Shown: positions 1-64,000 of the stretch, one piece after another
Position numbering within the stretch: position 1 is the first letter of the stretch
Layout of the letters: every line of letters begins with the position of its first letter
NCBI GenBank assembly: GCA_017615635.1
Contig: JAFZZR010000005.1
Location: 5,258-69,257, forward strand
Origin: Lentisphaeria bacterium
GTDB taxonomy: Bacteria > Verrucomicrobiota > Lentisphaeria > Victivallales > UBA1829
Reading direction: 5' to 3'
DNA length: 64,000 nucleotides
Translations under genes and position numbers: made by a program
The notes under the pieces: model-generated
What the model saw: only the letters and a program-made list of their open reading frames with translations
Database searches by the model: none
Told to the model about the DNA's origin: nothing

Positions 1-1
1 T

Positions 2-445
2 CTCTTCAAGGACGAGGTCCGCGAGGTGGGACGTCAGCTGGGCCTGCCCGAAGAGATGGTCATGCGTCAGCCGTTCCCCGGTCCCGGACTGGGCGTGCGT
101 GTGGTCGGCGAGGTGACGAAGGAACGGCTGGACATTCTCCGCAATGCCGATGAGATCATTGTGGATGAAATGAAGAAAGCCGGTCTTTACTACAAGATAT
201 GGCAGGCGTTCGGCGTATTCATCCCCGTCCGGACCGTCGGGGTCATGGGCGATGAGCGGACTTACGACAGCGTTATCGCTCTCCGTGCGGTGGAAAGCCG
301 CGACGGCATGACGGCGGACTGGGTCCATCTGCCGTATGAACTTCTGGGACGGATCTCCAACCGGATCGTCAACGAGGTCAACGGGGTCAACCGGGTCGTT
401 TACGATCTCACCTCCAAGCCGCCCGGAACCATCGAATGGGAATGA
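2..445 (+). CDS. guaA: GMP synthase (glutamine-hydrolysing), C-terminal part; 5' end outside window
   Basis: The frame is open from the window edge ([34 protein letters not shown]...[13 protein letters not shown]). This is the conserved C-terminal dimerisation domain of GuaA. The track start at 26 is a GTG inside the gene. Confidence 0.93.
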
Positions 446-455
446 GGCTTTTCTG

Positions 456-1022
456 ATGGAGATCACAGCCGGCATCCTGCGGGGAATGGAACTGAAGGCC
501 CCCGCCGGACTCGACGTCCGGCCTACTGCCGTCCGGGCCAGACAGGCTCTGTTCGACAGTCTGGGCGATCTCTCGGGGAAGATCTTTGCCGATCTTTGCG
601 CCGGAAGCGGGGCGGTGGGTCTCGAAGCCGCCAGCCGGGGCGCTTCGCGTGTCATTTTTGCCGAGTGCGCTCCGCCCAGTCTTGCGGCGATCCGTCAGAA
701 CTGCCGCAAAGCCGCGGCCGCCGGGCTCACGGCCGGGCTGGAGATCGTGGAAGGGGCTCTGCCGGATTCCATCGCCCGTCTCGCATCTCATGCCAAACCG
801 GATATCGTTTTTGCCGATCCGCCGTATCCCGTCTCTTCGGATCTGCTGGCCGGGGTTACGGAGGACGACCGGTTCGCCCGGTGGGCCGATTCCGCTGCTC
901 TTATCTGGGAACTTCCCTCCGAAAGACGTGGATTCCGTCCTCCCGGATCTGCATGGCGAGCGGTTTCCATCCGGAATTTAGGTGCCGCGGAATTTCTTTT
1001 TCTGGTTCGGACGCGTGGCTGA
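456..1022 (+). CDS. rsmD: 16S rRNA (guanine966-N2)-methyltransferase RsmD family
   Basis: ATG at 456 lies just after the guaA stop. It has the AdoMet-binding motif DLCAGSGAVGLEAASRG and the FADPPY catalytic motif. The longer track ORF from 336 overlaps guaA and was rejected. Confidence 0.85.
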   Translation: MEITAGILRGMELKAPAGLDVRPTAVRARQALFDSLGDLSGKIFADLCAGSGAVGLEAASRGASRVIFAECAPPSLAAIRQNCRKAAAAGLTAGLEIVEGALPDSIARLASHAKPDIVFADPPYPVSSDLLAGVTEDDRFARWADSAALIWELPSERRGFRPPGSAWRAVSIRNLGAAEFLFLVRTRG

Positions 1023-1145
1023 GAAGAACTTTTTTAAAAAAAACATGAAAGATTTTTCAGGATTGATTTGACTTCTGCTTTTTACAATGTAATGTACAGC
1101 ATTACGGTTTTTGCAATGTAATTTGAGAAGGAACAGGAGATACAG

Positions 1146-2669
1146 ATGGGCATCGCGAACAAGGTCATCAACATTCTTGTATTGATTGCGGCAATCGGGG
1201 CAGCCGTGTGCGCCTTCCTGCTCTGGCAGAAGCGCGAGCAGATCACCAAGGGCCGTGAAATGCTTTCCGAGGCCATTGTGCAGACGGTCGACAAGATCGG
1301 TCCGCGCGGTCAGGTTCAGAAAGATGCCATGTCCATCAAGCTGGAAGCGGACAAACTGAAGGAACCCATCTCCATCCTGAGCAAGAATATTGCCAAGATC
1401 TGCAAGCAGCGTGATGAGATCGCCAAGGCATTTGCCGATGTGGTCAACAACGTCAATACGCTGACATCCTCGCTGGAAACGAAAGCCCAGATCGAGGTTG
1501 CGGAAATGACCAGCTACGAGAAATACAGCGGGAAGCGCGATGAAGGTGTTGCCCTTGTCGCCGAGCGTGTCAACTACTATAAGCAGCGCAGTGAGATCAT
1601 CAAGAACGGGTTGAAAGAGCTTTCCGCTGCCATGGAACTCTCCGGCCTTTCCGAAGAGGCTTTCTGGGACAACACCAAGCTGAGCGCCGATCTTGAGGAG
1701 CAGGTCAAGCGTGCAACTGAACTTACCGCCCGCTTCCACAAGTATTCCGATCACATCCTTTCCGCCACCGACAGACTCCAGGATGCTGTCTCCGAGGAGA
1801 ATATCCAGCTCAAGAAGCCTGCACTCGGAATCGAAAACGATGTCTGGCGGGACGATCTTTCCGGCAATATGGAAGGCGTTCATGCTGTAGCGGAAAAGAT
1901 CACGGCTCTCCGCGAGACCGTGGCGAAACTGAAAAAGGAAAATGAGACTCTCAAGAAGCAGCTGAGCGAGAAAGATGCCGTCATCAAGAAGAAGGACGGT
2001 GAGATCGCCTCTCTCAGCAAGGAACTTACCGAAGCGAAAGCGGAGATCAAGCGTCTGAAAAAGATCATCGATCCCAGCAGCGACGGCGAGGACTCCGGAT
2101 CCGATTCCGCTGCACAGCAGGCGGACTTCTCCGTGGTCAAGAAGCTGGTCGGAAAGATCACTTACGTCAATCCCCAGTACGGTTTTGTCATGATCGACCT
2201 TGGTGCGAAATCCACGATCAAAGGTCTTGGCGTCGACGGCAAGCAGCTTATCGACAAGCCCGCGCCTCTTCCCCAGAATGCCATCATGACCGTTGCCACC
2301 TCGCTGGATCCCGAGGATGCCAAGTACGTTGCCCGGATTTCCGTGGCCCGTATCGGCGCCACCAGCTCCATTGCGAATGTCCTGCCTCTCCCCGGCAGTG
2401 CCGAGCCCAAGGTCGGCGATACGGTGTTCTTCTCCGATTCCGACATCCGCCAGATGGCGGCCATCCGCGAGCTTGCACTGAAGCAGGCGGAGGAAGCCGC
2501 TGCCCGTGAAAAGGCAAAAGAGGCGGAAGCCGCCATCCTTGCGGGCGAAAAGACCGATGATGGAGAATCGGCCGAAGAGGCGGATGATGAAGAGAAAGAA
2601 AGCGAGGAGGAGAAGTCCTCCTCTGATGACGGCTCGTCTTCCGAGAGCGAAGACGAAGAAGAGGAATGA
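1146..2669 (+). CDS. membrane-anchored coiled-coil protein with beta-rich domain and poly-acidic tail, function unknown
   Basis: ATG at 1146 follows AGGAG. It has an N-terminal TM helix (VINILVLIAAIGAAVCAFLLW), about 300 aa of heptad-like K/E-rich sequence, a beta-rich segment (GKITYVNPQYGFVMIDLG...) and a D/E/S tail. The opposite-strand 564-aa ORF is low-complexity shadow. Confidence 0.7.
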   Translation: MGIANKVINILVLIAAIGAAVCAFLLWQKREQITKGREMLSEAIVQTVDKIGPRGQVQKDAMSIKLEADKLKEPISILSKNIAKICKQRDEIAKAFADVVNNVNTLTSSLETKAQIEVAEMTSYEKYSGKRDEGVALVAERVNYYKQRSEIIKNGLKELSAAMELSGLSEEAFWDNTKLSADLEEQVKRATELTARFHKYSDHILSATDRLQDAVSEENIQLKKPALGIENDVWRDDLSGNMEGVHAVAEKITALRETVAKLKKENETLKKQLSEKDAVIKKKDGEIASLSKELTEAKAEIKRLKKIIDPSSDGEDSGSDSAAQQADFSVVKKLVGKITYVNPQYGFVMIDLGAKSTIKGLGVDGKQLIDKPAPLPQNAIMTVATSLDPEDAKYVARISVARIGATSSIANVLPLPGSAEPKVGDTVFFSDSDIRQMAAIRELALKQAEEAAAREKAKEAEAAILAGEKTDDGESAEEADDEEKESEEEKSSSDDGSSSESEDEEEE

Positions 2670-2689
2670 CAACAGAAAGGGTCCTTGTT

Positions 2690-2797
2690 ATGCGTTCACC
2701 TGTCATATTCCTTTCCGTGGCCATCCTTTCCTTCCTGGCTTTGGCGGCAGCGGTCGTCTTCCAGATGCTCGAGATGCACGCCTACCTGATGTTCTGA
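2690..2797 (+). CDS. possible 35-aa single-TM micropeptide
   Basis: ATG at 2690 gives MRSPVIFLSVAILSFLALAAAVVFQMLEMHAYLMF, one hydrophobic helix. There is no family recognition and it is not in the ORF track (too short). Confidence 0.2.
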   Translation: MRSPVIFLSVAILSFLALAAAVVFQMLEMHAYLMF

Positions 2798-2807
2798 GGT
2801 ATCTTCC

Positions 2808-2972
2808 GTGTCCTGCGGACGGTGTTTCTACATCCTCCTCGTATTGTCGGCGGCGGCATTTCTCTGCGGCTGCTCCACACCGCAGGAGCGTTCCGGGTAC
2901 AATCTGCGTCCCTTCAATGAGCCTGCGGGCTGGGAGAACAATCCGTATTACGGCATGCCGCTGCAGAACTGA
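2808..2972 (+). CDS. possible 54-aa small lipoprotein
   Basis: GTG at 2808 gives VSCGRCFYILLVLSAAAFLCGCSTPQERSGYNLRPFNEPAGWENNPYYGMPLQN. It has a hydrophobic leader ending in a lipobox-like LCGC. Speculative. Confidence 0.2.
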   Translation: MSCGRCFYILLVLSAAAFLCGCSTPQERSGYNLRPFNEPAGWENNPYYGMPLQN

Positions 2973-3005
2973 GGAACACGGAACGCGCGGAGGCAGATCG
3001 TCCGT

Positions 3006-4001
3006 ATGAGAAATTTCTTCGCATATATCGTTTATCTCCTGGTTCTTCTCCTTACGGCAATCGTCCGCCGTCTGCCCCGTTCCCTTTTTTTCTTTCTGGC
3101 TCCGGGCTTTGCGTGGGCCGCTTACTGTCTGCCCAATGTCGGCGGGATCGCCCGGATGAATGTCCGTGTCGCGTTTCCTGAAAAAACCGAAAAGGAGCGG
3201 TGCCGGATCGTCCGGAAGAGTCTGGAGAATCTTTTCATTTCCATCTGCGAATTTTTCTGGTGCAAGGGGAAGAAGGGAGTCGTCGTCTCTCTGATGGATT
3301 TCCCCGAGCAGACGACGCGGGATGTGGAAAAAGGGCGCGGCGACGGCCGCTGCGGCGCACTTTTCCTTACGCCTCATATGGGCAACTGGGAATTCGCGGG
3401 AATCACGCTGGGTTCCGGCCTGGGATTCCGGTTGGGGACGGTGGTCCGCTCTCCGCGCAATCCGTATCTGGACAGGCTGATCACCAGCGGACGCATGGTG
3501 GAGAATGTGGAGATCATTCATTCGAAGGGTGCGGTCCGGACGATTGCCCGTGCGCTGAAGGACGGGAAGTCCATCGGGATCCTTATCGATCAGAACACGC
3601 GCCTTCGCGATGGCGGTGCGTTCGTTCAGTTTTTCGGGCTTCCCGTACCCGTCAGCATGACGCCTGCCCATTTTGCGAGGAAAGACAACCGGTTTATTGC
3701 CGTAGGGGCGGCCGTCCGGGTGGGAAAGCGGTTCCGTGCCGTTCTGCGCACGGTGTCCCGTCCCGCTTCGGAATACGCCTCGGACGAAGAGCTGACGCAG
3801 GAGCTGATGAATATCACCATGGGGTTGATCCGGGAGTATCCGGAGCAGTATCTGTGGCTCTACCGCCGTTTCCAGAACATTCCGCCGGATGCGCCCGAAG
3901 AGCTGAAGAAAAAGTATCCTGCGTATGCATCCGTGCCCGGCGAGAAATTTTTCAGCAGGGCGTATAAGTATCACCACCGGCATGAGACGGAGAAGGAATG
4001 A
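3006..4001 (+). CDS. lipid A late acyltransferase family protein (LpxL/HtrB-like lysophospholipid acyltransferase)
   Basis: It has an N-terminal TM anchor, the H-x4-D/E acyltransferase motif (PHMGNWEF) and ILIDQN...FFG motifs typical of the LpxL/LpxM family. ATG confirmed at 3006. Confidence 0.85.
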   Translation: MRNFFAYIVYLLVLLLTAIVRRLPRSLFFFLAPGFAWAAYCLPNVGGIARMNVRVAFPEKTEKERCRIVRKSLENLFISICEFFWCKGKKGVVVSLMDFPEQTTRDVEKGRGDGRCGALFLTPHMGNWEFAGITLGSGLGFRLGTVVRSPRNPYLDRLITSGRMVENVEIIHSKGAVRTIARALKDGKSIGILIDQNTRLRDGGAFVQFFGLPVPVSMTPAHFARKDNRFIAVGAAVRVGKRFRAVLRTVSRPASEYASDEELTQELMNITMGLIREYPEQYLWLYRRFQNIPPDAPEELKKKYPAYASVPGEKFFSRAYKYHHRHETEKE

Positions 4002-4028
4002 TCCCGCCTGCGGTGCGGGACGCCGTTT

Positions 4029-5129
4029 TTACCGGTCGCCTTCTTTCAGAAACGATTCGCGCCGGATCCGGAGATCTTCGGCGAATACCGGATCCAGGAT
4101 CAAATCAAAATCGCCTTCCATCAGGGACGGCAAATCATGAGCCGAAACGGAAAAACGGTGATCCGTCACCCGGTTCTGCGGAAAATTGTATGTCCGGATC
4201 CGTTCGCTTCGATCGCCGGTTCCCACCTGTGCCCGCTTTGAGGCGGCATGGCGTTCCGCCTCCTCCCGCCGCTGCATTTCCAGCAGTTTCGATTTCAGGA
4301 TCCGCAGCGCGATCTCCCGGTTCCGGATCTGCGACCGTTCCTGCTGGCTGGCTGTCACCAGCCCGCTGGGAATGTGGCGGATCCGGACCGCGGAATCCGT
4401 CCGGTTGACGTTCTGCCCGCCGGGTCCGGAGGAACGGAAGGTGGAAATCTCCAGATCTTCCGGCCGGATCGTCACGTCATCGGTCTCCTCCGCTTCCGGA
4501 AGGACGGAGACGGTCACGGTGGATGTATGGATCCGTCCGCCGGCTTCGGTCACGGGAACTCTCTGGACGCGATGGACGCCGCTTTCGAATTTCAGCCGGG
4601 AAAACACCGCGGATCCCGAAAGGGAAAAAGTGACTTCGCGAAGGCCGCCCAGTTCCGTTTCCGAGAGATCCAGAACGTCTGTCCGCCACCCGCGGCGTTC
4701 CGCGTACTTCGAATAGGCCCGGAACAGCTGGGATGCGAAAAGCGAAGCCTCTTCACCGCCCGCGGCAGGCCGGATCTCCATGATCACATTGCGGGAATCG
4801 TCGGGATCCGGAGGGAGGATGGCCGACATGACTTCTTCTTCGTCGCGGCGGCATTGCTCGCTTCCGGACAGGATCTCGCTTTCTATGAGCTGCCGGAATT
4901 CGGGATCCTTTTCCTGTTCCAGCAGCTTCCGGTTCTTTTCCAGTTCCCTCTGATGTGCCTGCCAGGTGTCGTAAAGGACAAAAAAAGATGCCAGACGCCC
5001 TCGTTCTATAGAGAGCCTCCGGCACTCATTCGCATCGCCGTAAACGCCCGAATCCGCCAACGCGCTTTCCACCTCGCGGAGCTTCGCCCGCATTCGGGCG
5101 ACCCGGTCCGACAGATCGACCTGATCCAT
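4029..5129 (-). CDS. prfA: peptide chain release factor 1
   Basis: It has the GGQ motif (SSGPGGQNVNRTDSAVRI) and a P-x-T type tripeptide (RVPVTEAGGRIHTS), diagnostic of RF1 rather than RF2 (SPF). The frame is uninterrupted. Confidence 0.93.
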   Translation of the reverse strand: MDQVDLSDRVARMRAKLREVESALADSGVYGDANECRRLSIERGRLASFFVLYDTWQAHQRELEKNRKLLEQEKDPEFRQLIESEILSGSEQCRRDEEEVMSAILPPDPDDSRNVIMEIRPAAGGEEASLFASQLFRAYSKYAERRGWRTDVLDLSETELGGLREVTFSLSGSAVFSRLKFESGVHRVQRVPVTEAGGRIHTSTVTVSVLPEAEETDDVTIRPEDLEISTFRSSGPGGQNVNRTDSAVRIRHIPSGLVTASQQERSQIRNREIALRILKSKLLEMQRREEAERHAASKRAQVGTGDRSERIRTYNFPQNRVTDHRFSVSAHDLPSLMEGDFDLILDPVFAEDLRIRRESFLKEGDR

Positions 5130-5214
5130 GGCGTTTTTCCAGGCTGATGCCTAAATGTCTCCGGCATTCGGGTCCATGGCGGACAGAATACGGGAGAGTT
5201 CGATCGCGACGATC

Positions 5215-5424
5215 TTACTTCGCGTCCGCTTTTTTGTAGCGGCGGCGGAATTTTTCCACGCGGCCCGCGACGTCTACCAGCTTCTGCTTGCCGGTGATGA
5301 AAGGATGGCATTCCGCGCAGATACCGACTTTCTGCTCTTTTCTGGTGGAGTAGATGTCCCAGACTTTGCCGCAGGCGCAGATGACCTTTGCAGGTCCGTA
5401 TTTCGGATGAATTCCTTCTTTCAT
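5215..5424 (-). CDS. rpmE: 50S ribosomal protein L31 (Zn-ribbon type)
   Basis: [51 protein letters not shown]... is the canonical L31. ATG at 5424. The 108-aa N-terminal extension in the track ORF (to 5748) was rejected. Confidence 0.93.
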
Positions 5425-5558
5425 GAGTCGTTCCTCACAGTAAAAATTAAGTGTGTAATTGCATTTCGGTCCGGGACACACGGAAGGGACCCGCATGTTC
5501 GGGAAGGGTAATATATCACTCCGTTGCAAAAAATCAAACGATTCTCTCTTTTTTTTCT

Positions 5559-6512
5559 TCAGGTCGTCAGGATTTCCTTCGGCGGAAGCAGGACCCGGTC
5601 GGTTCCGATCTCCTTTCCGTCCATCATGTCGAACAGCATTTTTATTGCCTGTTCGCTTTCGCCTTCGATATCCTGCACACAGCGGAAGGCGGGAGAGATG
5701 AACGGCGGCACCTGCCGGTTCCACGGGTCGAAAATCCCGCCCGTGCACCGGGGCCTGTTCCGTCCGGGCGGCAGATATTTTTCCAGCGCATCCAGCCCGG
5801 CGGGGGAATCCGCAAAGATTCCCAGATTCCGGATCCGCCGTTCCCGGATCAGCTCCGGAATACGCTCCTCTTCATCGGTACAGGGGATCCCCGCCTTCCG
5901 GAGCAGACGTACGGCGCAGCGGTGTCTCCACGCTCCCACCGTATTGCTTTTTTCGAACCGGAGGAAGGCGCCATCCACGCCCGTTTCCAGCAATTTTTCC
6001 GTCAGAAGCGCGATGCTTTTCCGAGCGTCGTTGGTCACGACGGGGAAGGGGAGATCCGGGATCCACTGGTCGAAGCAGACCAGGGGATACCCGCTTTCCC
6101 GCAGCTGTTCGAATTCCGGGATCTTTCCGTAATTCCGGGGCGGCGAATGCAAAATCGCGCCATCGCAGAAGCCGCACTTCAGGCGGTTCATGCACATCCG
6201 GAACTGTTCGAGATTATTGTACAGGAGGCTCATCAGCAGATAGCCCCGCTGCATCAGGATCCGGTTCGTCCCCATCATCAGGGCGTTCATGGGACCGCCC
6301 GTCCACGAACCGGAAACCACGGCCAGAATCTTCGAACGTCCCGTGATCAGGATTTTTGCCGCCAGGTTCGGAACGTATCCGAGCTGAAGGCCCACAGACT
6401 GGATCTTCTCACGTGTTTTCTCGGCGACCCGGGCGTCTCCGTTCAGGGCACGGGAAACCGTCCCCGGATTGTATCCGGTGATCCTCGCTATATCGTAGAT
6501 CGTGGCGGCCAC
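5559..6512 (-). CDS. LacI-family transcriptional regulator
   Basis: It has the LacI HTH ([35 protein letters not shown]) followed by a periplasmic-binding-protein-like sugar-binding domain. The start is assigned to GTG at 6512, because the track ORF start at 6830 runs through rubrerythrin. Confidence 0.8.
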
Positions 6513-6544
6513 GCTGTTTCTGCCTGTCTGTGAGCCCGTCCGGA

Positions 6545-7078
6545 TCAGTAGTTCTTCGCTTCGATCTCGAAAAACGCTCTGGGATGCTTGCAGACGGGGC
6601 AGGATTCCGGAGCGCTTTCCCCGATGTAGACGTGTCCGCAGTTGCGGCATTCCCAGCGGTTGACGCCGGTTTTCACCCAGACTTCGCCCGCTTCGATGTT
6701 GGCGGCGAGTTTGAGGTAGCGTTCCTCGTGGCGCTTTTCGATGTCGGCGACCTGCGCGAACTGCCTGGCCAGATCCTCGAAGCCTTCGGCCTTCGCTTCT
6801 TCGGAGAAGCGCTTGTACATATCGGTCCACTCTTCATGCTCGCCGGCGGCGGCCGCTTTCAGGTTGTCCAGGGTGGATCCGATGCCGTTGAGGGCCTTGA
6901 ACCAGAGTTTTGCATGTTCCTTTTCGTTGGCGGCGGTTTTTTCGAAGATCTCGGCGATCTGCTCGAAGCCTTCCTTGCGTGCGGCACTTGCGAAATAGGT
7001 GTATTTGTTGCGTGCCTGGGATTCACCTGCGAACGCGAAAAGAAGATTCGCTTCCGTCTTGCTGCCTTTCAGTTCCAT
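6545..7078 (-). CDS. rbr: rubrerythrin
   Basis: MELKGSKTEANLLFAFAGESQARNKYTYFA... is a di-iron ferritin-like domain with ExxH motifs. It carries a C-terminal rubredoxin CxxC...CxxC (CRNCGHV...CPVCKHP). ATG at 7078 follows GGAGAG. Confidence 0.93.
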   Translation of the reverse strand: MELKGSKTEANLLFAFAGESQARNKYTYFASAARKEGFEQIAEIFEKTAANEKEHAKLWFKALNGIGSTLDNLKAAAAGEHEEWTDMYKRFSEEAKAEGFEDLARQFAQVADIEKRHEERYLKLAANIEAGEVWVKTGVNRWECRNCGHVYIGESAPESCPVCKHPRAFFEIEAKNY

Positions 7079-7117
7079 TTTTACTCTCCGTTTTCTTTTT
7101 TTGTTGCGGGGCAATTT

Positions 7118-7152
7118 CAAAAGTCTCACATGGCCGCCCGCCATGACTTTTG
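7118..7152 (-). promoter_or_regulatory. nested palindrome/hairpin in the rubrerythrin 5' region
   Basis: CAAAAGTC-tca-CATGGC-cgccc-GCCATG-a-GACTTTTG forms 8-bp and 6-bp complementary arms, 40-75 nt upstream of the rbr ATG. An alternative arm pair TCTCACA/TGTGAGA overlaps it. Confidence 0.4.
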
Positions 7153-7226
7153 GAATTACCTCTTGTGAGAACGATTTTCCCTGCCGTGCAGGCCGGACCG
7201 GCGTCCGACGCGCGGCAAACAGCCCT

Positions 7227-7254
7227 ATTATACCGCGTGATCCGGAAAAAGCAA
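7227..7254 (-). promoter_or_regulatory. candidate sigma70-type promoter for rbr
   Basis: The minus strand reads TTGCTT-16 nt-TATAAT. This would give a leader of about 140 nt containing the palindrome at 7118-7152. Confidence 0.3.
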
Positions 7255-7289
7255 GCGAATCGCAAGAGGAAAGTCGTTTTTTCTTCGGC

Positions 7290-8957
7290 TCAGCGATAGT
7301 AAATGACGGATGTGCAGTCTCCGTCGGGACCGTGGATCTCCTCGGACGGAGTCTCCGTAAGGGATCCGTCTTCTCTTCCTTCCAGAAAGCGGTCCGTGGC
7401 CATGACGAGGACGACGCCCGGATCGCTGCGTTTCTCCCGGACGAGTTCATTGAACTCCTCCGCGGAGAGCAGCCTGTGCTTCTGATCGGGTCTCCGGAGC
7501 CCGTACTCGATCTCGCCGGGCGAGGCCAGGATGAGGACGTTGCTCCGTCTGTAGAACCAGCAGACATCCTGGAACGGATAACGGAAGGCCACGAGGATCT
7601 GGCCGGGCGAAACGGGGGGCGCCGATTTGAGCGTAACGACGGGGCATCTGCGGTCGATGAAATACTGCGGCAGGGAACATTGGAACGCCAGGATCACCGG
7701 AAGGAAGGCGAGGATGTACCAGTGCAGCTTGTGCCAGGTGTTTTTTTCGGGAAGGATCGCAGTCAGAGTCAGGACGGAGAAGATGCCGCAGACAGTGAGC
7801 AGAAGCCACATCCAGGCCTCATGTTTCATCAGCAGCTGAACGGGGAAACCGGTAAAGAAGTTCACGGCGAAGGCCGCCAGAGCGATCGCCAGTCCGCCCG
7901 CCAGGACGGCAGCGATCCAGTTCGGCAGGGCACGCAGCTTTCCGGTGCGTGTCCACTCCGCCAGTCCGGCGGCAATGAGGATGGCCAGAGGCGGGAGACA
8001 GGGAAGGATGTAGGAGGCGAGCTTTCCGCTGGAGCAGGAGAGGAAAAGGAACGGGATCAGGAACCAGCAGAGGGCGAATTTCAGAAGCGGAGAACGGAAG
8101 ATCGTATGCCGCAGTCCGATGAACGCGGCAGGGAGAAAGGGGATCCAGATGGCGGTCCCGGCAAAGAGGAACGGGATGAAGTAGAGGAACGATGCCGCAT
8201 GCTGGGCTTTCTGTCCTCCGAAGAAGCGCTGCCAGTGTTCCACCACAATGAAGTAATGCCAGTAATCCGGATCCGCCTGATGGATGGCCCAGGCCCAGGG
8301 GGCAATGAAAAGAAGCGCGGTGAACAGGGGGATCCACGGAAGAAGGAGAATCTCTTTCCAGCGCCTGTTCCAGAGCAGATAGGCGGTCACGGTCAGAGCG
8401 GGCAGGGCGAAGGCCAGGAATCCCTTGACCATGAAGGCCGCCCCGGCGAAAATACCGGCCAGAGCATAGAGCAGGAGCTTCCGGAGCAATCCCGGGACCC
8501 GTTCGTATGCCGTAAAGAAAAGTCCGATGCAAAGCGTCGTGAAAAGGGAAAACATGCTGTCCAGGATTCCCAGTCCGCCCAGCATGACGTTCATGGGCAT
8601 GGAGAGGAAGACTGCGCCGGAGAGAAAGCTCTCCCGCAGACCGGTCCGGAACGACCGCATCATCAGGACGAGAAAGACGGCGCAGAAGATCATGGCGAGC
8701 GCGGAGGGGAGCCGAAGTGCGAACGCATTCAGTCCGAATATCTTCATGGATCCGGCGAATGCCCAGTAGCCGAGAATTGGTTTTTCGAAGTAGCATACTC
8801 CGTTCAGGCGGGGCACGATCCAGTCGCCGGACTCCAGAATTTCCCGGGCCGCTTCGGCGTACCGGGTCTCATCGGGGGAAAAAAGAGGACGCACGCCCAG
8901 CGGCAGGAGAAACACGGCCAGGAAGAGTAGGAGTAGGAACACTCGGGAAGAACGCAC
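7290..8957 (-). CDS. arnT: undecaprenyl-phosphate-L-Ara4N:lipid A transferase (ArnT, GT83)
   Basis: It has blocks shared with E. coli ArnT as I recall it: PDETRYAEAAREILESGDWIVPRLNGVCYFEKPILGYW, WHYFIVVEHWQRF...AQH and SGKLASYILPC. It is a multi-pass membrane protein. The start is set at GTG 8957, 9 nt after AGGAGA; the track start at 9092 would overrun the promoter. Confidence 0.8.
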   Translation of the reverse strand: MRSSRVFLLLLFLAVFLLPLGVRPLFSPDETRYAEAAREILESGDWIVPRLNGVCYFEKPILGYWAFAGSMKIFGLNAFALRLPSALAMIFCAVFLVLMMRSFRTGLRESFLSGAVFLSMPMNVMLGGLGILDSMFSLFTTLCIGLFFTAYERVPGLLRKLLLYALAGIFAGAAFMVKGFLAFALPALTVTAYLLWNRRWKEILLLPWIPLFTALLFIAPWAWAIHQADPDYWHYFIVVEHWQRFFGGQKAQHAASFLYFIPFLFAGTAIWIPFLPAAFIGLRHTIFRSPLLKFALCWFLIPFLFLSCSSGKLASYILPCLPPLAILIAAGLAEWTRTGKLRALPNWIAAVLAGGLAIALAAFAVNFFTGFPVQLLMKHEAWMWLLLTVCGIFSVLTLTAILPEKNTWHKLHWYILAFLPVILAFQCSLPQYFIDRRCPVVTLKSAPPVSPGQILVAFRYPFQDVCWFYRRSNVLILASPGEIEYGLRRPDQKHRLLSAEEFNELVREKRSDPGVVLVMATDRFLEGREDGSLTETPSEEIHGPDGDCTSVIYYR

Positions 8958-8998
8958 GGAACGGAGTCTCCTGTTGATGGGTCTGAAAACGGTGCGGA

Positions 8999-9028
8999 TA
9001 ATATAGCACGGTATGGGCGGGTTGTCAA
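8999..9028 (-). promoter_or_regulatory. sigma70-type promoter with extended -10 (arnT)
   Basis: The minus strand reads TTGACA-17 nt-TATATT, preceded by TGC (TGCTATATTA). The same 10-mer recurs at three other promoters in the window. Confidence 0.55.
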
Positions 9029-9045
9029 TTTTTCGCGAAAATCCG

Positions 9046-9074
9046 ATTGACAAAGCAGGGAAAAAGAAGTAGAG
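9046..9074 (+). promoter_or_regulatory. candidate divergent promoter for the MacB-type ABC pair
   Basis: TTGACA-17 nt-TAGAGT, about 80 nt upstream of ATG 9157. Confidence 0.4.
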
Positions 9075-9156
9075 TACACGAGCACGAGCCATGCGTTACA
9101 ATAAAACGGGCTTTCCGTCCGTTCTTTTGGAAACACGATATTGCGAGGAACCGCTC

Positions 9157-9861
9157 ATGGAATTGATCGAACTGGAAAATATCTGCAAGTCGTACCGGAT
9201 CGGCGAGATGTCCGTCCCTGTTCTGAAGAACATCTCGATCCGCATCGGACGCGGCGAATATGTGGCCCTGATGGGCGCTTCCGGATCCGGAAAGAGCACC
9301 CTGATGAACATTCTCGGGTGTCTGGACCGGCCCACTTCGGGGAAGTATTATCTGGAAGGGGAGGAAGTGGGTTCGCTGGACGGGGATTCCCGTGCGAAGA
9401 TCCGCAACCGGAAGATCGGATTCGTTTTCCAGAGCTTCAATCTTCTGCCCCGGACTTCCGCGCTTGACAACGTGATCATGCCGCTCGCCTACACCAATGC
9501 GTCCCTTTCCGGACGGGAGGCCAAAGCGCGGGCCGTGGAGATTCTCAAGCGGGTCGGTCTGGCCGACCGGATGGATCATCATCCATCCCAGCTTTCCGGT
9601 GGGCAGCAGCAGCGTGTGGCCATAGCCCGTGCCCTGGTGAACCGGCCGCCGGTCCTGTTTGCGGACGAGCCTACCGGGAACCTGGATTCGAAGACCAGCG
9701 TGGAAGTGATGAAGATGTTCGAGGAACTGAACGGGGAGGGTATCACGATCATTCTGGTGACCCATTCGGCGGAAGTGGCCCGCTGTGCGAAACGGACGAT
9801 ACAGATCCGTGACGGAGAGATCATCCGCGGTATTTTCGGGCAGGAGGAGGAAGCATCATGA
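9157..9861 (+). CDS. ABC transporter ATP-binding protein (MacB/LolD-type)
   Basis: It has Walker A GASGSGKST, signature LSGGQQQRVAIARAL and Walker B VLFADEPTGNLD. ATG at 9157 follows GAGGAA; the track start at 9091 was rejected. Confidence 0.9.
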   Translation: MELIELENICKSYRIGEMSVPVLKNISIRIGRGEYVALMGASGSGKSTLMNILGCLDRPTSGKYYLEGEEVGSLDGDSRAKIRNRKIGFVFQSFNLLPRTSALDNVIMPLAYTNASLSGREAKARAVEILKRVGLADRMDHHPSQLSGGQQQRVAIARALVNRPPVLFADEPTGNLDSKTSVEVMKMFEELNGEGITIILVTHSAEVARCAKRTIQIRDGEIIRGIFGQEEEAS

Positions 9862-11219
9862 CGCTGGGATCGACAGTCGTTTCTTCGGTTCGCGCACTGG
9901 GACGGAATCCCACACGGGCACTTCTGACGACGCTGGGCATCGTCATCGGCATCGGCGCGGTCATCACCATGATGGAGATCGGCAACGGTTCCGCCGCGGC
10001 CATGAAGCAGAATCTGGAGAGCATGGGCGCCAATACGCTGGTCGTTATCCCCGGGACCCCGCGTATGCCCGGCGGCGTCTCCCAGGGGCAGGGCAGCGCG
10101 GTTTCGCTGACGCCCGATGATTGCGAAGCCATCCGCCGTGACTGTCTGAATATCTCCGCGGTGGCGCCGGTGGTGAATGCCGCGGGACTTCAGTTCGTCT
10201 TCGCCGGCAACAACTGGACGCCCCGGCAGGTCGTCGGCAGTACGCCCGAGTACTTCGAGATCCGGAACTGGCAGGTGGAGACGGGCCGTCTCTTCACGCA
10301 GGAGGAAGTGGAGTCCCGTGCCCGCGTCTGCGTCATAGGCTCTTCGCTGGTCAAGGAAGTGTTCGGCGGAGAGAATCCGGTGGGAACGACGATCCGGCTC
10401 CGCAATGTTTCCTTCACGGTGGTCGGCGTCCTCAAGACAAAAGGCGCGAACATGATGGGCATGGATGAAGACGATGTGGTCGTTGCCCCCTGGACGACGA
10501 TCCGGCTTCGCATCACGGGTTTGAAATCGGGATCCGCCACCAATACCACCAGTTCCGCTTCGACTTCCCCCAGCGCGCTGTATCCCGGGACCGGGGTCGC
10601 CTTTTTCCCGGAACAGGCGGAAAATCTGGAAACGGATACCCTTCTGGTTCCCCGGTTTACACAGGTGGATCAGATCATGGTTTCCGCCATCCGCCCGGAG
10701 CAGGTGGGCGCTGCCCAGATGGAAATGACGGTTCTACTGCGGGACCGCCACAAGCTGGGGCCTGATGACGACAACGATTTCTGGGTCCGCAATACGGCGG
10801 AATTCATGGCCACGCTTTCCAGCACGACGACTCTGATGAGCAATCTTCTGCTGGTCGTGGCGCTGATCTCCCTGATCGTGGGCGGCGTCGGGATCATGAA
10901 CATCATGCTCGTTTCCGTGACGGAACGGACCCGTGAGATCGGGCTCCGCATGGCTGTGGGCGCGCGTTCCCGGGACATCCTTCAGCAGTTCCTGACGGAA
11001 TCCATTATTCTGTGCGCCATCGGCGGGATCGTGGGGATTCTGCTGGGACACGGAGCCGCGCTGATGGTGAACATCCACCTGAAATGGCCCATCGAATCCA
11101 GTCCCGCCGTGGTCGCCGCCGCGTTCCTGGTTTCGGCGTCCGTGGGCATCATCTTCGGATTCTATCCCGCCTGGAAGGCATCCCGGCTCGACCCAATCGA
11201 AGCGCTCCGCTACGAATAA
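9858..11219 (+). CDS. ABC transporter permease, MacB-like (MacB_PCD + FtsX domains)
   Basis: ATGA overlap with the ATPase. The N-terminus LRALGRNPTRALLTTLGIVIGIGAVI is typical of MacB/FtsX permeases. It has a large periplasmic domain and a C-terminal FtsX 3-TM bundle (TERTREIGLRMAVGA). Confidence 0.9.
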   Translation: MTLGSTVVSSVRALGRNPTRALLTTLGIVIGIGAVITMMEIGNGSAAAMKQNLESMGANTLVVIPGTPRMPGGVSQGQGSAVSLTPDDCEAIRRDCLNISAVAPVVNAAGLQFVFAGNNWTPRQVVGSTPEYFEIRNWQVETGRLFTQEEVESRARVCVIGSSLVKEVFGGENPVGTTIRLRNVSFTVVGVLKTKGANMMGMDEDDVVVAPWTTIRLRITGLKSGSATNTTSSASTSPSALYPGTGVAFFPEQAENLETDTLLVPRFTQVDQIMVSAIRPEQVGAAQMEMTVLLRDRHKLGPDDDNDFWVRNTAEFMATLSSTTTLMSNLLLVVALISLIVGGVGIMNIMLVSVTERTREIGLRMAVGARSRDILQQFLTESIILCAIGGIVGILLGHGAALMVNIHLKWPIESSPAVVAAAFLVSASVGIIFGFYPAWKASRLDPIEALRYE

Positions 11220-11227
11220 GCCGCCGG

Positions 11228-11845
11228 TCATCGCGGCAGACGGACGAATTCCATGGCGTCCTTTTCCGTGATGGACCGGATGACGCGGCACGGGTTCCCC
11301 ACAGCCAGAGAGAAGGAGGGAATATCCCGCGTGACCACGCTGCCCGCGCCGATCACGCATCCGTCTCCGATCGTCACGCCGCCCAGAATGGAGACGCCGC
11401 CGGCGATCCAGCAGGAGTTCCCGACCCGGATGGGGCGGGCGTATTCCAGATTGTAGGTGGTACCGTCCGGCTTGATGCGGATATTGCGGTCTTCCGGGAG
11501 CAGGGGATGGATCGGGGTGTAGAGCCCGCAGTTCGGGCCGAACATGACGTCATCGCCGACGTGGATGGGACAGCTGTCCAGCGCTACGAAATTGAAATTG
11601 GCGTAGAACCGTTTTCCCACATGGAGATTGTATCCGTAATCGACCTGAAGCGGTCCCTGGAAAAAGAATTTTTCTCCGGCATCCGGGAAAAGTTCCCGGA
11701 GAATTTCCGCCCGGCGTTTCATGTCCCGATCCGTCAGACTGTTGAATTCCGTGCAGAGACAATGCGCCTTCAGACGGTCCCGGACAAGTTCCGGGTCGGA
11801 GGTGTCGTAGAGAAGTCCGGCGAGGCTTTTTTCTTTTTCCGTCAT
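11228..11845 (-). CDS. sugar O-acetyltransferase, hexapeptide-repeat family (maltose/galactoside acetyltransferase-like)
   Basis: It has the Mac N-terminal motif ([25 protein letters not shown]) and left-handed beta-helix hexapeptides ([13 protein letters not shown]). ATG at 11845. Confidence 0.85.
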
Positions 11846-11881
11846 ACCTTGATCCTTTCCATGATAATGTAACAACGTTTT

Positions 11882-13468
11882 TCAGCATCCGGTCCGGAGC
11901 ATGGACTCCGCAAGCCGGATCCCGTCCACCGCGGCCGAGGTGATCCCTCCCGCGCATCCGGCGCCTTCGCCGCCGATCCAGAGACCCCGGATCCCGGATT
12001 CCAGTGTTTCCGGATCCCGGAGAAAGCGGACCGGACTGGATACGCCGGTTTCGATACCCGTGAGGATGCCGGACGAAAACCCCGGGATCTTCCGTTCGAA
12101 ATTCGGGATGGCTTTCCGGAGCGCCGTCCGAAGCCGGGCGGGGAGGAGCCGATCCAGCCGTTCCGGAACGAGCCCGAGCCGATAGGAGTTGTTTTCCAGC
12201 GCTCTGGGCGCGGTCGTCTTTTCCGTGAGGAAATCCGAGGCCCGCTGGGCCGGACAGGTATAATCGGATCCTCCGGCCAGAAAAATCTCCCGTTCGCAGG
12301 AATCCAGAAAGCGGAAGGCTTCCTCCGGCGTGGCAAAGGAATCGGCAGGCCAGGTAGTGACGAGCGCGGAATTTGCAAAGGGCCCGGACCGGGCATGAAG
12401 GCTCATGCCGTTGGTGCGAAGGCGTTCCGCCTCGGATACCGCGGGAATGATCTCGCCGCCGGGACACATGCAGAAGGTGGCGATCCCGCCGCCTTCGGAG
12501 GCCGAATCCGCCAGCGCATACTCTGCGGCCCCCAGAGACGGGACCGGCACAGGCCGCCCGAACTGGGCCCGGTCGATCAGTTCCTGCGGATGTTCGATCC
12601 GGACGCCCGTCTGGAATCCTTTCATACAGAACGAGGCTCCCTGCGACGCCATGGAAAGGATCAGATCCCGGGCGCTGTGGCCGCAGGCCGCCAGAACGGC
12701 GTCCGATCCAAGCGTCTCTCCGCTCTGAAGCCGGACGCCTGTGCAGCGGTTCCCTCGGACGGACAGGGCAACGGCCCGGGTATCCCAGAGAAACGTTCCG
12801 CCGAGAGCGAGGATCTTATTCCGGATCCCGGCAATGACGTCCGGCAGAAGGTCGGATCCGATATGCGGGTGACTGAAATACAGGATCTCCTCCGGCGCGC
12901 CCGCCTCGACAAACGTTTTTAAGACGAACGCGATGCGGGGATCCCGGATCCGTGTGTGCAGTTTGCCGTCCGACCAGGTCCCCGCTCCGCCTTCCCCGAA
13001 GAGTATATTGCTTTCCGGATCCGGTGTGCGCGTCCGGAAGAATTCCCCGATATCCCGCTTCCGTCTGACGACGTCACGCCCCCGCTCCAGAACCACAGGC
13101 GGTCTGCCTGCCAGAGACAGAATCAGGGCGGCGAAAAGACCGGCCGGCCCGGCGCCCACGATCAGCGGCGGATCCCCGCTCCGTTTTCCCGCGGGCGGAG
13201 CAGTCGGCGGGATCCAGATGTCCCGGGGCTCCGCGGCTTCCTGAAAACCGGCGGGCGCAAGTCCGGTCCGGAGTTCGGCGCGGACCCGGTAGATGATCCG
13301 GACGTCGGGCTTTTTCCGGGCGTCGATGCTGCGGCGGAGTATTTTCCAGGAGAGGATATCGTCTTCCCTTATCCGGAGCGCCTTCGCCAGAAAGGGCCGA
13401 AGCTCCCGGTCGATACGGGGCGACACTTCCCGGGCGGGAATGGAGAGCTCATCAAGGGAGACGATCAT
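11882..13468 (-). CDS. FAD-dependent dehydrogenase of the COG2509 type
   Basis: It has a dinucleotide fold (IVGAGPAGLFAALIL), an N-terminal ILRRSIDARKKP segment and the FCMCPGGEI motif characteristic of this uncharacterised family. ATGA overlap with the upstream gene. Confidence 0.8.
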   Translation of the reverse strand: MIVSLDELSIPAREVSPRIDRELRPFLAKALRIREDDILSWKILRRSIDARKKPDVRIIYRVRAELRTGLAPAGFQEAAEPRDIWIPPTAPPAGKRSGDPPLIVGAGPAGLFAALILSLAGRPPVVLERGRDVVRRKRDIGEFFRTRTPDPESNILFGEGGAGTWSDGKLHTRIRDPRIAFVLKTFVEAGAPEEILYFSHPHIGSDLLPDVIAGIRNKILALGGTFLWDTRAVALSVRGNRCTGVRLQSGETLGSDAVLAACGHSARDLILSMASQGASFCMKGFQTGVRIEHPQELIDRAQFGRPVPVPSLGAAEYALADSASEGGGIATFCMCPGGEIIPAVSEAERLRTNGMSLHARSGPFANSALVTTWPADSFATPEEAFRFLDSCEREIFLAGGSDYTCPAQRASDFLTEKTTAPRALENNSYRLGLVPERLDRLLPARLRTALRKAIPNFERKIPGFSSGILTGIETGVSSPVRFLRDPETLESGIRGLWIGGEGAGCAGGITSAAVDGIRLAESMLRTGC

Positions 13469-14199
13469 TTTTTCTTTTCCACGGGCCGGGTGTAGACCGT
13501 GACCATAAGGCCGTCCGCCGTTTCGGCGGAGACGCCCAGCAGCAGAACGCTCAGGGGCGATTCCCGGTAAAAAACTTCGCCGGATGCCCGGAACGGGTCG
13601 GCGATCTCATCCGAAGCCGGGAGCCATCCTTCGGCCTGAAGGCGCACGGCCATTTCGTTCACTGCCTGAGGACGCGTGACACCCTTGATCGTGAAACTGG
13701 CAAAGTCCGCTTTGCGCGACGGAAAACGGATGACATTTCCGGCTTCCGCACCGGGCAGGAGCGGGATCCCTTTGGGCCAGGCGGAGGCGGGCGCCGTTTT
13801 CCGGTCGGCGGGCAGCTTCATGGAAAACATCAGCACCGGGTTGACGCCCCGCAGGGAGATCAGCCACAGCCGGAGAATGGAGCCATCCTTTTCCGGCACG
13901 TTCATCAGGACCGAGTTCTGTCCCGCGGTGAATCCGGCATTGGGAAAACGGCGGAGCAGAACGGCTTTCGCATCCGCAAAAGGCAGATCCACCAGATCGA
14001 TGTCCAAACGAAGCGGAACGCCGTTGACCTGAACCTCCTCCTGCCAGAAATTCTTGCCCGGAAAAATGTCGCTGCGGGCATTGAAGGGAGTGGATCCGGC
14101 ACTTCCTTCTCCAAAGGGCCAGAGGGAGAAGATCTCGCCGTGCAGCGGCGCCGCGGCGAAGAGAAGGGAAAGAAGGAGAAGTCGATGATAACGAATCAT
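13465..14199 (-). CDS. secreted protein, function unknown
   Basis: It has a signal peptide (MIRYHRLLLLSLLFAAAPLHG). I recognise no family. It sits 7 nt after the upstream permease and overlaps the downstream gene by 4 nt. Confidence 0.6.
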   Translation of the reverse strand: MIRYHRLLLLSLLFAAAPLHGEIFSLWPFGEGSAGSTPFNARSDIFPGKNFWQEEVQVNGVPLRLDIDLVDLPFADAKAVLLRRFPNAGFTAGQNSVLMNVPEKDGSILRLWLISLRGVNPVLMFSMKLPADRKTAPASAWPKGIPLLPGAEAGNVIRFPSRKADFASFTIKGVTRPQAVNEMAVRLQAEGWLPASDEIADPFRASGEVFYRESPLSVLLLGVSAETADGLMVTVYTRPVEKKK

Positions 14200-14206
14200 G
14201 CCGGGA

Positions 14207-15004
14207 TCAGCCTCTTTTGCTCAGGTCCATGTGCCGGAACTGGTAGTCCGCGATCAGCAGGAATATGGCCGCGATGGAGACCGAATAAAGCAGCAGCATG
14301 CCGGAAACGATCCCGAAGAGCGGGAAGTCCAGGAGAAAATACAGATTGTTGGGGAAAAGATAGTAGAGGACGAAGATCGATTCCTCCACCTCGCCGGCGA
14401 ATCCCTCGGGCAGCATGGCGATGAGGATCGGGATAAGGTTGAACAGCAGGGAAAAAAGAAGGTAGAGCAGGGTGAAAATGATGGCTGCGATATCTCCGGC
14501 ACAGCAGGAAAACATCAGAATGACCGCCGTATAGGGAACGAACATGGACATCATGAGAAACTGTCTTGCGATCAGCTTTGCGGAGAAGAAGGCGCCCGTT
14601 CTCGCGTAGTGACAGAGTATGACGGAGAGTTCCGTGGCGCAGAAGAAGGCCGCGCAGATCAGCAGGATCCCGAAGTATTTTCCCAGCAGATACGAGGAGC
14701 GGGAGATCGGCTTGGAAAGCCAGTGCTGGATCTGACCGCCCGAGATTTCACGGGGAATCTCCACCGCGCCCGTGAAACAGGCCAGAAGCATGCTGATCAG
14801 CAGGGCGGCGAAGGTGCTGGTCAAGACCGGTTCGCTGCCGGGCTGGCGTCCGAGAAGATGGGAGAGGATGGCATTGCCCGCCACCTGGTCGGAAACGGGA
14901 TCCATTTCCGAGACGGCGTATCCGGCCATAAGGGCAAAGGCCAGCATCAGAAAGAATGCGGGCTCCTTGAGTTTTCTGAAGGTAAGCTGGGTGACGGTCC
15001 ACAT
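14207..15004 (-). CDS. ABC-2-type permease-like polytopic membrane protein (permease B)
   Basis: About 6 TM segments. It has the ABC-2 hallmark WLSKPISRSSYLLGKYFGILL after the first periplasmic loop. Confidence 0.65.
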   Translation of the reverse strand: MWTVTQLTFRKLKEPAFFLMLAFALMAGYAVSEMDPVSDQVAGNAILSHLLGRQPGSEPVLTSTFAALLISMLLACFTGAVEIPREISGGQIQHWLSKPISRSSYLLGKYFGILLICAAFFCATELSVILCHYARTGAFFSAKLIARQFLMMSMFVPYTAVILMFSCCAGDIAAIIFTLLYLLFSLLFNLIPILIAMLPEGFAGEVEESIFVLYYLFPNNLYFLLDFPLFGIVSGMLLLYSVSIAAIFLLIADYQFRHMDLSKRG

Positions 15005-15029
15005 GGCGATTTTCCCTCGTTTCCGGTAA

Positions 15030-15794
15030 TCAGATCCCCGTTTTCCGGTTTTCCATTTCTTCCCGGTACTTCCTGTCTTCCTCCTGCTGCATCAGAAATT
15101 CGGTGACGCTCCGCTTGTAGGCGCACTGATCGGCCGTCTTCATGGCGGCCTCCGCCATCTCGCCCCGTCCGGAGAGACGAGCGAAACGGGCCAGTTCGGC
15201 AAAGAGCGGGGAGTATTCCAGGAAGGGCGGATCGGGAATGTCGTTGAGAGGCGCGAGGAACCGGGCTATGCGGTCGGCGTTGGGCGTGAACTCATCCTCC
15301 AGACCCCGGAGTTTGTTGTACGCGGAGGTCCAGGCATAGAACTTTTCCTCGGCGGGAAGTTTCTTCTGATACTCGTGGAACATCGCTTCCGTGACGCCCT
15401 CGTTCCGTCCTTCCGGTTCGAAAAGGAAACGGATATAGACCGGATACGCTTCCGGCTGGTCCTTGTAGGCGGCCAGAACTTCCCGGTAGTACGGCATGTG
15501 CTCTCCGGTTTTCTCCGCCTCGTGGAAGGAGGCCAGAGCGCACAGGGCCGCCGCTTTGGAGCCGGGCGATCCCGCGTTTTTCAAACTGCTCTGGAGCTGA
15601 AGAAGCGTGATGCGGAAAGAGATCCTGTTCCGGATGGGGTCCGGCAGCCCGGCGAGAATCTCATCCATGGCCACGGCGGCCGGATTGATTCTCGCCACGG
15701 TTGCCTGTCTGAGGAAGGCCTCCGAGACGAAATAGAGGGCCAGGATCGCTGCGAAGAGCAGCAGGAGCCATCTTTTTTCGGGTCGTTCAGACAT
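15030..15794 (-). CDS. N-terminally membrane-anchored helical protein, function unknown
   Basis: A single TM (WLLLLFAAILALYFV) is followed by an alpha-helical, TPR-like composition. No family recognised. Confidence 0.6.
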   Translation of the reverse strand: MSERPEKRWLLLLFAAILALYFVSEAFLRQATVARINPAAVAMDEILAGLPDPIRNRISFRITLLQLQSSLKNAGSPGSKAAALCALASFHEAEKTGEHMPYYREVLAAYKDQPEAYPVYIRFLFEPEGRNEGVTEAMFHEYQKKLPAEEKFYAWTSAYNKLRGLEDEFTPNADRIARFLAPLNDIPDPPFLEYSPLFAELARFARLSGRGEMAEAAMKTADQCAYKRSVTEFLMQQEEDRKYREEMENRKTGI

Positions 15795-15824
15795 GGCGCA
15801 GACCTTTCCCCATCCGGGTTGATG

Positions 15825-16835
15825 TTACTTCGCTTTGTCGTCTTTCCGGGTATCGGAGAAGGGCTTTCCGCAATGCGGGCAGAACATGTAGCGGCCTTCC
15901 ACCGCCGCGGAACAATGCGGGCAGGTGAAGGTGGGATTGCTCAGTTTCTCGCCGCAGGTCGTGCAGAACTTGCTTCCCGGTTTCGCCGGATGCAGACACT
16001 TGGAACAGAGGTTTTCATCGTAAAAAACCTCCTGACGGATCTTATCCGCCAGTTCGCGGAGTTCCGGACTGGGGTCGAAATCCCGTCCGTAGATGTCATG
16101 CGGATGGAGCGCATCCTGCATGGCGGTGCGGAGGCGGTCCTTGAGATCGGGGATCAGGGAAGGCTGCTCCATGCCGCCGGCCTGCTGCGACTGGGCCCAT
16201 TCCCGGCGGAGGAAACGGAGTCTGGCCAGATATTCCCGGTCGGGCGCGGTGCCTGTGGCTTCCGCCTTCGCGACTTCGCGGATATAGCTGCTCACCAGAT
16301 GGTTTTCAGGCGAACCGTTGGTCCGTTCCAGCGCCATGCGGAAGTATTCGGCCGCCTTGGCGTGATCGGCGCTCATCAGCGGCGGTCCGTTCTGGTCCTT
16401 GATGTCGTAGGTGTTGCGGGAATAAATGAATCCCGTGAAGAAGGGGATCTTCCAGTTGTTGCGCAGATAGTCCAGACGGCACGCCGAATCCAGCATGTCC
16501 ACGGTTTTCTTGGGGTCTGCGTGCTGGATGAACGAAAGTCCGTCCAGATACAGGCGCTCGAATTTCGGATCCAGGCGCACCAGCCGTTCCAGTCGTGCGG
16601 TCACTTCCTTCACGTTGGATTCATCCACCGTCTGCAGATTTCCCAGATAGTTGATGAAGCCCATCCATTCCCAGTCCGCCACGACCTTGTGCATGCCGCC
16701 CACGGGCGCCGAGGAAAGTTTGTCCTTGTCCGGATTGATCTCGCGCTGTTTTGCCTGCAGGACGGGTGCCAGCGCAGCGGCGGCGACAAGCGCCGCGATC
16801 ATGATAATCAGAGAGACAATAATTTCTTTTTTCAT
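15825..16835 (-). CDS. N-terminally membrane-anchored helical protein with C-terminal double zinc ribbon
   Basis: TM (IIVSLIIMIAALVAAAALAPV), a helical domain, then CSKCLHPAKPGSKFCTTCG...FTCPHCSAAVEGRYMFCPHCG, giving four CxxC pairs. Confidence 0.65.
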   Translation of the reverse strand: MKKEIIVSLIIMIAALVAAAALAPVLQAKQREINPDKDKLSSAPVGGMHKVVADWEWMGFINYLGNLQTVDESNVKEVTARLERLVRLDPKFERLYLDGLSFIQHADPKKTVDMLDSACRLDYLRNNWKIPFFTGFIYSRNTYDIKDQNGPPLMSADHAKAAEYFRMALERTNGSPENHLVSSYIREVAKAEATGTAPDREYLARLRFLRREWAQSQQAGGMEQPSLIPDLKDRLRTAMQDALHPHDIYGRDFDPSPELRELADKIRQEVFYDENLCSKCLHPAKPGSKFCTTCGEKLSNPTFTCPHCSAAVEGRYMFCPHCGKPFSDTRKDDKAK

Positions 16836-16849
16836 GGTCCGTTTCCTTT

Positions 16850-17578
16850 TTACTTAATGTCTCTGAGCCGGAATATGATTCCGGAAAGCATCATAACAAA
16901 AACGGCAAAGGCCACCCCGTACAGGGCGGTCCCCAGAATGTAGCTCCACGGCAGATCCACCTGATAGATCACGTGCTCCTTCATGTTGAAGAGGTCGAGG
17001 TCCGGGAGGATCCCTCCGTTGAGCACCGGGATCTTCAGCCGATGCGTCAGGGAGGAGAACCAGACCGCCATGAGCGCGATGATGGGCGCCGCCATTTCGG
17101 GGAAGGAGACGGCGCAGAAGGTGCAGATGGAGGTCATGGGGATGGCACTCAGGATGATCAGCAGCTGGATCTTCACATAGATCAGGAAGATCGGTTCCGG
17201 GAAGCAGCTGGCGTAGATGATGTAGGAGCCGATGGCGATCAGCGTGCAGACGACGCAGGCCACGGCGTAGATGCCCAGCACTTTGCCCCAGAGATACTTC
17301 ATGCGGCCCAGGGACTTCGTCAGGAACGTGGCGGCAATGCCTTCCCGGAGCTCGCGGGGAATATCGAATGTCAGGGAAAGCACCGAGAGGATCGCGGCCA
17401 CCTGATTCAGCAGGAGCGACATGTCCAGCAGCAGTTCTCTGTGACGGTTCAATGAGATTTCGTTGTAGCGGTACATGCTTCCCACGAGGATCAGCACGCA
17501 CGCCACCAGAAAATACACGACTTTCAGCTTCAGAATGTTTTTGCAGGCATTCTCCGCAATGGTCCATACCTCTTTCAT
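16850..17578 (-). CDS. ABC-2-type permease (permease A)
   Basis: About 6 TM segments. It has the ABC-2 hallmark FLTKSLGRMKYLWGKVLGIYA. ATGA overlap with the ATPase gene. Confidence 0.7.
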   Translation of the reverse strand: MKEVWTIAENACKNILKLKVVYFLVACVLILVGSMYRYNEISLNRHRELLLDMSLLLNQVAAILSVLSLTFDIPRELREGIAATFLTKSLGRMKYLWGKVLGIYAVACVVCTLIAIGSYIIYASCFPEPIFLIYVKIQLLIILSAIPMTSICTFCAVSFPEMAAPIIALMAVWFSSLTHRLKIPVLNGGILPDLDLFNMKEHVIYQVDLPWSYILGTALYGVAFAVFVMMLSGIIFRLRDIK

Positions 17579-18534
17579 TCCTTCGCCTCCTTTCCGGCTT
17601 CGCCTCCGTTATCCTGTTCTATTTTTTCGAAGAAGAAATCCTCCAGGGATTCCCACTGTTCCACAACTTCCACTTTGCCCGCGTGCTTTTCCTTCAGTTC
17701 CTGCAGACGTTTTTCCGAATCCGGCGTCTTTTCGAATGTCAGTTCCCATTCATGCGGGCCTTTTTTCTGGCATTCCTTCGCTTCGGGAAGCAGATCGCGG
17801 ACCAGATCGTCTCCATCGGTCAGCCGGACGGAGATCCCCTGCGAGCCCAGAAGATCGCCCAGCTTGCCGGAGCAGAGAAGACGTCCCCGGTTCAGAATGG
17901 CCGCATGATCGCAGATCTCCTGGACGTCCGCCAGAATGTGACTGCTGAAAAACACCGTGGTGCCCAGCTTGTTCTGCTCGCGGATGATCCTCTTCAGCTC
18001 CTGGCGTCCGTAGGGATCCAGTCCCAGAAGCGGTTCGTCCAGGATCAGAAGGTCGGGTTTGTTGAGGATCGCCTGCGCAACGCCGATGCGCTGAAGCATG
18101 CCGCGGGAGAAGCCGCCCAGCTTGTCATCGGCGGAGGCGGTCATACGGACCGTTTCCAGCACTTCGGGGACCCGTTTTTTCCGTTCCGCCTTGGACATTT
18201 TCAGCAGTTTCGCGCAGACGTTCAGGAATTCCGAAGCGGTCATGAGCCCGTTGAATGCAGGCGCGTCGGGCAGAAAACCGATTCTCCGCCGGACCGAGGG
18301 ATCCCATACCGGCTTGCCCAGGACTTCCGCCGATCCCGAGGTGGGATGAATCAAATCCATCAGCAGTTTGATCGTTGTGGTTTTCCCGGCTCCGTTCGGC
18401 CCGAGAAAACCGAAGACCGCTCCGCGCGGAACGGTAATGGACAGCTGATCCAGAGAAAGATTTTTCTTTTTCCAGAAGAGCACGCCATACCGCTTGGAGA
18501 GGGACTCTGTCTTGATGACGGGGACTTCTTCCAT
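17575..18534 (-). CDS. ABC transporter ATP-binding protein (ABC-2 exporter type) with C-terminal extension
   Basis: It has Walker A GPNGAGKTT, signature FSRGMLQRIGVAQAI and Walker B LLILDEPLLGLD, plus an acidic C-terminal domain of about 90 aa. Confidence 0.9.
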   Translation of the reverse strand: MEEVPVIKTESLSKRYGVLFWKKKNLSLDQLSITVPRGAVFGFLGPNGAGKTTTIKLLMDLIHPTSGSAEVLGKPVWDPSVRRRIGFLPDAPAFNGLMTASEFLNVCAKLLKMSKAERKKRVPEVLETVRMTASADDKLGGFSRGMLQRIGVAQAILNKPDLLILDEPLLGLDPYGRQELKRIIREQNKLGTTVFFSSHILADVQEICDHAAILNRGRLLCSGKLGDLLGSQGISVRLTDGDDLVRDLLPEAKECQKKGPHEWELTFEKTPDSEKRLQELKEKHAGKVEVVEQWESLEDFFFEKIEQDNGGEAGKEAKE

Positions 18535-18564
18535 GTTCGATCCTTTCGTGAGTTTGACAATGGT

Positions 18565-19689
18565 TCAGGGGACGAGGCGGCCCGAATCCAGCGAATAAAC
18601 CTCCTGGCCGAATTCCCGGTAGATCTCCCGCGCCGCGAGGAACACCCGGGAAACGGATTCCGTGGTGCCCACGGTGATCCGCACCCATTTTCCGGTCACG
18701 GGACCCGGGAAATAACGGACCAGGATGTTCCGTTTTCTCAACTCTTCGAAGAAACGTCTGCCGTCGCCGTCCGGCGGCGAAGCAAACAAGAAATTGGTTT
18801 CCGATTCCACCGCCCGGAACCCCAGGTCGTACAGTCCCAGTGTGAGCATTTCCCTGGCCAGGCGGATCTTCGCCACGCAGTCGGCAAAATAGGCGGGATC
18901 CTTCAGCGAGGCCAGCGCCAGGACCTGCGTGAGCATGGAGACGTTGTAGGAGTCCTTCATCTTCATCAGGCCCTCGATGATCTTCGGATGCGCCAGAGCG
19001 AACCCGAAGCGGAGTCCTGCCAGATTCCGGCTCTTGGAGAACGTGCGGCAGACGATGACGTTGGGGAAACGGGAAACGAAGTCCGCGCAATTGTCGGATG
19101 CAAAGTCGGCATACGCTTCATCGATCAGCACGATCCCCTGGAAATTCCGGCAGATCTCCGCCAGGATCGTCCGGGAGCAGCTGTTCCCCGTGGGCGCATT
19201 GGGGCGCGCAATGAGGAGAAGGTTCGCACGGGCCGCACGCGCAGGCAGATCCACCGGCAGGGAAAAATCCTCGGCCAGCGGGATCCGGATGCACTCCGTG
19301 CCCTGGAGTCCGCACAGAGTCGGATAGAGCGAATATGAGGGATCCAGGCACGCGGCAGGCCGTTCCGAATCGCAGAAACAGCGGATCGCAATGTTCAGGA
19401 TATCGTCCGATCCGTTTCCCGTGATCACGCAGTCCGCCGGAAGTCCGAACATCCCGCCGATATACTCCCGGAGCTCCTGGGCCATGGGATCGGGATAGAG
19501 CCGGAGCCGGGCGACGTCGAAGGAGCCGAACGCCTCCCTCACGCCGGGGGAGGGCGGATAGGGACTTTCGTTGGTATTGAGCTTCAGCAGACCGGCGACC
19601 TTCGGCTGTTCACCCGGCGTGTATCCGCTCATGGCATCGATTTCCGGCCGGAAATAGGAGACGTATTCCTCTGCAGGATTCGAATTCAT
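18565..19689 (-). CDS. hisC: histidinol-phosphate aminotransferase
   Basis: It has class-II aminotransferase motifs (YPDP...GNGSDD; PLP-lysine motif RTFSKSRNLAGLRFGFA). ATG at 19689 forms an ATGA overlap with the hisD stop. The track start at 19770 was rejected. Confidence 0.9.
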   Translation of the reverse strand: MNSNPAEEYVSYFRPEIDAMSGYTPGEQPKVAGLLKLNTNESPYPPSPGVREAFGSFDVARLRLYPDPMAQELREYIGGMFGLPADCVITGNGSDDILNIAIRCFCDSERPAACLDPSYSLYPTLCGLQGTECIRIPLAEDFSLPVDLPARAARANLLLIARPNAPTGNSCSRTILAEICRNFQGIVLIDEAYADFASDNCADFVSRFPNVIVCRTFSKSRNLAGLRFGFALAHPKIIEGLMKMKDSYNVSMLTQVLALASLKDPAYFADCVAKIRLAREMLTLGLYDLGFRAVESETNFLFASPPDGDGRRFFEELRKRNILVRYFPGPVTGKWVRITVGTTESVSRVFLAAREIYREFGQEVYSLDSGRLVP

Positions 19690-20984
19690 GATCCTTTCCT
19701 CCTCCGGATCGAGGCACTCCGCGCATGGGCGTCGAGACCCTCCAGCTCCGCCATGGTCTCCATGGCCCAAATTTCCCGGCGGAGCGCCTCCCGGGTATAC
19801 CGGAGCACGCTGCTGCGCCGCATGAAGTCCGAACAGGTCAGTCCGTGGAAGAATTTCGCCGTACCGCCTGTGGGCAGAACGTGACTGGGGCCGGCCGTGA
19901 AGTCGCCCGCGGGTTCCGGGGTCCAGTCACCCAGGAAAATGGCGCCGGCCGCATGGATCTTCTTTGCCAGACGTTCCGGACGGGCGCACTGGATTTCCAG
20001 ATGTTCCGGAGCATATTCGCCGGCCAGTTCCGCCGCATCGTTCATATCGCGGACCTGGATCAGGGCCACGCCGTTTTCCAGGACCTTCCGGAGCGGACCC
20101 TGCCTCTTCAGCGATTCCGCCTGCGCCAGGATCTCCTCTTTTGCTTTTTTCAGGAATGCGGCATCATCCGAAGCCAGAACGGCACGCTCCAGTCCGCTGC
20201 CGTGCTCCGCCTGCGAAAGAATGTCCGCCGCGGCGAAGGCGGGATTCGCCCGTCCGTCGGCAATGACCATGATCTCCGAGGGGCCCGCCACCATATCCAC
20301 CGCCGTCTGTCCGTACAGAAGTTTCTTTGCCGCGGCCACATACGCGTTTCCGGGTCCGGCAATCAGTTCCGCTTTCCGAATGGTCTTCGTTCCGAAAGCG
20401 AGAGCGGCCACCGCGTAGGCGCCGCCCATCTTCCAGATCTCATCCGCGCCCGCCGCATGGAGTGCGTAGAGCGTCTTCGGATTGATTTTTCCGTTTTTCA
20501 TGGGCGGAGTCATGGCCGCCACCGAGGGAACGCCGGCCGCTTTCGCCACGCCGACCGTATGGATCGCCGTGGAGACCAGGGGCGCGGTGCCGCCGGGCAC
20601 GTAGCAGGCCACGCGTTCCATGGGACGGAACTGTTCGCCCAGAACGACGCCGGGCCGCGGACGGAACGTCCAGGATTCCGGTTTCGTCCGGAGGGCGAAT
20701 TCGCGGATATGACGAAGCGCCAGCTTGATGGCTCTCCGTTCTCCGGGCAGGATCTGTGCCTCGGCTTCCCGGATCTCCTGTTCCGTGACGCGGAAACGGG
20801 CGGGCGGGAGTTTCACGCCGTCGAATTTCTCCAGAAATTCCGAAACGGCTTTGTCGCCCCGTTCGGCCACAGCCGCCACGATCTGCCGGACCCGTTCTTC
20901 GATCTCGGCCGGCACGGGCGTCCGCGTACAAAGCGCTTTCCGTTCCCGGTCGTAATTCGCGTCTTTCAGAAAGATAAGTTTCAT
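19686..20984 (-). CDS. hisD: histidinol dehydrogenase
   Basis: Full-length HisD with conserved blocks (YVPGGTAPLVSTAIHTVGVAKAAGV; QAEHG; GDFTAGPSHVLPTGGTA). Confidence 0.93.
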   Translation of the reverse strand: MKLIFLKDANYDRERKALCTRTPVPAEIEERVRQIVAAVAERGDKAVSEFLEKFDGVKLPPARFRVTEQEIREAEAQILPGERRAIKLALRHIREFALRTKPESWTFRPRPGVVLGEQFRPMERVACYVPGGTAPLVSTAIHTVGVAKAAGVPSVAAMTPPMKNGKINPKTLYALHAAGADEIWKMGGAYAVAALAFGTKTIRKAELIAGPGNAYVAAAKKLLYGQTAVDMVAGPSEIMVIADGRANPAFAAADILSQAEHGSGLERAVLASDDAAFLKKAKEEILAQAESLKRQGPLRKVLENGVALIQVRDMNDAAELAGEYAPEHLEIQCARPERLAKKIHAAGAIFLGDWTPEPAGDFTAGPSHVLPTGGTAKFFHGLTCSDFMRRSSVLRYTREALRREIWAMETMAELEGLDAHARSASIRRRKGS

Positions 20985-21024
20985 ATCAGGCTGATTTCCT
21001 TACACACGGTGCCTCGATGGCGCC

Positions 21025-23508
21025 TCAGATATCCAGATCTTTCACTCCGGCGGCATGGCGCTCGATGTATTCTCTGCGGGGCTCCACGGCATCGCCCATG
21101 AGAAGCGTGAAAATGCGTTCCGCCTCCACGGCATCCTCCATGGTCACCTTAATCATCTTCCGCGTTTCCGGATTCATGGTGGTGGACCACAGCTGTTCCG
21201 CGTTCATTTCACCGAGACCTTTGTACCGCTGGATCTTGAGACCTTCGCGTCCGTTGTTCTTGATGGACTCGAACAGTTCCAGCATGGAGTTGACGGTCTC
21301 TTCCTCGCCGGAGGTTTTGCGGCGGATGATGAACAGGGGTTCGGTTCCGTGCAGGACGGTCTTGGGATCGCAGCCGGCGGCCCGGATCTCGTCGCCGAGT
21401 TCCATGCAGTCGCGGGCTTCGAAGAGCTGGATGATGTCGATCGCGGGATGGATCGGCTTCGGAGCTTCGGGATCGGTGCCTTCGGGGAGGATCATGGGCG
21501 GCAGCCGCTTTTCCGCTTCGGCAAGGAGTTCGCTTTCCTCTTCCTTGCTGAAGAGAAGGCTTTCCGTCACGGATCCGTCCGTCTCATGCACGATGACCAG
21601 TTCCGTGGGGAATTTTCCGTCCCGTTCCATGGACATGTACTGATTCGGATCCACACCGTGCCGATGCAGTCCCTGGGTGACCTGCTGCGTCCTCGTGACG
21701 TAGGAGGAGACCTTTGCGATCTCTTCCGCGGAGAGGACTTCGCCGGTCCCGGCCCACTTCACTTCCAGATCCTCGTTGCCGAGGGTGATCAAATACCGGT
21801 CAAGCTGTTCGTCGCTGTCGATGTATCTTTCGTTCTTCTTGCGGGTGACCTTGTAGAGCGGGGGCTTGGCCAGATAGATGTACCCTTTTTCGATGAGGGG
21901 CTTCATCTGCCGGTAGAAGAAGGTGAGCAGGAGCGTGGCGATATGAGAGCCGTCCACATCGGCATCGGTCATGATGACGATCCGGTGATAGCGCAGCTTG
22001 GCTTCGTCGAAATCCTCTTCGCCGATCCCGCAGCCGATGGAAGCGATGAGAGACTGGATCTCCTTGTTCTCCAGAATTTTGTGGATCTGCGCCTTTTCCA
22101 CGTTCAGGATCTTTCCGCGGAGAGGAAGGATCGCCTGGTACTTCGGATCTCTTCCGCCCTTCGCCGTACCGCCGGCGGAGTTCCCTTCCACAATGAAGAT
22201 CTCGGCTTTCGAGGGATCCCGTTCGGCGCAGTCCATGAGCTTGCCCGGCAGGGAGAACCCGTTCAGGGCGCCCTTGCGGACCTGCTCACGGGCCTTTGCG
22301 GCCTGTTCGCGGGCGTGGGAAGCCAGGAGGTTCTTCTCGATGATCATTTTCGCGTCATTGGGATGTTCCTCGAAAAACGTTCCCAATGCGTCGTTGACGA
22401 TGGTTTCCACCACGCCTTTGACCTCGCTGTTGCCCAGCTTGGTCTTGGTCTGCCCCTCGAACTGGGGATCCGGCACTTTGACGCTGATGATGGCGCTGAG
22501 TCCTTCCCTGGTGTCTTCGCCGCGGATCGCCTTGTCGCCCTTCAGCATGTTCTGGGCCTTGGCATAGGCGTTGACGGTCCGGGTGAGCGCACTCTGGAAC
22601 CCGATCAGATGCGTCCCGCCTTCATGCGTGTTGATGTTGTTCGCATAGCTGTAGATCTGCGTCTGATAGTCCGTATTGTACTGCAGCGCCACTTCCACCA
22701 CAAGACCGTTCTTCTCCTTGGTCATGTAGATGACGTCCGGATGCACCAGCTGCTTGTTCGCATTCAGATGCTTGACAAATTCGCAGATGCCGCCTTCGAA
22801 AAAGAAGGATTCCGTCCGAACCGGCTCTTCCCGTTCGTCCGTCAGCGTGATCCGGACACCCCGGTTCAGAAACGCCAGTTCGCGGAGCCGGGCCGCCAGA
22901 CGGTCCCACTTGTAGATCGTGGTCTCCACGAAGATGTCCTTGTCCGGATGGAACGTCACCGTGGTCCCGCGGTCCGAGACGGGATGGAGCGGCGCCAGTT
23001 TGCGGACCGTGACGCCGCGCTCGAACCGGATATTGTAGGACATGCCGCCGCGGTGGACTTCCACCTCCATCCAGTCGGAGAGCGCATTGACGCAGGAAAC
23101 GCCCACGCCGTGGAGTCCGCCGGACACCTTGTAGGAGTTGTGGTCGAATTTGCCGCCGGCATGGAGAACGGTCATCACGACTTCCACGGCCGGGATCCCC
23201 AGATCCTTGTGGATATCCACCGGGACGCCGCGTCCGTCATCCTTCACGGTCACGCTGTTGTCCGGATGGATCGTCACTTCCACATGGGAAGCGTAGCCCG
23301 CCAGAGCTTCGTCGATACTGTTGTCGACGACTTCGTAGACCAGGTGGTGGAGTCCGTTTTCTGCCGTATCGCCGATATACATGGCCGGGCGTTTTCGAAC
23401 GGCTTCCAGCCCTTCCAGAACGGTGATCTTATCCGCGGTATAGGCCGCGGAGTTGTCGGGCTGCTGTGCTGCGTTTTCCGCAGCGGTCGGTTCCATTTCG
23501 TCGGACAT
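21025..23508 (-). CDS. gyrB: DNA gyrase subunit B
   Basis: It has the GHKL ATPase (LEAVRKRPAMYIGDT, GLHHLVYEVVDNSIDE), Toprim (EIFIVEGNSAGG), PLRGKILNVE and DADVDGSHI. ATG at 23508 follows AGGAGAG. An antisense 914-aa ORF is shadow. Confidence 0.95.
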   Translation of the reverse strand: MSDEMEPTAAENAAQQPDNSAAYTADKITVLEGLEAVRKRPAMYIGDTAENGLHHLVYEVVDNSIDEALAGYASHVEVTIHPDNSVTVKDDGRGVPVDIHKDLGIPAVEVVMTVLHAGGKFDHNSYKVSGGLHGVGVSCVNALSDWMEVEVHRGGMSYNIRFERGVTVRKLAPLHPVSDRGTTVTFHPDKDIFVETTIYKWDRLAARLRELAFLNRGVRITLTDEREEPVRTESFFFEGGICEFVKHLNANKQLVHPDVIYMTKEKNGLVVEVALQYNTDYQTQIYSYANNINTHEGGTHLIGFQSALTRTVNAYAKAQNMLKGDKAIRGEDTREGLSAIISVKVPDPQFEGQTKTKLGNSEVKGVVETIVNDALGTFFEEHPNDAKMIIEKNLLASHAREQAAKAREQVRKGALNGFSLPGKLMDCAERDPSKAEIFIVEGNSAGGTAKGGRDPKYQAILPLRGKILNVEKAQIHKILENKEIQSLIASIGCGIGEEDFDEAKLRYHRIVIMTDADVDGSHIATLLLTFFYRQMKPLIEKGYIYLAKPPLYKVTRKKNERYIDSDEQLDRYLITLGNEDLEVKWAGTGEVLSAEEIAKVSSYVTRTQQVTQGLHRHGVDPNQYMSMERDGKFPTELVIVHETDGSVTESLLFSKEEESELLAEAEKRLPPMILPEGTDPEAPKPIHPAIDIIQLFEARDCMELGDEIRAAGCDPKTVLHGTEPLFIIRRKTSGEEETVNSMLELFESIKNNGREGLKIQRYKGLGEMNAEQLWSTTMNPETRKMIKVTMEDAVEAERIFTLLMGDAVEPRREYIERHAAGVKDLDI

Positions 23509-23786
23509 CTCTGCTACTCTCCTGAAATTTATTCCATTGAAGGAAAAATTGAAACTCAAATCCGGTCAGCCGGAACGGTCCGGCCTTTTACTGGTAATGT
23601 AGCATGCGCGCGAGAAAAATCAAAGGGAGAGAACCCGGAACTTTCGATTTTTTTGCCTTTTTGTGGAAAAAAAACGGCAACAGAGCGGAAACGACCGGAA
23701 GGAAGACGAGTACCGGAACTCCCGGCAGTTTTTCCGGCGTCCCGCAAAAGTGTGAGACGCAGATGTTTCCGGATCCGGATCTTATT

Positions 23787-23808
23787 GGGGCAGGGCTGAT
23801 CCTGCCCC
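23787..23808 (-). terminator. GC-rich hairpin immediately 3' of the 1015-aa gene stop (no U-tract)
   Basis: GGGGCAGG-gctgat-CCTGCCCC is a perfect 8-bp stem starting 1 nt after the stop codon. It lacks a following T/U run, so it is either a factor-dependent terminator or an mRNA-stabilising hairpin. Confidence 0.3.
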
Positions 23809-23809
23809 G

Positions 23810-26800
23810 TTACCTGTCCTTGAAAAACTTCAGACTGTAACTCATCTTCCAGGTCGCAGCCTTGTGCGGATCGTTGTCCGGATAGGCGTCCGGCCAGATC
23901 ATTTCCAGCGAAGCGGACCCTTTGTCCCGCCAGACAAACAGCTGATCCACGTCGGGCGCGGAAAGTTCGATCCTGTATTGCCCGTTGATCGGACGGACTG
24001 CGAAAGTATCGCCCTTCAGCAGTCCGGGCTCCTTCTTGAGCCATTCCGAAAGAAACGGTTTGCCGCCTGGAAGTTTCGCTCCATCGCGGAGGAAGGCAAT
24101 ATGGCCGAGACTTCTGTCCGTGATTTCCCCCACCGTTACTTCCGAGGCCGGATCTTCGGGAAGCGCCGGCAGCGGCATGATGAAGTTGTTGACGTCCCGC
24201 AGCCGGAACGGACGGTAGCCGCCTTCCGGAACGATCTCGATATACGCCTTGATCTCCGGAGTATCTCTGGACAGCGTGTACTCCCGGCGGATGCGCAGTC
24301 CGGTGTAGGGCGGTTCCTGGATCACGAAGGAAAAACGGACCTTGACACTTTCCCGGTCAAACGAGAGGTCTTCGATGGCTATATCCCGTTTCCCCAGCTC
24401 GAAAGCACCCTGATCCATGAAAACGCCACGGCCGACAATGTTTGCCATGACATCTTTCCCCGCCTTCCAGACGCCTTCACCGGAATTCTTCAGATCCAGT
24501 TCCAGCGAATGGACCGGAGTGGTGATCACGTATTTATCCGGCGTTTTCATATAGCTCATTCCGTACTTGCTGCCGGACGAGGTGGTTTTACGGTAGTTTT
24601 CAATGGCGGTCTCCTCTTCCTTCGCATAATCGGGGAGGTCGGCGGAGGCTTCTTTCTTTTCCGGCGAAAACTCCAGCAGCTGATACGCCAGCGGCGCCAG
24701 TTTCAGCGTCAGTTTTCCTTCCCGTACCGGAAGGACTTCGCCTGTGAAGAGATCGGTAACGCTGCCTGTGCCGGGATCACAGAGTGGATGAAGGAAAATC
24801 GTCTCCCTCTGGTCGTTGTTGAAGATCAGAGACCAGCTCCGGCCGTCGGCGGCCTTCCGTTCCAGTGCGTAGTATCGTCCGGCGGCGTTGAACCCTTCCC
24901 GGATCTCACGGGTGTTCCGGACCAGTTTTCCCTGGTTCCAGTGCGGTTCGCCCAGCGCAATGAAATTCATTGTCTTGCGCATTTCGCTGACCTGTTCGCC
25001 GTTGGAAATGAAAAGGCCCTGCGCAATGCCGGGAAAATCCTCTTCTCCGGCGCAGAATGCCGCCGCCAGATACTGCATTCCCAGCAGCGGCGCCGAATAC
25101 GGCTTGTTCCAGCCGTTTTGGATCAGGGTGTATTTCGGCTTTTTCAGTTCCAGTGCTTCCCGTTCCAGACTGCGGAAAAAGTCCAGATTGCTCCAGTAGT
25201 TCATGGTTTCGAAACGGTCTGCAAAATCGTCAAACAGGCGGGATCGGCCCCCGTAGGCTTCCTCGTATTCTTCCTCCGTTTCTTTGCGGGGCGCAATTTG
25301 AACGGAACAGAACCCGAAGGCGGCATCCGGATTGATTTTTTTAACTGCTTCCACCACGGTCCGCACCGAGGCGGCCCGCTGACGACACCGGAAATCCACC
25401 CAGGCCCGGCGGTGTTTCTTCAGGATTTCCTCCCCCGTCAGATTTTCCGGCAGACCGTTCTCCTTTGCGAACGCCTTAATGCAATCCCGGCAGAAGCAGC
25501 TCGTCGTGACAGGCCCGATAACATACGGCTCGTAGTCCCAGGTGATGTAGCTTGCCTTTTTCAGGAGATTATAAAATTTTTTGCTCGAGGCCAATGATTT
25601 CCGGAGAAAATCCGGCCCGGCGGCCGCAAAGGCGCTGTCGCAGTAAAGCGGCACGGGCGCTCCGGAGGGATCTACCGCCTGCGGAAGATCCAGTATTTTC
25701 GGATTCCAGCTGTAAGGAATGCGCCAGTTAAGTTCCACATACGGCAGGTCAACCCAGCCCGATCTTTCCCAGTACTCTTTCAGCCGGATCCCCAGCGTGT
25801 TTTCCGGATCGGCGGCGTCGATCTGCGTCACCGGCATGGACTGCCAGGAGAAATACCGCCTTTTTCCCGGCAGTTTTCCTCCCGGATATCCGGAAATCTG
25901 TTTCACGGGGACCGTGAAGCTGATCTTCTTCCCTCCGTATTCGAAGTCCATCCCAATCGCGAACTCATCCGGGACCTGGTTCTCCGCGCAGAAGATCAGG
26001 CTGCCGCCCCAGGCTGCCCAGTCGTATTCCCTGCCGATCAGATACCGGTTCTCCTCGCCGGGAATTCTGACCAGTTTATCTGTTCCCCGTTTCATCATGT
26101 ACAGTTCGCACGACACCCCTTCTGGCGCAGTAATGGTCATGACGATGTCCCGGCGCGGCATGGTTTTGGAATTGAGCCGGAAGAAACCGACCCCGTCTTT
26201 TTCCAGCATGTACGGCGTTCCGGGCGGGAATCCCGTGAACCTCTCCTGAAACGGCTGATCCGGAAGAATGGCGTCATTCGCTTTCGGTCCGGGTGGCGGC
26301 ACGGCCTTCTGCCCCGTGTATTCGGTCAGTTCCGGATTCCGGAAATACATGGCCCGGTCCTCTCCCGGTTTTCGGGACAGATTGTACACGCACAGAAAAA
26401 TCGTCAGTTTCCGTGCTTCGGGGATCGAGCCCAGCGGGATGATGAATCCGGTCTGTATCCACTCTTTCTGCGGACCTCTGTAGCCTTGCAGCAAAGGACG
26501 GTGCACAACCAGTTTCTTTCCGTTTTCATCCAGCACCGAATACAATATCTCCGCCGGATGATCCAGCTGATCCGACTTCATGTCGATGGCAAAATAGTAG
26601 CTTTTGCCCGGTATCACATTGACTGTCTGGTAGAGCGAACTGTTGTAGTTGGCCGTTTTTTCGCTGATCCGGACGATCCCGTTCTCTGTTTTGTAGGCCT
26701 CTCTTGCGCCCTCCCAGGAGGCGCCGCCCCAGTGATCCGGGAGGAATCCGGTCCCACTGGCAAATTCCGGATTGCAAAACAGATTTTCTTCGCCCTGAAG

Positions 26801-26857
26801 GCTTGCTGCGGCGGCGGAAAGAATCAGCAGCCCGGCTATTGCTTTTTTGATATTCAT
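23810..26857 (-). CDS. secreted 1015-aa putative glycan-active enzyme: N-terminal CBM4_9-like module plus CxCxxC-containing catalytic-like region
   Basis: It has a signal peptide (MNIKKAIAGLLILSAAAASLQG). The CBM-like start is NLFCNPEFASG...WGGASWEG...YYFAIDMKSD. An internal SCFCRDCIKAF motif resembles the two DUF4838-like proteins in the window. Confidence 0.7.
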   Translation of the reverse strand: MNIKKAIAGLLILSAAAASLQGEENLFCNPEFASGTGFLPDHWGGASWEGAREAYKTENGIVRISEKTANYNSSLYQTVNVIPGKSYYFAIDMKSDQLDHPAEILYSVLDENGKKLVVHRPLLQGYRGPQKEWIQTGFIIPLGSIPEARKLTIFLCVYNLSRKPGEDRAMYFRNPELTEYTGQKAVPPPGPKANDAILPDQPFQERFTGFPPGTPYMLEKDGVGFFRLNSKTMPRRDIVMTITAPEGVSCELYMMKRGTDKLVRIPGEENRYLIGREYDWAAWGGSLIFCAENQVPDEFAIGMDFEYGGKKISFTVPVKQISGYPGGKLPGKRRYFSWQSMPVTQIDAADPENTLGIRLKEYWERSGWVDLPYVELNWRIPYSWNPKILDLPQAVDPSGAPVPLYCDSAFAAAGPDFLRKSLASSKKFYNLLKKASYITWDYEPYVIGPVTTSCFCRDCIKAFAKENGLPENLTGEEILKKHRRAWVDFRCRQRAASVRTVVEAVKKINPDAAFGFCSVQIAPRKETEEEYEEAYGGRSRLFDDFADRFETMNYWSNLDFFRSLEREALELKKPKYTLIQNGWNKPYSAPLLGMQYLAAAFCAGEEDFPGIAQGLFISNGEQVSEMRKTMNFIALGEPHWNQGKLVRNTREIREGFNAAGRYYALERKAADGRSWSLIFNNDQRETIFLHPLCDPGTGSVTDLFTGEVLPVREGKLTLKLAPLAYQLLEFSPEKKEASADLPDYAKEEETAIENYRKTTSSGSKYGMSYMKTPDKYVITTPVHSLELDLKNSGEGVWKAGKDVMANIVGRGVFMDQGAFELGKRDIAIEDLSFDRESVKVRFSFVIQEPPYTGLRIRREYTLSRDTPEIKAYIEIVPEGGYRPFRLRDVNNFIMPLPALPEDPASEVTVGEITDRSLGHIAFLRDGAKLPGGKPFLSEWLKKEPGLLKGDTFAVRPINGQYRIELSAPDVDQLFVWRDKGSASLEMIWPDAYPDNDPHKAATWKMSYSLKFFKDR

Positions 26858-26871
26858 CTAAAAACTCTCCG

Positions 26872-27705
26872 TCAGTGATTTTTCCCGCTGTACCGCAAAT
26901 AAGAATAATCATCCCAAAGAGATTTGTAGCGGGCGATCGAACCGTCGCAGTGAATCACATTCAACTCATTCTTGTGGCGCTTCGCGACCCGTACACCCAT
27001 ATCGTTTCGATAATCGGTAATGATGAAGCATACGGAACCGTCTCCGAACATCATGGTCGATGAAGGATATTTGATTCTCGTCTGGAGCATTCCGCTGTTG
27101 ATGCCTATCCCGCCGTGTCCGGGTCCCCAGTATTCTATCGCATTCTTTGCCAGACTCGAATAAGTTGCGTTGTAGATATACGTTGTGAAATCCTTGGAAT
27201 GAACGGCCAGTTTCCCGCTGGGATCGTCGGAGAGGAATATACTTCTGCTCTGCTCTTTTTCCGACTCCGGACAGCGCAGAAATCCATCCAGCGCCAAATA
27301 CCGGGTAGAGCGCTGACGACCGACCGTCGCCTGGGAAAAATATCCCAGACGCATCAGAATGTCCGCCCAGGTAGGTTCATATCGGTCGCTTGCGCTGATA
27401 TATGTCCACCCCATGAACGTTACGCTTTCGAGACGGTTCCCGTTTTCATCCGTAATCATTCTCGGCGGGAAATAATTGAAATCATTCGCATAACTCAGCG
27501 TCGACAACCCGATCTGCCGGAGATTGTTCTTGCATTCGAGATCGGTTGCATGGGACTTTGCCGAACTCAAAGCCGGCATCAGCATCCCTGCGAGAATGGC
27601 GATGATGGCGATGACGACCAGCAGTTCGATGAGCGTAAAACGCTTCAGGTATGGTCCTTCTTCGCTGAGGACGTGGATGAAAGTGCGGCTGTCGGATTTC
27701 AGCAT
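26872..27705 (-). CDS. prepilin-type N-terminal cleavage/methylation domain protein with H-X9-DG motif (pseudopilin-like)
   Basis: [27 protein letters not shown]-terminus and C-terminal [12 protein letters not shown]. It lies 14 nt upstream of the 1015-aa enzyme gene on the same strand. Confidence 0.85.
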
Positions 27706-27752
27706 GGTTCGTCTCCTCTGTTTTACAATCGATTGTATTTCTGATTGATATA

Positions 27753-27780
27753 ATTATACTCGCTTTTTCCGAAATGTCAA
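27753..27780 (-). promoter_or_regulatory. consensus sigma70-type promoter of the pseudopilin gene
   Basis: The minus strand reads TTGACATTTCGGAAAAAGCGAGTATAAT (TTGACA-16-TATAAT), about 45 nt upstream of ATG 27705. It matches the promoter at 51554-51581 at 27 of 31 positions. Confidence 0.6.
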
Positions 27781-27875
27781 GTCCCGGACCGGAGAAAAGA
27801 TAATTCTTATTCCGCGTTCCGCGCCGGGCTCACGTTTTTCAGAATTTCCGCAGGGCGGAAGGAGCGTATTTGTTC

Positions 27876-27904
27876 TTGAAAAAAGGAGGAGCTCTGCTAT
27901 ATTA
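27876..27904 (+). promoter_or_regulatory. sigma70-type promoter with extended -10 (mgtC)
   Basis: TTGAAA-16 nt-TATATT within TGCTATATTA, about 55 nt upstream of ATG 27958. Confidence 0.5.
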
Positions 27905-27957
27905 TCCGGAAAATTGGATGAACCGTTTCACATTTCACCGGAGAGGATTCGAGCAAT

Positions 27958-28662
27958 ATGGACATGGCCGCGAACTGGGATTGGAATTACATTTTCATGA
28001 TGAGACTGGCGCTGGCCGGCATTCTGGGGGCGGCGGTGGGCTTCGAACGGGAATACCGTGCGAAAGAGGCCGGTACCCGCACGCATTTTCTGGTGGCCAT
28101 AGGCAGCTGTCTGATCATGATCGTCTCCCAATGGGGATTCCGTGACATGATCGCACTGATCACGACTTATCCCGACGCCAACATCCGTTTTGACGTGAGC
28201 CGCGTGGCCGCCCAGATCGTCAGCGGGATCGGCTTCATCGGCGCGGGCACGATCATGATGCAGAAGCAGGTCGTTCACGGTCTTACCACGGCGGCGGGCC
28301 TCTGGGCGGTGGCGGGGATCGGCATGGCCGTGGGAGGCGGTCTTTATGCGGTGGGCGTTTCCGCTACGGTCTTTGCTCTGATCGGACTGGAGGCCATGCG
28401 GTATTTTCTGCGGAAATTCCGTACCCGCGCCAGCTATCTGGTGTTTCTGACGAAGGACCGGAACAATCTGATCCAGGTTACCAACGAATTAAATGCAAAC
28501 GACTTCCATATAATCAACTATTCTGTCGGAAGCGAGAAGGTGGGGTCCGAAGAGTGGCTGAAAGTCAAGATGTGGGTGCGGGAACGGGTGCCCAACGGAG
28601 AAAATCAGATCCTCCGCTTCATGCAGCAGTTCCCCGGAGTCGAAGTCGAAAAGGTGGAGTGA
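27958..28662 (+). CDS. mgtC: MgtC/SapB family membrane protein
   Basis: RLALAGILGAAVGFEREYRAKEAGTRTHFLVAIGSCL is the MgtC signature. It has 5 TM segments and a C-terminal ACT-like soluble domain. Confidence 0.88.
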   Translation: MDMAANWDWNYIFMMRLALAGILGAAVGFEREYRAKEAGTRTHFLVAIGSCLIMIVSQWGFRDMIALITTYPDANIRFDVSRVAAQIVSGIGFIGAGTIMMQKQVVHGLTTAAGLWAVAGIGMAVGGGLYAVGVSATVFALIGLEAMRYFLRKFRTRASYLVFLTKDRNNLIQVTNELNANDFHIINYSVGSEKVGSEEWLKVKMWVRERVPNGENQILRFMQQFPGVEVEKVE

Positions 28663-28687
28663 GCGCCGGACGCCGTTACGGCCCCGG

Positions 28688-29947
28688 TCATTCTTCGAAT
28701 TTCCGGAAAAGCACCACGGCGTTGTGTCCGCCGAAACCCAGATTGTTGTTGGCGGCGATCCGGATATCGCGGCGGCGCGCCTGATTGGGCGTCACATCCA
28801 GATCGCAGTCGGGATCGGGCGTTTCGTAATTGATGGTGGGCGGGACGATGCCGGTTTCGATGGCCTTCATGCAGAAGATGCTTTCCAGAGCGCCGGCGGC
28901 GCCGAGAGCGTGTCCCGTGGCGCCTTTCGTGCTGCTGATGGAGATCTTGTCCGCATCGGGGCCGAATGCCTTCCGGATGGCGATGGTCTCATACTTGTCG
29001 TTGAGCGCCGTGCTGGTCCCGTGGGCATTGATGTAGTCGACCTCATCGGGCCGGATCCCGGCGTGCCGCATGGCGACGCGGAAGGCTTCGGCATCGCCGT
29101 TGCCTTCGGGATCGGGGCTGGTGATATGGAATCCGTCGCCGGTGGCGCCGTATCCGATGATCTCGCACAGGATCTTCGCGCCGCGCTTTTTCGCGTGCTC
29201 GAGTTCTTCCAGCACCACGACGCCCGCGCCCTCGGCGGGAACGAAACCGTCGCGATCCTTGTCGAAGGGGCGGCTGGCGTGCTGCGGATCGTCGTTTCTC
29301 GTGCTCAGCGCCTTCAGGGCGTTGAATCCGCCCAGACAGAGCTCCTGGATGGAGGCTTCGGTCCCGCCGGCCAGCATGACATCCGCATCATCGCGCTTCA
29401 CGATGTGGAAGGCTTCTCCGATGGAATGACATCCGGAGGCGCAGGCGGATACCAGACCGAAATTGGGCCCTTTGAATCCGTAGCGGATGGAAATCTGTCC
29501 GGACGCCATGTCGCTGATCATTTTCGGGACGAGGAATGGAGAGAGACGGGAAGGTCCCCGTTCGATCAGAGTACGGGCCGCGTCCGTGATTTCCTTCAGG
29601 CCGCCGACCCCGCTGGAGACCAGACTGCCGATCCTGTACGGATTCTCGTCGGGCGGAAGTTCCTTCAGATTCGCCATGGACACGGCTTCCTCGGCGGCGG
29701 CAATGGCCAGCTGAACGAACCGGTCCAGATGTCTGCTTTCCTTCTCCGGGATGTACCGGACCGGATCGAAATCTTTGACTTCACCGCCGATCCGGGTCTT
29801 GAAAGTGGCGGGATCGAAAAGGGTGACGGGGCCTATTCCGCACTTGCCTGCGACCAGATTCGTCCAGATTTCCTCGACACTCTTTCCGAGACAGCAGAGA
29901 GCGCCGTACCCGGTCACCACGACTCTTCTTTCTCTTCTTTCTTCCAT
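28688..29947 (-). CDS. fabF: 3-oxoacyl-ACP synthase II
   Basis: RVVVTGYGALCCLG, active-site Cys context (LVSACASGCHSIGEA), HGTST and NNLGFGGHN are canonical KAS II motifs. Confidence 0.93.
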   Translation of the reverse strand: MEERRERRVVVTGYGALCCLGKSVEEIWTNLVAGKCGIGPVTLFDPATFKTRIGGEVKDFDPVRYIPEKESRHLDRFVQLAIAAAEEAVSMANLKELPPDENPYRIGSLVSSGVGGLKEITDAARTLIERGPSRLSPFLVPKMISDMASGQISIRYGFKGPNFGLVSACASGCHSIGEAFHIVKRDDADVMLAGGTEASIQELCLGGFNALKALSTRNDDPQHASRPFDKDRDGFVPAEGAGVVVLEELEHAKKRGAKILCEIIGYGATGDGFHITSPDPEGNGDAEAFRVAMRHAGIRPDEVDYINAHGTSTALNDKYETIAIRKAFGPDADKISISSTKGATGHALGAAGALESIFCMKAIETGIVPPTINYETPDPDCDLDVTPNQARRRDIRIAANNNLGFGGHNAVVLFRKFEE

Positions 29948-29971
29948 ATTTCAACTCCTGAATCTTATTTT

Positions 29972-30952
29972 TTACCAGCGCAAAAGTTCTGCCGCCCAGG
30001 TAAGACCTGCTCCGAATGCGGCGGTGAGGATCAGATCGCCTTTCTGAAGCTGTCCCGAACGGTTCAATTCGTCCAGACAGATCCCGATGGAGGCCGACGA
30101 CGTATTTCCGAACCGGGAGACGTTCCGGTATATCCGTTCCGAGATGCCCAGCCGGGCGGCCACGGCGCTGATGATCCGGTCGTTGGCCTGATGGGGAATG
30201 GCCCAGCGTATCTGATCGGCTCTGACGCCCGTTTTCTCCAGAACTTTTTTGCACGCCTGACTCATGGCCGTGACGGCCATCTGATAGGTCTTGGGTCCGT
30301 TCATCGTGATGCAGTTCAGATGCTGCGCCACCCCTTCCGCTGTGGGCGGACAGGCGCTTCCGAATCCGGGTATCTTCAGAAAATCGGCGTCCCGTCCATC
30401 GGCTCCCACTTCGGCGCCGACATAAAAATCGCCGTCGAAGGCGGGATCCGCCTGAAGGACCAGCGAGGATGCCGCGTCTCCGAACAGGACGCAGGTGGAT
30501 CGGTCGGTCCAGTTCGTCACGCAGGAAAGTTTGTCGCCGCCTATGAGAAGCGCGGTCCTGCGCTGTCCGGAGGAGAGGAGCGCGTGGGCGATATCGAGTC
30601 CGTACAGGAGTCCGGTGCACGCCGCCTCCACATCGAAACACATGCAGGGCGGGATCCCGAGTTTCCGCTGGACCACGGTGGCGGTGGACGGGGTCGGCAT
30701 ATCCGGCGTGATGGTGGAAACGATCACCAGATCCACGTCTCCGGGTTCGATTCCCGCATTTTGAAGAGCTCTGCGGCCGGCCTCTGCGGCCAGATCGGAG
30801 GTGGCGGTCTCCGGGTCCGCGATGTGGCGCTCCCGGATCCCGGTCCGCGTCACGATCCATTCATCGGACGTCTCCACCATTTTTTCCAGATCGGCGTTCG
30901 TCAGAATCCGATCGGGAACATAGTGTCCTGTCCCTGCAATCCTGAATCCCAT
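29972..30952 (-). CDS. fabH: 3-oxoacyl-ACP synthase III
   Basis: GTGHYVPDRILTNADLEKMVETSDEWIVTRTGIRERH, the Cys context DVEAACTGLLYGL, and HQAN / GNTSSASI motifs are canonical KAS III. Confidence 0.93.
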   Translation of the reverse strand: MGFRIAGTGHYVPDRILTNADLEKMVETSDEWIVTRTGIRERHIADPETATSDLAAEAGRRALQNAGIEPGDVDLVIVSTITPDMPTPSTATVVQRKLGIPPCMCFDVEAACTGLLYGLDIAHALLSSGQRRTALLIGGDKLSCVTNWTDRSTCVLFGDAASSLVLQADPAFDGDFYVGAEVGADGRDADFLKIPGFGSACPPTAEGVAQHLNCITMNGPKTYQMAVTAMSQACKKVLEKTGVRADQIRWAIPHQANDRIISAVAARLGISERIYRNVSRFGNTSSASIGICLDELNRSGQLQKGDLILTAAFGAGLTWAAELLRW

Positions 30953-31094
30953 ATTTTCCTCGTATCCTAAAAAGTTTCTGCAGTCAAAGCAGCAATATAC
31001 ACTCGCTTATGCTTTTTTGCAAATTTGCCGATACGGCGCGCGGATGGACGATGTTCGCCGGAGCAAAGCCGTTTCAGAGGTCCGGCATTTCGTC

Positions 31095-32423
31095 TTACCC
31101 GTTTTTCCGCAAGGGATCGCAGGAAAGCCGTTCAAAATCGCAGCAGACCGAATTTTCGGAGTAAAACGGTGCTTCCCATAAATTTGAACGGCCATCCGCC
31201 CAATGAAGATGCATGTTCCGGCAGATCACGTTTTCGGCATAGAGAACGGCGAATGCATGGGGCTGGTAAAACCGCCAGCCGTCGCCGATCCTCCGGTGAT
31301 CGTTTTCATCCGCGTTTTTGACGATTTGATGTCCGCCGCCGACGGTCAGATCGATGTCCTGGAGAAGGATGTTCCGGACTTTACGGTCCCTGTCGCCCTG
31401 GATCAGGGCGGTGCCCTCGGCATAAACGCGGATATTGCGGAGTGTGATATTTTCGATATCGGCTCCGTTACCGTCTTTCTGCGGCATGAGTGCGTAGTGT
31501 TCCATAATGCAGAACGGGATCAGCCGGGATCGGAGGGAGACGTCGCTGATCAGGATATCCCGAATCGTCAGGCCGGTATCCTGACTGTGGCTGTAATGGC
31601 CATGGATCGTGATGCCGAGCGTGCAGTCGGGGATGATGAGATTGCGGAGAGAACATTCCCGGATAGTGCCGGAGCCAACTCCGAAACGAACGGCGGCCTG
31701 ATCCGAACTTAAAATGCAATCGGAAACCGTGACCTGCGCCGTTTCTGCCGGGGTGCCCTGCAGTTTCTTCCCGTTGGCGCGGATGGCGATACAGTCATCC
31801 GCCGTGTCGATGTCGCAGCCTTTGATAACTACATTGGTACAGCAGTCGATATCCAGCCCGTCGCCGTTCCAGTCCTTCCGTCCGGTCCGGATCCGGACGC
31901 CGGAAACCGTGATTCTCCGGCATCCGTGAAAGAAGCAGCTCCAGTAGGCGGCATTTCGGAGCTGGATATCCTGCAAGGTGATATCGGCCGATTCGCAGAA
32001 ATAGAGCATCTGCGCCGGACGCAGACCGGGGAAGGTACTGCGGGTATGCTTTTTCGGATCGAAAAAAACTTCCCGGTTTCCGTCAATGACACCTCCGCCG
32101 GAAATCGTCACGTCTTCCACATTCACAGCTGCGATCAGATGAGTCCCATCCGTTTTTTCACGAACGGAAGCACTGTTTTGCGGGGTGAAATCGGCCCGAT
32201 TATAACATGTGCGGTCCGGAGTGGCCTTCAGCACGGCCCCCTTTTGGATTTCGAGCCGGGTGCGTGAACGCAGATAAATGGTGCCGGTGAGATAGACTCC
32301 GGGCGGAATGACGACCGTACCGCCTCCTTGTCTGCCGCAAAGATCCAATGCTTTCTGAATGGCTGCGGTGCAGTTGGTAAGGCTGTCTCCCGCTGCCCCG
32401 TAATCCGTAATGACATGCATCAT
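31095..32423 (-). CDS. glycoside hydrolase family 28-like (polygalacturonase/rhamnogalacturonase-type beta-helix), no signal peptide
   Basis: N-terminus ITDYGAAGDSLTNCTAAIQKAL, parallel beta-helix repeats, and NGDGLDIDCC...GCDIDTADDCIAI (GH28 catalytic Asp cluster). Confidence 0.8.
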   Translation of the reverse strand: MMHVITDYGAAGDSLTNCTAAIQKALDLCGRQGGGTVVIPPGVYLTGTIYLRSRTRLEIQKGAVLKATPDRTCYNRADFTPQNSASVREKTDGTHLIAAVNVEDVTISGGGVIDGNREVFFDPKKHTRSTFPGLRPAQMLYFCESADITLQDIQLRNAAYWSCFFHGCRRITVSGVRIRTGRKDWNGDGLDIDCCTNVVIKGCDIDTADDCIAIRANGKKLQGTPAETAQVTVSDCILSSDQAAVRFGVGSGTIRECSLRNLIIPDCTLGITIHGHYSHSQDTGLTIRDILISDVSLRSRLIPFCIMEHYALMPQKDGNGADIENITLRNIRVYAEGTALIQGDRDRKVRNILLQDIDLTVGGGHQIVKNADENDHRRIGDGWRFYQPHAFAVLYAENVICRNMHLHWADGRSNLWEAPFYSENSVCCDFERLSCDPLRKNG

Positions 32424-32435
32424 GTTTCTTCTCGA

Positions 32436-34682
32436 TCAGGGGTGTAATACGGGTTCCAGTACGATCCGGTCTATGAAAATGGCATTGCTGTCTTCGGCTT
32501 TTCCTCCGGGGTAAGCCGGACCGGTAAATTTCATGCTGACATGGATCCTCCATGGCGAATCGGGATCCGCAGTCCAGGCCGGACTTTGCGGGAACTGGAC
32601 AAACCATTTGTTGGTCAGATAAATATATCCTGCCGGACGGGGACGAAACGTTTCCCCGATCGTATACCAGCGGTAGCCTGGACCTTTGATTTCCTCTCCG
32701 GTGATTCGTGCCGAAAAATGTTCGGAACGGGTCTGCTGGTCATATCCGCCGATCAGCACGGGTAAAACCCCCTGCCGGACACGGACCGCGTATCCGAGGG
32801 GGGACTCGGGGTCCTTGACCAGCGGTTCACCGCCTGCCCACCAGCTTGCCAGTTCGATCGGAATATCTATGCCGTTCGCCGCCTCGTTTTGCGGAGGGAT
32901 CGTTTCCGGCAGGATGTCATAAACATCCATTCTGGCGATTTTGGCGAGACAGTGCGCCTGCCTTTTCGGGTCGATGCAGGTTTCGATCGAAGTCCGAAGC
33001 GTTTCCTTCAAACGTTTTGCGGCAATCCGGGGATCCAGACCGTGTCCCGGATCCTCCAGATTGAATTTGCGGATAAAAAGTATGATCGCTTCATCGATCC
33101 CGGCACGGGCTTCGCGGACACGTCGAACCCGAACCGGATCGTCTTGAACGGCCGATTCCGCCTGTTCCAGCAGCTTATCGCAAGCGGAAACCGTCTTGCA
33201 ATCCAGATGGGTAAAGGAGAACGCGGACGGCATGAACGCGGTAATGAAAGGTTTCTTTTCCCGGACCGATGCAAGCAGCGTCAGCCGATATTGCCGAATG
33301 AACGGTGCCGCCTTCCCGTAATACCCGTTCAGGAACGTATTCAGCAGCGTATCGAAATCGGCGTCCGGGTCTTCCATCAGTTTTGCATGCAGCCAGGTTT
33401 TCATCACCGCCATGTCGGTATGATAAATATATTCCCGCTCGACGAAAGGAAACAGGACATTGTGCGCTCTGTAATACCGCAAGGTCTCCTGGAGGAAGAA
33501 TTCGCTTGGATACGGCAGTCCCCGGGCAAATCCGTTGAAGGATATGCCGTAGTCCCAAATTCCCAGACTGTCCGTCAGCCCGCCCCAGTCTTTAAGCCTT
33601 TGACGGAACGGTTCTTCGCCGGCTCCTTCCGGTCCGCCGGCAAAATTGTTGGCCGTATTGCAGAGCCGGATCACGATATTGTCTTCCAGCGTGATATTGC
33701 GCGGCGGCGCTTCTGTCTGAAAATATGCCAGTGTGGAAATTTTCAAATCCGGACGGAACTGCTTCAGTCTGCGGGCAAGCTGATTGATCAGATTCAGCTG
33801 CAGTCCGGACTCCGCATTTCCGTAATAGGCACGCAGTTGACTGCACCTTTCACAAACGCAGAAAGAGTTGTTGTCGTTTTGGGAAATATCGTAAATGCCG
33901 GGCGCGGGACTGCCGTTCCCTTCGGCTTTCGCCTCGTCGGCAAGAATGAAGCCCTGCAGTTTCTTCCACATGACGTCGACCAGTTCGGGATTGCTCAGAC
34001 ACAACTGTCCTTCCATCCGGTTCGGATTGCGATTCCCTTTCCGCGTCAGGGAAAAATATTCCGGATGCGTCTGAAAGAATTCCGCCTCGGGAACATACCG
34101 GTTGAACGTATGGACGCTGTACGGGGAACCATAGCGAAAGCCTCCGCCGTTGGCTGCGGAAATCCAGCGGTCTCCAAACGAGTTCAGACGGTTGAACGCC
34201 GCGAAATCGCCGTCATCCCATTTTTCACTGTAATCCGGAAATATCGCCCGGATCGGGAACGCCGGTTTTCCCCGCAAGTCCAGTTTCGGCAGACACAGTT
34301 CTTTTCGGTGCGGAATCTCCTTTTCGTGCATGCTGAAAAGAAGGATTCCCGCATAGCGTTCCAAAAAAACGGACACCGCATATGTCGTGCCGCGGCGGCC
34401 GCCGCCGAACAGGACAATTCGTCCTTCCACATTTTTGATGCACCATTCCTCCTCGCGGAGATCCTGCCCGAGCGATTTCGCCAGCGCAGTTTCTCCCACA
34501 TGAAATTCCGCGGGCTGCCCCTCAACCGTGATTTCCCCCTCTACGCTTTCCGACAGATATTTCCGCAGATCGGCAGCCGCCTTCTTCTCCCATATCTGCG
34601 GATCGTCCGGCAGAATGATTTTCACATCGGCGCCCAGACATGCTGCGGCACAGCACATCAGTCCGGCAAAATACTTCAGCAT
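32436..34682 (-). CDS. secreted DUF4838-like putative glycoside hydrolase
   Basis: It has a signal peptide (MLKYFAGLMCCAAACLGA), an N-terminal GH20b/GH67N-like module (RGTTYAVSVFLERYAG) and a CxCxxC motif (SFCVCERCSQL). The architecture is as I recall for DUF4838 proteins. Confidence 0.7.
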   Translation of the reverse strand: MLKYFAGLMCCAAACLGADVKIILPDDPQIWEKKAAADLRKYLSESVEGEITVEGQPAEFHVGETALAKSLGQDLREEEWCIKNVEGRIVLFGGGRRGTTYAVSVFLERYAGILLFSMHEKEIPHRKELCLPKLDLRGKPAFPIRAIFPDYSEKWDDGDFAAFNRLNSFGDRWISAANGGGFRYGSPYSVHTFNRYVPEAEFFQTHPEYFSLTRKGNRNPNRMEGQLCLSNPELVDVMWKKLQGFILADEAKAEGNGSPAPGIYDISQNDNNSFCVCERCSQLRAYYGNAESGLQLNLINQLARRLKQFRPDLKISTLAYFQTEAPPRNITLEDNIVIRLCNTANNFAGGPEGAGEEPFRQRLKDWGGLTDSLGIWDYGISFNGFARGLPYPSEFFLQETLRYYRAHNVLFPFVEREYIYHTDMAVMKTWLHAKLMEDPDADFDTLLNTFLNGYYGKAAPFIRQYRLTLLASVREKKPFITAFMPSAFSFTHLDCKTVSACDKLLEQAESAVQDDPVRVRRVREARAGIDEAIILFIRKFNLEDPGHGLDPRIAAKRLKETLRTSIETCIDPKRQAHCLAKIARMDVYDILPETIPPQNEAANGIDIPIELASWWAGGEPLVKDPESPLGYAVRVRQGVLPVLIGGYDQQTRSEHFSARITGEEIKGPGYRWYTIGETFRPRPAGYIYLTNKWFVQFPQSPAWTADPDSPWRIHVSMKFTGPAYPGGKAEDSNAIFIDRIVLEPVLHP

Positions 34683-34700
34683 ACGATGATCTCCCGCAGA

Positions 34701-35504
34701 TCAGAAAAGTTTTTTCCGCAATCCGGTCTGCATGAAAACGTACGCCCGGGAGCGGAAAGCTCTTTCGCTCAAATGGTGCCGGTGCAGCTCCTGCAGGTCC
34801 TCCGTCAGCATCGCTTCAGAACTGGAACGGGCCGATCCATCCAGAAAAACCGAGTTCGTTTTGTTGTTATGACGCATGTGAAATGTCGTGGTGGCTTCCC
34901 CGTAGTACTGATTGTCCCAGTCCTGACGGGAATAATCGTTCCGGGCCGTATCACTGAGCAGAGGGGTGCGGTTCGGACATTTTGCCGATCCTGTGATCAG
35001 GAAGTCCTGATCATTGGAATCGCCTGAAATCCGCAGTGACAGGTTCTTTTTTCCTGCGGCAATTTCATCCGTGTTATGTCCTCTCAAATAGGCCAGAGAA
35101 AGAAAGCCGTACACATTGTAGCGGCTGATGGTATCCGCATGAAAGGACGGACAGCGGACAAGCTTTGCCGGATAGATGATCGCATTTTCCTGCTCCGGCA
35201 GATAGCCGTTCTGGAACAGGATTATATACCACAAAGCCTCGCCTTTGGATCGCATCGCACAGATATTGCCGTTGAAGTCGTTGCTGTAACTGAGCAAACT
35301 GATCCCGCACTGTTTCAGATTGCCTATGCACTGGATCGATTGGGCGCTCTGCTTTGCTTTTCCCAGAGCCGGCAGAAGCATTCCCGCGAGAATGGCAATG
35401 ATGGCAATGACGACGAGCAGTTCGATCAGCGTGAATCGCTTCAGGTATGAGGTATGAGGTATGAGGTATGAGGTTCTTAATGCAGATCCCCGGTTCGTCA
35501 TCAT
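34701..35504 (-). CDS. prepilin-type N-terminal domain protein with H-X9-DG motif (pseudopilin-like); heptamer repeat in codons 11-21
   Basis: [47 protein letters not shown] with C-terminal [12 protein letters not shown]. It lies 18 nt upstream of the DUF4838-like gene. The [11 protein letters not shown] residues are encoded by (CATACCT)x4. Confidence 0.85.
35443..35474. repeat. left arm of a perfect 32-bp inverted repeat: (AGGTATG)x4+AGGT on the plus strand
   Basis: Read directly: tc AGGTATG AGGTATG AGGTATG AGGTATG AGGT tc. It lies inside the 5' coding region of the pseudopilin gene. Confidence 0.95.
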
Positions 35505-35806
35505 GATTACAGCCCTTTCTGAATTTTTGTTCTCATTGTAAGTTGTGTGGATCCCCGTATTCGAATCAGTTCTTCACAATCTGCGTGAAGACTGTTAAAC
35601 TGCCGTTCCGTGAGGTATTTTGAGGCGAGGAGAAGACGCAGCCAGTAAGATGTCTCCCGTGCTTCCTTGTATGCAATGGAAAATTTTGCCTGAAAATCCG
35701 GGGATGACCGGGCGCCTCTGCTTTCCTCCAGATTTGCTCCGATACTCGTCCCCGCAGGGCAAAGGAAAATGACTTCTCCATCATCAAGCTGTCGGAACTC
35801 TCTTTT

Positions 35807-35838
35807 ACCTCATACCTCATACCTCATACCTCATACCT
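35807..35838. repeat. right arm of a perfect 32-bp inverted repeat: ACCT+(CATACCT)x4 on the plus strand
   Basis: It is the exact reverse complement of 35443-35474. It lies 332 bp away and 68 nt downstream of the OCD-family gene stop (35906). Confidence 0.95.
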
Positions 35839-35905
35839 TGATGGTTTCTCCTTTCTGAAATCTTGTTTTATCGTGACAGCCTTTTCCGGTACCGGGCGTG
35901 TACGG

Positions 35906-36922
35906 TCATTCCCAATAGGGGACGACCGTTCCGCCGCCTTCCTTCAGGGCTTTGCGATAGCAGCGGGTGATGACGGCGAGATCTTCGGCGCCGAGGCCCA
36001 CGCTGTTGAAGTAAATGATCTCATCGTCATTTTCTCTTCCGGGCTTGCGGCCCAGCAGAATGTCTCCGAGTTCGGCGTGAAGCTGTTCCTCCTTGAAGAG
36101 GCCGTCGCGGTACATCAGGGAGACGGTGCTGATCTGGCGGTGTTTGACGCCTTCCCAGTCGTCGACCACGACCTTTCCGCATTTCGGCAGACAGGCATAT
36201 TCGTATTCGAAGTCGGCCAGATTCAGACAGGTCTGTCCGGGATGGAGCCAGTCCGCGAAAACCACCGGGACGGCGGAAATGGTCACGGTGATGACGATAT
36301 CGCTTTCCAGGGATGCCTGCTTCGGATCGTCCACGGCGATGACATCCATATCGAGCTTGGCGGACATCTCTTCCGCGTACGCGCGGGACTGTTCCGGACG
36401 GATGTCATAGACGAAGCATTTCTTGAGGGCGGGACGGACGATTTTTGCCGCCTCGAGCTGAAGCCGCGCCTGAAATCCGGCACCCATGAGCAGGATTGTC
36501 GAGGCGTCTTTCTTCGCAAGTTCGTCGATGGCCAGCGCGCTGGCGGCGCCGGTGCGGACGCCGGAGACCCGGGTGCAGTCCGCCACGCACAGGGGGATCT
36601 TGGTGTCGGGATCGTTGAGGATCACCAGGCCGGTGGCGCGGGGCAGTCCTTTTTTGTAGTTCTGCGGATTGGATCCGAGCCATTTGATCCCGGCCATGTC
36701 GATGTCCCCGCCGATGCAGCAGGGCATGGCATTGCACCGGCCGTAGAGATTTTCATCTTCCAGCGAGGTTCCCCAGCGGAGCACCACCTTGCTGGGGCTG
36801 TTCACCTTGTGTTGAACATGGAGAGTCAGGACTTTGCGGACGTCTTCGATCGCGGCGCGGATGTCGTACGCACCCAGAGCCCGAAGCTGGGTGTCGTTCA
36901 GAAACATCAGATCCAGTTTCAT
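35906..36922 (-). CDS. ornithine cyclodeaminase/mu-crystallin family NAD(P)-dependent enzyme
   Basis: It shows OCD_Mu_crystall-type organisation: RTGAASALAIDELA, Rossmann LLMGAGFQARLQL, and a C-terminal SVGLGAEDLA. Confidence 0.85.
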   Translation of the reverse strand: MKLDLMFLNDTQLRALGAYDIRAAIEDVRKVLTLHVQHKVNSPSKVVLRWGTSLEDENLYGRCNAMPCCIGGDIDMAGIKWLGSNPQNYKKGLPRATGLVILNDPDTKIPLCVADCTRVSGVRTGAASALAIDELAKKDASTILLMGAGFQARLQLEAAKIVRPALKKCFVYDIRPEQSRAYAEEMSAKLDMDVIAVDDPKQASLESDIVITVTISAVPVVFADWLHPGQTCLNLADFEYEYACLPKCGKVVVDDWEGVKHRQISTVSLMYRDGLFKEEQLHAELGDILLGRKPGRENDDEIIYFNSVGLGAEDLAVITRCYRKALKEGGGTVVPYWE

Positions 36923-36966
36923 GGAATGGCTCCTTTCTGTATAGTTTTCATGATTTGTTTTTGTCG

Positions 36967-38052
36967 TTAGACTTTCCCATTGTGTGCTTTCAGCTGCGCC
37001 GCCAGGGAATCGGATATTTCAAACCGGGTCGGGATCACCAGATGCCGTGGAGTCGGATCATCAATCAGGGTCAGGATCAATTCGGATAAGGTGCGGGCGA
37101 ATTGATCTTCATCGCAGACCAGATGGCAGAAGTCATCATCGATCCGGGAATAATCCTGCCGCAGACTGGAATAAAAACGGTACGTCACGATCTGATAATC
37201 GGATCCGCAGGTCGAACCGGTCCGTTCCAATTCATCCTTGAGCGCCGCGGCCGCAGGGGTGCTTTCAACCCAGTAAAGCCGATGATCCCGGATCCGTTCC
37301 AGATTTTCGTGAACTGCCCGGACGCCGTCCCGATACGTCGCCAGACCGGATGAGATCAGCCCGGAACCATACAGCACAACCCTGGACCGGGTAAGGGAAA
37401 TATGGTGTTTTCTGAGTTGTCTACGGAGCAGATGCAGTTTTTCCTCCGCATCCCGGTCACAATACCCGAAAAAGAACGAATCCCTGAGCAGCGGCAGCGG
37501 GATTTGTTCCGTTGCCTGCCTGAACGATGTTTCATGATCGTACCGGATCGACGAGATCAGCGAATGGAATCTCGCCGGTTTCCAAATATCGGATCCGGTG
37601 TAGTAGCAAATGACCCGCCGGCTGATACGATGGAAGAGTTCGATGGTCTGCCCATTCAGGAGAGAGGAGCCGACAATATAAAGATCGGCAATGTCGGATT
37701 TGATGATGTGCCGGACGTGTAAAATCATTTTCGGCGAAGAAAAGTCCACCCGGATCAGCGTCAGCGTATAGCCGCTGGCCTGGAGATGGTCGCATAATTG
37801 GCGAAGCATGAAACGGCAGGTATCCAGATCGTGATCCATTCGCCCCATTACAAAACCGATCTTGAACGTACGATATCGGGGCTTTATACCGTTTTTGACC
37901 GGATACCCGTGCGTTTGGCACAAAGACAGGATTTCCGCCCGCTTTTCAGCGGAAATCTGCCAGGCACGATGGGGATTGAGCGCACGGGAAACCGTTGACT
38001 GGCTTACACGGGCCAGTCTGGCGATTTCCGCTCCGGAAATCTTTGGATTCAT
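36967..38052 (-). CDS. LacI-family transcriptional regulator
   Basis: HTH ISGAEIARLARVSQSTVSRALNP plus a sugar-binding-type domain. ATG at 38052 follows AGGAGA; the track start at 38118 was rejected. Confidence 0.8.
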   Translation of the reverse strand: MNPKISGAEIARLARVSQSTVSRALNPHRAWQISAEKRAEILSLCQTHGYPVKNGIKPRYRTFKIGFVMGRMDHDLDTCRFMLRQLCDHLQASGYTLTLIRVDFSSPKMILHVRHIIKSDIADLYIVGSSLLNGQTIELFHRISRRVICYYTGSDIWKPARFHSLISSIRYDHETSFRQATEQIPLPLLRDSFFFGYCDRDAEEKLHLLRRQLRKHHISLTRSRVVLYGSGLISSGLATYRDGVRAVHENLERIRDHRLYWVESTPAAAALKDELERTGSTCGSDYQIVTYRFYSSLRQDYSRIDDDFCHLVCDEDQFARTLSELILTLIDDPTPRHLVIPTRFEISDSLAAQLKAHNGKV

Positions 38053-38158
38053 GCTGGTTCTCCTGTCTCTTCCGAAAATAATATACAGCGCGTGCCGAAT
38101 AAAACAAATGTCATGCATAAAAATCTGAATTAAAATATAAATATTATTTGTAATAAGT

Positions 38159-38178
38159 AATTTGTGATATCATAAATT
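38159..38178. promoter_or_regulatory. 20-bp near-perfect palindrome in an AT-rich divergent control region
   Basis: AATTTGTGAT|ATCATAAATT (one mismatch) lies within a stretch of about 80 bp (38101-38180) that is overwhelmingly A/T, between the LacI gene and feoAB. Confidence 0.4.
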
Positions 38179-38292
38179 GTGCAAGACGATTGGCGGCGTT
38201 TCCGGGCGCGCCCCATCCGGGAACCTCATTGCCGCTGCTTTGCCTTTTCACTGCAGCGGAGAAAAAAAACGAAAAAAGTTAGAGAAAGCTAA

Positions 38293-38321
38293 TTGACAAG
38301 CGGTCATGTCGTGCTATATTA
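38293..38321 (+). promoter_or_regulatory. sigma70-type promoter with extended -10 (feoAB)
   Basis: TTGACA-16 nt-TATATT within TGCTATATTA. It leaves a leader of about 165 nt before ATG 38489. Confidence 0.6.
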
Positions 38322-38488
38322 TATGCGGAATACGCTGAGAGACGGCGTCCGGATCCCGCGAAACGAGAGACGGAAAGCGCTTTCTGCTCGAAGTTAGCTC
38401 TGGCAAACAAAAGTCGGCCGGTGAACCGGTCCGGCTTCAATAAGAGGTTCGGAGGCAAGCACCCCCGTCCGGAAAGGATGAAGACAAG

Positions 38489-38797
38489 ATGGCTGGCGGA
38501 AAATGTTCCTGCGGATGTTCCGGAAAAGGGAAGAATCCCGAGTACACGGTGAATGTGAATGGCGTGACTACGCTGGCCGATCTTCCGGTCGGGGCAAAGG
38601 CCACCATTTCGAAGATCATGCCGAAGGCGAGAGGCCGCAAAAAATTTGCGGACGTGGGTCTTGTGGCGGGAGCGGAGCTGGAGATGGAGGCGCATGCGCC
38701 GTTCGGCGGACTTCTGCGCGTGAAAGTGCTGGATACGAGCATGGCCATACACAGCGAAGATGCCGCGAATATCGTCATAGAGAAGGAGGAAGACTGA
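38489..38797 (+). CDS. feoA: ferrous iron transport protein A with Cys-rich N-terminal extension
   Basis: FeoA SH3-like core (LADLPVGAKATISKI...GLVAGAELEMEAHAPFGGLLRVKV) preceded by MAGGKCSCGCSGKGKNPEY. Confidence 0.85.
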   Translation: MAGGKCSCGCSGKGKNPEYTVNVNGVTTLADLPVGAKATISKIMPKARGRKKFADVGLVAGAELEMEAHAPFGGLLRVKVLDTSMAIHSEDAANIVIEKEED

Positions 38798-38800
38798 ATC

Positions 38801-41104
38801 ATGAGGGAGTCTTTCCGGATCGCGCTGGCCGGTAATCCGAACTGCGGGAAAACCAGTATTTTCAATGCGCTCACCGGCGCCCGTCAGCACGTGGGAAACT
38901 ATCCTGGCGTGACGGTGGAAAGCAAGTCCGGTTCCTTTGTTCTCAACGGGATGAAGATCGAACTGATCGACCTGCCCGGCGTGTACTCCCTCTCCAGTTC
39001 CTCTCCGGAGGAAGAGGTCGTGTTCCAGGAGCTGACGAAACCCGGGATCGATCTCATCCTCAACGTGATAGATTCCACGATTCCCCAGCGGAGCCTGTAT
39101 CTCACGACCCAGCTGGCGGAACTCCATATTCCCATGCTGCTCGCCTTCAATATGAGCGACGACGCCCGGAAGAAAGGGCTGAAGTTCAACATTTCGAAGC
39201 TGGAAAAGTATTTCGGCTCTCCCATCGTGCAGACGATCGGCTGCCGTGAAAACGGGGTCCGTCCCCTTCTGCACCAGCTTGCAAAGTCTCTGCACGAGCT
39301 GGAGGACCATGGCGTGCCCATGCTCTCCTACGGGAACGATGTGGACGATGCGATCCGGGCCGTGACGGAGAAGATCGACGCCCTGGATCAGAACAAATAC
39401 TCCCGTCATTATTCCCGCTTCTTCGCCATCAAACTTCTGGAGCACGATGCCGCCGCCATGCGGATCCCTGAACTTCAGCCGGTCGCGCCCGAGGTGGAGA
39501 CGCAGATCCGCCATCTCTGGGATGTTCATGCCATCGAAGCGGATACGTTCATGGCCGATCGGAGGTATGCCATGCTGGCGGGCGCCTGCCGGGACGCCAT
39601 TTCCATGTCGCACGAAAGACGGCGCGAGATTTCGGACAAGATCGATCTGGTCATGACGAACCGGTTCTTCAGTCTGCCGCTCTTTTTCCTCATCATTTAC
39701 GTTACCTTCTGGTTCACCTTTACGCTGGCGGATCCTTTAATGGGATACATCGAAGATTTCTTCGCCTGGCTGAACGGGATGGTGAAGTCCGTGTGGAGTC
39801 CGGAAACGCTGCCGCTTCTCCGGACCATGCTGACCGACGGCGTCATCAGCGGCGTGGGCGGCGTGCTCGTTTTTCTGCCGAACATTCTGTTCCTCTTCTT
39901 CGCCATTGCCATTCTGGAGGACTCCGGATACATGGCGAGGGCCGCCTTCGTCATGGACGGGATCATGCGGAAATTCGGTCTGCAGGGCCGTTCTTTCGTC
40001 CCGCTGGTCCTGGGATTCGGATGCAACGTGCCCGCCATCATGGCGACGCGCACCATCGAATCGGAGAGGGACCGGACGGTGACGATCCTGGTACTGCCCC
40101 TGATGAGCTGCGGGGCGAGGCTGCCCATCTATGCGCTGATCATACCCGCTTTCTTCGCGCCGAAATATCAGGCATTCGTCATGTGGCTGATCTACATCAT
40201 CGGAGTCCTGGTGGCTCTGGCCGCCGCACGGCTTCTCAAGTCCACCCTCTTCAAAGGGGATGGCGAAGTTTATCTGATGGAGCTTCCCCCGTACCGCATG
40301 CCGACATTCAAGAGTCTGGTGCTCCATATGTGGGACAGAGGAAAGATGTATCTGCAGAAGGCGGGAACGATCATTCTCGCCGCGAGCATTCTTCTTTTCC
40401 TCTGCAATACGTTCCCGCGCAAGACGTCGTTCTCTCAGGACTATGATTCCGAGATCGAAAAGATCCGGCAGGAGAAGGCGCTTGACGACGCCGGGATCGA
40501 GCTCCTCAGACAAAGCGGCGCTCTGGATCCCGAGATCATGGCGAAGACGGAGGAAGACCGCTTCATTCCGTCCGAGGCGCTGGAGGAATGCCGCGAAGAG
40601 GATTTCCCGGAGCCGGTCCGCGCCCTTCTCCTGTCTTCGCGTGCCGCCGGTGAGGAAATGGAACAGCTGGAGAAAAAGAAGCAGGCTGAAATGCTGGAGT
40701 ATACCATTTCGGGAAGAGTCGGGCGTGCGCTGGAGCCGCTGTTCCGGTTCATCGGCTTCGACTGGAAACTGGCGACCGCTTCCATCGGGGCTCTGGCCGC
40801 GAAGGAAGTGTTTGTCTCCCAGCTCGGGATCCTTTATGCGGAAGGGGACGCGGATGAAACATCGGTGCCTCTCCGTGAGCATCTGATGAAGAACTACACA
40901 CCGCTTCAGGGATTCTGCATCATGCTGTTTGCGCTGCTCTCCATTCCCTGCCTGGCCACGCTTGCCGTCATACGCAGAGAATTGAATTCGTGGAAGATGG
41001 CTGCGCTGGAAGCGGTCGCGCTGTTCCTTTTTGCCTTCCTTTCCACGGCGATCGTCTATCAGCTCGGGACGCTGTTCCGGATCGGGACCCGGTTCCTCGC
41101 CTGA
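38801..41104 (+). CDS. feoB: ferrous iron transporter FeoB
   Basis: It has the N-terminal G-domain (IALAGNPNCGKTSIFNALTG, DLPGVYSL), gate motifs and polytopic membrane domains. It starts 3 nt after the feoA stop. Confidence 0.95.
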   Translation: MRESFRIALAGNPNCGKTSIFNALTGARQHVGNYPGVTVESKSGSFVLNGMKIELIDLPGVYSLSSSSPEEEVVFQELTKPGIDLILNVIDSTIPQRSLYLTTQLAELHIPMLLAFNMSDDARKKGLKFNISKLEKYFGSPIVQTIGCRENGVRPLLHQLAKSLHELEDHGVPMLSYGNDVDDAIRAVTEKIDALDQNKYSRHYSRFFAIKLLEHDAAAMRIPELQPVAPEVETQIRHLWDVHAIEADTFMADRRYAMLAGACRDAISMSHERRREISDKIDLVMTNRFFSLPLFFLIIYVTFWFTFTLADPLMGYIEDFFAWLNGMVKSVWSPETLPLLRTMLTDGVISGVGGVLVFLPNILFLFFAIAILEDSGYMARAAFVMDGIMRKFGLQGRSFVPLVLGFGCNVPAIMATRTIESERDRTVTILVLPLMSCGARLPIYALIIPAFFAPKYQAFVMWLIYIIGVLVALAAARLLKSTLFKGDGEVYLMELPPYRMPTFKSLVLHMWDRGKMYLQKAGTIILAASILLFLCNTFPRKTSFSQDYDSEIEKIRQEKALDDAGIELLRQSGALDPEIMAKTEEDRFIPSEALEECREEDFPEPVRALLLSSRAAGEEMEQLEKKKQAEMLEYTISGRVGRALEPLFRFIGFDWKLATASIGALAAKEVFVSQLGILYAEGDADETSVPLREHLMKNYTPLQGFCIMLFALLSIPCLATLAVIRRELNSWKMAALEAVALFLFAFLSTAIVYQLGTLFRIGTRFLA

Positions 41105-41112
41105 AGTCCCCC

Positions 41113-41790
41113 TCAGACCGTCTCTTTTACGGCCCAGATGTTTTCCGCCCGGGCGGTGGGCAGTTCCACGGGAAGACCGTCCCTCACCAGCCGGAAGGAT
41201 CTGCCGTCCAGCGAAGGTCCTTCGATGGAAACGACGTCTTCCGTCCGGAGTCCGGTGTCTTCCGTCGCCCGCAGGTTCCGCCCGAACCGTTTCACCCGGA
41301 CGACTTCACCGTTCGCGAATCCCGTGAGGACGCGCATGCCGGCCGTTTCGGGATCGCCCAGCATGGACATGGCTTCGGAAAGATATCCCTGAAGCTGCTT
41401 CGCATCGCTGCGGCTTTCGATGGCTTCGGAAAAAAGGATGAACCGCTGGATGGTATCCGTATCCACGGCATGCTCCAGGCGGCAGGCGGTGGCGGTGGCT
41501 TTGTCGCCGGGCAGGCCCAGAACGAGGGAGAAGAATCTCTTCAGAACATTATGGCGGCGAATGACTTCATCGGCAATTACCTTGCCTTCCTTTGTGAGCT
41601 GTACCGGATAATGCGTGTTGTACACGATATATCCCATTTTCTCCAGCTGACGAAGCGCGCCGGTGACGGAGGGCATGGTGACGTGGAGCCGGCCGGCGAT
41701 ATCCTTGGAATGGGCATGCCCCTCATCGGCGATCAGTTCGGCGATGGCTTCCAGATAATCTTCCAGACTTTCCGTCAGTTGCGGCGCCAT
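41113..41790 (-). CDS. DtxR/MntR-family metal-dependent repressor with C-terminal FeoA/SH3-like domain
   Basis: LEDYLEAIAELIADEGHAHSKDIAGRLHVTMPSVTGALRQLEKMGYI plus the metal-site helix RRHNVLKRFF...RLEH. ATG at 41790; the track start at 41859 was rejected. It is convergent with feoB, 8 nt apart. Confidence 0.88.
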   Translation of the reverse strand: MAPQLTESLEDYLEAIAELIADEGHAHSKDIAGRLHVTMPSVTGALRQLEKMGYIVYNTHYPVQLTKEGKVIADEVIRRHNVLKRFFSLVLGLPGDKATATACRLEHAVDTDTIQRFILFSEAIESRSDAKQLQGYLSEAMSMLGDPETAGMRVLTGFANGEVVRVKRFGRNLRATEDTGLRTEDVVSIEGPSLDGRSFRLVRDGLPVELPTARAENIWAVKETV

Positions 41791-41883
41791 TGTTTGTATC
41801 CTTTTTCTTGTTTTTCCGTTCCGGTGTCGGTAATATAACGCCGCTTGTTCAAAAAACAAGTCGGGGAGAACGGTCCGGCCGTG

Positions 41884-43104
41884 TCAGCGGTTCCCGTGCC
41901 CGCAGGCGGTCCCGGCCACGCCGAACCGGGAGAGTCCGCCGGCGGAGGTTTCCCTGTACAGCGACGGTAGATCGTGTCCCGTCTCCAGCATGGTGCGGAC
42001 AACGGCATCGAAGGATACCATGTGATGTCCGTCGGAGAGGATGGCCATTTCGGCGGCGACGGCCGCCCGGTTGGCGGCCAGCGCATTGCGTTCGATGCAG
42101 GGGATCTGGACGAGTCCGAGGATGGGATCGCACGTGAGTCCGAGAAAGTGTTCCAGTCCGATCTCGGCGGCGTATTCGATCTGCCGGATCTCCGCCCCGA
42201 TCAGCCTTGCCCAGGCGGCGGACGCCATGGCGCAGGCGGTCCCCACTTCGCCCTGACAGCCCACTTCGGCGCCGGAGATGGACGCGTTTTGTTTTACCAC
42301 GTTGCCCACAATCCCGGCACAGGCCAGCGCATGAAGCAGCTCCGTGCGGGGAACGCCCCGTTCTCCGGCGTACCGGAGCACGGAGGGAAGCACGCCGCAG
42401 GATCCGCAGGTGGGTGCCGTCACGACGACGCCCAGGGATGCGTTTTCCTCGCAGACCGCGTAGGCAAAGGAAGCGAGAAGTCCGGTCCGCCGGATCTCAT
42501 CCCGTAGAAACGCCGTCTTCAGATGAATGCTCCGGGCTTTCCGCATGAGGCGGAGTCCGCCGGGAAGGACTCCTTCTGCGGCCAGTCCCCGGTTCACGCA
42601 ATCCATCATGGTGTCCAGCACTGAACCGAGGAAGTCCCAGATCTCCTTCCCTTCGCAGAGTTCGGCCAGCATCCAGAGGGGCGTGCTCTCCTTCAGACAA
42701 TGTTCCATGATGTCACGCATGTCCCGGAACGGATAGACGTCCGGAGTGGATTCCGCCGTCCCGTCCGCCGAGATTGCGCCGCCTCCGATGGAGAAAAGAG
42801 TCCGCTCCGTCACCGGGCCGGAGCCCCGGGGCGTGATCCGGAATCTCATGCCGTTGGGATGCTGCGGAAGAACAATCTCCGGTTCCCAGAGGATGCGCGT
42901 GCGCTCCGGGCCCAGGACCTGGAGGATCGCCTGATCGGTGAAATGTCCCTTTCCCGTGGCGGCGAGACTGCCATAGAGGGTCACCTCATAGTCCGCCGCG
43001 TCAGGAAACTCCTGAAGGATCTGCTCGGCGGCCCGGCAGGGGCCCATGGTATGACTGCTGGAGGGACCGCGTCCCGTGCGGAACAGTTCTTTCAGACTTT
43101 TCAT
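41884..43104 (-). CDS. sdaA: L-serine ammonia-lyase (iron-sulfur type, fused alpha/beta)
   Basis: N-terminal ELFRTGRGPSSSHTMGP hallmark, plus Cys ligand contexts (TAPTCGSCGVLP; GEVGTACAMA). Confidence 0.9.
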   Translation of the reverse strand: MKSLKELFRTGRGPSSSHTMGPCRAAEQILQEFPDAADYEVTLYGSLAATGKGHFTDQAILQVLGPERTRILWEPEIVLPQHPNGMRFRITPRGSGPVTERTLFSIGGGAISADGTAESTPDVYPFRDMRDIMEHCLKESTPLWMLAELCEGKEIWDFLGSVLDTMMDCVNRGLAAEGVLPGGLRLMRKARSIHLKTAFLRDEIRRTGLLASFAYAVCEENASLGVVVTAPTCGSCGVLPSVLRYAGERGVPRTELLHALACAGIVGNVVKQNASISGAEVGCQGEVGTACAMASAAWARLIGAEIRQIEYAAEIGLEHFLGLTCDPILGLVQIPCIERNALAANRAAVAAEMAILSDGHHMVSFDAVVRTMLETGHDLPSLYRETSAGGLSRFGVAGTACGHGNR

Positions 43105-43153
43105 AAAACAAAAACCTCCTGAAACAAGACCGGCTGCGAAACAACTTTTCCGG

Positions 43154-44551
43154 TCAGAAGAACCTGTTGAAGATGCCCAGGCCGAACAGATACAGAATCA
43201 GAACGGGAAGAATCACGGCTGCGTACCATTTCAGCCATGCAGGGAAGCGGAGTCCCTTGCCCGTGTTGACCTCCGCCAGAAATTTTTTCCATGTCCATCC
43301 CGAGTCCCGGCAGCAGAAGAAGACGATCAGAATGGATCCCAGGGGCAGACAGATATCGCTGATGAGCCAGTCTTCGAAATCCAAAATCGTGCTTTTCGTG
43401 CCCAGCGGGTGGATGTGCCTCCAGATGTTGAACCCGAAAACGCAGGGAAGGGAGAGAACCCCGACGACGAGGAAATTCACCCATGCCGCTTTTCTGCGTG
43501 AAAAATGCCATTCGTCCATCATGAAGGCGATCAGATTTTCAAAAACGGTAATGATCGTGGTCAGGGCCGCGATACTGAGGAAAAGGAAGAATACCGATCC
43601 CAGGATCCGGCCTCCGGGCAGATGGTTGAATATCCCGGTCAGGGAAAACAGAACCAGTCCGGGGCCTCCGTCCACCTGGATCCCATAACTGAAACAGGCG
43701 GCGAAGACCAGGATGCCGGAGAGAAGCGCCGCCAGCGTATCGCAGGAAATGATCAGGATTGATTCCGTAGCCAGCGAGTTTTTTTTGTCCGTGTAACTTC
43801 CGAAGATCTCCAGAGCGCCGATGCCCAGCGAAAGCGTGAAAAATGCCTGCGACATGGCCCCGCCCGCAATTTTGAAGATGTTCGTGTCTCCGGGAAGAGA
43901 GGGCATCAGATAGAATTTCATGCCCGAGCCTGCGCCCGGAAGAAACAGCGCATACAGACTCAGGACCGACAGCAGAACGAAAAGTCCGGCCATCAGGATC
44001 TTGGTTATCCGCTCGACGCCGCGGCGGAGTCCGAATGCGCAGATGCCCGATCCGATCAGTACGGTCAGGATCATGTAGAAACTCATCTTCCCGGGATTGT
44101 TCATCAGGGATGTGAACTGGTTCTTCAGTTCCGCCTCCGTGGAAAGAGCCGCAAGGCGTCCGGTCAGGAAATCGACGAAATAGGTAAGCATCCAGCCCGT
44201 CACCGTGGTATACATGATCATGAGGATCAGATTCCCCGAGAAGGCCACGCCCGCCGGAAAACGCCAGAGACTGGGCCGTTTTTCGGGGAGGTCGCGGAAT
44301 GCACCATACAGATTCCGCCGGGACGCCCGGCCCACGGCCAGCTCCATGCACATCACGGGGAATCCGAGCAGCAGGAGGAACAGCAGATAGAAGAGGACGA
44401 AGAGTCCGCCTCCGTTGGCGCCCGCCATGTAGGGGAAGCGCCACACGTTTCCCAGTCCGATGGCACTGCCGGCCGCCAGCATGAGGAACCCGAACCTTGA
44501 GCTCGTAGTTTCTCTGGCTTGACTCATTTCCGTTTCCTGCGGTCCGTTCAT
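43154..44551 (-). CDS. neurotransmitter:sodium symporter (NSS/SNF) family transporter
   Basis: AAGSAIGLGNVWRFPYMAGANGGG hallmark and about 11-12 TM segments. The start ATG overlaps the stop of the upstream glycosyltransferase (ATGA). Confidence 0.9.
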   Translation of the reverse strand: MNGPQETEMSQARETTSSRFGFLMLAAGSAIGLGNVWRFPYMAGANGGGLFVLFYLLFLLLLGFPVMCMELAVGRASRRNLYGAFRDLPEKRPSLWRFPAGVAFSGNLILMIMYTTVTGWMLTYFVDFLTGRLAALSTEAELKNQFTSLMNNPGKMSFYMILTVLIGSGICAFGLRRGVERITKILMAGLFVLLSVLSLYALFLPGAGSGMKFYLMPSLPGDTNIFKIAGGAMSQAFFTLSLGIGALEIFGSYTDKKNSLATESILIISCDTLAALLSGILVFAACFSYGIQVDGGPGLVLFSLTGIFNHLPGGRILGSVFFLFLSIAALTTIITVFENLIAFMMDEWHFSRRKAAWVNFLVVGVLSLPCVFGFNIWRHIHPLGTKSTILDFEDWLISDICLPLGSILIVFFCCRDSGWTWKKFLAEVNTGKGLRFPAWLKWYAAVILPVLILYLFGLGIFNRFF

Positions 44552-45720
44552 TTTCCGGTTCTTCCTTTTTCGGCGGATTCCTGTAGCGCGTTTTTCCGGC
44601 CCGAGGCGAACTTCTCCAGAATATCGGCCATGCAGGCCGCCCGGCGGAAAAAGTCCGTGCGGTCCGCGTATTCGTTCGCCTTTCTCCTGTATTCTCCGGA
44701 ATCGTTCCGCATTTTCCGGAAAAGCGCCCGCGCGGTTTCATCGGACCACGGGTCGGGCACGACTTCCGATCCGGCCTCCCGGACCAGAGAGGAAAAGCCG
44801 CAGCTCCCGGAGCAGAGAACGGGTACGCCGCAGCAGAGCGATTCGGCGATGACCGATCCGGCCGCCTCGTTGTAGGAGAGCAAAACCAGAAGATCGGCGG
44901 CGGGCAGCAGCACCTCCGTATCGTTTCTCGGGCCTGCAAAAAGGACATTGCCGTTCAGGCCGTACCGGCGGATCAGCGGAAGGACCTGATTCTGCCGGCC
45001 CGAGCCCGCCACGAGAAGTTTTGTCGTTCTCCTCTCGTCTTCCGGAAGGGACGCCAGGATCCGGATCGTGCGGTCCAGGCCCTTCCGCAGAAAATCCGAA
45101 CCGATGAAGATCGCCAGAAAATCGTTTTCTCCGATCCCGAACTCACGGCGCGCGTCCAGCCTCTTTTTTTCTGTCCAGTTTGCCCGGACGGTCCGGTATT
45201 TTTCGGGGATCCCGGACGGAAGAAGATGGAAACGCGATTCTTCCGTGCCGTAGCGGCGTTGGAAGGTTTCCTTCTGCCGTTCCGTGATGCAGAGGATCTG
45301 CGTGGGACTTCCCGGCGAAAAGAGTTCCCGTTCGATCCGGGTGAAGATCCGGTATCGAGGCAGAAGTGCCACCGTGAGCCGGGAACGTTTCTGGAGAAAA
45401 TGATCCAGAATGCAGTCGTCGGCGGCGAAATAGAAATCGCATCCCGTGATCCGGTTCATGGCCACGGTGACGTCGAATTTTCCATCGGCCAGAGCGTGGA
45501 ATGCCCGTTCGAATTCCAGCGCACGGGCGTGATTGGTGCGGCTTTTCAACGGGATCTGCCGTACGGAGAATCCCGGCAGTTCCGGCAGTTCCGACTCAAT
45601 CTCTCCCGTAAACAGGGTGACCTGCCATCCGCGGGCGAGAAGTTCCCGGATGGACCGCATGGTGTCGAGCTGGAGTCCGCCGAAGCTGAAGTATTTGAAG
45701 AGAGCGAAAGCAATTTTCAA
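44548..45720 (-). CDS. waaG: GT4 glycosyltransferase resembling LPS core glucosyltransferase I (WaaG/RfaG)
   Basis: (M)KIAFALFKYFSFGGLQLDTMRSI... aligns from residue 1 with my recollection of E. coli WaaG (MIVAFCLYKYFPFGGLQRDFMRI...; also YFAADxC, LPxGI). The start codon is TTG at 45720. Confidence 0.75.
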   Translation of the reverse strand: MKIAFALFKYFSFGGLQLDTMRSIRELLARGWQVTLFTGEIESELPELPGFSVRQIPLKSRTNHARALEFERAFHALADGKFDVTVAMNRITGCDFYFAADDCILDHFLQKRSRLTVALLPRYRIFTRIERELFSPGSPTQILCITERQKETFQRRYGTEESRFHLLPSGIPEKYRTVRANWTEKKRLDARREFGIGENDFLAIFIGSDFLRKGLDRTIRILASLPEDERRTTKLLVAGSGRQNQVLPLIRRYGLNGNVLFAGPRNDTEVLLPAADLLVLLSYNEAAGSVIAESLCCGVPVLCSGSCGFSSLVREAGSEVVPDPWSDETARALFRKMRNDSGEYRRKANEYADRTDFFRRAACMADILEKFASGRKNALQESAEKGRTGK

Positions 45721-45841
45721 GGTGACCGAGACTCCGTTCGTGTACTGTTCGAGGGAAAGATGCGGAGCTAATATACTGTATTTTTGCGGAAAGGCAATAT
45801 CTTTTTCCGGAAAAATAACATCTTTTCCGAAATGGTCCCGC

Positions 45842-45871
45842 TTGAAGAGATTTCCGTGTTGTGCTATATTA
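45842..45871 (+). promoter_or_regulatory. sigma70-type promoter with extended -10 (GH4-uxaE operon)
   Basis: TTGAAG-17 nt-TATATT within TGCTATATTA, about 55 nt upstream of ATG 45929. Confidence 0.5.
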
Positions 45872-45928
45872 CCAGAATGCGGGGAATATTCTCCGCTCTC
45901 CCACTAACAAGAGTAAGGAAGAAAAAGA

Positions 45929-47278
45929 ATGGCCAAGATTGCATTTACCGGCGCGGGCAGCACCGTCTTTGTCCGCAGTATCATCGGCGACTGTATGTTC
46001 ATGGACTCGCTGAAGGATTCCGAAATCGCACTGTACGACATCGATGCGGAACGGCTGAAGGAATCTCAGAAAATTCTTTCCGTTCTCAATGCGAACATGA
46101 ACGGCAACCGGATGAAGATCCGCACCTACTGCGGGCCCGCCAACCGGAAAAAAGCCCTGAAGAACGCAGACTTCGTGGTGAATGCGATCCAGGTGGGCGG
46201 ATACAAGCCCTCCACCGTGATCGACTTCGAGATCCCGAAGAAATACGGACTGCGTCAGACCATCGCCGATACGCTGGGAATCGGCGGGATCTTCCGCGCT
46301 CTGCGCACGATCCCCGTCATGCTGGATTTCGCGCACGACATGGAAGAGGTCTGCCCGAACGCGCTGTTCCTCAACTACAGCAATCCCATGGCCATGCTCA
46401 CGGGTGCGCTCCTGCATGGAAGCGGGATCCAGACGGTCGGGCTTTGCCACAGCGTTCAGGTGTGCGTGGCCTCGCTTCTCCACACGCTGCGCGGCATCAC
46501 CTACGAGGAGTCGGAAAAGCACAAGATCACGGACAAGATCGCCGGGATCAACCACATGGCCTGGCTGCTGGATTTCCGGTATGACGGGAAGGACATCTAC
46601 GACGAGCTTCGCGCCGAGGCGAAGGCCATGGTCCCCAAGATGTGCCGTGCGAAGAAGAACAAGTCCGCCAACATCGTCCGTCTGGAAATCATGAACAAGT
46701 TCGGCTACTACGTGACCGAGTCCAGCGAGCACAACGCGGAATACACGCCCTACTGGATCAAGAGCCAGTATCCCGAACTCATCACGAAGTACAATATCCC
46801 GCTGGATGAATATCCGCGCCGCTGTGTCAATCAGATCGCCGCCTGGAAAAAACAGTACAAGGAGATCCTGGCGGATCCGCATCTGACCCGCACGCTTTCC
46901 CGCGAATACGGCGCCCGGATCATGAATGCCGTTGTTACCGATACGCCGTACCGCATCAACGGAAACGTCCTGAACCGCGGATACATCGAAAACCTGCCGT
47001 CCGATGCCGTTGTGGAAGTGCCCTGCCTGGTGGACAGCCGCGGCGTCCACGGTACGGTGATCGGCCGTCTTCCCACTCAGTGCGCCGCACTGAACATGAC
47101 CAACGTCAACCCGCAGCTGCTGACCATCGAGGCGGCGCTGACGCGGAAAAAGGATACCGTGTATCAGGCGGCGATGCTGGATCCCCATACGGCCGCCGAG
47201 CTGCCCATCGACAAGATCGTTGCCATGTGCGACGACCTGTTCAAGGCCCATGGAAACATGATCCCGAAATACCGCTGA
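45929..47278 (+). CDS. glycoside hydrolase family 4 (NAD+/Mn2+-dependent alpha-galactosidase/alpha-galacturonidase type)
   Basis: It has the N-terminal Rossmann KIAFTGAGSTVF, the NYSNPMAM motif and the GLCHS catalytic Cys motif typical of GH4. Confidence 0.88.
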   Translation: MAKIAFTGAGSTVFVRSIIGDCMFMDSLKDSEIALYDIDAERLKESQKILSVLNANMNGNRMKIRTYCGPANRKKALKNADFVVNAIQVGGYKPSTVIDFEIPKKYGLRQTIADTLGIGGIFRALRTIPVMLDFAHDMEEVCPNALFLNYSNPMAMLTGALLHGSGIQTVGLCHSVQVCVASLLHTLRGITYEESEKHKITDKIAGINHMAWLLDFRYDGKDIYDELRAEAKAMVPKMCRAKKNKSANIVRLEIMNKFGYYVTESSEHNAEYTPYWIKSQYPELITKYNIPLDEYPRRCVNQIAAWKKQYKEILADPHLTRTLSREYGARIMNAVVTDTPYRINGNVLNRGYIENLPSDAVVEVPCLVDSRGVHGTVIGRLPTQCAALNMTNVNPQLLTIEAALTRKKDTVYQAAMLDPHTAAELPIDKIVAMCDDLFKAHGNMIPKYR

Positions 47279-47298
47279 CAACCGAATAAGGAGCCATT

Positions 47299-48807
47299 AT
47301 GAAAAAGTCTCTGGATTTTCTGGCCTCGCTTCTGAAGAACTCCGGTTCGGTGAACTTGCCGCCGGAAATCTATCCCGATTCTCCCCACCGGCTTCCCGGC
47401 GCCATTGTCGCCGCCGCTAAAACCGCCGACAGCCATGTCGTGCTGGTCGTCGCGGAGTCGTCCGCTTCTCTGCCCGACGGCTTCGAGGGTGACCGCGTGG
47501 AGCTGGACGGCGGCGCGGTCGGACTGATCTGCCCGAAGAACGCCGTCAATGCCGCCGCGCTCCGCAAGCACTTCCCCTGGTGCGCCCCGCGCAGCCTGCG
47601 CAAGGAGCGGACCACGATCGGATGCGGCGACCGTCTGGGCCTTGCCACCTTCGGACAGCTTCGCGCCGCCAAAAAATATGCGCTCTCGCCCGTGCTGGCG
47701 CAGCAGTCCATGCGTGAACTTTCCATGACGGGCCGGACGTTCCGCGGCGTCGTGGATGATGCCGTGTTCCAGGTGTTCGCCGCCGATTTCCAGTCCGGAT
47801 ACGGCGCCGACGGCGACCATCTCAAGAAAATTTCCGATATCGATGTGGCGCTGGATGCCGGCATGCCTATGATCACGCTGGACCTTTCCGAAGTCATGAA
47901 CGCCGCCGCGGGCGATTGGCCCGACAGCGAGATCAACTGCGCTTTCGCCGCTCTTCCCGAAGCGGATCAGACTCGGACGGCGCAGATGTACTTCGACAAA
48001 ACCTTCGATCTCGGGTCCGGCGTCCAGGTGAAACTCGATGCCGCCACCGCACGCCGCTGCGCCGTCATGTACAACCGCGCGCTGGACTTCGCCGAAGAGG
48101 TGTACCGTCACCTGCAGGAAAGGCGCGGGGATGAATTCGATTTGGAGATCTCCATCGACGAGACGACCAGTCCCACGCTTCCCTCGCATCACCTCTACAT
48201 CGTCAGCGAGCTGAAGCGGCGTGGCGTTGTGGTTTCCTCTCTGGCTCCCCGGTTCATCGGCGAGTTCCAGAAGGCGGTGGATTACATCGGCGACCTGTCC
48301 GAGTTCGACCGTCAGTTCAAGGTCCATGCCCGGATTGCCAAGGCGTTCGGCGGATACAAGATCTCCGTCCACTCCGGAAGCGACAAGTTCGCCGTCTATC
48401 CCACCGTGGGCCGCGAGACGGAAGGCTATCTTCATCTGAAGACGGCCGGAACGAGCTGGCTGGTCGCCGTCCTGGTGATCGCGCAGAACGATCCCGCGCT
48501 CTACCGCGAGATGCACCGGTTCGCCGAGGCTCATTTCGAGGAAATGCTGAAGCTTTATCACATCACGGCTGATCTGACCCGGATCCCGAACCTCGATTCC
48601 CTTTCCGATGCCGATCTGCCCGGCCTCGTGGAGTCCCATCCCGATGCCCGGCAGCTCATGCACATCACCTACGGCCCGATCCTCACCGGACCGCTCCGTG
48701 CCCGCTTCTTCGCGGCCATGCACCGGTTCGAAGAGGAATACGCGCAGGCTCTGGAAAAGCATTTCAACAAGCATTTCTCGCTGCTGAATATCCCCCGGAA
48801 AGGCTGA
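47299..48807 (+). CDS. uxaE: tagaturonate/fructuronate epimerase UxaE-like
   Basis: The blocks IGCGDRLGLAT, LAQQSMRELSMTGRTFRGVVDDAVFQVF and GYGADGDHLK match what I recall of Thermotoga UxaE (FGTGDRLG..FAQQSVRE..RTGRT..DDA..GFGADADH). Assigned from memory only. Confidence 0.7.
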   Translation: MKKSLDFLASLLKNSGSVNLPPEIYPDSPHRLPGAIVAAAKTADSHVVLVVAESSASLPDGFEGDRVELDGGAVGLICPKNAVNAAALRKHFPWCAPRSLRKERTTIGCGDRLGLATFGQLRAAKKYALSPVLAQQSMRELSMTGRTFRGVVDDAVFQVFAADFQSGYGADGDHLKKISDIDVALDAGMPMITLDLSEVMNAAAGDWPDSEINCAFAALPEADQTRTAQMYFDKTFDLGSGVQVKLDAATARRCAVMYNRALDFAEEVYRHLQERRGDEFDLEISIDETTSPTLPSHHLYIVSELKRRGVVVSSLAPRFIGEFQKAVDYIGDLSEFDRQFKVHARIAKAFGGYKISVHSGSDKFAVYPTVGRETEGYLHLKTAGTSWLVAVLVIAQNDPALYREMHRFAEAHFEEMLKLYHITADLTRIPNLDSLSDADLPGLVESHPDARQLMHITYGPILTGPLRARFFAAMHRFEEEYAQALEKHFNKHFSLLNIPRKG

Positions 48808-48824
48808 AAGAATCGTACACAAGG

Positions 48825-48860
48825 CGTCCGTCTGTTTCGAGCAGGCGGACGTTTTTTTTT
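48825..48860 (+). terminator. rho-independent terminator after uxaE
   Basis: CGTCCGTCTG-tttcgag-CAGGCGGACG is a 10-bp stem with one G-U pair, followed by T9. The T-run abuts the stop of the convergent IclR-like gene. Confidence 0.75.
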
Positions 48861-49554
48861 ACTCTTCCGATTCCAGCATGTTTTTGAGAAGCGTGCCCCG
48901 GACGATCAGATCCGTGATTTTCGGATCGTCCGGCGCAACATCGAAAAAGGCCAGCCCGAAGACCTCGTTCTTCCGTTCCACGGGAAAGGCGAGGTTGCAC
49001 TTTTTTTTGGTGATTTCCAGCGCATAGCCGTTTTTCTCCAGCTCGGCAATTCTCGGAAGAAAAAAGCCCGGCTCGAACGTTTCTCCCGCCTCGGACGCTT
49101 CGCGGCAAAGACGATCCAGCGCTCCGTCCCGTCCGTATTTCCGCACCAGAATGGCCAGCGCCAGATTTGACCGGCGGACCGGAAACCGGAAAAATTCCTG
49201 CTGCGTCCTCGCATCACGGTAGAGATAGACCAGCTGATTCTGGAAAAGTCCTGCCAGGGCGGCGGGTACCCGGAGCCGGTCCGAGACCTGGGCGATCCTT
49301 TTCATGGCCCGGCTGTTGAAGAACGTCCGGGAACAGGCGGCCTGGCCCCAGTAGACCATGCCCAGTCCCGGCTCGATTTTTCTGCTTTTCGTGCGGGTAA
49401 GATATCCGAGACTGCACAGATCGGAAACGATCCGCCAGCAGGCGCTGCGCTCGACCCCGGAAAGGCGGCTCAACTCCGTGAGGGAGAGCGGCCGGCCTGC
49501 GCGGATGAGCTGATCGGTCAGGAGAAAGATTTTTTCTGTGAGGAGCGATTTCAT
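48859..49554 (-). CDS. IclR-like transcriptional regulator
   Basis: N-terminal winged HTH (LSLTELSRLSGVERSACWRIVSDLCSLGYL) followed by an effector-type domain of about 150 aa. The family call is moderate. Confidence 0.6.
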   Translation of the reverse strand: MKSLLTEKIFLLTDQLIRAGRPLSLTELSRLSGVERSACWRIVSDLCSLGYLTRTKSRKIEPGLGMVYWGQAACSRTFFNSRAMKRIAQVSDRLRVPAALAGLFQNQLVYLYRDARTQQEFFRFPVRRSNLALAILVRKYGRDGALDRLCREASEAGETFEPGFFLPRIAELEKNGYALEITKKKCNLAFPVERKNEVFGLAFFDVAPDDPKITDLIVRGTLLKNMLESEE

Positions 49555-49642
49555 GTGGATACCATAGCGCGGTTTTCGTGAAAATCAAATCTCATAATGT
49601 GAGCATTTTTTCACTTTTCCGGTTTTTTGTCTTCCGCGTGCC

Positions 49643-49671
49643 TTGTCATGCTTCCTCTGTTGTCCTATATT
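49643..49671 (+). promoter_or_regulatory. candidate promoter of the FAD-oxidoreductase gene
   Basis: TTGTCA-17 nt-TATATT, about 30 nt upstream of ATG 49704 (RBS AAGGAGG). Confidence 0.45.
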
Positions 49672-49703
49672 TACCGCAGGAAAAAACGACAAAGGAGGCA
49701 CGA

Positions 49704-51422
49704 ATGCATATGGAAACCATCGTCCACAAAGTTCAGTTCTGCGTCATCGGCGGCGGGATGGCCGGCATTTGCGCGGCCATTGCTGCTGCGCGGCACGGCG
49801 TGCGTACGCTGATCATGCAGGAACGTCCCGTCTTCGGCGGAAACGCATCCAGCGAGATCCGCATGTGGATCTGCGGAGCCCGTGAGGCGGAAACCGGATT
49901 GATCGAAGAGATACGCCTGGAGAATCTCTACCGCAATACCTATGCCAACTATTCCGTGTGGGACAGCGTTCTATACGAAAAGGTACAGAATCAGGAGAAC
50001 CTGACCGCTCTGCTGAACTGCAGCTGCCTTGACGCCGAAACGGAGGGCGGCCGGATCGTTTCCGTCACCGGATGGCAGATGACGACCCAGCGTTTTCATA
50101 AAATCGAGGCTGATTTCTTCGCCGATTGTTCCGGGGACAGCATTCTGGCGCCGCTGACGGGCGCCGAATTCCGGCAGGGCAGGGAGGCCGCGTCCGAATT
50201 CGGTGAATCGCTGGCTCCGGCGGCCGCGGACAAAAAGACCATGGGGTTGTCCTGCCTGATCCAGGCCCGGGAAACCGATTCTCCCAGAAAGTTCATTCCG
50301 CCTGCCTGGGCGAACGTCTATCCGGACGACGGTTTTTTCACGAACCGGGATCATACCCTGGCCGGCAATCAGAATTTCTGGTGGATGGAGCTGGGCGGCG
50401 ATCAGGATTCCATCGGTGACACCGAGACGCTGCGGGACGAGCTTTTGAAGGTGGCGTTCGGCGTGTGGGACCACATCAAGAACCGGGGTGATCACGGGGC
50501 GGACAACTGGGAACTGGAGTGGGTCGGTTTCCTGCCCGGGAAGCGGGAAAGCCGGCGCTACATGGGCGACTACATTCTGAATCAGACCGATGTGCAGTCC
50601 GGCGGCAAGTTCGATGACATCGCGGCCTTCGGCGGATGGCCTATCGACGATCATCATCCCGGCGGATTCCTCCATCAGGGACCGCCCAATATCTCCATTA
50701 CGCCCGATCAGCCTTACGGGATCCCCCTCCGCTCTCTCTACTCCAGAAACATCTCCAATCTCTGGTTCGCGGGACGGAATATCAGCGCAACCCATATCGG
50801 CCTCAGTTCCACCCGCGTTATGGCCACCTGCGCCACGCTGGGGCAGGCGGTCGGGACCGCCGTGAGCGCGGCGCTTCGTCACGGCTGCACCGAAGCCCGG
50901 GAAACCGCTTCGCGTTACTTCCGTGAGATCCAGACCATGCTGATGGATGACGACTGCTATCTGCCCGGACTCCGCCGTGCCTCATGGCCGCTGGCCCGGA
51001 CGGCCCACCTGGTTTCGTCGGGGGCAGGGGATCCGGAAAATCTGCGGAACGGCACGGACCGGGCCCTCGGCGGCGCTTCGAACTGCTGGAAGTGCCGGAT
51101 CGGCGATACGGCGGAATATGACTTCGGCGACTCCGTTCCGCTGCACGAAGTCCGTCTTGTGTTCGATTCCGATCTGGAACGGAACCGGCTCATGATGCCT
51201 GCAAACTTCTTCAAAGGCGGGAAAAAGCTCGCGCCTCCGGAAACGCTGGTCTCCTCCTTCGAACTTCTGGCCGATGGAAAGACCGTTTTCCGGACGGACA
51301 GCAATCACCAGCGACTGGTCCGGATCCCGCTGGATATCCGCGCCCGGAAACTGGCGCTGCGGGTCTGCGGATTCGCAGGTGCCGAAGAGGCGGGCGGCGT
51401 ATTCTCCTTCGATGTCCGCTGA
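49704..51422 (+). CDS. FAD-dependent oxidoreductase (PF12831-like, frequent in PVC/Bacteroidota glycan loci)
   Basis: FCVIGGGMAGICAAIAAARHGVRTLIMQERPVFGGNASSE dinucleotide fold. ATG at 49704 follows AAGGAGG; the track start at 49578 was rejected. Confidence 0.8.
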   Translation: MHMETIVHKVQFCVIGGGMAGICAAIAAARHGVRTLIMQERPVFGGNASSEIRMWICGAREAETGLIEEIRLENLYRNTYANYSVWDSVLYEKVQNQENLTALLNCSCLDAETEGGRIVSVTGWQMTTQRFHKIEADFFADCSGDSILAPLTGAEFRQGREAASEFGESLAPAAADKKTMGLSCLIQARETDSPRKFIPPAWANVYPDDGFFTNRDHTLAGNQNFWWMELGGDQDSIGDTETLRDELLKVAFGVWDHIKNRGDHGADNWELEWVGFLPGKRESRRYMGDYILNQTDVQSGGKFDDIAAFGGWPIDDHHPGGFLHQGPPNISITPDQPYGIPLRSLYSRNISNLWFAGRNISATHIGLSSTRVMATCATLGQAVGTAVSAALRHGCTEARETASRYFREIQTMLMDDDCYLPGLRRASWPLARTAHLVSSGAGDPENLRNGTDRALGGASNCWKCRIGDTAEYDFGDSVPLHEVRLVFDSDLERNRLMMPANFFKGGKKLAPPETLVSSFELLADGKTVFRTDSNHQRLVRIPLDIRARKLALRVCGFAGAEEAGGVFSFDVR

Positions 51423-51450
51423 ATGGGACACGAGGCCATAAATAAGGACT

Positions 51451-51491
51451 AGGGGTACTGGGAATACAGGAAATACCAGGGGTACTGGGAA
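51451..51491. repeat. two perfect 14-nt direct repeats AGGGGTACTGGGAA spaced 27 nt
   Basis: The copies are at 51451-51464 and 51478-51491, 60-100 nt upstream of the -35 of the 51554 promoter. Confidence 0.9.
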
Positions 51492-51553
51492 AAGTTTAAC
51501 GATAAAAACACACCTTCGGAAAGGAGAAAAAGAGAGTTTTTTTCGCGGACGGG

Positions 51554-51581
51554 TTGACATTTCCGAAAAACCGGATATAAT
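51554..51581 (+). promoter_or_regulatory. consensus sigma70-type promoter
   Basis: TTGACATTTCCGAAAAACCGGATATAAT (TTGACA-16-TATAAT). It is near-identical to the pseudopilin promoter at 27753-27780. Confidence 0.6.
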
Positions 51582-51630
51582 TATGATATTGCGCTATATC
51601 ATGAACACAGATGAACGGTACCCTGCTTTT

Positions 51631-51930
51631 ATGAAAAAGGTTACCTTGACGGATGTCGCCAGACTGGCGAATGTTTCCAGCTCCGCCGCGGGAAAAGTCC
51701 TCAACGGCGACGGCGATCCCCTTTTCGACAGCATGAACATTGCCTCCCTGGATCCCCGCTACGAAGACATTGCCTCGGCTCTGCTGAAGCTGCTGCTCCA
51801 TCCCGAAACCCGGGACACCGTACCCGTCATTGAAGCCATTTACAAGAGAGAGATGAGAGATGATCCTCCTTCGCTAAAGCTTCCGCCTTCACGAAAGTTA
51901 CGGCGGACAAGCCGGAGGACAAGGAGATGA
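51631..51930 (+). pseudogene. orphan LacI-type HTH ORF (truncated regulator or stand-alone HTH)
   Basis: MKKVTLTDVARLANVSSSAAGKVLNG matches the LacI HTH. The remaining 70 aa or so have no sugar-binding domain and end in a basic, low-complexity tail. There is no convincing RBS. Confidence 0.4.
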
Positions 51931-52090
51931 GAGAAAACGGAGTACTGTCGAGGAGAGACAGGCCCGATTGTGCACTTTGATGCTGCAGGACGCGTAAAAT
52001 GGAGACTTTTTCAGGAAAAATCAAACAAAATGCCGGCTTTTTCCGTCGTGGAGACTTGAAAAAAAGCCGTATAAAGTTACTTTTCAACAT

Positions 52091-52116
52091 TGAAAAATCT
52101 CATTCGGAGATTTTCA
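52091..52116 (+). promoter_or_regulatory. hairpin/palindrome just upstream of the isomerase operon
   Basis: AAAATCTC-attcg-GAGATTTT is a perfect 8-bp stem, extendable to 10 bp with one bulge. It lies 28 nt before ATG 52144. Confidence 0.35.
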
Positions 52117-52143
52117 GCAAGGTGAAATGACAAGGAGCAGTCA

Positions 52144-53028
52144 ATGAAACTGAAAAATACTGAATTTGGAATCATAACGAATTTTTATGGACTCCAGATC
52201 TCCATTGAAGAGGCAGTCCTGCGGTTAAGCAATCTGGGAATCCGTAATCTGGAAGTCCCCGGGTGGCATTGGAGCGCCGGTCAGGATACATCCTCTTACA
52301 TCATGACCGATCATCCGGAACGTTTGAACAGATTTCGCAGTCTGCTCCGTGATCAGGGAATGAATGTGCAGCAGTTCCACAGCCATTTTGCGTTTGCGGC
52401 GGAATCGGAAGAAAGCCGGACCAGACAGGTGGAAAGGAACAGACGAACGATCGATCTGGCGGCGGGAATGGGTGCAAAAGCGGTAGTGATCCACATCGGG
52501 GGAACCCATGCCGCGTGCGGACAAATCCCCGATTCGGCAATTTTTGAGGCAAATGCCAGATCTCTTTCGGAAGTTGCGGATCATGCGAAAAATACGTCCG
52601 TCAAAATTGCAATCGAAAATCTGATGACGGACACCAATCGGATGGGCTGCCGCATCTCCGAATTGAAGGATCTGATTACGGCCGTGGGGTCGGACCGGGT
52701 CGGGATCTGTCTTGACACCGGTCATGCCAATGTTGACGGACTGGACGTGCCGGAAGCGGTTCGGGAATGCGGAAATCTGCTGATCGCCACTCATATTCAG
52801 GAAACCTGCCGGGGCAACGACCTGCATATGTTTCCGTTCGCTTTGCGCAGGAGAAAAAGCACGATGGACTGGTTCAGGATCTTCGATGTTTTCGCCGAAA
52901 TCGGCTATCCTTATCCATTGATCGGGGAATGTGCGAACGCAGAACTGCCGCTGGAACTGGCAGACCGTTATCTGGAAGCACAGAAAAATCTGATCGAATC
53001 CATTTTGCGCGGAGAATTCGAACGCTAA
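52144..53028 (+). CDS. sugar phosphate isomerase/epimerase (xylose isomerase-like TIM barrel)
   Basis: AVVIHIGG, IAIENL and GICLDTGHANV motifs of the AP_endonuc_2 / TIM-barrel family. RBS AAGGAG. Confidence 0.85.
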   Translation: MKLKNTEFGIITNFYGLQISIEEAVLRLSNLGIRNLEVPGWHWSAGQDTSSYIMTDHPERLNRFRSLLRDQGMNVQQFHSHFAFAAESEESRTRQVERNRRTIDLAAGMGAKAVVIHIGGTHAACGQIPDSAIFEANARSLSEVADHAKNTSVKIAIENLMTDTNRMGCRISELKDLITAVGSDRVGICLDTGHANVDGLDVPEAVRECGNLLIATHIQETCRGNDLHMFPFALRRRKSTMDWFRIFDVFAEIGYPYPLIGECANAELPLELADRYLEAQKNLIESILRGEFER

Positions 53029-53057
53029 TGCAATATTTCAACTGAAGGAAGCGTGTC

Positions 53058-53978
53058 ATGTCGTCCGTCCGGAAAGAGATTCCTGTATCGCATTTCTATT
53101 TCTGGGATAAGATCCCGGAAGAGTTGCATCTTGCCGTAATGATCGAGTTTGCCGACAACGGCTGCCGGTATCTGACTCTGCCCTGGCAGCTGCTGCTCCT
53201 GTTTCACCGAAAAGAGACCGGATTCAGAAAGAATTTTCTGGACAAGGTGCATGCGGCAGGGCTGTCCATTCTGGAGGCCCATGCGCCGTGCGGAGCCGGA
53301 CTGAGCTTAAACAGCCCGGATCCGGCACTGCGTGATACCATGCTGAATGCGCATCTCGACTGTATGCGGATCGCCGCGGACGCCGGGGCCGGCACGTACA
53401 CGGTCCACATCGAAACCCGTCCTTACATGGACATGGAACAGCCGATGGGGGAATTGGTGGAAATGAGCACGGCTTTCATGATCCGCTCCCTGGAGCACCT
53501 GCTGCCGGAAGCGGAAAAACTGGGGCTTATTCTGACCATTGAAAACTGTTTTTCCCCCATGAATACCGCGGAACAGCTCCTCAGGTGTCTGAACGCTTTC
53601 AATTCCCCGTTTCTGAAATGCTGTTTCGATGCGGGACACGCAAACTATATGCGGAGCGGGAAAACATGGGAGAAACTCCCTGCTTATCACCGGGTCAACA
53701 CCTGGCGGGGCAAAATTGATTTTGACGATCATGTTCTGGAAAAACTGGCGCCGTTCGTTGCAACCACGCATTTCCACGACAACGACGGGTATTCGGATCA
53801 GCACCGCTGCCCCGGCGACGGCACGGTGGAATGGGGAAAAATCATACCTGTTCTGAAACAATGTCCGTGCATCCGCTCCTTCCAAAACGAAACGAATGCA
53901 CTTGAAAATCGGGTATCCATTGCGCGGATGTGCCGCACGATGATGCACCTTGATTCATTGGGAAATAACCAGCCTTGA
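53058..53978 (+). CDS. sugar phosphate isolerase/epimerase (xylose isomerase-like TIM barrel), second paralog
   Basis: YTVHIE, LTIENCF, CCFDAGHANYM and TTHFHDNDGYSDQH motifs. RBS GAAGGAAG. Confidence 0.85.
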   Translation: MSSVRKEIPVSHFYFWDKIPEELHLAVMIEFADNGCRYLTLPWQLLLLFHRKETGFRKNFLDKVHAAGLSILEAHAPCGAGLSLNSPDPALRDTMLNAHLDCMRIAADAGAGTYTVHIETRPYMDMEQPMGELVEMSTAFMIRSLEHLLPEAEKLGLILTIENCFSPMNTAEQLLRCLNAFNSPFLKCCFDAGHANYMRSGKTWEKLPAYHRVNTWRGKIDFDDHVLEKLAPFVATTHFHDNDGYSDQHRCPGDGTVEWGKIIPVLKQCPCIRSFQNETNALENRVSIARMCRTMMHLDSLGNNQP

Positions 53979-54072
53979 ATTGTGCGAAAGGCGCGGAAAA
54001 AAATAGAAGTGCAAGCTCATGGAAATGGCCGAAAAAAGTGAAAACGGAATATAATGGAGACGGAAAAGTGTT

Positions 54073-54328
54073 TGTGCCGCCCCGTTGGGGCTTGGAGGAT
54101 GTTTCTACCCTGTGTTCCCGGGGTTGCGCTCCCTCCGGTCGCTTAACCCCGGGCTATACTCCGCCGCCCTTTCAGGGCTGGCATAGGCGAGATCTCTCAT
54201 TGACCTTTGCCTCGTCAAGGGGGATCGTCATGCGGAAGCCAACCCCAACGGGGCGGCACAATTCAGCCAGGGGATCATCCCCTGGGGAAATGGGGCAAAA
54301 GACATTTTTAGCCCCAACGGGGCGACAC
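54073..54328. repeat. GC-rich nested-palindrome element with three copies of a CCCCAACGGGGCG(G/A)CAC core (REP/MITE-like or structured RNA)
   Basis: 54073-54095 pairs with 54239-54260 (18+4 bp, one bulge). Inner stems are at 54117-54125/54145-54153, 54166-54178 and 54200-54218. A perfect 9+9 palindrome is at 54267-54285 and a third direct core copy at 54311-54328. Confidence 0.85.
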
Positions 54329-54378
54329 AAGAAAATGAAAACAAGTTTTTTAACAAACATGAGAAAAGGAACAAGTAA

Positions 54379-55113
54379 ATGAGAATGAGAAAGAAAGACT
54401 TCACGCTGATCGAGCTCTTGGTCGTCATCGCCATCATCGCCATTCTGGCGGGGATGCTGTTCCCGGCGCTTGGGACGGCGAAAAGCAAGGCCCTGGCCGT
54501 CCAGTGCATCAATCAGCAGAGACAGTTTTATTATCCTCTGATGGCCTACTCGGACGACAACGAAGGCTACTCCGTCCCGCTTTTCGGGGATGGTCTGGTC
54601 GTCGGCGGAGACACCTGCAACATGGCGGTGAAACTGCTCTACCGGCTCGGGTATCTGAAGGGAAGTTCGTTCAATAACTACCGGCGCAGCAATCTGGTCT
54701 GTCCGATGCTCTCCTCCCCTGAGAGTGCGATCCATAACAACGGCAGCTCGTATGGAATGTTCCGCCATGCAAGCCAGACCAAAAATCAGATGTATGAAGG
54801 GCCGACAGCCGAAAAAGGCTGGTTCCCGATCTACAAGCGCATCAAGCACCCGAGCAATGTCGGTCTGGCCGCGGACAGCTGGGACGAGACGGAGCGGAGG
54901 CAATGGTCGGTCATTCTGCTGGACTATGCGAAAGCGGGAACACCCATTACCGGAGGCACCGGGGTCATGCCGGTCCATTCCAAAAAGGCGAATATGCTGA
55001 TGATGCCGGGGAACGTGCAGCAGTGGTCGATGGAGGATCTCTCGCGCACGAAAATGAGCTGGAGCAATACCGACGATTATTTTGCCCAGGTCCCGTTCTA
55101 CATTGGCCGTTAA
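54379..55113 (+). CDS. prepilin-type N-terminal domain protein, H-X9-PG variant (pseudopilin-like)
   Basis: [31 protein letters not shown] with C-terminal [12 protein letters not shown]. It lies 21 nt upstream of the DUF4838-like gene. Confidence 0.85.
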
Positions 55114-55134
55114 AAAAACAGCACGGAAAATCTC

Positions 55135-57561
55135 ATGAAAAAACATCTTTTCGCTTTGATCGCGGTTTTGGGGATTCTCCCTCTTGATGCCGGAGACTTT
55201 GTCCTCGTCAGAAACCATAAGCCGCAATGCTCCATTGTCCTGCCGGAAAACGACAACGGAAGCGGCGTGGTCGGGACGGCGGTCTGGCACTTCAACCAGA
55301 CGCTGAAAACCATCACGGGAACGACTCTGCCGACGGTCCGGAAGGCCCCGGAAGGGAACCGGATCACCTTCGTCCTCCGGGAGGCGGATTCCCTGCTGAC
55401 GGTGGACAACTACACGCTGTCTTTTCCTGATTCCCGGACGCTTCAGATCGAGGCGACGAAGGATTCCGTGCAGTGGGCGTTTCATCACATCATCCGGGAG
55501 TTTGCCAAAGCGGAATGGATTCTTCCGGAGACCTGCGGCCTGAGCTATACGCCTCTGACCGACCTCGCCGTCCCCATGGAGAAAGTCGAAGTCAAAGACA
55601 TCTCCTGGGCGATCTCCCGGATCCACAATCCCGGCACCCTCTGGCGGAAATTCAATTACCGGCCCGGTCTGCGCATCGGCCATGACCTGACGCTTCACGC
55701 CTTCCCGGCGGAAAAATACAAAAAGGACAACTCCTGGCCGGAAACGATCATGCCCGTTCTGAACGGGAAGAAGATCACCGCCCTGCCGTTCCCGGAGAAT
55801 CCCGTGAATTTCTGGCAGCCGTGCTACTCGAATCCGGAGACGGCCCGGATCGCGGTGGAAAACATTCTGGAGTATCTGGAGAAGCATCCGGGGACGCTGG
55901 GGCTGAGTCTGGGGACCAACGACAACAGCGGCTTCTGCGAATGCGCCGAGTGTCTGAAGCTGGACCGGAACAACCGGGGCAACCGCTCGGAATCCTATTT
56001 CACGTTCATCAACCGGGTGCTGGAGAAGGTCTGCGAAAAGTATCCGAAGCTGACCGTTTCGGTGTTCGCCTACGACAAGACCTACCGGCCGCCCTCGTTC
56101 AAGCTGCACCCGAACGCGCTGGTGTATCTGACCATCGACATCAACTCCTGCGCGGATCCGGTCATCTGCGAGAGGCACAGGAAGATCATTTCCGAATGGG
56201 GAAGCAAGGCCGCCATGCTGGGCGTGTGGGACTATTCGTGGGGCTATCCCTATCCGGCGCCCCGGATGTACGCACCGTACCATCTGGACATCCTCAAGTT
56301 TCTGTATGAGAATCATGCGAAAGCCTACTATGGAGAATGCTGGGTGCACGACGCCTTCGAAGGGCCCAAGCAGTACCTGATCTCCAAACTTCTCTGGAAC
56401 AGCGAGCAGGACATGCAGAAACTGGAGGACGACTGGTATGTCCGCTGCGTGGGCAAAAAGGCCGCTCCCTACCTGAAAGCCTACTATAAAGTCTGGAACG
56501 ACTACTTCACCGGGGCCGCCCGGAAGACGCCCTGGTTCAGAAGCGCCTGGAACGTCTATATGGCCTATTACGATCTCTCCAGCAGCTACGGCCTGGAAGA
56601 GAAAGACCTTCAGGCGGCGGACGAGGCCATGCGTCAGGTGGTCGCGCTGGCGGAGACCGATCAGGAACAGGCCCGCGCCGCGCTGATGATGCGCCACTGG
56701 CAGTACACGTTCCTCCGTCTGCGCATGCTGGGATCCGCCGTCTACGCTCCCGACGGTTCCATCTCCTCTCCGGAACAGGCTCTGCGGCTTCTCGACGCCG
56801 TCGCAAAATATCCGGAGTACATGCGGCAGTACCGGGAGATCAGTGACCGTCTGATCCAGGATCCGGCCATCCGCACCGAATATCTGAACAAGTACTACAT
56901 GAAGGAACTCGGTTCGCCCATCGGCCGGAGCTTCGACCAGTCCGTCGGAAAACATATCCTGGCGGCGTCCGCGTTTGCCGGACAGCCGGAGGTCCGGCAG
57001 GCCATGACGGCGGTCGCCGGCGATCCGGACCAGTTCCCCCTCATGCGGCAGCTCTGCCGCGCCCTGTCGGATCCCGCCGCGCAGCAGAATCTTCTTCCGG
57101 ACGGCAACGCGGAAAACGGCATTCCGCCTATGGCGGAGATCCATCCGGAATTGAGACGGTACGGCGAGCTTTCCATTACCGACCGGTATCATGCGGAAGG
57201 GGAAAAATCGTTTCAGATCTCGGTCAAGGGGCCCGACACTCTGTTCTGGATCCAGGTCCCGGCAAATCCCGATACCACCTATCTGGTCACGTTCAAGGCC
57301 TTCATCCCGCAGCCAAGTGCAGAAGGGTATCTGGAAACCAATCTCTATGCCCAGCGGAACGGCATCCCTCAGCAGTACCGGCTGCCGCCGCCCCTGAAAC
57401 TTTCCGGCGGCATATGGCAGACCTTCTCCGTGCTGACTTCCACAAGGCCGAACTCGAATGGGCTTCGGCTCCGCATCCATCTGCGGGAGTTCGAAAACGG
57501 AGATGAGGTCTTCATCGACGATATCCGGATCATGGAGATCGGAGAAGTTTCGGATAAATGA
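55135..57561 (+). CDS. secreted DUF4838-like putative glycoside hydrolase with C-terminal CBM4_9-like module
   Basis: It has a signal peptide (MKKHLFALIAVLGILPLDAG), the CxCxxC motif GFCECAECLKL (Cys codons 55936-55953) and a C-terminal beta-sandwich ending FIDDIRIMEI. The antisense 1102-aa ORF is shadow. Confidence 0.75.
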   Translation: MKKHLFALIAVLGILPLDAGDFVLVRNHKPQCSIVLPENDNGSGVVGTAVWHFNQTLKTITGTTLPTVRKAPEGNRITFVLREADSLLTVDNYTLSFPDSRTLQIEATKDSVQWAFHHIIREFAKAEWILPETCGLSYTPLTDLAVPMEKVEVKDISWAISRIHNPGTLWRKFNYRPGLRIGHDLTLHAFPAEKYKKDNSWPETIMPVLNGKKITALPFPENPVNFWQPCYSNPETARIAVENILEYLEKHPGTLGLSLGTNDNSGFCECAECLKLDRNNRGNRSESYFTFINRVLEKVCEKYPKLTVSVFAYDKTYRPPSFKLHPNALVYLTIDINSCADPVICERHRKIISEWGSKAAMLGVWDYSWGYPYPAPRMYAPYHLDILKFLYENHAKAYYGECWVHDAFEGPKQYLISKLLWNSEQDMQKLEDDWYVRCVGKKAAPYLKAYYKVWNDYFTGAARKTPWFRSAWNVYMAYYDLSSSYGLEEKDLQAADEAMRQVVALAETDQEQARAALMMRHWQYTFLRLRMLGSAVYAPDGSISSPEQALRLLDAVAKYPEYMRQYREISDRLIQDPAIRTEYLNKYYMKELGSPIGRSFDQSVGKHILAASAFAGQPEVRQAMTAVAGDPDQFPLMRQLCRALSDPAAQQNLLPDGNAENGIPPMAEIHPELRRYGELSITDRYHAEGEKSFQISVKGPDTLFWIQVPANPDTTYLVTFKAFIPQPSAEGYLETNLYAQRNGIPQQYRLPPPLKLSGGIWQTFSVLTSTRPNSNGLRLRIHLREFENGDEVFIDDIRIMEIGEVSDK

Positions 57562-57598
57562 GAAGTGACAACGCTGTTAGCGTTCAGGGAGACAGGAC

Positions 57599-60589
57599 AT
57601 GCTTGACGAGGTCTATTATTACGATTTCAGCAGGGAACAGCCGATCGACTGGGAAGTTTTATCTCGGGATGAAAACAAGTTCAGGGTGAAGGCGGAAATT
57701 CAGCACGATGCGGGGAAAAAACTCCTGCTTGCGGAGGAAAGGATTCGTGACTTCACCTTGAAGCTGCCACGGATCCGCGAGTTCATCCTGAACGGGGAAC
57801 GGCTGGATTTCGGGAAGAGAGCCTCATCCGCCTATATCGGGAAGGGCTTCATCCGCCGAGGTATGGAAATCGAGCTGAAGCAGGGACTCAATACCCTTGA
57901 GGCCGAGGGAGAATATCCGAATGACGATCTGCTTGCGCTCATAAAAACGACTCTGGCCGAGCCGCTGTCCCCCGTCAGGGAAAGTGAGCCTGTGCATACC
58001 GTCATTCCCTGTCCGGACTATCCGGAATACGCGCCGGAGGGGAATGAACCCGATTTGACCGGATACACGCCCGGGATCGGCTGCCGGGAGACGCCCGGGC
58101 GGTTCGGCTTCGCCAAAGGCAGCGGTTTCCTCGATTACGGGATGCCCGTGCTGGGAAGTTTCGACAAGATGTATCTGTGCGGACATCCGGAATACCACAA
58201 GCCCTTCCGGTGGAGTTATTCCACATTGCCGAAGGGGGCGCCGCGCCACGGTTCCTGGCGTCCGGCGGATCACGGCATCGAGGGCGATACGATCCGGATC
58301 AATCATCTTTCCTGCTTCTGGTGTGCCGATCTGGACGGAATCGAATTTTCCTGTACGGGTTCCCTGGCTTCGCCCGGCGTGATAACGGAACGGTCGGACG
58401 GGCGCATGCGGATCGGCGATCTGGAATTTGCGGGGAACTATCAGTACATGATGATCCCGCGGAAAGACGGCACGCTGGAAATCAGCACTTTGAAGGATGT
58501 CCGCGCCCTGACCATGGGGAAGAATTTTCTGCTGCTTTTCGGCTGCACCGAGTTTCCCGATCTGCCTCTGCTCCTGGTTTTCCAAAAACAGCCCCGGAAC
58601 ATGAGGCTGGAATTCCGTCCGGACAGCGGACGGCTTTCCGCCATCGAATTCGAAAACTGCCCGCTCCTGATCAGCGCCACGCCGTTCGGCTTCGAAAGTT
58701 TCAAGCCCATTCGCCCGGACGATGCGGATTTTCTCCGGAAAGCGGCGGAACGGTGTCTTTTCTGGAGCCGGGCACTGCTGGCCTTTCCCGTGCGGTGCGA
58801 AGAGTACTTCCGGAACGATCTTGAACGGAAGCATGCCTCCATCATCCAGAAGTTCCGTTACCGGGTTATCCGCGATGAATGGAACACAGTTCCCCTGGAA
58901 CTGGCGCCGCTGCCGCCTGTCCTCTCGATCAGCGGTCTTTACGACACGCAGAAGGAGATGGACTTTCATTTTCCGACCAAGCACGGCCATCTGACGGGCC
59001 GGATCGGCAATACATCCTCGTATGTCCTGCCGTGGATGCCGACGGCCAGAAAGTTTCCGCTGTGCAGCGAGGGGAGGGGAAGCGAATGGAAGGCGCTTCT
59101 GAAAAAAGGATTCCGAAGCTATTTCGATTTCGTGACTTCCTTCCCCGAATCCACCCAGTCCTATCCCTATGCGGGGGCGGTTCTGGAGCCCTTTGCCTGG
59201 ACGGCGACCCTGTTCAATTTTCTGGATGATGCCGACCGTGAAAAACTTTCGGAGCTCCTTCAGCAAAGACTCCGCATCGTCTGCGATCCGGAATCCAGAT
59301 ACAAGTATCCGGTGATCGACTGGGGCTACATGATGAAGACCATGCCGGACGATCAGGATGTGCTGGCATATTACCGTCGGCCGGAAATGAATCATCTCGT
59401 GCTTTGGAACTGGTATGAACGGGTGGAGCCGTTCACGAAGACCTCGTACCGGATCTGTTATCTGAATGTGAATAATTTCACCTGGAAACGGATCTCCGAG
59501 GGCAGCCGTGAGGAGGTTCGTTCGCTGAACCAGCCCATGATCGAAAACGACTGGGGTCTGGGTTTGACGTTCTATTATGTTTACCTGGCCTGCCTGATTT
59601 CGGGCGATTTCAGCACGGTCCGTAAAAGCTGGAGCCTCCTGAACGACGCATTCAGTTACTTCTCCAAAATGCACGACTGGGCCTGCATGGGTACCGGATA
59701 CAGCGAAAACGGAATTCTCTGGGTGGAGGGCGCCAACTACGGCGCTTTCACCTCGTACATCAATCTGGCCGAGGCGATCGGGGACCGTACGTCCTGGGAA
59801 TACGGGCAGTATCTTGCCGCAAAGCAGCAGGCGCTCCGGCACGGCATCTTCCGCGGGGCGCAGCACTACTTCTGCAAACTCTACGGCGTCGAACCGTGGC
59901 ATATCCTGAAAATCATGGAAGATGAGGCCAGCCCTTATCCGCAGCACATGGGCGTTCCGGACATCATGGACGATCTGCGGCTCCGGCCCGGCGGTGCCTA
60001 CAATCTGACTACGGAAGGCCTGTACCCGGAACTCTTCGCCGGCCTGAAGGAATTTCAAAAAGAGGACTATGAAATCCTGCTGAAAAAATTGAAGGAATCC
60101 ATTCGCCGGAAACCCGACTGCGCCAAGACAGACTGGACCCGGATCCAGGAAGCCGCATCTTTGCTGATCTGCATGGCGCTGGACCCCGATTTCTCCTCGG
60201 AAGAACTTCGGGATGAGATCGATTTTCTCCGCCGGCATGGCCGCCTGATCACGAAATGGCGGGGCATCCATATTTTCAGCCGCCGTTTGCCCGAAAATTA
60301 TTTCGAAGCCCAGCTGCTGGCCTGGGACGATATGAAGCATCATCCGATCTGGCTCGAATACTGGCAGAATGTGAAGATCCTTTCGGCGGAATGGCGCGAC
60401 CATGCCGCTGAGCTCGTCTTCGAGGCAAAAACGGGGGCGAAGATCCGTTTCGGATGCCGGATGAGACCTGTGCAGCTCCTTTTGAATGGCGCAGAAACAG
60501 CCGGAAAGTTCGATGCCGGAATTCTGGAGCTCGAACCGGAAACGTCCGGAAATCTGCGGATCATTTTTGACGGCAAGCCGGAGAAATAA
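57599..60589 (+). CDS. 996-aa cytoplasmic protein of unknown family (alpha-helical C-terminal half; candidate novel glycan-active enzyme)
   Basis: ATG follows AGGGAGACAGG. There is no signal peptide and the amino-acid composition is balanced, unlike the antisense 859-aa shadow. It is embedded between the DUF4838-like and mutarotase genes. No motif I can place in a known family. Confidence 0.65.
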   Translation: MLDEVYYYDFSREQPIDWEVLSRDENKFRVKAEIQHDAGKKLLLAEERIRDFTLKLPRIREFILNGERLDFGKRASSAYIGKGFIRRGMEIELKQGLNTLEAEGEYPNDDLLALIKTTLAEPLSPVRESEPVHTVIPCPDYPEYAPEGNEPDLTGYTPGIGCRETPGRFGFAKGSGFLDYGMPVLGSFDKMYLCGHPEYHKPFRWSYSTLPKGAPRHGSWRPADHGIEGDTIRINHLSCFWCADLDGIEFSCTGSLASPGVITERSDGRMRIGDLEFAGNYQYMMIPRKDGTLEISTLKDVRALTMGKNFLLLFGCTEFPDLPLLLVFQKQPRNMRLEFRPDSGRLSAIEFENCPLLISATPFGFESFKPIRPDDADFLRKAAERCLFWSRALLAFPVRCEEYFRNDLERKHASIIQKFRYRVIRDEWNTVPLELAPLPPVLSISGLYDTQKEMDFHFPTKHGHLTGRIGNTSSYVLPWMPTARKFPLCSEGRGSEWKALLKKGFRSYFDFVTSFPESTQSYPYAGAVLEPFAWTATLFNFLDDADREKLSELLQQRLRIVCDPESRYKYPVIDWGYMMKTMPDDQDVLAYYRRPEMNHLVLWNWYERVEPFTKTSYRICYLNVNNFTWKRISEGSREEVRSLNQPMIENDWGLGLTFYYVYLACLISGDFSTVRKSWSLLNDAFSYFSKMHDWACMGTGYSENGILWVEGANYGAFTSYINLAEAIGDRTSWEYGQYLAAKQQALRHGIFRGAQHYFCKLYGVEPWHILKIMEDEASPYPQHMGVPDIMDDLRLRPGGAYNLTTEGLYPELFAGLKEFQKEDYEILLKKLKESIRRKPDCAKTDWTRIQEAASLLICMALDPDFSSEELRDEIDFLRRHGRLITKWRGIHIFSRRLPENYFEAQLLAWDDMKHHPIWLEYWQNVKILSAEWRDHAAELVFEAKTGAKIRFGCRMRPVQLLLNGAETAGKFDAGILELEPETSGNLRIIFDGKPEK

Positions 60590-60592
60590 GGT

Positions 60593-61699
60593 ATGGATTC
60601 ACGCGGATCGTCAAGGATGCCGTTGATTTTGGATAACGGGATCTTCCGGGCTGAAATTATCCCCGGGATCGGGGGCAATGTCATTGCGTTGCACCATCTG
60701 TCCAGCGGTACGAAACTGCTGCGGGAGCCGACTGATCTGAATGAACTGAAACGGTTTCCCGAACAATTCGGTCTGCCGGTGCTGTTTCCGCCGAACCGGA
60801 TCGAAGACGGACAATTCTCTTTCGAAGGGAGACGCTGTCAACTGCCTGTGAATGAAAGGGCGCTGAACAATCATCTGCATGGCCTGGCGGTGAATAAACC
60901 ATGGAAGATAATTTCATCGGATAAATGTTCCGCAGAACTCCAATTCGTTTTTACCCCGGCAAATCCGGAATATGCAGGGTTTCCGTTTGCTTTTTCCCTG
61001 AAACGGAAAGTCGAACTGACCGGACAGGGATTGCGGGACAGCATGATGGTGACGAATCACGGGGAATGGAATATGCCGCTGGGGCTGGGATATCACTCCA
61101 CATTTCCCGCGCCGCTGAAAATGAGGATAGGTACAGCCGATCGTCAGATCGAGATCGGCGAACGTCATCTGCCGACCGGACGCTTGACGGAATGGCAGGA
61201 GTTCGATCCCCGCAGCCGGTTCGATCCCCGCGGGTGCAACATCGGATTCCACGCAAGAGCAAAATGCCTGGATTTGGAGGACGGATCCTCCTTTCACGGA
61301 GCGGAACTTCTGTATGACTCCGGGCTTCTCCGCTATATGACGGACGAAAAATTTTCTTTCTGGTATACATGGAACAAACGCGGAGAAGCGGATTTCGTTT
61401 CCGTCGAACCTGTCAGCTGGATGGCCAATGCGCTGAATCAGAAAGAATCCTTACCGGCAGGAGTCCGGATCCTTGCGCCCGGCGGGGAGATCGCATTCCG
61501 CAATGAACTGCTTTTCTGCACGGTCGCTCATGACCTGCACAATCTCCTGCGACCAGGAAAATTTACTCAAAATGAATACTATGAAAATCAGAATGACCGG
61601 GAAGAAAATCAGCCCCTGCATGGTATCGGTAATGATGATCGACAAGGTTCCGCCCATATAAATCAGGCCAATTTCAAAAATTCCGACTCTTGTTCATAA
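60593..61699 (+). CDS. aldose 1-epimerase (galactose mutarotase-like) family protein with anomalous C-terminal tail
   Basis: It shows a mutarotase-like pattern (NHLHGL..., GYHSTF, VSVEPVSW). The family-like sequence ends near ...GEIAFRNELLF (about 61500). The last 66 aa or so are low-complexity and antisense to a symporter remnant. Confidence 0.75.
   Translation: MDSRGSSRMPLILDNGIFRAEIIPGIGGNVIALHHLSSGTKLLREPTDLNELKRFPEQFGLPVLFPPNRIEDGQFSFEGRRCQLPVNERALNNHLHGLAVNKPWKIISSDKCSAELQFVFTPANPEYAGFPFAFSLKRKVELTGQGLRDSMMVTNHGEWNMPLGLGYHSTFPAPLKMRIGTADRQIEIGERHLPTGRLTEWQEFDPRSRFDPRGCNIGFHARAKCLDLEDGSSFHGAELLYDSGLLRYMTDEKFSFWYTWNKRGEADFVSVEPVSWMANALNQKESLPAGVRILAPGGEIAFRNELLFCTVAHDLHNLLRPGKFTQNEYYENQNDREENQPLHGIGNDDRQGSAHINQANFKNSDSCS
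61505..61693 (-). pseudogene. internal fragment of a sodium:solute symporter (SSS family) gene
   Basis: The minus-strand frame reads TRVGIFEIGLIYMGGTLSIIITDTMQGLIFFPVILIFIVFIL. This resembles the conserved Y..GG...V.(W/I)TD..Q region of SSS transporters such as PutP. It is bounded by a stop at 61694-61696 and decays after about 60 codons. Confidence 0.35.
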
Positions 61700-61750
61700 A
61701 ATTTCAACACCATGTTTGGCAAGTTATCGGCTGCTCAAGGTCAAGGACTC

Positions 61751-64000
61751 TCATTTTTCTGACCGATCCTCTTTGAGAATGTGGAAGTGTAAAACATCGT
61801 TCATACCTTCCCCGACTCCCGGCGCAAGACGCATCATTCCTTCCCGGCAATCACTGTCGCTCTCATTGATCAGAAGATTGTAGCGCAGAATGTGTTCTTC
61901 CGCCCCCAGCATTTTCCACGGAAGGGAAATCAGATATTCCGTCTGTGTCCCCTTGCGCGTGATATCCGCTTTGACGCGGGAGTCATCCGCGGCGGAACGA
62001 TTTCCGGTTGCCCATATCTTCTTCAATATCCTTCCGTCTTCATGCAAAGCAACGTTGATCTCCCAGATATCCGGCTGCCCCGGAACCGCGAGATACAACT
62101 GGAGCGAATCCCCTTTCCAGAGGGTTTTCGCCTCCTCTTTTTGATGGTGGACATCATCCGTCACCAGAATCCGGAACCGGAGATTTTCCGCATCGGATGC
62201 AATCCATACATTAGCGGAAAGGTCGTTATCATCCTTCCGAAGGCGGAACACATTTTGGGGATCTGCATCGAAAAGTTCCACCATCTGCGCACGTGTATTC
62301 AAGACCGCAGAAGGTTTCTCCGGGAACGATTCATTCATCAGCAGAGCCGGAGTCAGATAAAAACTTGCTGTTCCGCGGGGAACACCGTTCAGAGAGTAAT
62401 GAAAATTGATCTGCTGTGTGGCGCTTGAAAGGTTGGCTTTCGGATCGACGGTGATCGTAAAGGTTTTCTGCAAAGTCTGTTTCCCCGGAACCGCGACAGA
62501 TTCCGGAATTTCGGCACGCAATCCTTCCGGGATATCCGCTTTCAGCGTGAATGTTCCCGACGTTTCATTCGGATTCGTGAAATTCAGCGTACAGGGAACG
62601 GAATCTGCTGAAAGATCCGCCTCCGATCTGGCAAGTCTGCACAAGCCGTCTGCAATATTGCAGTATCTCGCCTGCTTCAGCCGCAGCGTGACAGGATCCG
62701 CCCCGAGCGGGAGTCGGACCGTGGAATCCACGATTTTCAGCGGAGTAACATTTCCATAGAGATCGATTATTTCCGCTTCTTTCGCATCCGTGGAAAAGAT
62801 GAGTTCATTTCCTGTAAAATAGGCTTTTCTGTTCCATGCCGGGATCAGCAGATCATTGCCGCGACGGAAAAGGTAACTTTCCGTAATATTGTTTTCGGGG
62901 AAAGAACGGACGAAGGATGTTGCTCCCCTGAAAGTCTGAGAGAGCATCCGGTAGACACAAAATACTTCTTTCGGATAATAGTCGTAGTCGAAAAGACCGT
63001 AATGATGTTCCGGATCGGTTGGATTTCTGCCCGGATCGCGCAGACAATACCATGTGTAGCCGATTGCACCGCGGCTCCATGAGAAAATCAGTTTCTGAAA
63101 GAGAGTCACCGCCTGAAGATGAGTCCCATATTTTAAGTCTGTCAATCCGGTTTCATGCGGGAACCATGGTATGGTCTGGTCAATCCCGATTTTTCTGCGC
63201 ATCGGAAGAAGGTGTCTATCAATTATATTGCGATAAAGCAAATAAGCAGCATGTCCATGAAAACAGTGGGTATCGAAAAGATCACGGCAAAGAGACATCG
63301 CTTTTTCATGAAGGCGATCTTTTCCGCCAAAATTACAGAATCCGGCACTCATGAGTTCAGCATCGGGAAGATTTCTGTCCAGTTCTTCCCGTGCGATTTT
63401 TGCAAGACGGTAATAATCGTCTGCATGAAAACTCGCAAACGACAACGTATCCGGTTCGTTCCAGACCTCGAAATGGTGCACATACTTTCCGAGAGCGCGA
63501 AATACCCTGTCACAGTATTCCCGCCAGATATCAGGATGGATCATGTGGTGCCCCGGTTTTTTTCTGTCTTCCTCTTTTTCATACATCCATGGTCTGTAAG
63601 TAGCCCAGATTATGGCCGCCGGATAAATATTGTTCTTTTTCAATTCCTTGAATAGATATAAAAGTCCTCCCGCGTATTCCGTGTCGGATTCCGGCCAAAA
63701 AGAAGTTGCAGAACATGAAAGCCGCAGAAAAGCGGCTCCGGCAAGTCCCGCGGCAGCGGCAGCACGTGAAGGATCATTCCCTATTTTATTCTGGTCTATT
63801 CCGAAACGGAAATCCCCGTTTTTCCAGGACGGCAGCAGTTCCGTGGAACAGAGTTTGGCAAAGGTCCTGTGAGCAACCCATTTTATTTCAGGATCTTCTT
63901 TTGATTGAGCAATGGCCTCCACATCGTACAACCCGTATTTTTCGGGAACCGGAAGAAGAAAAAACTGGGGACATTCCTGACTCTTCTGGAAAATAAATGC
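61751..64000 (-). CDS. clan GH-A TIM-barrel glycoside hydrolase with C-terminal CBM9-like module; N-terminus outside window
   Basis: FEVWNEPD (acid/base NEP) and PWFPHETG (nucleophile-type E) motifs. The C-terminal segment DLSANVWIASDAENLRFRILVTDDVHH...WKGDSLQLYL is CBM9-like. The track start at 63931 is a TTG, and the frame stays open to position 64000. Confidence 0.75.
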   Translation of the reverse strand, partial: AFIFQKSQECPQFFLLPVPEKYGLYDVEAIAQSKEDPEIKWVAHRTFAKLCSTELLPSWKNGDFRFGIDQNKIGNDPSRAAAAAGLAGAAFLRLSCSATSFWPESDTEYAGGLLYLFKELKKNNIYPAAIIWATYRPWMYEKEEDRKKPGHHMIHPDIWREYCDRVFRALGKYVHHFEVWNEPDTLSFASFHADDYYRLAKIAREELDRNLPDAELMSAGFCNFGGKDRLHEKAMSLCRDLFDTHCFHGHAAYLLYRNIIDRHLLPMRRKIGIDQTIPWFPHETGLTDLKYGTHLQAVTLFQKLIFSWSRGAIGYTWYCLRDPGRNPTDPEHHYGLFDYDYYPKEVFCVYRMLSQTFRGATSFVRSFPENNITESYLFRRGNDLLIPAWNRKAYFTGNELIFSTDAKEAEIIDLYGNVTPLKIVDSTVRLPLGADPVTLRLKQARYCNIADGLCRLARSEADLSADSVPCTLNFTNPNETSGTFTLKADIPEGLRAEIPESVAVPGKQTLQKTFTITVDPKANLSSATQQINFHYSLNGVPRGTASFYLTPALLMNESFPEKPSAVLNTRAQMVELFDADPQNVFRLRKDDNDLSANVWIASDAENLRFRILVTDDVHHQKEEAKTLWKGDSLQLYLAVPGQPDIWEINVALHEDGRILKKIWATGNRSAADDSRVKADITRKGTQTEYLISLPWKMLGAEEHILRYNLLINESDSDCREGMMRLAPGVGEGMNDVLHFHILKEDRSEK

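Follow-up and report, generated by a model that had tools for sequence, protein, structure and literature searches.

The window, a 64-kb stretch of DNA from a gut-type Lentisphaerota genome, carries three copies of a co-oriented two-gene module in which a pilin-like gene is followed, 14–21 nt behind, by a gene for a large secreted glycosidase-like protein. In related genomes, the pilin-like protein and its enzyme are inherited together as matched pairs, and inheritance, duplication and transfer all act on the module as a whole. It is probably also co-transcribed. The pairing is neither a chance nor a local feature, and with it one of the largest bacterial protein families without an assigned function gains its first testable role. 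The arrangement of the genes leads us to suggest, tentatively and with a probability of about 0.4, that the pilin-like protein is the dedicated envelope partner of its enzyme and docks into a shared machine of the T2SS/T4P type.

Three modules in one window

A six-frame motif search of the 64 kb returned exactly three prepilin-type N-termini. Each belongs to a gene that lies immediately upstream of a large signal-peptide protein (Table 1), with gaps of 14, 18 and 21 nt and GGAG-like Shine-Dalgarno motifs, so that the threefold architecture of the original prediction holds. There are only three such large signal-peptide enzymes among the approximately 45 genes of the window, and each is preceded by one of the three pilin genes (Fisher P = 7e-5).

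Table 1. Coordinates of the features discussed in the text
Feature	Position	Strand	Description
Partner 1	23810..26857	-	1015 aa; signal peptide; unclassified glycosidase-like protein
Pilin-like gene 1	26872..27705	-	277 aa; basic leader, F+1, E+5, hydrophobic helix; Arg at -1
Promoter-like site	27753..27780	-	TTGACA-16-TATAAT, 12/12 consensus matches; ~48 nt before the pilin gene 1 start
GH28	31095..32423	-	rhamnogalacturonidase/polygalacturonase-like; no signal peptide; 12 nt after partner 2
Partner 2	32436..34682	-	748 aa; signal peptide and DUF4838 (PF16126, E = 9e-76)
Pilin-like gene 2	34701..35504	-	267 aa; H-X9-DG at residue 212; Arg at -1
OCD/mu-crystallin gene	35906-36922		between the LacI-type regulator and pair 2
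LacI-type regulator	36967..38118	-	upstream of pair 2, same strand
Pilin-like gene 3	54379..55113	+	244 aa; H-X9-PG at residue 200; Asp at -1
Partner 3	55135..57561	+	808 aa; signal peptide and DUF4838 (PF16126, E = 1.6e-48)
996-aa protein	57599..60589	+	no Pfam match, no signal peptide; downstream of pair 3
Aldose 1-epimerase (mutarotase) domain protein	60593..61699	+	no signal peptide

All three pilin-like proteins have a short basic leader (e.g., MRMRKKD or ...YLKR) followed by about 20 hydrophobic residues, and all three match the Pfam N_methyl model. PF07596 (SBP_bac_10/DUF1559) is matched by pilin 1 at 36.5 bits, above the cut-off of 23.3, and by pilin 2 at 16.9 bits, below it, while the Pfam search gave no match of this model to pilin 3. 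At E <= 0.01, NCBIfam returned only generic pilin and pseudopilin models for pilins 1–3 and no H-X9-DG-domain model. In pilin 1, the H-X9-DG motif lies at residue 244, and the motif is found behind a prepilin-type N-terminus in 46 of 65 sampled family members. The AF2 model of pilin 1 (pLDDT 38) is too low in confidence for use, with a helix at residues 25–72 and then strands, an order compatible with a pilin fold. The orthologue group of pilin 1 is narrow; pilin-like gene 2 has an orthologue in L210. The leader coding region of the latter gene contains the heptamer CTCATAC three times. Upstream of pilin gene 1, the promoter-like site is a candidate promoter on its consensus match.

The partner enzymes

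Partners 2 and 3 are predicted, by domain match, to be glycosidases of the GH163/GH185 type: PF16126 is the catalytic domain of both GH163 (BT1035) and GH185 (Sp_0475), and is distantly related to GH20. The 1015-aa partner 1 is not a detectable member of this group. It has no Pfam match, PF16126 being absent, and no sequence homology to the two DUF4838 partners could be detected. It consists, in order, of an N-terminal CBM-like jelly roll, Ig-like β-sandwiches, a central TIM barrel and C-terminal β-sandwiches.

Each enzyme had been proposed to carry a CBM-like module and a CxCxxC motif. The motif is present in all three, together with a fourth Cys 38–48 residues upstream: C406 with C454xC456xxC459 in the TIM barrel of partner 1, C228 with C275xC277xxC280 in partner 2, where the residues are family-invariant, and C230 with C268xC270xxC273 in partner 3. 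The CBM-like module, however, stands for the 1015-aa protein only, in which the N-terminal jelly roll matches the CBM70 of PDB 4d0q (E = 7e-4) and, weakly, CBM_4_9; the C-terminal modules of partners 2 and 3 gave no match. Signal-peptide-like N-termini are found in all three partners and, in agreement with the original prediction, are absent from the GH28, the 996-aa protein and the mutarotase.

Conservation of the pair

Enrichment of the adjacency over random expectation, which had been put forward as a check, is clear in Lentisphaerota. A pilin-like gene lies directly upstream, on the same strand, of 23 of the 44 DUF4838 homologues from this phylum, compared to a background of about 5% (4.9% per gene; binomial P = 5e-19), whereas the downstream slot is occupied by such a gene in only 3 of 43 cases. 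One MAG provides its own pilin gene for seven of its eight DUF4838 paralogues. The pair of pilin and 1015-aa protein was found in all nine places examined (L001, L003, L004, L085–L089 and a 5865-bp contig common to P0001 and P0143), including L003, a member of the Phycisphaerales and thus of a different phylum. The pairing is kept for every orthologue examined.

It is the pair that is conserved, and not the locus. Relatives of pair 2 retain the pilin and the enzyme but no other neighbor, the GH28 included. Other partners belong to a variety of CAZyme types: besides DUF4838, we found GH123-like, GH66+CBM6, GH95-like, GH42-like, Laminin_G_3 and β-helix proteins. Large ORFs behind a pilin gene have signal-peptide-like N-termini in 78% of cases, compared to 45% of other large ORFs (P = 5e-4). 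A pilin partner is nevertheless no general requirement for export, since the remaining 21 of the 44 DUF4838 homologues and 66 other large signal-peptide-like proteins have no pilin gene upstream. No pilin–enzyme fusion was found among the sequences analyzed. In a metagenome sample, many members of about 300 aa with Gly or Ala at -1, which we take to be of the Planctomycetes DUF1559 type, had small lipoprotein-like ORFs, or no ORF at all, behind them.

Co-divergence and the pilin head

The two halves of the module diverge together. Across 44 pairs, the distances between pilins and between enzymes are correlated with a Mantel r of 0.64, a value reached by none of 2000 permutations. The globular head of pilin 1 aligns with that of the Phycisphaerales pilin over 209 residues (E = 1e-18), while a paralogue from its own genome aligns with it over 22 residues of the helix only and not in the head. 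Recognizable likeness to this head is confined to pilins encoded in front of a partner 1 homologue, whether in Lentisphaerota or in another phylum. Taken together, the enrichment, the conserved orthologue pairs, the co-divergence and the likeness of cognate heads support the proposal that each pilin-like protein functions as the partner of the enzyme encoded behind it.

The N-terminus behaves in the opposite way. Among 65 pilin-like proteins, the 17 N-terminal residues are conserved at 86–100%, with F at +1 in 97% and E at +5 in 100%. Of 322,814 cluster representatives of the family found with a pilin profile, only 18 resembled the head at E <= 1e-30. So few relatives of the head against so constant an N-terminus imply a shared machine.

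Mechanism

In the mechanism that we favor, the near-invariant helix, with F1, E5 and its roughly 20 hydrophobic residues, would dock hundreds of paralogues into one T2SS/T4P-type assembly machine or filament, while the fast-evolving globular head would be specific for the cognate enzyme. The enzyme, exported by Sec, would be passed on to this machine and so cross the outer membrane, remain attached to the cell surface, or both. In the H-X9-DG family, each enzyme would then have a minor pseudopilin of its own, specific for it as cargo.

A close rival, somewhat doubtful in our estimation, is that the head binds the glycan that the enzyme degrades, or its products, rather than the enzyme itself. 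The pilin helix would then mount a binding module on a fiber or a surface structure by which polysaccharide is caught or drawn in, and a shared substrate would account for the co-divergence of pilin and enzyme. The Pfam name SBP_bac_10 and the literature term “solute-binding proteins” point this way, as do the Sulfolobus sugar-binding proteins with class III signal peptides that need a pilus-like bindosome (PMC3047682) and the attachment of Akkermansiaceae to mucin and fucoidan by the type IV-like pilus locus MUL2 (PMC13174399). Substrate capture also suits partners without a signal peptide, such as a conserved 510-aa GH20-type protein (L062, L064, L069), and pilin genes that head operons going on to cytoplasmic enzymes. 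However, neither a fold nor a motif for carbohydrate binding was found in the heads, where profile matches in the PDB (pilins, GspG) cover the N-terminal helix only, and CBM-like modules are already present on the enzymes. The immediate partner is preferentially exported, which substrate sharing alone would not demand.

A difficulty for substrate capture and for the dedicated envelope partner alike lies in the cleavage site. Gly at -1 is the canonical determinant for prepilin peptidase in type IV pilin processing. It is found in only 3 of 57 Lentisphaerota members, with Ala in 2 of 57, and the window pilins have R, R and D in this position, so that prepilin processing is uncertain in this phylum. 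The Lentisphaerota proteins may thus be uncleaved and unpolymerized. Carried to its conclusion, this would make the pilin-like protein a bitopic inner-membrane tether that is never processed and forms no fiber, with a periplasmic head that retains the cognate enzyme, or acts as a scaffold for it, at the site of degradation of imported oligosaccharides. The leaders, often just MKKx, do resemble a signal anchor, and the conserved Cys residues of the head suggest an oxidizing, extracytoplasmic location. The approximately 45 window genes include no T2SS/T4P machinery (prepilin peptidase, assembly ATPase, platform protein or secretin), which speaks against the favored mechanism, and the missing secretin and ATPase would fit a tether as well. 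We still consider it unlikely: a plain anchor needs neither F1 and E5 nor a helix conserved at this level across hundreds of thousands of paralogues, which is rather the signature of proteins that contact pilus machinery or the core of a filament. In addition, Gly at -1 is kept in other phyla (4/4 members in Zipacnadia and 1/1 in WS1), and the ancestral state was therefore a processed pilin.

The three loci had also been described as a PVC-style replacement for SusC/D-based systems, that is, as complete pilin-headed glycan-utilization loci whose oligosaccharides are imported by a pilus-dependent route. As originally stated, the three loci contain no SusC/D, ABC, MFS or TonB-type gene; multi-TM proteins are also absent from them. 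SusC (the TonB-dependent transporter) and SusD are absent from all called genes of the window and from the Pfam-annotated related loci, which likewise have no linked transporter, and no ABC permease or ATPase adjoins the pairs of the window or of the related loci examined. These absences and the lack of signal peptides on the downstream enzymes speak for such loci, as does the reported uptake of polysaccharides into an enlarged periplasm via crateriform structures and fibers in Planctomycetes (PMC11131199, citing Boedeker et al.). A missing linked transporter does not imply a new import route, however, since the gene may lie elsewhere in the genome, and this is the simpler assumption. Unrelated transporters are encoded elsewhere in the window, and a possible SSS remnant lies at the edge of locus 3. 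The latter, proposed as a decayed fragment at 61505-61693, found weak support (Pfam SSF, E = 0.005, 16 bits, minus strand, ~61500-61690) and overlaps the 3′ end of the mutarotase gene on the opposite strand. Moreover, the composition of the locus is not conserved with the pair, and “locus 1” is the two-gene module alone, flanked by gyrB and mgtC. The PUL-like locus as a unit was thus not sustained, and the import route is improbable.

Least of all does mere adjacency explain the data: pilin-like genes are abundant (~5% of genes), and recombination favored by the near identity of their 5′ ends could repeatedly have brought them in front of other genes, as the repeated copies of the N-terminal motif in some members and the recombinase and conjugation genes beside one pair might suggest, but the upstream–downstream asymmetry, the conservation of cognate pairs across phyla, their co-divergence and the purifying conservation seen for each head among its orthologues (68% mean column identity) already disfavor this explanation and leave it very little room.

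Comparison with known systems

The window pilins probably belong to the H-X9-DG/DUF1559 family (PF07596, SBP_bac_10) of PVC bacteria, proteins of 200–330 aa with the same N-terminal cleavage/methylation-type domain and C-terminal H-X9-DG. Dozens of paralogues are found per genome, with 74 in R. baltica and 68 in P. limnophila. The literature describes them only as being of “unknown function” or “solute-binding”, and our searches of it turned up no account of a conserved one-to-one association with secreted glycosidases, nor of co-divergence, nor of Gly(-1) having been lost in the Lentisphaerota members.

T2SS pseudopilins (GspG/PulG and the minor ones) share the class III-type N-terminus with F+1 and E+5, and the T2SS exports folded, Sec-delivered hydrolases. 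The NCBIfam GspG and GspH matches to the window pilins are nevertheless weak and far under the equivalog cut-offs. Unlike T2SS pseudopilins, the window pilins have no linked gspC-O operon, no Gly at -1 and a head unrelated in sequence, and the five pseudopilins of a T2SS contrast with hundreds of paralogues in the H-X9-DG family. We know of no T2SS pseudopilin that is dedicated to a single cargo.

A precedent among PVC bacteria is Verruconatronum alginivorum, a verrucomicrobial species in which a PulG-like pseudopilin gene, one with 67 homologues in the genome, lies inside an alginate-induced polysaccharide-degradation cluster, and the expression of a further pseudopilin is raised on the substrate; export of the alginases (lyases) by a T2SS was proposed by the authors (PMC13274419). 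This is a single, anecdotal cluster from the Opitutales, its enzymes are PLs and not DUF4838 proteins, and it comes without pairing statistics or cognate co-evolution.

In the Sulfolobus bindosome (Bas system; PMC3047682), pilin-type N-termini are found on proteins for the acquisition of sugars, not for motility or adhesion, and a pilus-like assembly system is required. Its components are archaeal, genuine ABC-transporter binding proteins encoded next to permeases, whereas the window pilins pair with an enzyme and no transporter. MUL2 of Akkermansia (PMC13174399) is a PVC pilus-type system for glycan attachment, but it consists of one locus, with PilM and a pilin of the archaeal type, and not of hundreds of enzyme-paired genes. 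Modular type IV pilins, such as PilB of S. sanguinis, carry a functional module on a pilin scaffold, as described in a preprint; they are fusions, unlike the window pairs. With the Sus-like PULs of Bacteroidota, finally, the modules have in common that a glycosidase, secreted or at the surface, is encoded with a non-catalytic partner, and that the downstream enzymes are cytoplasmic or periplasmic, but they differ in having no SusC/SusD pair and no TonB-dependent transporter, and in that the conserved unit consists of two genes.

Pilin-Like Genes and Their Partner Enzymes

Codon-usage-guided mapping places about 45 genes in the window, at 52–60% G+C, and a six-frame search of the 64 kb finds exactly three prepilin-type N-termini. 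Each belongs to a small pilin-like gene followed directly by the gene for a large protein with a signal-peptide-like N-terminus, and the gaps of 14, 18 and 21 nt hold GGAG-like ribosome-binding motifs. The three pairs of the original prediction are thereby confirmed. The roughly 45 genes encode no further large signal-peptide enzyme, and each of the three has a pilin-like gene directly before it (Fisher P = 7e-5). A candidate promoter that matches the consensus perfectly (TTGACA-16-TATAAT) is found just upstream of pair 1.

Coordinates of the pilin-like genes, their partners and associated features in the window
Feature	Position	Strand	Description
Pilin-like gene 1	27705<-26872	(-)	277 aa; basic leader; C-terminal H-X9-DG; N_methyl
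Pilin-like gene 2	35504<-34701	(-)	267 aa; basic leader; C-terminal H-X9-DG; N_methyl
Pilin-like gene 3	54379->55113	(+)	244 aa; basic leader; C-terminal H-X9-PG; N_methyl
Codon of -1 residue, pilin 1	27640-27642		Arg
Codon of -1 residue, pilin 2	35438-35440		Arg
Codon of -1 residue, pilin 3	54397-54399		Asp
Partner 1	23810-26857		1015 aa; no Pfam match
Partner 2	32436-34682		748 aa; DUF4838 (PF16126, E = 9e-76)
Partner 3	55135-57561		808 aa; DUF4838 (PF16126, E = 1.6e-48)
Heptamer tandem, pilin gene 2	35440-35470	(-)	CTCATAC, three copies
Segment behind partner 1	23560-23810		gyrB
Catabolic genes between loci 2 and 3	45929-48807, 49578-53978		
SSF-like segment	~61500-61690	(-)	probable gene remnant

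Among the three pilins, only pilin 1 matches SBP_bac_10/DUF1559 above the Pfam cut-off, and the NCBIfam matches (GspG, GspH, PilA and ComGC) are weak and cover the N-terminal hydrophobic helix only. Modelled on an alignment of 14 sequences, the structure of pilin 1 reached a pLDDT of 38, too low for a fold search. In pilin gene 2, the segment that codes for the leader carries a tandem heptamer at which slippage could shift the reading frame, as in phase variation; pilin gene 1 holds a single copy of the heptamer. A putative recurrent leader motif, SYLKR, was dropped, since only 3 of 65 leaders carry it.

Partners 2 and 3 contain DUF4838, the catalytic domain of GH163 (BT1035) and GH185 (Sp_0475), which is distantly related to GH20 (PMC10570127). 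The AlphaFold model of partner 1 (pLDDT 87, pTM 0.80) consists of an N-terminal jelly roll, Ig-like sandwiches, a central TIM barrel with a Cys cluster, and C-terminal sandwiches, and Foldseek matches it only to generic multi-domain TIM-barrel glycosidases. A CBM-like module had been proposed for every enzyme; this stands for the 1015-aa protein, whose jelly roll matches the CBM70 of hyaluronate lyase (PDB 4d0q, E = 7e-4) and, weakly, CBM_4_9, and not for the two DUF4838 proteins, in which none was detected. The predicted CxCxxC motif is present in all three partners, together with a further Cys 38–48 residues upstream, and the four cysteines are invariant in the alignments of both the 1015-aa family and DUF4838. 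In the TIM-barrel region, the upstream Cys precedes CxCxxC by 47–48 residues in the two families and by 38 in the 808-aa protein. We take the arrangement to resemble the Cys4 zinc site of GH42 beta-galactosidases. The idea that DUF4838 is present in cryptic form in the 1015-aa protein was rejected as unproven: BLASTP gave no match, and hhalign aligned the CxCxxC segment alone, without significance (probability 0.5%, E = 0.13).

A gene for a GH89 alpha-N-acetylglucosaminidase (NAGLU) follows the 1015-aa homologue in several of the compared loci (L001, L002, L004, L085–L087) and lies about 4 kb upstream of the pair in L003, usually with a divergent AraC regulator. This linkage points to alpha-GlcNAc-containing glycans as the predicted substrate of the 1015-aa protein. 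In the window itself, NAGLU is absent, and partner 1 is followed by gyrB.

Pairing Statistics

A scan of genomes for DUF4838, made with a 12-sequence alignment and one genome per species, yielded 80 loci. Among Lentisphaerota DUF4838 genes with enough upstream sequence, 23 of 44 have a prepilin-motif ORF of 200–276 aa directly upstream on the same strand, versus 3 of 43 with a pilin-like ORF in the downstream slot. Other pilin-like ORFs occur in the flanks at 0.044 per kb, or about 4.9% of genes (binomial P = 5e-19), and chance adjacency was rejected on these statistics. In a single MAG, seven of eight DUF4838 paralogues have a pilin gene of their own. Half of the Lentisphaerota DUF4838 homologues, and many other secreted proteins, have none. 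No pilin gene was found at any of 27 DUF4838 loci outside Lentisphaerota (Armatimonadota, Zipacnadia, Planctomycetota, Kiritimatiellia and others), so the DUF4838–pilin pairing is lineage-restricted.

Co-Divergence of Pilin and Enzyme

The proteins under study have their close homologues in Victivallales/Lentisphaerae MAGs, many of which derive from rumen or gut samples. The pilin helix is 86–100% conserved. The head, the globular part of the protein, has in pilin 1 only 14 word-sharing homologues, at 46–49% identity, and a full HMM search at E <= 1e-30 recovers 18 of 322,814 family representatives; the heads are thus hypervariable.

In every pilin 1 orthologue with readable context (L085–L089), the next gene encodes a 1015-aa homologue, and such a pilin precedes each 1015-aa homologue looked up with upstream sequence (L001, L003, L004). 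L003 belongs to Phycisphaerales, a different phylum, and its enzyme is 35% identical to the 1015-aa protein. The pilin 1 head aligns with the Phycisphaerales pilin over 209 residues (31% identity, E = 1e-18), versus only 22 residues, at the helix end, with pilin 2 of the same genome. Over 44 pilin/enzyme pairs, head similarity tracks enzyme similarity (Mantel r = 0.64, 0 of 2000 permutations). The pilin-like gene and the enzyme gene form a conserved, co-diverging two-gene module, and the upstream enrichment, the cross-phylum pair and the Mantel correlation support the functional partnership that was proposed at the outset. Fibre display, import and an alternative to Sus, put forward along with it, are hypotheses.

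The description of three glycan-degradation loci was overstated. Locus 1 is the pair only, between gyrB and mgtC, and in the two nearest relatives of pair 2 the pilin and DUF4838 genes persist with no other neighbour in common and no GH28. What is conserved and mobile is the pair of genes rather than a PUL-like locus. The second-closest relative of pair 2 (L212, 3107-8209) directly adjoins genes for a serine recombinase and for a TraG/TrwB-type coupling protein of a T4SS, and the pairs may move on conjugative elements.

Neighbouring Genes

The genes after the pairs, encoding GH28, a 996-aa protein and a mutarotase, lack signal peptides. As anticipated, no transporter or multi-TM protein is encoded in the three window loci, nor any transporter in the Pfam-annotated related loci; this does not demonstrate a novel way of import, since the transporter genes can lie elsewhere in the genome. 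The decayed SSS fragment suspected earlier fits an open stretch of 80 codons that lies opposite the 3' end of the mutarotase gene and has a hydrophobic GG..TD..Q segment, which matches positions 135–179 of Pfam SSF (sodium:solute symporter) at E = 0.005, below the curated cut-off, and is probably a gene remnant. No T2SS/T4P machinery gene lies within the 64-kb window.

Between loci 2 and 3 are genes for GH4, the tagaturonate epimerase UxaE, an IclR-type regulator and a PF12831 FAD-dependent oxidoreductase, and two xylose-isomerase-like TIM-barrel genes. With GH28, these point to uronate/pectin-type sugar catabolism, arranged in small islands among housekeeping genes.

Generality across the Family

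At E <= 1e-10, the H-X9-DG/DUF1559 superfamily falls into over 170,000 distinct clusters of 50% identity, and pilin-like genes make up about 5% of the genes in the sampled Lentisphaerota loci. Most of those met by chance in Lentisphaerota flanks have behind them, at a distance of -28 to +50 nt, the gene for a signal-peptide protein of 500–1011 aa. Within the same loci, 25 of 32 large ORFs behind a pilin gene are signal-peptide-like, versus 66 of 147 others (P = 5e-4). Partner types include DUF4838, GH123-like, GH66 with CBM6, DUF5703_N with GH95-like, GH42-like, Laminin_G_3, beta-helix and metallophosphatase-PQQ proteins, and several without a Pfam match. No pilin–enzyme fusion occurs among 305 proteins, only tandem or repeated pilin N-termini. 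Four family members (P0166, P0177, P0183, P0233) carry the N-terminal motif two or three times, about 56 residues apart and each time followed by ...PGEKK.GKEKP...; the copies look as if the 5' part of the gene had been repeated or tandem starts had been mis-called.

Prepilin peptidase cleavage of type IV pilins depends mainly on a Gly at -1, the residue before Phe+1. Over loci L005–L084, Gly occupies this position in 3 of 57 Lentisphaerota pilin-like proteins and Ala in another two, and almost any residue occurs there; all five Zipacnadia and WS1 members have Gly. The missing Gly suggests either a peptidase of relaxed specificity or proteins that would stay unprocessed.

Metagenome contigs were also sampled around pilin genes, by means of a DNA pattern that recognises the N-terminus. 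In this sample, members without Gly/Ala at -1 show the same pilin-then-large-secreted arrangement in 7 of 8 cases with room. Members with Gly/Ala at -1 are about 300 aa long, and we take them to be Planctomycetes-type DUF1559. They are more mixed: some stand before large secreted proteins, many before lipoprotein-like ORFs of about 140 aa or nothing. In L149, L152, L156 and L160, the Gly/Ala(-1) DUF1559 gene is often followed by a lipoprotein-like ORF of 120–240 aa (e.g. MKTLILAAALLLSGCS...), with no enzyme, which suggests that the Planctomycetes-type branch has a different standard partner.

Possible Roles of the Pilin-Like Proteins

F1, E5 and the helix are extremely conserved in a family that is otherwise hypervariable, which speaks for interaction with one pilus-type machine or filament core common to its members. 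The hypervariable head is conserved only alongside a particular enzyme family, which speaks for a head specific to the enzyme or to its glycan. Our preferred reading, to which we give a probability of about 0.4, is that the pilin-like protein is a cargo-specific minor pseudopilin. The shared F1/E5 helix would meet one common T2SS/T4P-type machine, and the head would dock the cognate enzyme to it, for export or display.

A close rival, though in itself rather unlikely, is that the protein captures the glycan, by analogy with the Sulfolobus bindosome (PMC3047682) or the Akkermansia MUL2 pilus (PMC13174399). One exception to the usual partner matters for the choice between enzyme docking and substrate capture: tandem pilins accompany a conserved GH20-type protein of 510 aa without a signal peptide (L062, 12365-15327; L064, 12890 onward; L069, 7162-9400). 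The missing Gly(-1) complicates docking and capture alike. It would suit proteins that stay in the membrane as uncleaved tethers, a role that we consider improbable.

Cargo docking could be extended to the whole H-X9-DG/DUF1559 family. Under such "one pilin per enzyme" sorting, each member would be the dedicated adaptor that couples one secreted hydrolase, or its glycan, to a single shared pilus-type machine, with a processing site lacking Gly(-1) in Lentisphaerota. This extension is doubtful; if true, it would be a new principle of exoenzyme export or display in PVC bacteria, distinct from Sus, cellulosomes and T9SS.

To our knowledge, the polysaccharide degraders among PVC bacteria have no Sus-like systems, and cognate pairing, if the partnership is true, would explain how they organise their exoenzymes. 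It also makes function testable in a very large family with no known function. A pilin-like gene immediately upstream can also single out secreted proteins that lack annotation, the 1015-aa family among them, as candidates for new families of glycoside hydrolases.

Comparison with Known Systems

Large sets of such genes have been described: DUF1559, the largest paralogous family of model planctomycetes, accounts for 74 genes in R. baltica and for 68, of unknown function, in P. limnophila, and Fimbriimonas has 79 PulG-type genes. Systematic one-to-one pairing, co-divergence with the downstream enzyme and loss of Gly(-1) are not described in the full-text literature searched, which covers few subscription journals. 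The nearest published hint to the pairing comes from Verruconatronum alginivorum, in which a pulG-like pseudopilin, with 67 homologues in the genome, lies in an alginate-induced cluster, and T2SS export of the alginases was suggested (PMC13274419). The components are known, and, as far as we could search, their pairwise organisation is new.

Follow-up and report, generated by a model that had tools for sequence, protein, structure and literature searches.

The perfect inverted repeat that brackets the start codon of a pseudopilin-like gene in the window (the whole stretch of 64,000 nucleotides of Lentisphaeria DNA analysed here) probably represents the terminal inverted arrays of a small, multi-copy cassette of the IVS type, which carries a four-helix-bundle (4HB) gene and sits inside the start of the pilin-like gene; most likely, that gene is not switched ON and OFF by the repeat. 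Cassettes of this kind, about 0.4–0.6 kb long, would comprise a PF05635 Avd/S23p-like gene between an upstream purine-rich array and its downstream reverse complement, and appear to have spread among the DUF1559 pseudopilin-like paralogs of rumen and gut Lentisphaeria, landing exactly after the FTLIELLV codons. Because an RBS, an ATG, leader codons and a new FTLIELLV box come with the cassette, the interrupted gene would stay translatable. The window copy seems to be a decayed, non-autonomous derivative, with a 73-nt frameshift deletion in the 4HB gene and with the left spacer and the old start lost. Its features, in gene-strand order, are as follows:

35906..36922 (-): OCD/mu-crystallin gene, upstream
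35850..35867 (-): native upstream/RBS region of the pilin-like gene, AACAAGATTTCAGAAAGG; drives ATGAGGGGTAAACAC-TTCACG in the cassette-free allele
35839..35844 (-): left-spacer remnant CCATCA, the last 6 nt of a conserved 41-nt left spacer
35807..35838 (-): upstream (5') heptamer array, (AGGTATG)x4+AGGT on the gene strand; homologous arms in other copies
35753..35784 (-): 4HB N-terminal fragment, ATGATGGAGAAGTCATTTTCCTTTGCCCTGCG = MMEKSFSFALR, sharing the frame of ORF 35566-35820; aligns with the beginning of the full-length copies (128 aa)
35752..35753 (-): junction of the frameshifting 73-nt deletion within the 4HB gene, from the alignment of cassette copies
35507..35752 (-): C-terminal two-thirds of the 4HB gene, in a second frame; stop TAA at 35507-35509, no in-frame start codon
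35513..35520 (-): cassette-borne ribosome-binding region for the pilin-like gene, AGAAAGGG, inside the end of the 4HB ORF
35475..35504 (-): start codon and first 10 leader codons, cassette-borne; identical leader on a different paralog, P0007
35443..35474 (-): downstream (3') heptamer array, (ACCTCAT)x4+ACCT on the gene strand; translated, 11 residues
35412..35442 (-): GAAGCGA linker (35436-35442) and FTLIELLV-coding box (35412-35435); the box is the cassette target and flanking repeat
34701..35504 (-): pseudopilin-like gene, 267 aa, with a 22-aa cassette-derived leader; N_methyl motif and weak DUF1559

The arms and their surroundings

Direct re-reading bore out the preliminary description of the arms: they occupy 35443-35474 and 35807-35838, are 32 nt long each and 100% complementary, and lie 332 nt apart. 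Tandem Repeats Finder gives them a period of 7, with 4.6 and 4.7 copies and 100% matches, and the window has 7 occurrences of the 14-mer AGGTATGAGGTATG with at most 2 mismatches, all within the two arms, compared with an expectation of 0.09 by shuffling. It also holds, as had been reported, that the left arm is translated directly before KRFTLIELL, inside ORF 34701-35504(-), that the start ATG (35504) lies within the bracketed segment, and that CATACCTGAAGCG occurs just once at the corresponding position of the paralog 26872-27705. The upstream arm supplies the ATGs where the 4HB ORF begins, and ORF 35566-35820(-) starts at one of them. Since the same arms are found in independent assemblies (ENA contig k141_5563160, JGI rumen contigs and a contig from a second sample), the repeat is not an assembly artefact; in addition, an NCBI MAG protein carries the same leader as the window pilin-like gene. 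The equal copy number of the two arms had been taken as a sign of constraint or of a recent event, a view that did not survive comparison, as the equality is peculiar to the window copy: in other cassette copies the upstream arm has 3.5–7.6 units against 4.57 in the coding arm. The downstream array is open in all three frames, and it would be tolerated because of this and because it falls in a dispensable leader peptide. We also considered the arrays as three-frame translational stops insulating the cassette, an idea that was rejected: they close 2.13 frames, against 1.96 in composition-matched shuffles.

The repeat had further been thought to bracket a promoter. This was abandoned because a promoter and terminator scan of 34600-37200, which does not cover the promoter types of this phylum, detected no sigma-70-like site on the gene strand. 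The same scan gave no terminator-like site in this interval, the stretch between the OCD gene and the arms included, so that read-through from the OCD gene across both arms is plausible. Rfam has no matches in 34000-37500 nor in a full-length cassette copy, and therefore no known intron or riboswitch is involved. In agreement with the preliminary description, no recombinase, and likewise no transposase or reverse transcriptase, was found when 39 long window ORFs and the 5 genes around the repeat were scanned against Pfam, although about half of these were without any match and some of the chosen ORFs may be on the wrong strand.

A cassette repeated among pseudopilin-like genes

A near-identical cassette precedes many other DUF1559 pseudopilin paralogs in rumen and gut Lentisphaeria. 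Close homologues number 1835, mostly on sub-kb contigs, and sequence searches place many near-identical copies at unrelated sites, as expected of MITEs and other TIR elements; identical 4HB proteins occur at three different loci. In nine different genes the insertion point falls precisely behind the FTLIELLV codons, and the old start remains upstream of the cassette: each interrupted gene retains its own RBS-ATG and 14 residues, followed directly by the 41-nt spacer and the arm, and full copies read ...FTLIELLV, then GACACTACTTGCTTTTGATGTGTTTTGAGCTGCAGCCATCA, then the arm. These nine genes have a second, target-derived box just upstream of the cassette, which keeps target-specific synonymous codons up to the junction. 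The two flanking boxes differ at several synonymous sites and lie outside the arms, by 41 nt on the left and 7 nt on the right; being non-identical, they are not a classical target-site duplication. Since neither the window nor the surroundings of the cassettes examined yielded a transposase, integrase or reverse transcriptase, it is from the distribution of the cassettes alone that we infer mobility.

A cassette-free allele of the window locus exists in four samples (L004-L007), in which the flanks are otherwise near-identical and the OCD stop is followed by 65 nt and then by ATGAGGGGTAAACAC-TTCACG. Set against the window allele, these samples show sporadic presence and absence at the same site among related strains, as is the case with rRNA IVSs. 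The gene order around the cassettes is constant (regulator, 4HB, pilin-like gene, glycoside hydrolase), and AGAAAGGG is kept in all copies, directly 5' of TAA-TC-ATGATG; it resembles the native sequence at 35850-35867 (direct repeat D2). The window holds no second cassette copy, the matches there being conserved pilin N-termini only. In the window copy GGAGAAA is joined directly to CCATCA, the remainder of the spacer and what would be left of the old gene start being absent, presumably through a 77-nt deletion that took the old start and left spacer. An intact ancestor of the window allele, with old start, spacer and cassette at the OCD locus, was sought via P0130/P0128 and not recovered; the contigs reached in this way begin inside the cassette or come from another locus.

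A decayed gene between the arms

The preliminary description was right in seeing that the repeat brackets a start codon and that one arm is translated; it missed the decayed PF05635 gene between the arms and the repeated nature of the cassette. The bracketed segment is in fact a frameshifted PF05635/TIGR02436 4HB ("23S rRNA IVS protein") gene, followed by the pilin RBS and ATG. It matches Pfam 23S_rRNA_IVP with an E value of 2.9e-17 (profile positions 38-103 of 106) and TIGR02436 with an E value of 3e-18, and its full-length relatives of 128 aa are 90–93% identical. The 73 nt are absent alike from the window copy, L011, L112, L113 and L111 and present in L012 and L108, the deleted derivative occurring at five loci. 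The arms persist in deletion derivatives, including those with very little of the 4HB gene left. Between cassette types the dN/dS of the 4HB gene is 0.02–0.07, and the 4HB protein is, as judged from its sequence variation, under strong purifying selection and functional; dS between types is about 1–2, and therefore the pairing of 4HB and pilin genes is old. The closest solved structure, 2RLD, has five chains. We know of no function assigned in 30 years to the 4HB/S23p/Avd-like family outside diversity-generating retroelements (DGRs).

Arms across the 4HB family

The arm units covary by cassette type, the pairs being AGGTATG/CATACCT, AGAGATG/CATCTCT and AAAGATG/CATCTTT. Duplexes between arms of the same type have energies of -45 to -70 kcal/mol, compared with -15 to -35 across types and about -22 for shuffled arms. 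The architecture extends far beyond the Lentisphaeria: in a survey of inverted repeats at 4HB loci, with ungapped scoring and shuffles as the control, 71/74 distant loci from many phyla have flanking inverted repeats scoring above all shuffles. A period of 7 was found in 68/70 arms tested at such loci, and the median score of a locus's own inverted repeat is 18, versus 8 for cross-locus and 8 for direct comparisons. Both ends have arrays of a lineage-specific heptamer, inverted with respect to each other, in which one position is often degenerate. Across phyla, 4HB genes have the same arm architecture in contexts where no start codon is bracketed, and homologous cassettes occupy unrelated intergenic sites, cas operons and 23S rRNA. 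A search of the available literature for a link between PF05635 and heptamer arrays found no paper.

What the arms do

As part of the preferred explanation, an IVS-type cassette, the complementarity of the arms would be maintained because the cassette needs it, and the arms would most likely pair in the read-through transcript as a 32-bp stem, as they do in rRNA IVSs. Such a stem would hide the 4HB start and be a probable RNase III substrate. An RNA duplex had been one of the original proposals: it is nearest to the known IVS relatives, and the 32-bp stem is present in both the MFE and the centroid structure (z = -5.1) and dominates the predicted fold. Against it, the mismatches in 75 arm pairs comprise 48 G.U and 51 A.C (p = 0.84), that is, no G.U excess, and mismatches amount to about 12% in the arms of the family as a whole; the RNA-stem reading is thereby weakened. 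RNase III cleavage of the stem also fits poorly with a cassette that preserves its host gene, because the pilin RBS and ATG lie in the loop and would be lost.

The repeat had also been read as a switch of the pilin-like gene. In one version the 32-bp arms recombine and flip 35475-35806, removing the RBS and ATG from the gene. A perfect 32-bp inverted repeat around a start codon invites this reading, as does the flipped state, which would be OFF (the calculation that the frame runs back to the TGA at 35705-35707 is arithmetically correct, with no ATG, GTG or TTG on the way); moreover, RecA could physically bring about inversion between 32-bp repeats, at a low frequency. We nonetheless consider it barely conceivable here. 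None of 34 contigs (about 20 loci) is flipped, although 28 were retrieved via the 4HB gene whatever its orientation, and the 4HB and pilin genes are co-oriented in all of them; the interior is a co-oriented coding gene with no promoter detected on the gene strand, the window has no detected recombinase, and elsewhere in the family, across phyla, the architecture occurs in unrelated contexts with no start codon between the arms. One foreign contig (L003) ends exactly at the inner edge of an arm, which might be counted as inversion heterogeneity; it was set aside as uninformative, because a 32-bp inverted repeat alone makes such a branch at k <= 33. The other version, slipped-strand (SSR) phase variation, in which the reading frame would shift past codon 10 whenever the coding arm gained or lost one 7-nt unit, is very unlikely. 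Its appeal is that the unit is not a multiple of 3 and that the array is perfect and lies inside the reading frame, as in SSR loci; unit number does vary in the upstream arm, so slippage occurs over evolutionary time. However, the coding arm is 32 nt long in 11/11 intact A-type copies from different loci and samples, even though DNA-based retrievals would reveal out-of-frame variants, and the sole length variant seen is a net +33-nt insertion, in frame. This pattern is that of purifying selection on the frame and unlike that of a contingency locus.

Two further explanations concern the nature of the arms and of the cassette itself. It is rather unlikely that the arms are DNA-level or single-strand recognition arrays bound by a pentameric 4HB protein, with RNA pairing a by-product, and that this binding unites the two ends so that host or trans-acting enzymes can excise, insert or copy the element. 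Multiple subterminal transposase-binding repeats in Tn7, Mu and hAT elements offer a model. Such arrays would account for inverted, lineage-specific heptamers at both ends, often with a degenerate position, for the lack of a G.U-over-A.C bias, for unequal unit numbers in the two arms, for units that covary with cassette type, for strong purifying selection on the 4HB protein and for the retention of arms by derivatives whose 4HB gene is nearly gone. On the other side, the flanking boxes lie outside the arms, which are therefore not the very ends of the mobile unit, and no partner enzyme was found. To our knowledge, PF05635 proteins have no recognised nucleic-acid binding specificity or catalytic activity. 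Arms of about 4–5 units would suit a protein with the five chains of 2RLD, and S23p is a homopentamer (PMC4990558).

It is improbable that the cassette is not mobile at all and that the 4HB gene is a vertically inherited operon partner of the pilin-like genes, such as a regulator or a chaperone, with the arms serving as a translational-coupling or attenuation device and the shared 5' modules arising by gene conversion through the N-terminal box. The constant gene order, the low dN/dS with high dS between types, and a conserved box that provides homology for conversion all agree with this, and part of the pattern could indeed reflect vertical descent and gene conversion among paralogs instead of transposition. 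However, target-specific codons reach up to the junction in nine genes, which is unexpected for RecA crossovers across a 24-bp box; old starts persist upstream as dead remnants; the same locus has a cassette-free allele; identical 4HB proteins sit at three different loci; and other phyla have homologous cassettes in unrelated intergenic sites, cas operons and 23S rRNA.

Comparison with known systems

The cassette shares features with several known systems and differs from each of them: (i) The 23S rRNA IVSs of Coxiella burnetii, Leptospira and Brucella are likewise about 0.4 kb long, with an inverted-repeat stem of about 28–32 bp and a PF05635 ORF in the loop that starts near or in the stem, and they too are sporadic among strains, with an ORF that is often decayed or untranslated (PMC4990558). 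The Coxiella IVS measures 428–444 nt and has a 28-bp terminal stem, which RNase III cleaves, and a loop that contains the S23p ORF (PMC4990558). In contrast, the window cassette lies in a protein-coding operon, where it interrupts a pilin-like gene near its 5' end, rather than in 23S rRNA helix 9, 25 or 45; its arms are tandem heptamers, the downstream one translated, and it carries a replacement RBS, ATG, leader and box. RNase III excision is known from the Coxiella IVS only, and the cut predicted in the window cassette would remove the start of the host gene. (ii) PF05635 resembles Avd (cd16375) of DGRs and belongs to the same fold and family neighbourhood (PMC10053308). However, no reverse transcriptase or template/variable repeat pair lies beside any cassette examined, it is the 5' end of the target that has the duplicated box, and the differences show no adenine specificity. 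(iii) As in invertons (fimS-type switches and the invertible promoters of Bacteroides), inverted repeats surround the expression signals of a surface-protein gene; unlike them, the cassette has no detected promoter or recombinase, a single orientation in 34 contigs and a coding interior. (iv) With MITEs and non-autonomous TIR elements it shares small size, multiple copies, terminal inverted repeats and the continued spread of internally deleted derivatives, but it lacks an identical target-site duplication and a known transposase-bearing autonomous partner, and it enters a coding box at a specific site and in a specific orientation, restoring the gene's 5' end. (v) Some integrative elements, such as islands in tRNA gene 3' ends, carry a copy of the target segment, so that the interrupted gene stays intact. 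The cassette also carries a target copy, and its two flanking copies differ in sequence; unlike these islands, it replaces the 5' coding end and translation signals, is only about 0.5 kb long and has no integrase. (vi) Intergenic heptamer arrays of unknown function include TAACTGA in Beggiatoaceae and cyanobacteria (PMC4679880) and GGGAATC in Xanthomonas, with 70–75 convergent pairs (PMC4692102). They resemble the arms in being tandem heptamers in intergenic or 5' positions, sometimes in inverted pairs and with variable unit number, although neither report links them to PF05635 genes (PMC4679880, PMC4692102).

Implications

We tentatively propose that PF05635 genes with paired, inverted, lineage-specific heptamer arrays form an unrecognised, pan-bacterial class of selfish cassettes, of which the 23S IVSs would be a special case, whose 4HB protein recognises its own arrays and whose Lentisphaeria form homes to the FTLIELLV box. 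If this is true, recognition of its own arrays by an oligomeric 4HB protein would drive propagation or RNA processing, the Lentisphaeria cassette would have evolved homing to the pseudopilin box with a translated terminal repeat and a spare start, and some unexplained pairs of inverted heptamer arrays elsewhere, for example in Xanthomonas, might be accounted for. For the 4HB family, arrays at 71/74 distant members, covariation and purifying selection together yield a testable hypothesis, either of recognition of the arrays by the protein or of stem processing.

The result also bears on annotation. A perfect repeat bracketing a start codon resembles a textbook inverton or contingency locus, yet here it is probably the footprint of a cassette; inverton callers would flag such repeats, and pairs around PF05635 genes deserve recognition as a class. 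The cassette would likewise explain why many DUF1559 proteins of gut Lentisphaeria have peculiar, long leaders (TSYLIPH..., SSFISHL...). Finally, a 0.5-kb element that targets a coding box shared by paralogs and brings a replacement start would represent an unusual route to harmlessness for the host, resembling in this respect the rRNA IVSs, which exploit RNase III to the same end.

Results

The perfect inverted repeat reported in the preliminary description was borne out: its arms, 35443-35474 and 35807-35838, are 32 nt each, perfectly complementary and 332 nt apart, and in Tandem Repeats Finder both have a period of 7, with 4.6-4.7 copies and 100% matches. The heptamer dimer has 7 matches in the window, all within the two arms, against 0.09 expected. 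The left arm does lie, as had been described, inside a pilin-like ORF, where it encodes the 11 residues immediately ahead of KRFTLIELL; the product carries an N-terminal methylation motif and weak DUF1559 similarity, and its relatives, from Lentisphaeria, are annotated as prepilin-type/DUF1559. The arm arrangement was found in independent assemblies and is therefore not an artefact. In gene order, the neighbourhood reads:

36967-38118, minus strand, LacI-type regulator
35906-36922, minus strand, OCD/mu-crystallin gene, followed by the repeat
34701-35504, minus strand, pilin-like gene
32436-34682, minus strand, DUF4838 gene
minus strand, GH28 gene, following the DUF4838 gene

Read on the gene strand, 35806-35510 encodes a protein fragment closed by a TAA (35507-35509) two bases ahead of the pilin ATG. 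In profile searches the fragment hit PF05635 (23S rRNA-intervening sequence protein; E 2.9e-17) over profile positions 38-103 of 106, and TIGR02436 (four helix bundle protein, hereafter 4HB; E 3e-18). The 4HB N-terminal residues, MMEKSFSFALR, lie in another frame (ORF 35566-35820, with its ATG within the upstream arm), and alignment with full-length 128-aa relatives reveals a 73-nt internal deletion at 35752/35753. Owing to this split frame and deletion, the bracketed segment is mostly a dead 4HB gene, and only the ~45 nt at its end belong to the pilin-like gene, as its RBS, ATG and first codons. A promoter scan found no sigma-70-like promoter on the gene strand of the segment, and no terminator was found between the OCD gene and the segment.

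Elsewhere the gene is under constraint: with dN/dS of 0.02-0.07 between cassette types (dS ~1-2), the full-length protein is clearly functional. Its closest solved relative is 2RLD, with five chains, and the family resembles Avd of DGRs (PMC10053308).

The fragment has 1835 close homologues. Nearly all measure 126-130 aa, and most lie on very short contigs, a pattern typical of assembly-breaking repeats. The close copies examined all share one layout: first a regulator or some other gene, then an upstream heptamer array, followed by the 4HB gene, TAA-TC-ATGATG, ~10 leader codons, the complementary downstream array, GAAGCGA, and the FTLIELLVV... of a DUF1559 gene. Upstream of the cassette, nine different genes retain their original RBS, ATG and leader (MKKRK-, MKQHLSSLQR-, ...RTTLRKT-, MKERD-, MSKKS-, MYRH-, ...KTVRS-, MKKKSM- and MRQRKN-), each running into FTLIELLV and then abruptly into a common 41-nt spacer, GACACTACTTGCTTTTGATGTGTTTTGAGCTGCAGCCATCA, and the upstream array. 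The left copy of this FTLIELLV-coding box keeps gene-specific synonymous codons right to the junction, and the right copy travels with the cassette; the unusual TTCACATTAATTGAATTGCTCGT, for example, is identical in four loci. One identical 130-aa 4HB protein occurs at three different loci, the derivative with the 73-nt deletion is common to five, and the first 48 residues of the window protein recur unchanged in P0007, a retrieved paralog with 42% overall identity. Most likely the arms are the arrays that terminate an IVS-type 4HB cassette, and the window copy of it is a non-autonomous relic. Its most likely effect on the host gene is to substitute a 22-aa leader and the translation start; a long-range stem in the mRNA is a potential further one. 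To reach new boxes the cassette might use trans-acting recombination, break-induced copying, or a retro-type process with an Avd-like partner.

Some copies depart from the simple picture. At one locus (L012, 535-600) the displaced leader MKQHLSSLQR holds CATCTCTCATCTCT, which is the unit of the other type of cassette. An A-type cassette (AGGTATG/CATACCT arms) thus seems to have entered a gene whose leader already derived from a C-type one, as in serial invasion. In a goat-rumen MAG (L026, 1880-1960) the 4HB gene leads not into the complementary array but into a second direct copy of the upstream one, then into the first bases of another 4HB-like start shortly before the contig ends, which may be a tandem or rearranged cassette. 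At L117 (60-130) the upstream array runs straight into the final third of the 4HB gene, with arms kept and the pilin-like gene intact.

Empty and filled alleles of the window gene were both recovered. Its 90% cluster has four N-terminal types, the commonest being MRGKH-FTLIELL (249 aa; contigs from four samples). In that allele ATGAGGGGTAAACAC-TTCACGCTGATCGAACTG stands 65 nt after the OCD stop, there is neither 4HB gene nor arrays, and the sequences on either side are nearly identical to those of the window. In the window allele the native upstream sequence is retained to GGAGAAA, where it meets CCATCA, the six bases that close the left spacer of the cassette. In the simplest history the cassette inserted after FTLIELLV, and ~77 nt comprising the old start, the box and the greater part of the spacer were then lost, a loss that we infer because an intact intermediate was looked for at this locus and not found. 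The ortholog also occurs with a different cassette type (CATCTCT arms, leader MMNTRGNFKLSSFISHLSSLKQ).

An 18-nt direct repeat, CCTTTCTGAAwTyTTGTT, lies at 35514-35531 and 35850-35867, so that the RBS and 4HB C-terminal codons supplied by the cassette are similar to the gene's native upstream region. A similar relic is seen upstream of the old start at another locus (L112), which suggests that insertion and decay have recurred, or that host sequence was captured.

Two further DUF1559 paralogs lie in the window. The 22-aa leader region (27640-27705) of the gene at 26872-27705(-) opens like the cassette leader of locus L021 (MLKSKHSS...) and has CATACCTGAAGCG at its end; with no 4HB gene left, it resembles the decayed 3' part of a former cassette. 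Upstream is a promoter-like consensus, TTGACA-16 nt-TATAAT (27753-27780). At 54379-54420(+) the third paralog has a short leader of 14 residues and no cassette. The window therefore holds one filled box, one relic and one empty box.

Three unit types occur, always matched between both arms of a cassette: AGGTATG/CATACCT, AGAGATG/CATCTCT and AAAGATG/CATCTTT; more distant copies contain mixed arrays. Own-type arms are predicted to form duplexes of -45 to -70 kcal/mol, cross-type arms of -15 to -35, and shuffled partners of ~-22 +/- 4. Unit number is not as a rule equal between arms, the upstream one ranging from ~3.5 to 7.6 units among copies. Derivatives stripped of most of the 4HB gene still retain their arms.

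The architecture extends across the family. Among 74 more distant 4HB genes from species-representative genomes (Bacteroidota, Planctomycetota, Acidobacteriota, Patescibacteria, Verrucomicrobiota, Ignavibacteriota, Cyanobacteria and others), the inverted repeat flanking the ORF beat all 20 shuffles at 71 loci, with period 7 in 68 of the 70 arms tested. The units themselves are lineage-specific (GAATTAG, AGTTAAG, AGAATTT, GAAGGGT, CAAAGAG, GATGACA and others). The median inverted score was 18 within loci and 8 across them (direct, 8), own exceeding cross in 70/74. These distant cassettes (L027-L103) are packed tightly between neighbouring host genes; in L045, for example, the upstream array starts at the stop codon of the gene before it, and ~5 nt separate the downstream array from the next ATG.

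Discussion

What the arms do was originally framed as an invertible switch, slipped-strand phase variation or an RNA duplex. For the switch the arithmetic was right, the flipped state having no start and a frame closed by the TGA at 35705-35707, but no flipped copy was seen: the 4HB and pilin genes are co-oriented in 34/34 contigs (~20 loci). A scan of window ORFs, many long ones lacking a Pfam match, detected no recombinase. Many such ORFs, of 244-1015 aa with no match at E <= 1e-5, lie in 13468-26857 and 43542-48822, and some may be wrong-strand picks of simple ORF selection. A contig from an independent sample (L003, 3521-3553) breaks off exactly at the upstream arm's inner edge; this does not count as evidence for an inversion, being compatible with an assembly-graph branch from the 32-bp repeat itself. 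A flip would also fuse the cassette ATG in frame to a 365-aa ORF antisense to the OCD gene (35873-36970(+)), giving 397 aa, probably a meaningless GC-rich antisense ORF. Slippage finds no support in the coding arm, whose length is invariant (32 nt in 11/11 intact A-type copies), the sole variant being an in-frame insertion. A 34-nt insertion, ATTGTCCTCCATAGCACGCACTGCGAAGGAGGAT, able to form its own hairpin, splits the coding (3') arm at no fewer than three loci (at least L104, L106 and L107; protein P0129), adds LSSIARTAKED in frame and weakens the duplex (-46 and -29 vs -65 kcal/mol).

We give slightly higher weight to the arms acting as an RNA stem in a read-through transcript, because the homologous ORF-bearing 23S rRNA IVSs, the closest known elements, are experimentally characterised; in a 481-nt transcript model the 32-bp stem is predicted in both MFE and centroid structures (-159.2 kcal/mol, z = -5.1). 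Yet two observations weigh against so simple a role: of the 270 mismatches counted in arms from 75 loci, G.U-type and A.C-type are equally represented (48 vs 51), and cleavage would strip the pilin RBS and ATG, both of which lie in the loop. Close behind, the arms may be binding arrays for an oligomeric 4HB protein, a reading placed there because it would account for the heptamer periodicity, the degenerate unit positions and the lack of wobble bias. The arrays could possibly work in both ways together.

An IVS that has a terminal stem and bears S23p, the 4HB homologue of rRNA IVSs, is an already known kind of element. The Lentisphaeria cassette sits in a protein-coding gene, has a translated terminal repeat, replaces the 5' end of its host gene and specifically targets the FTLIELLV box, each of these being new as far as the literature was searched. 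None of the papers retrieved by that search links PF05635 to heptamer arrays; unexplained pairs of inverted heptamer arrays have been published in Xanthomonas (PMC4692102) and may be related. The generalisation that inverted heptamer arrays enclose PF05635 genes is, within the same literature, likewise new.
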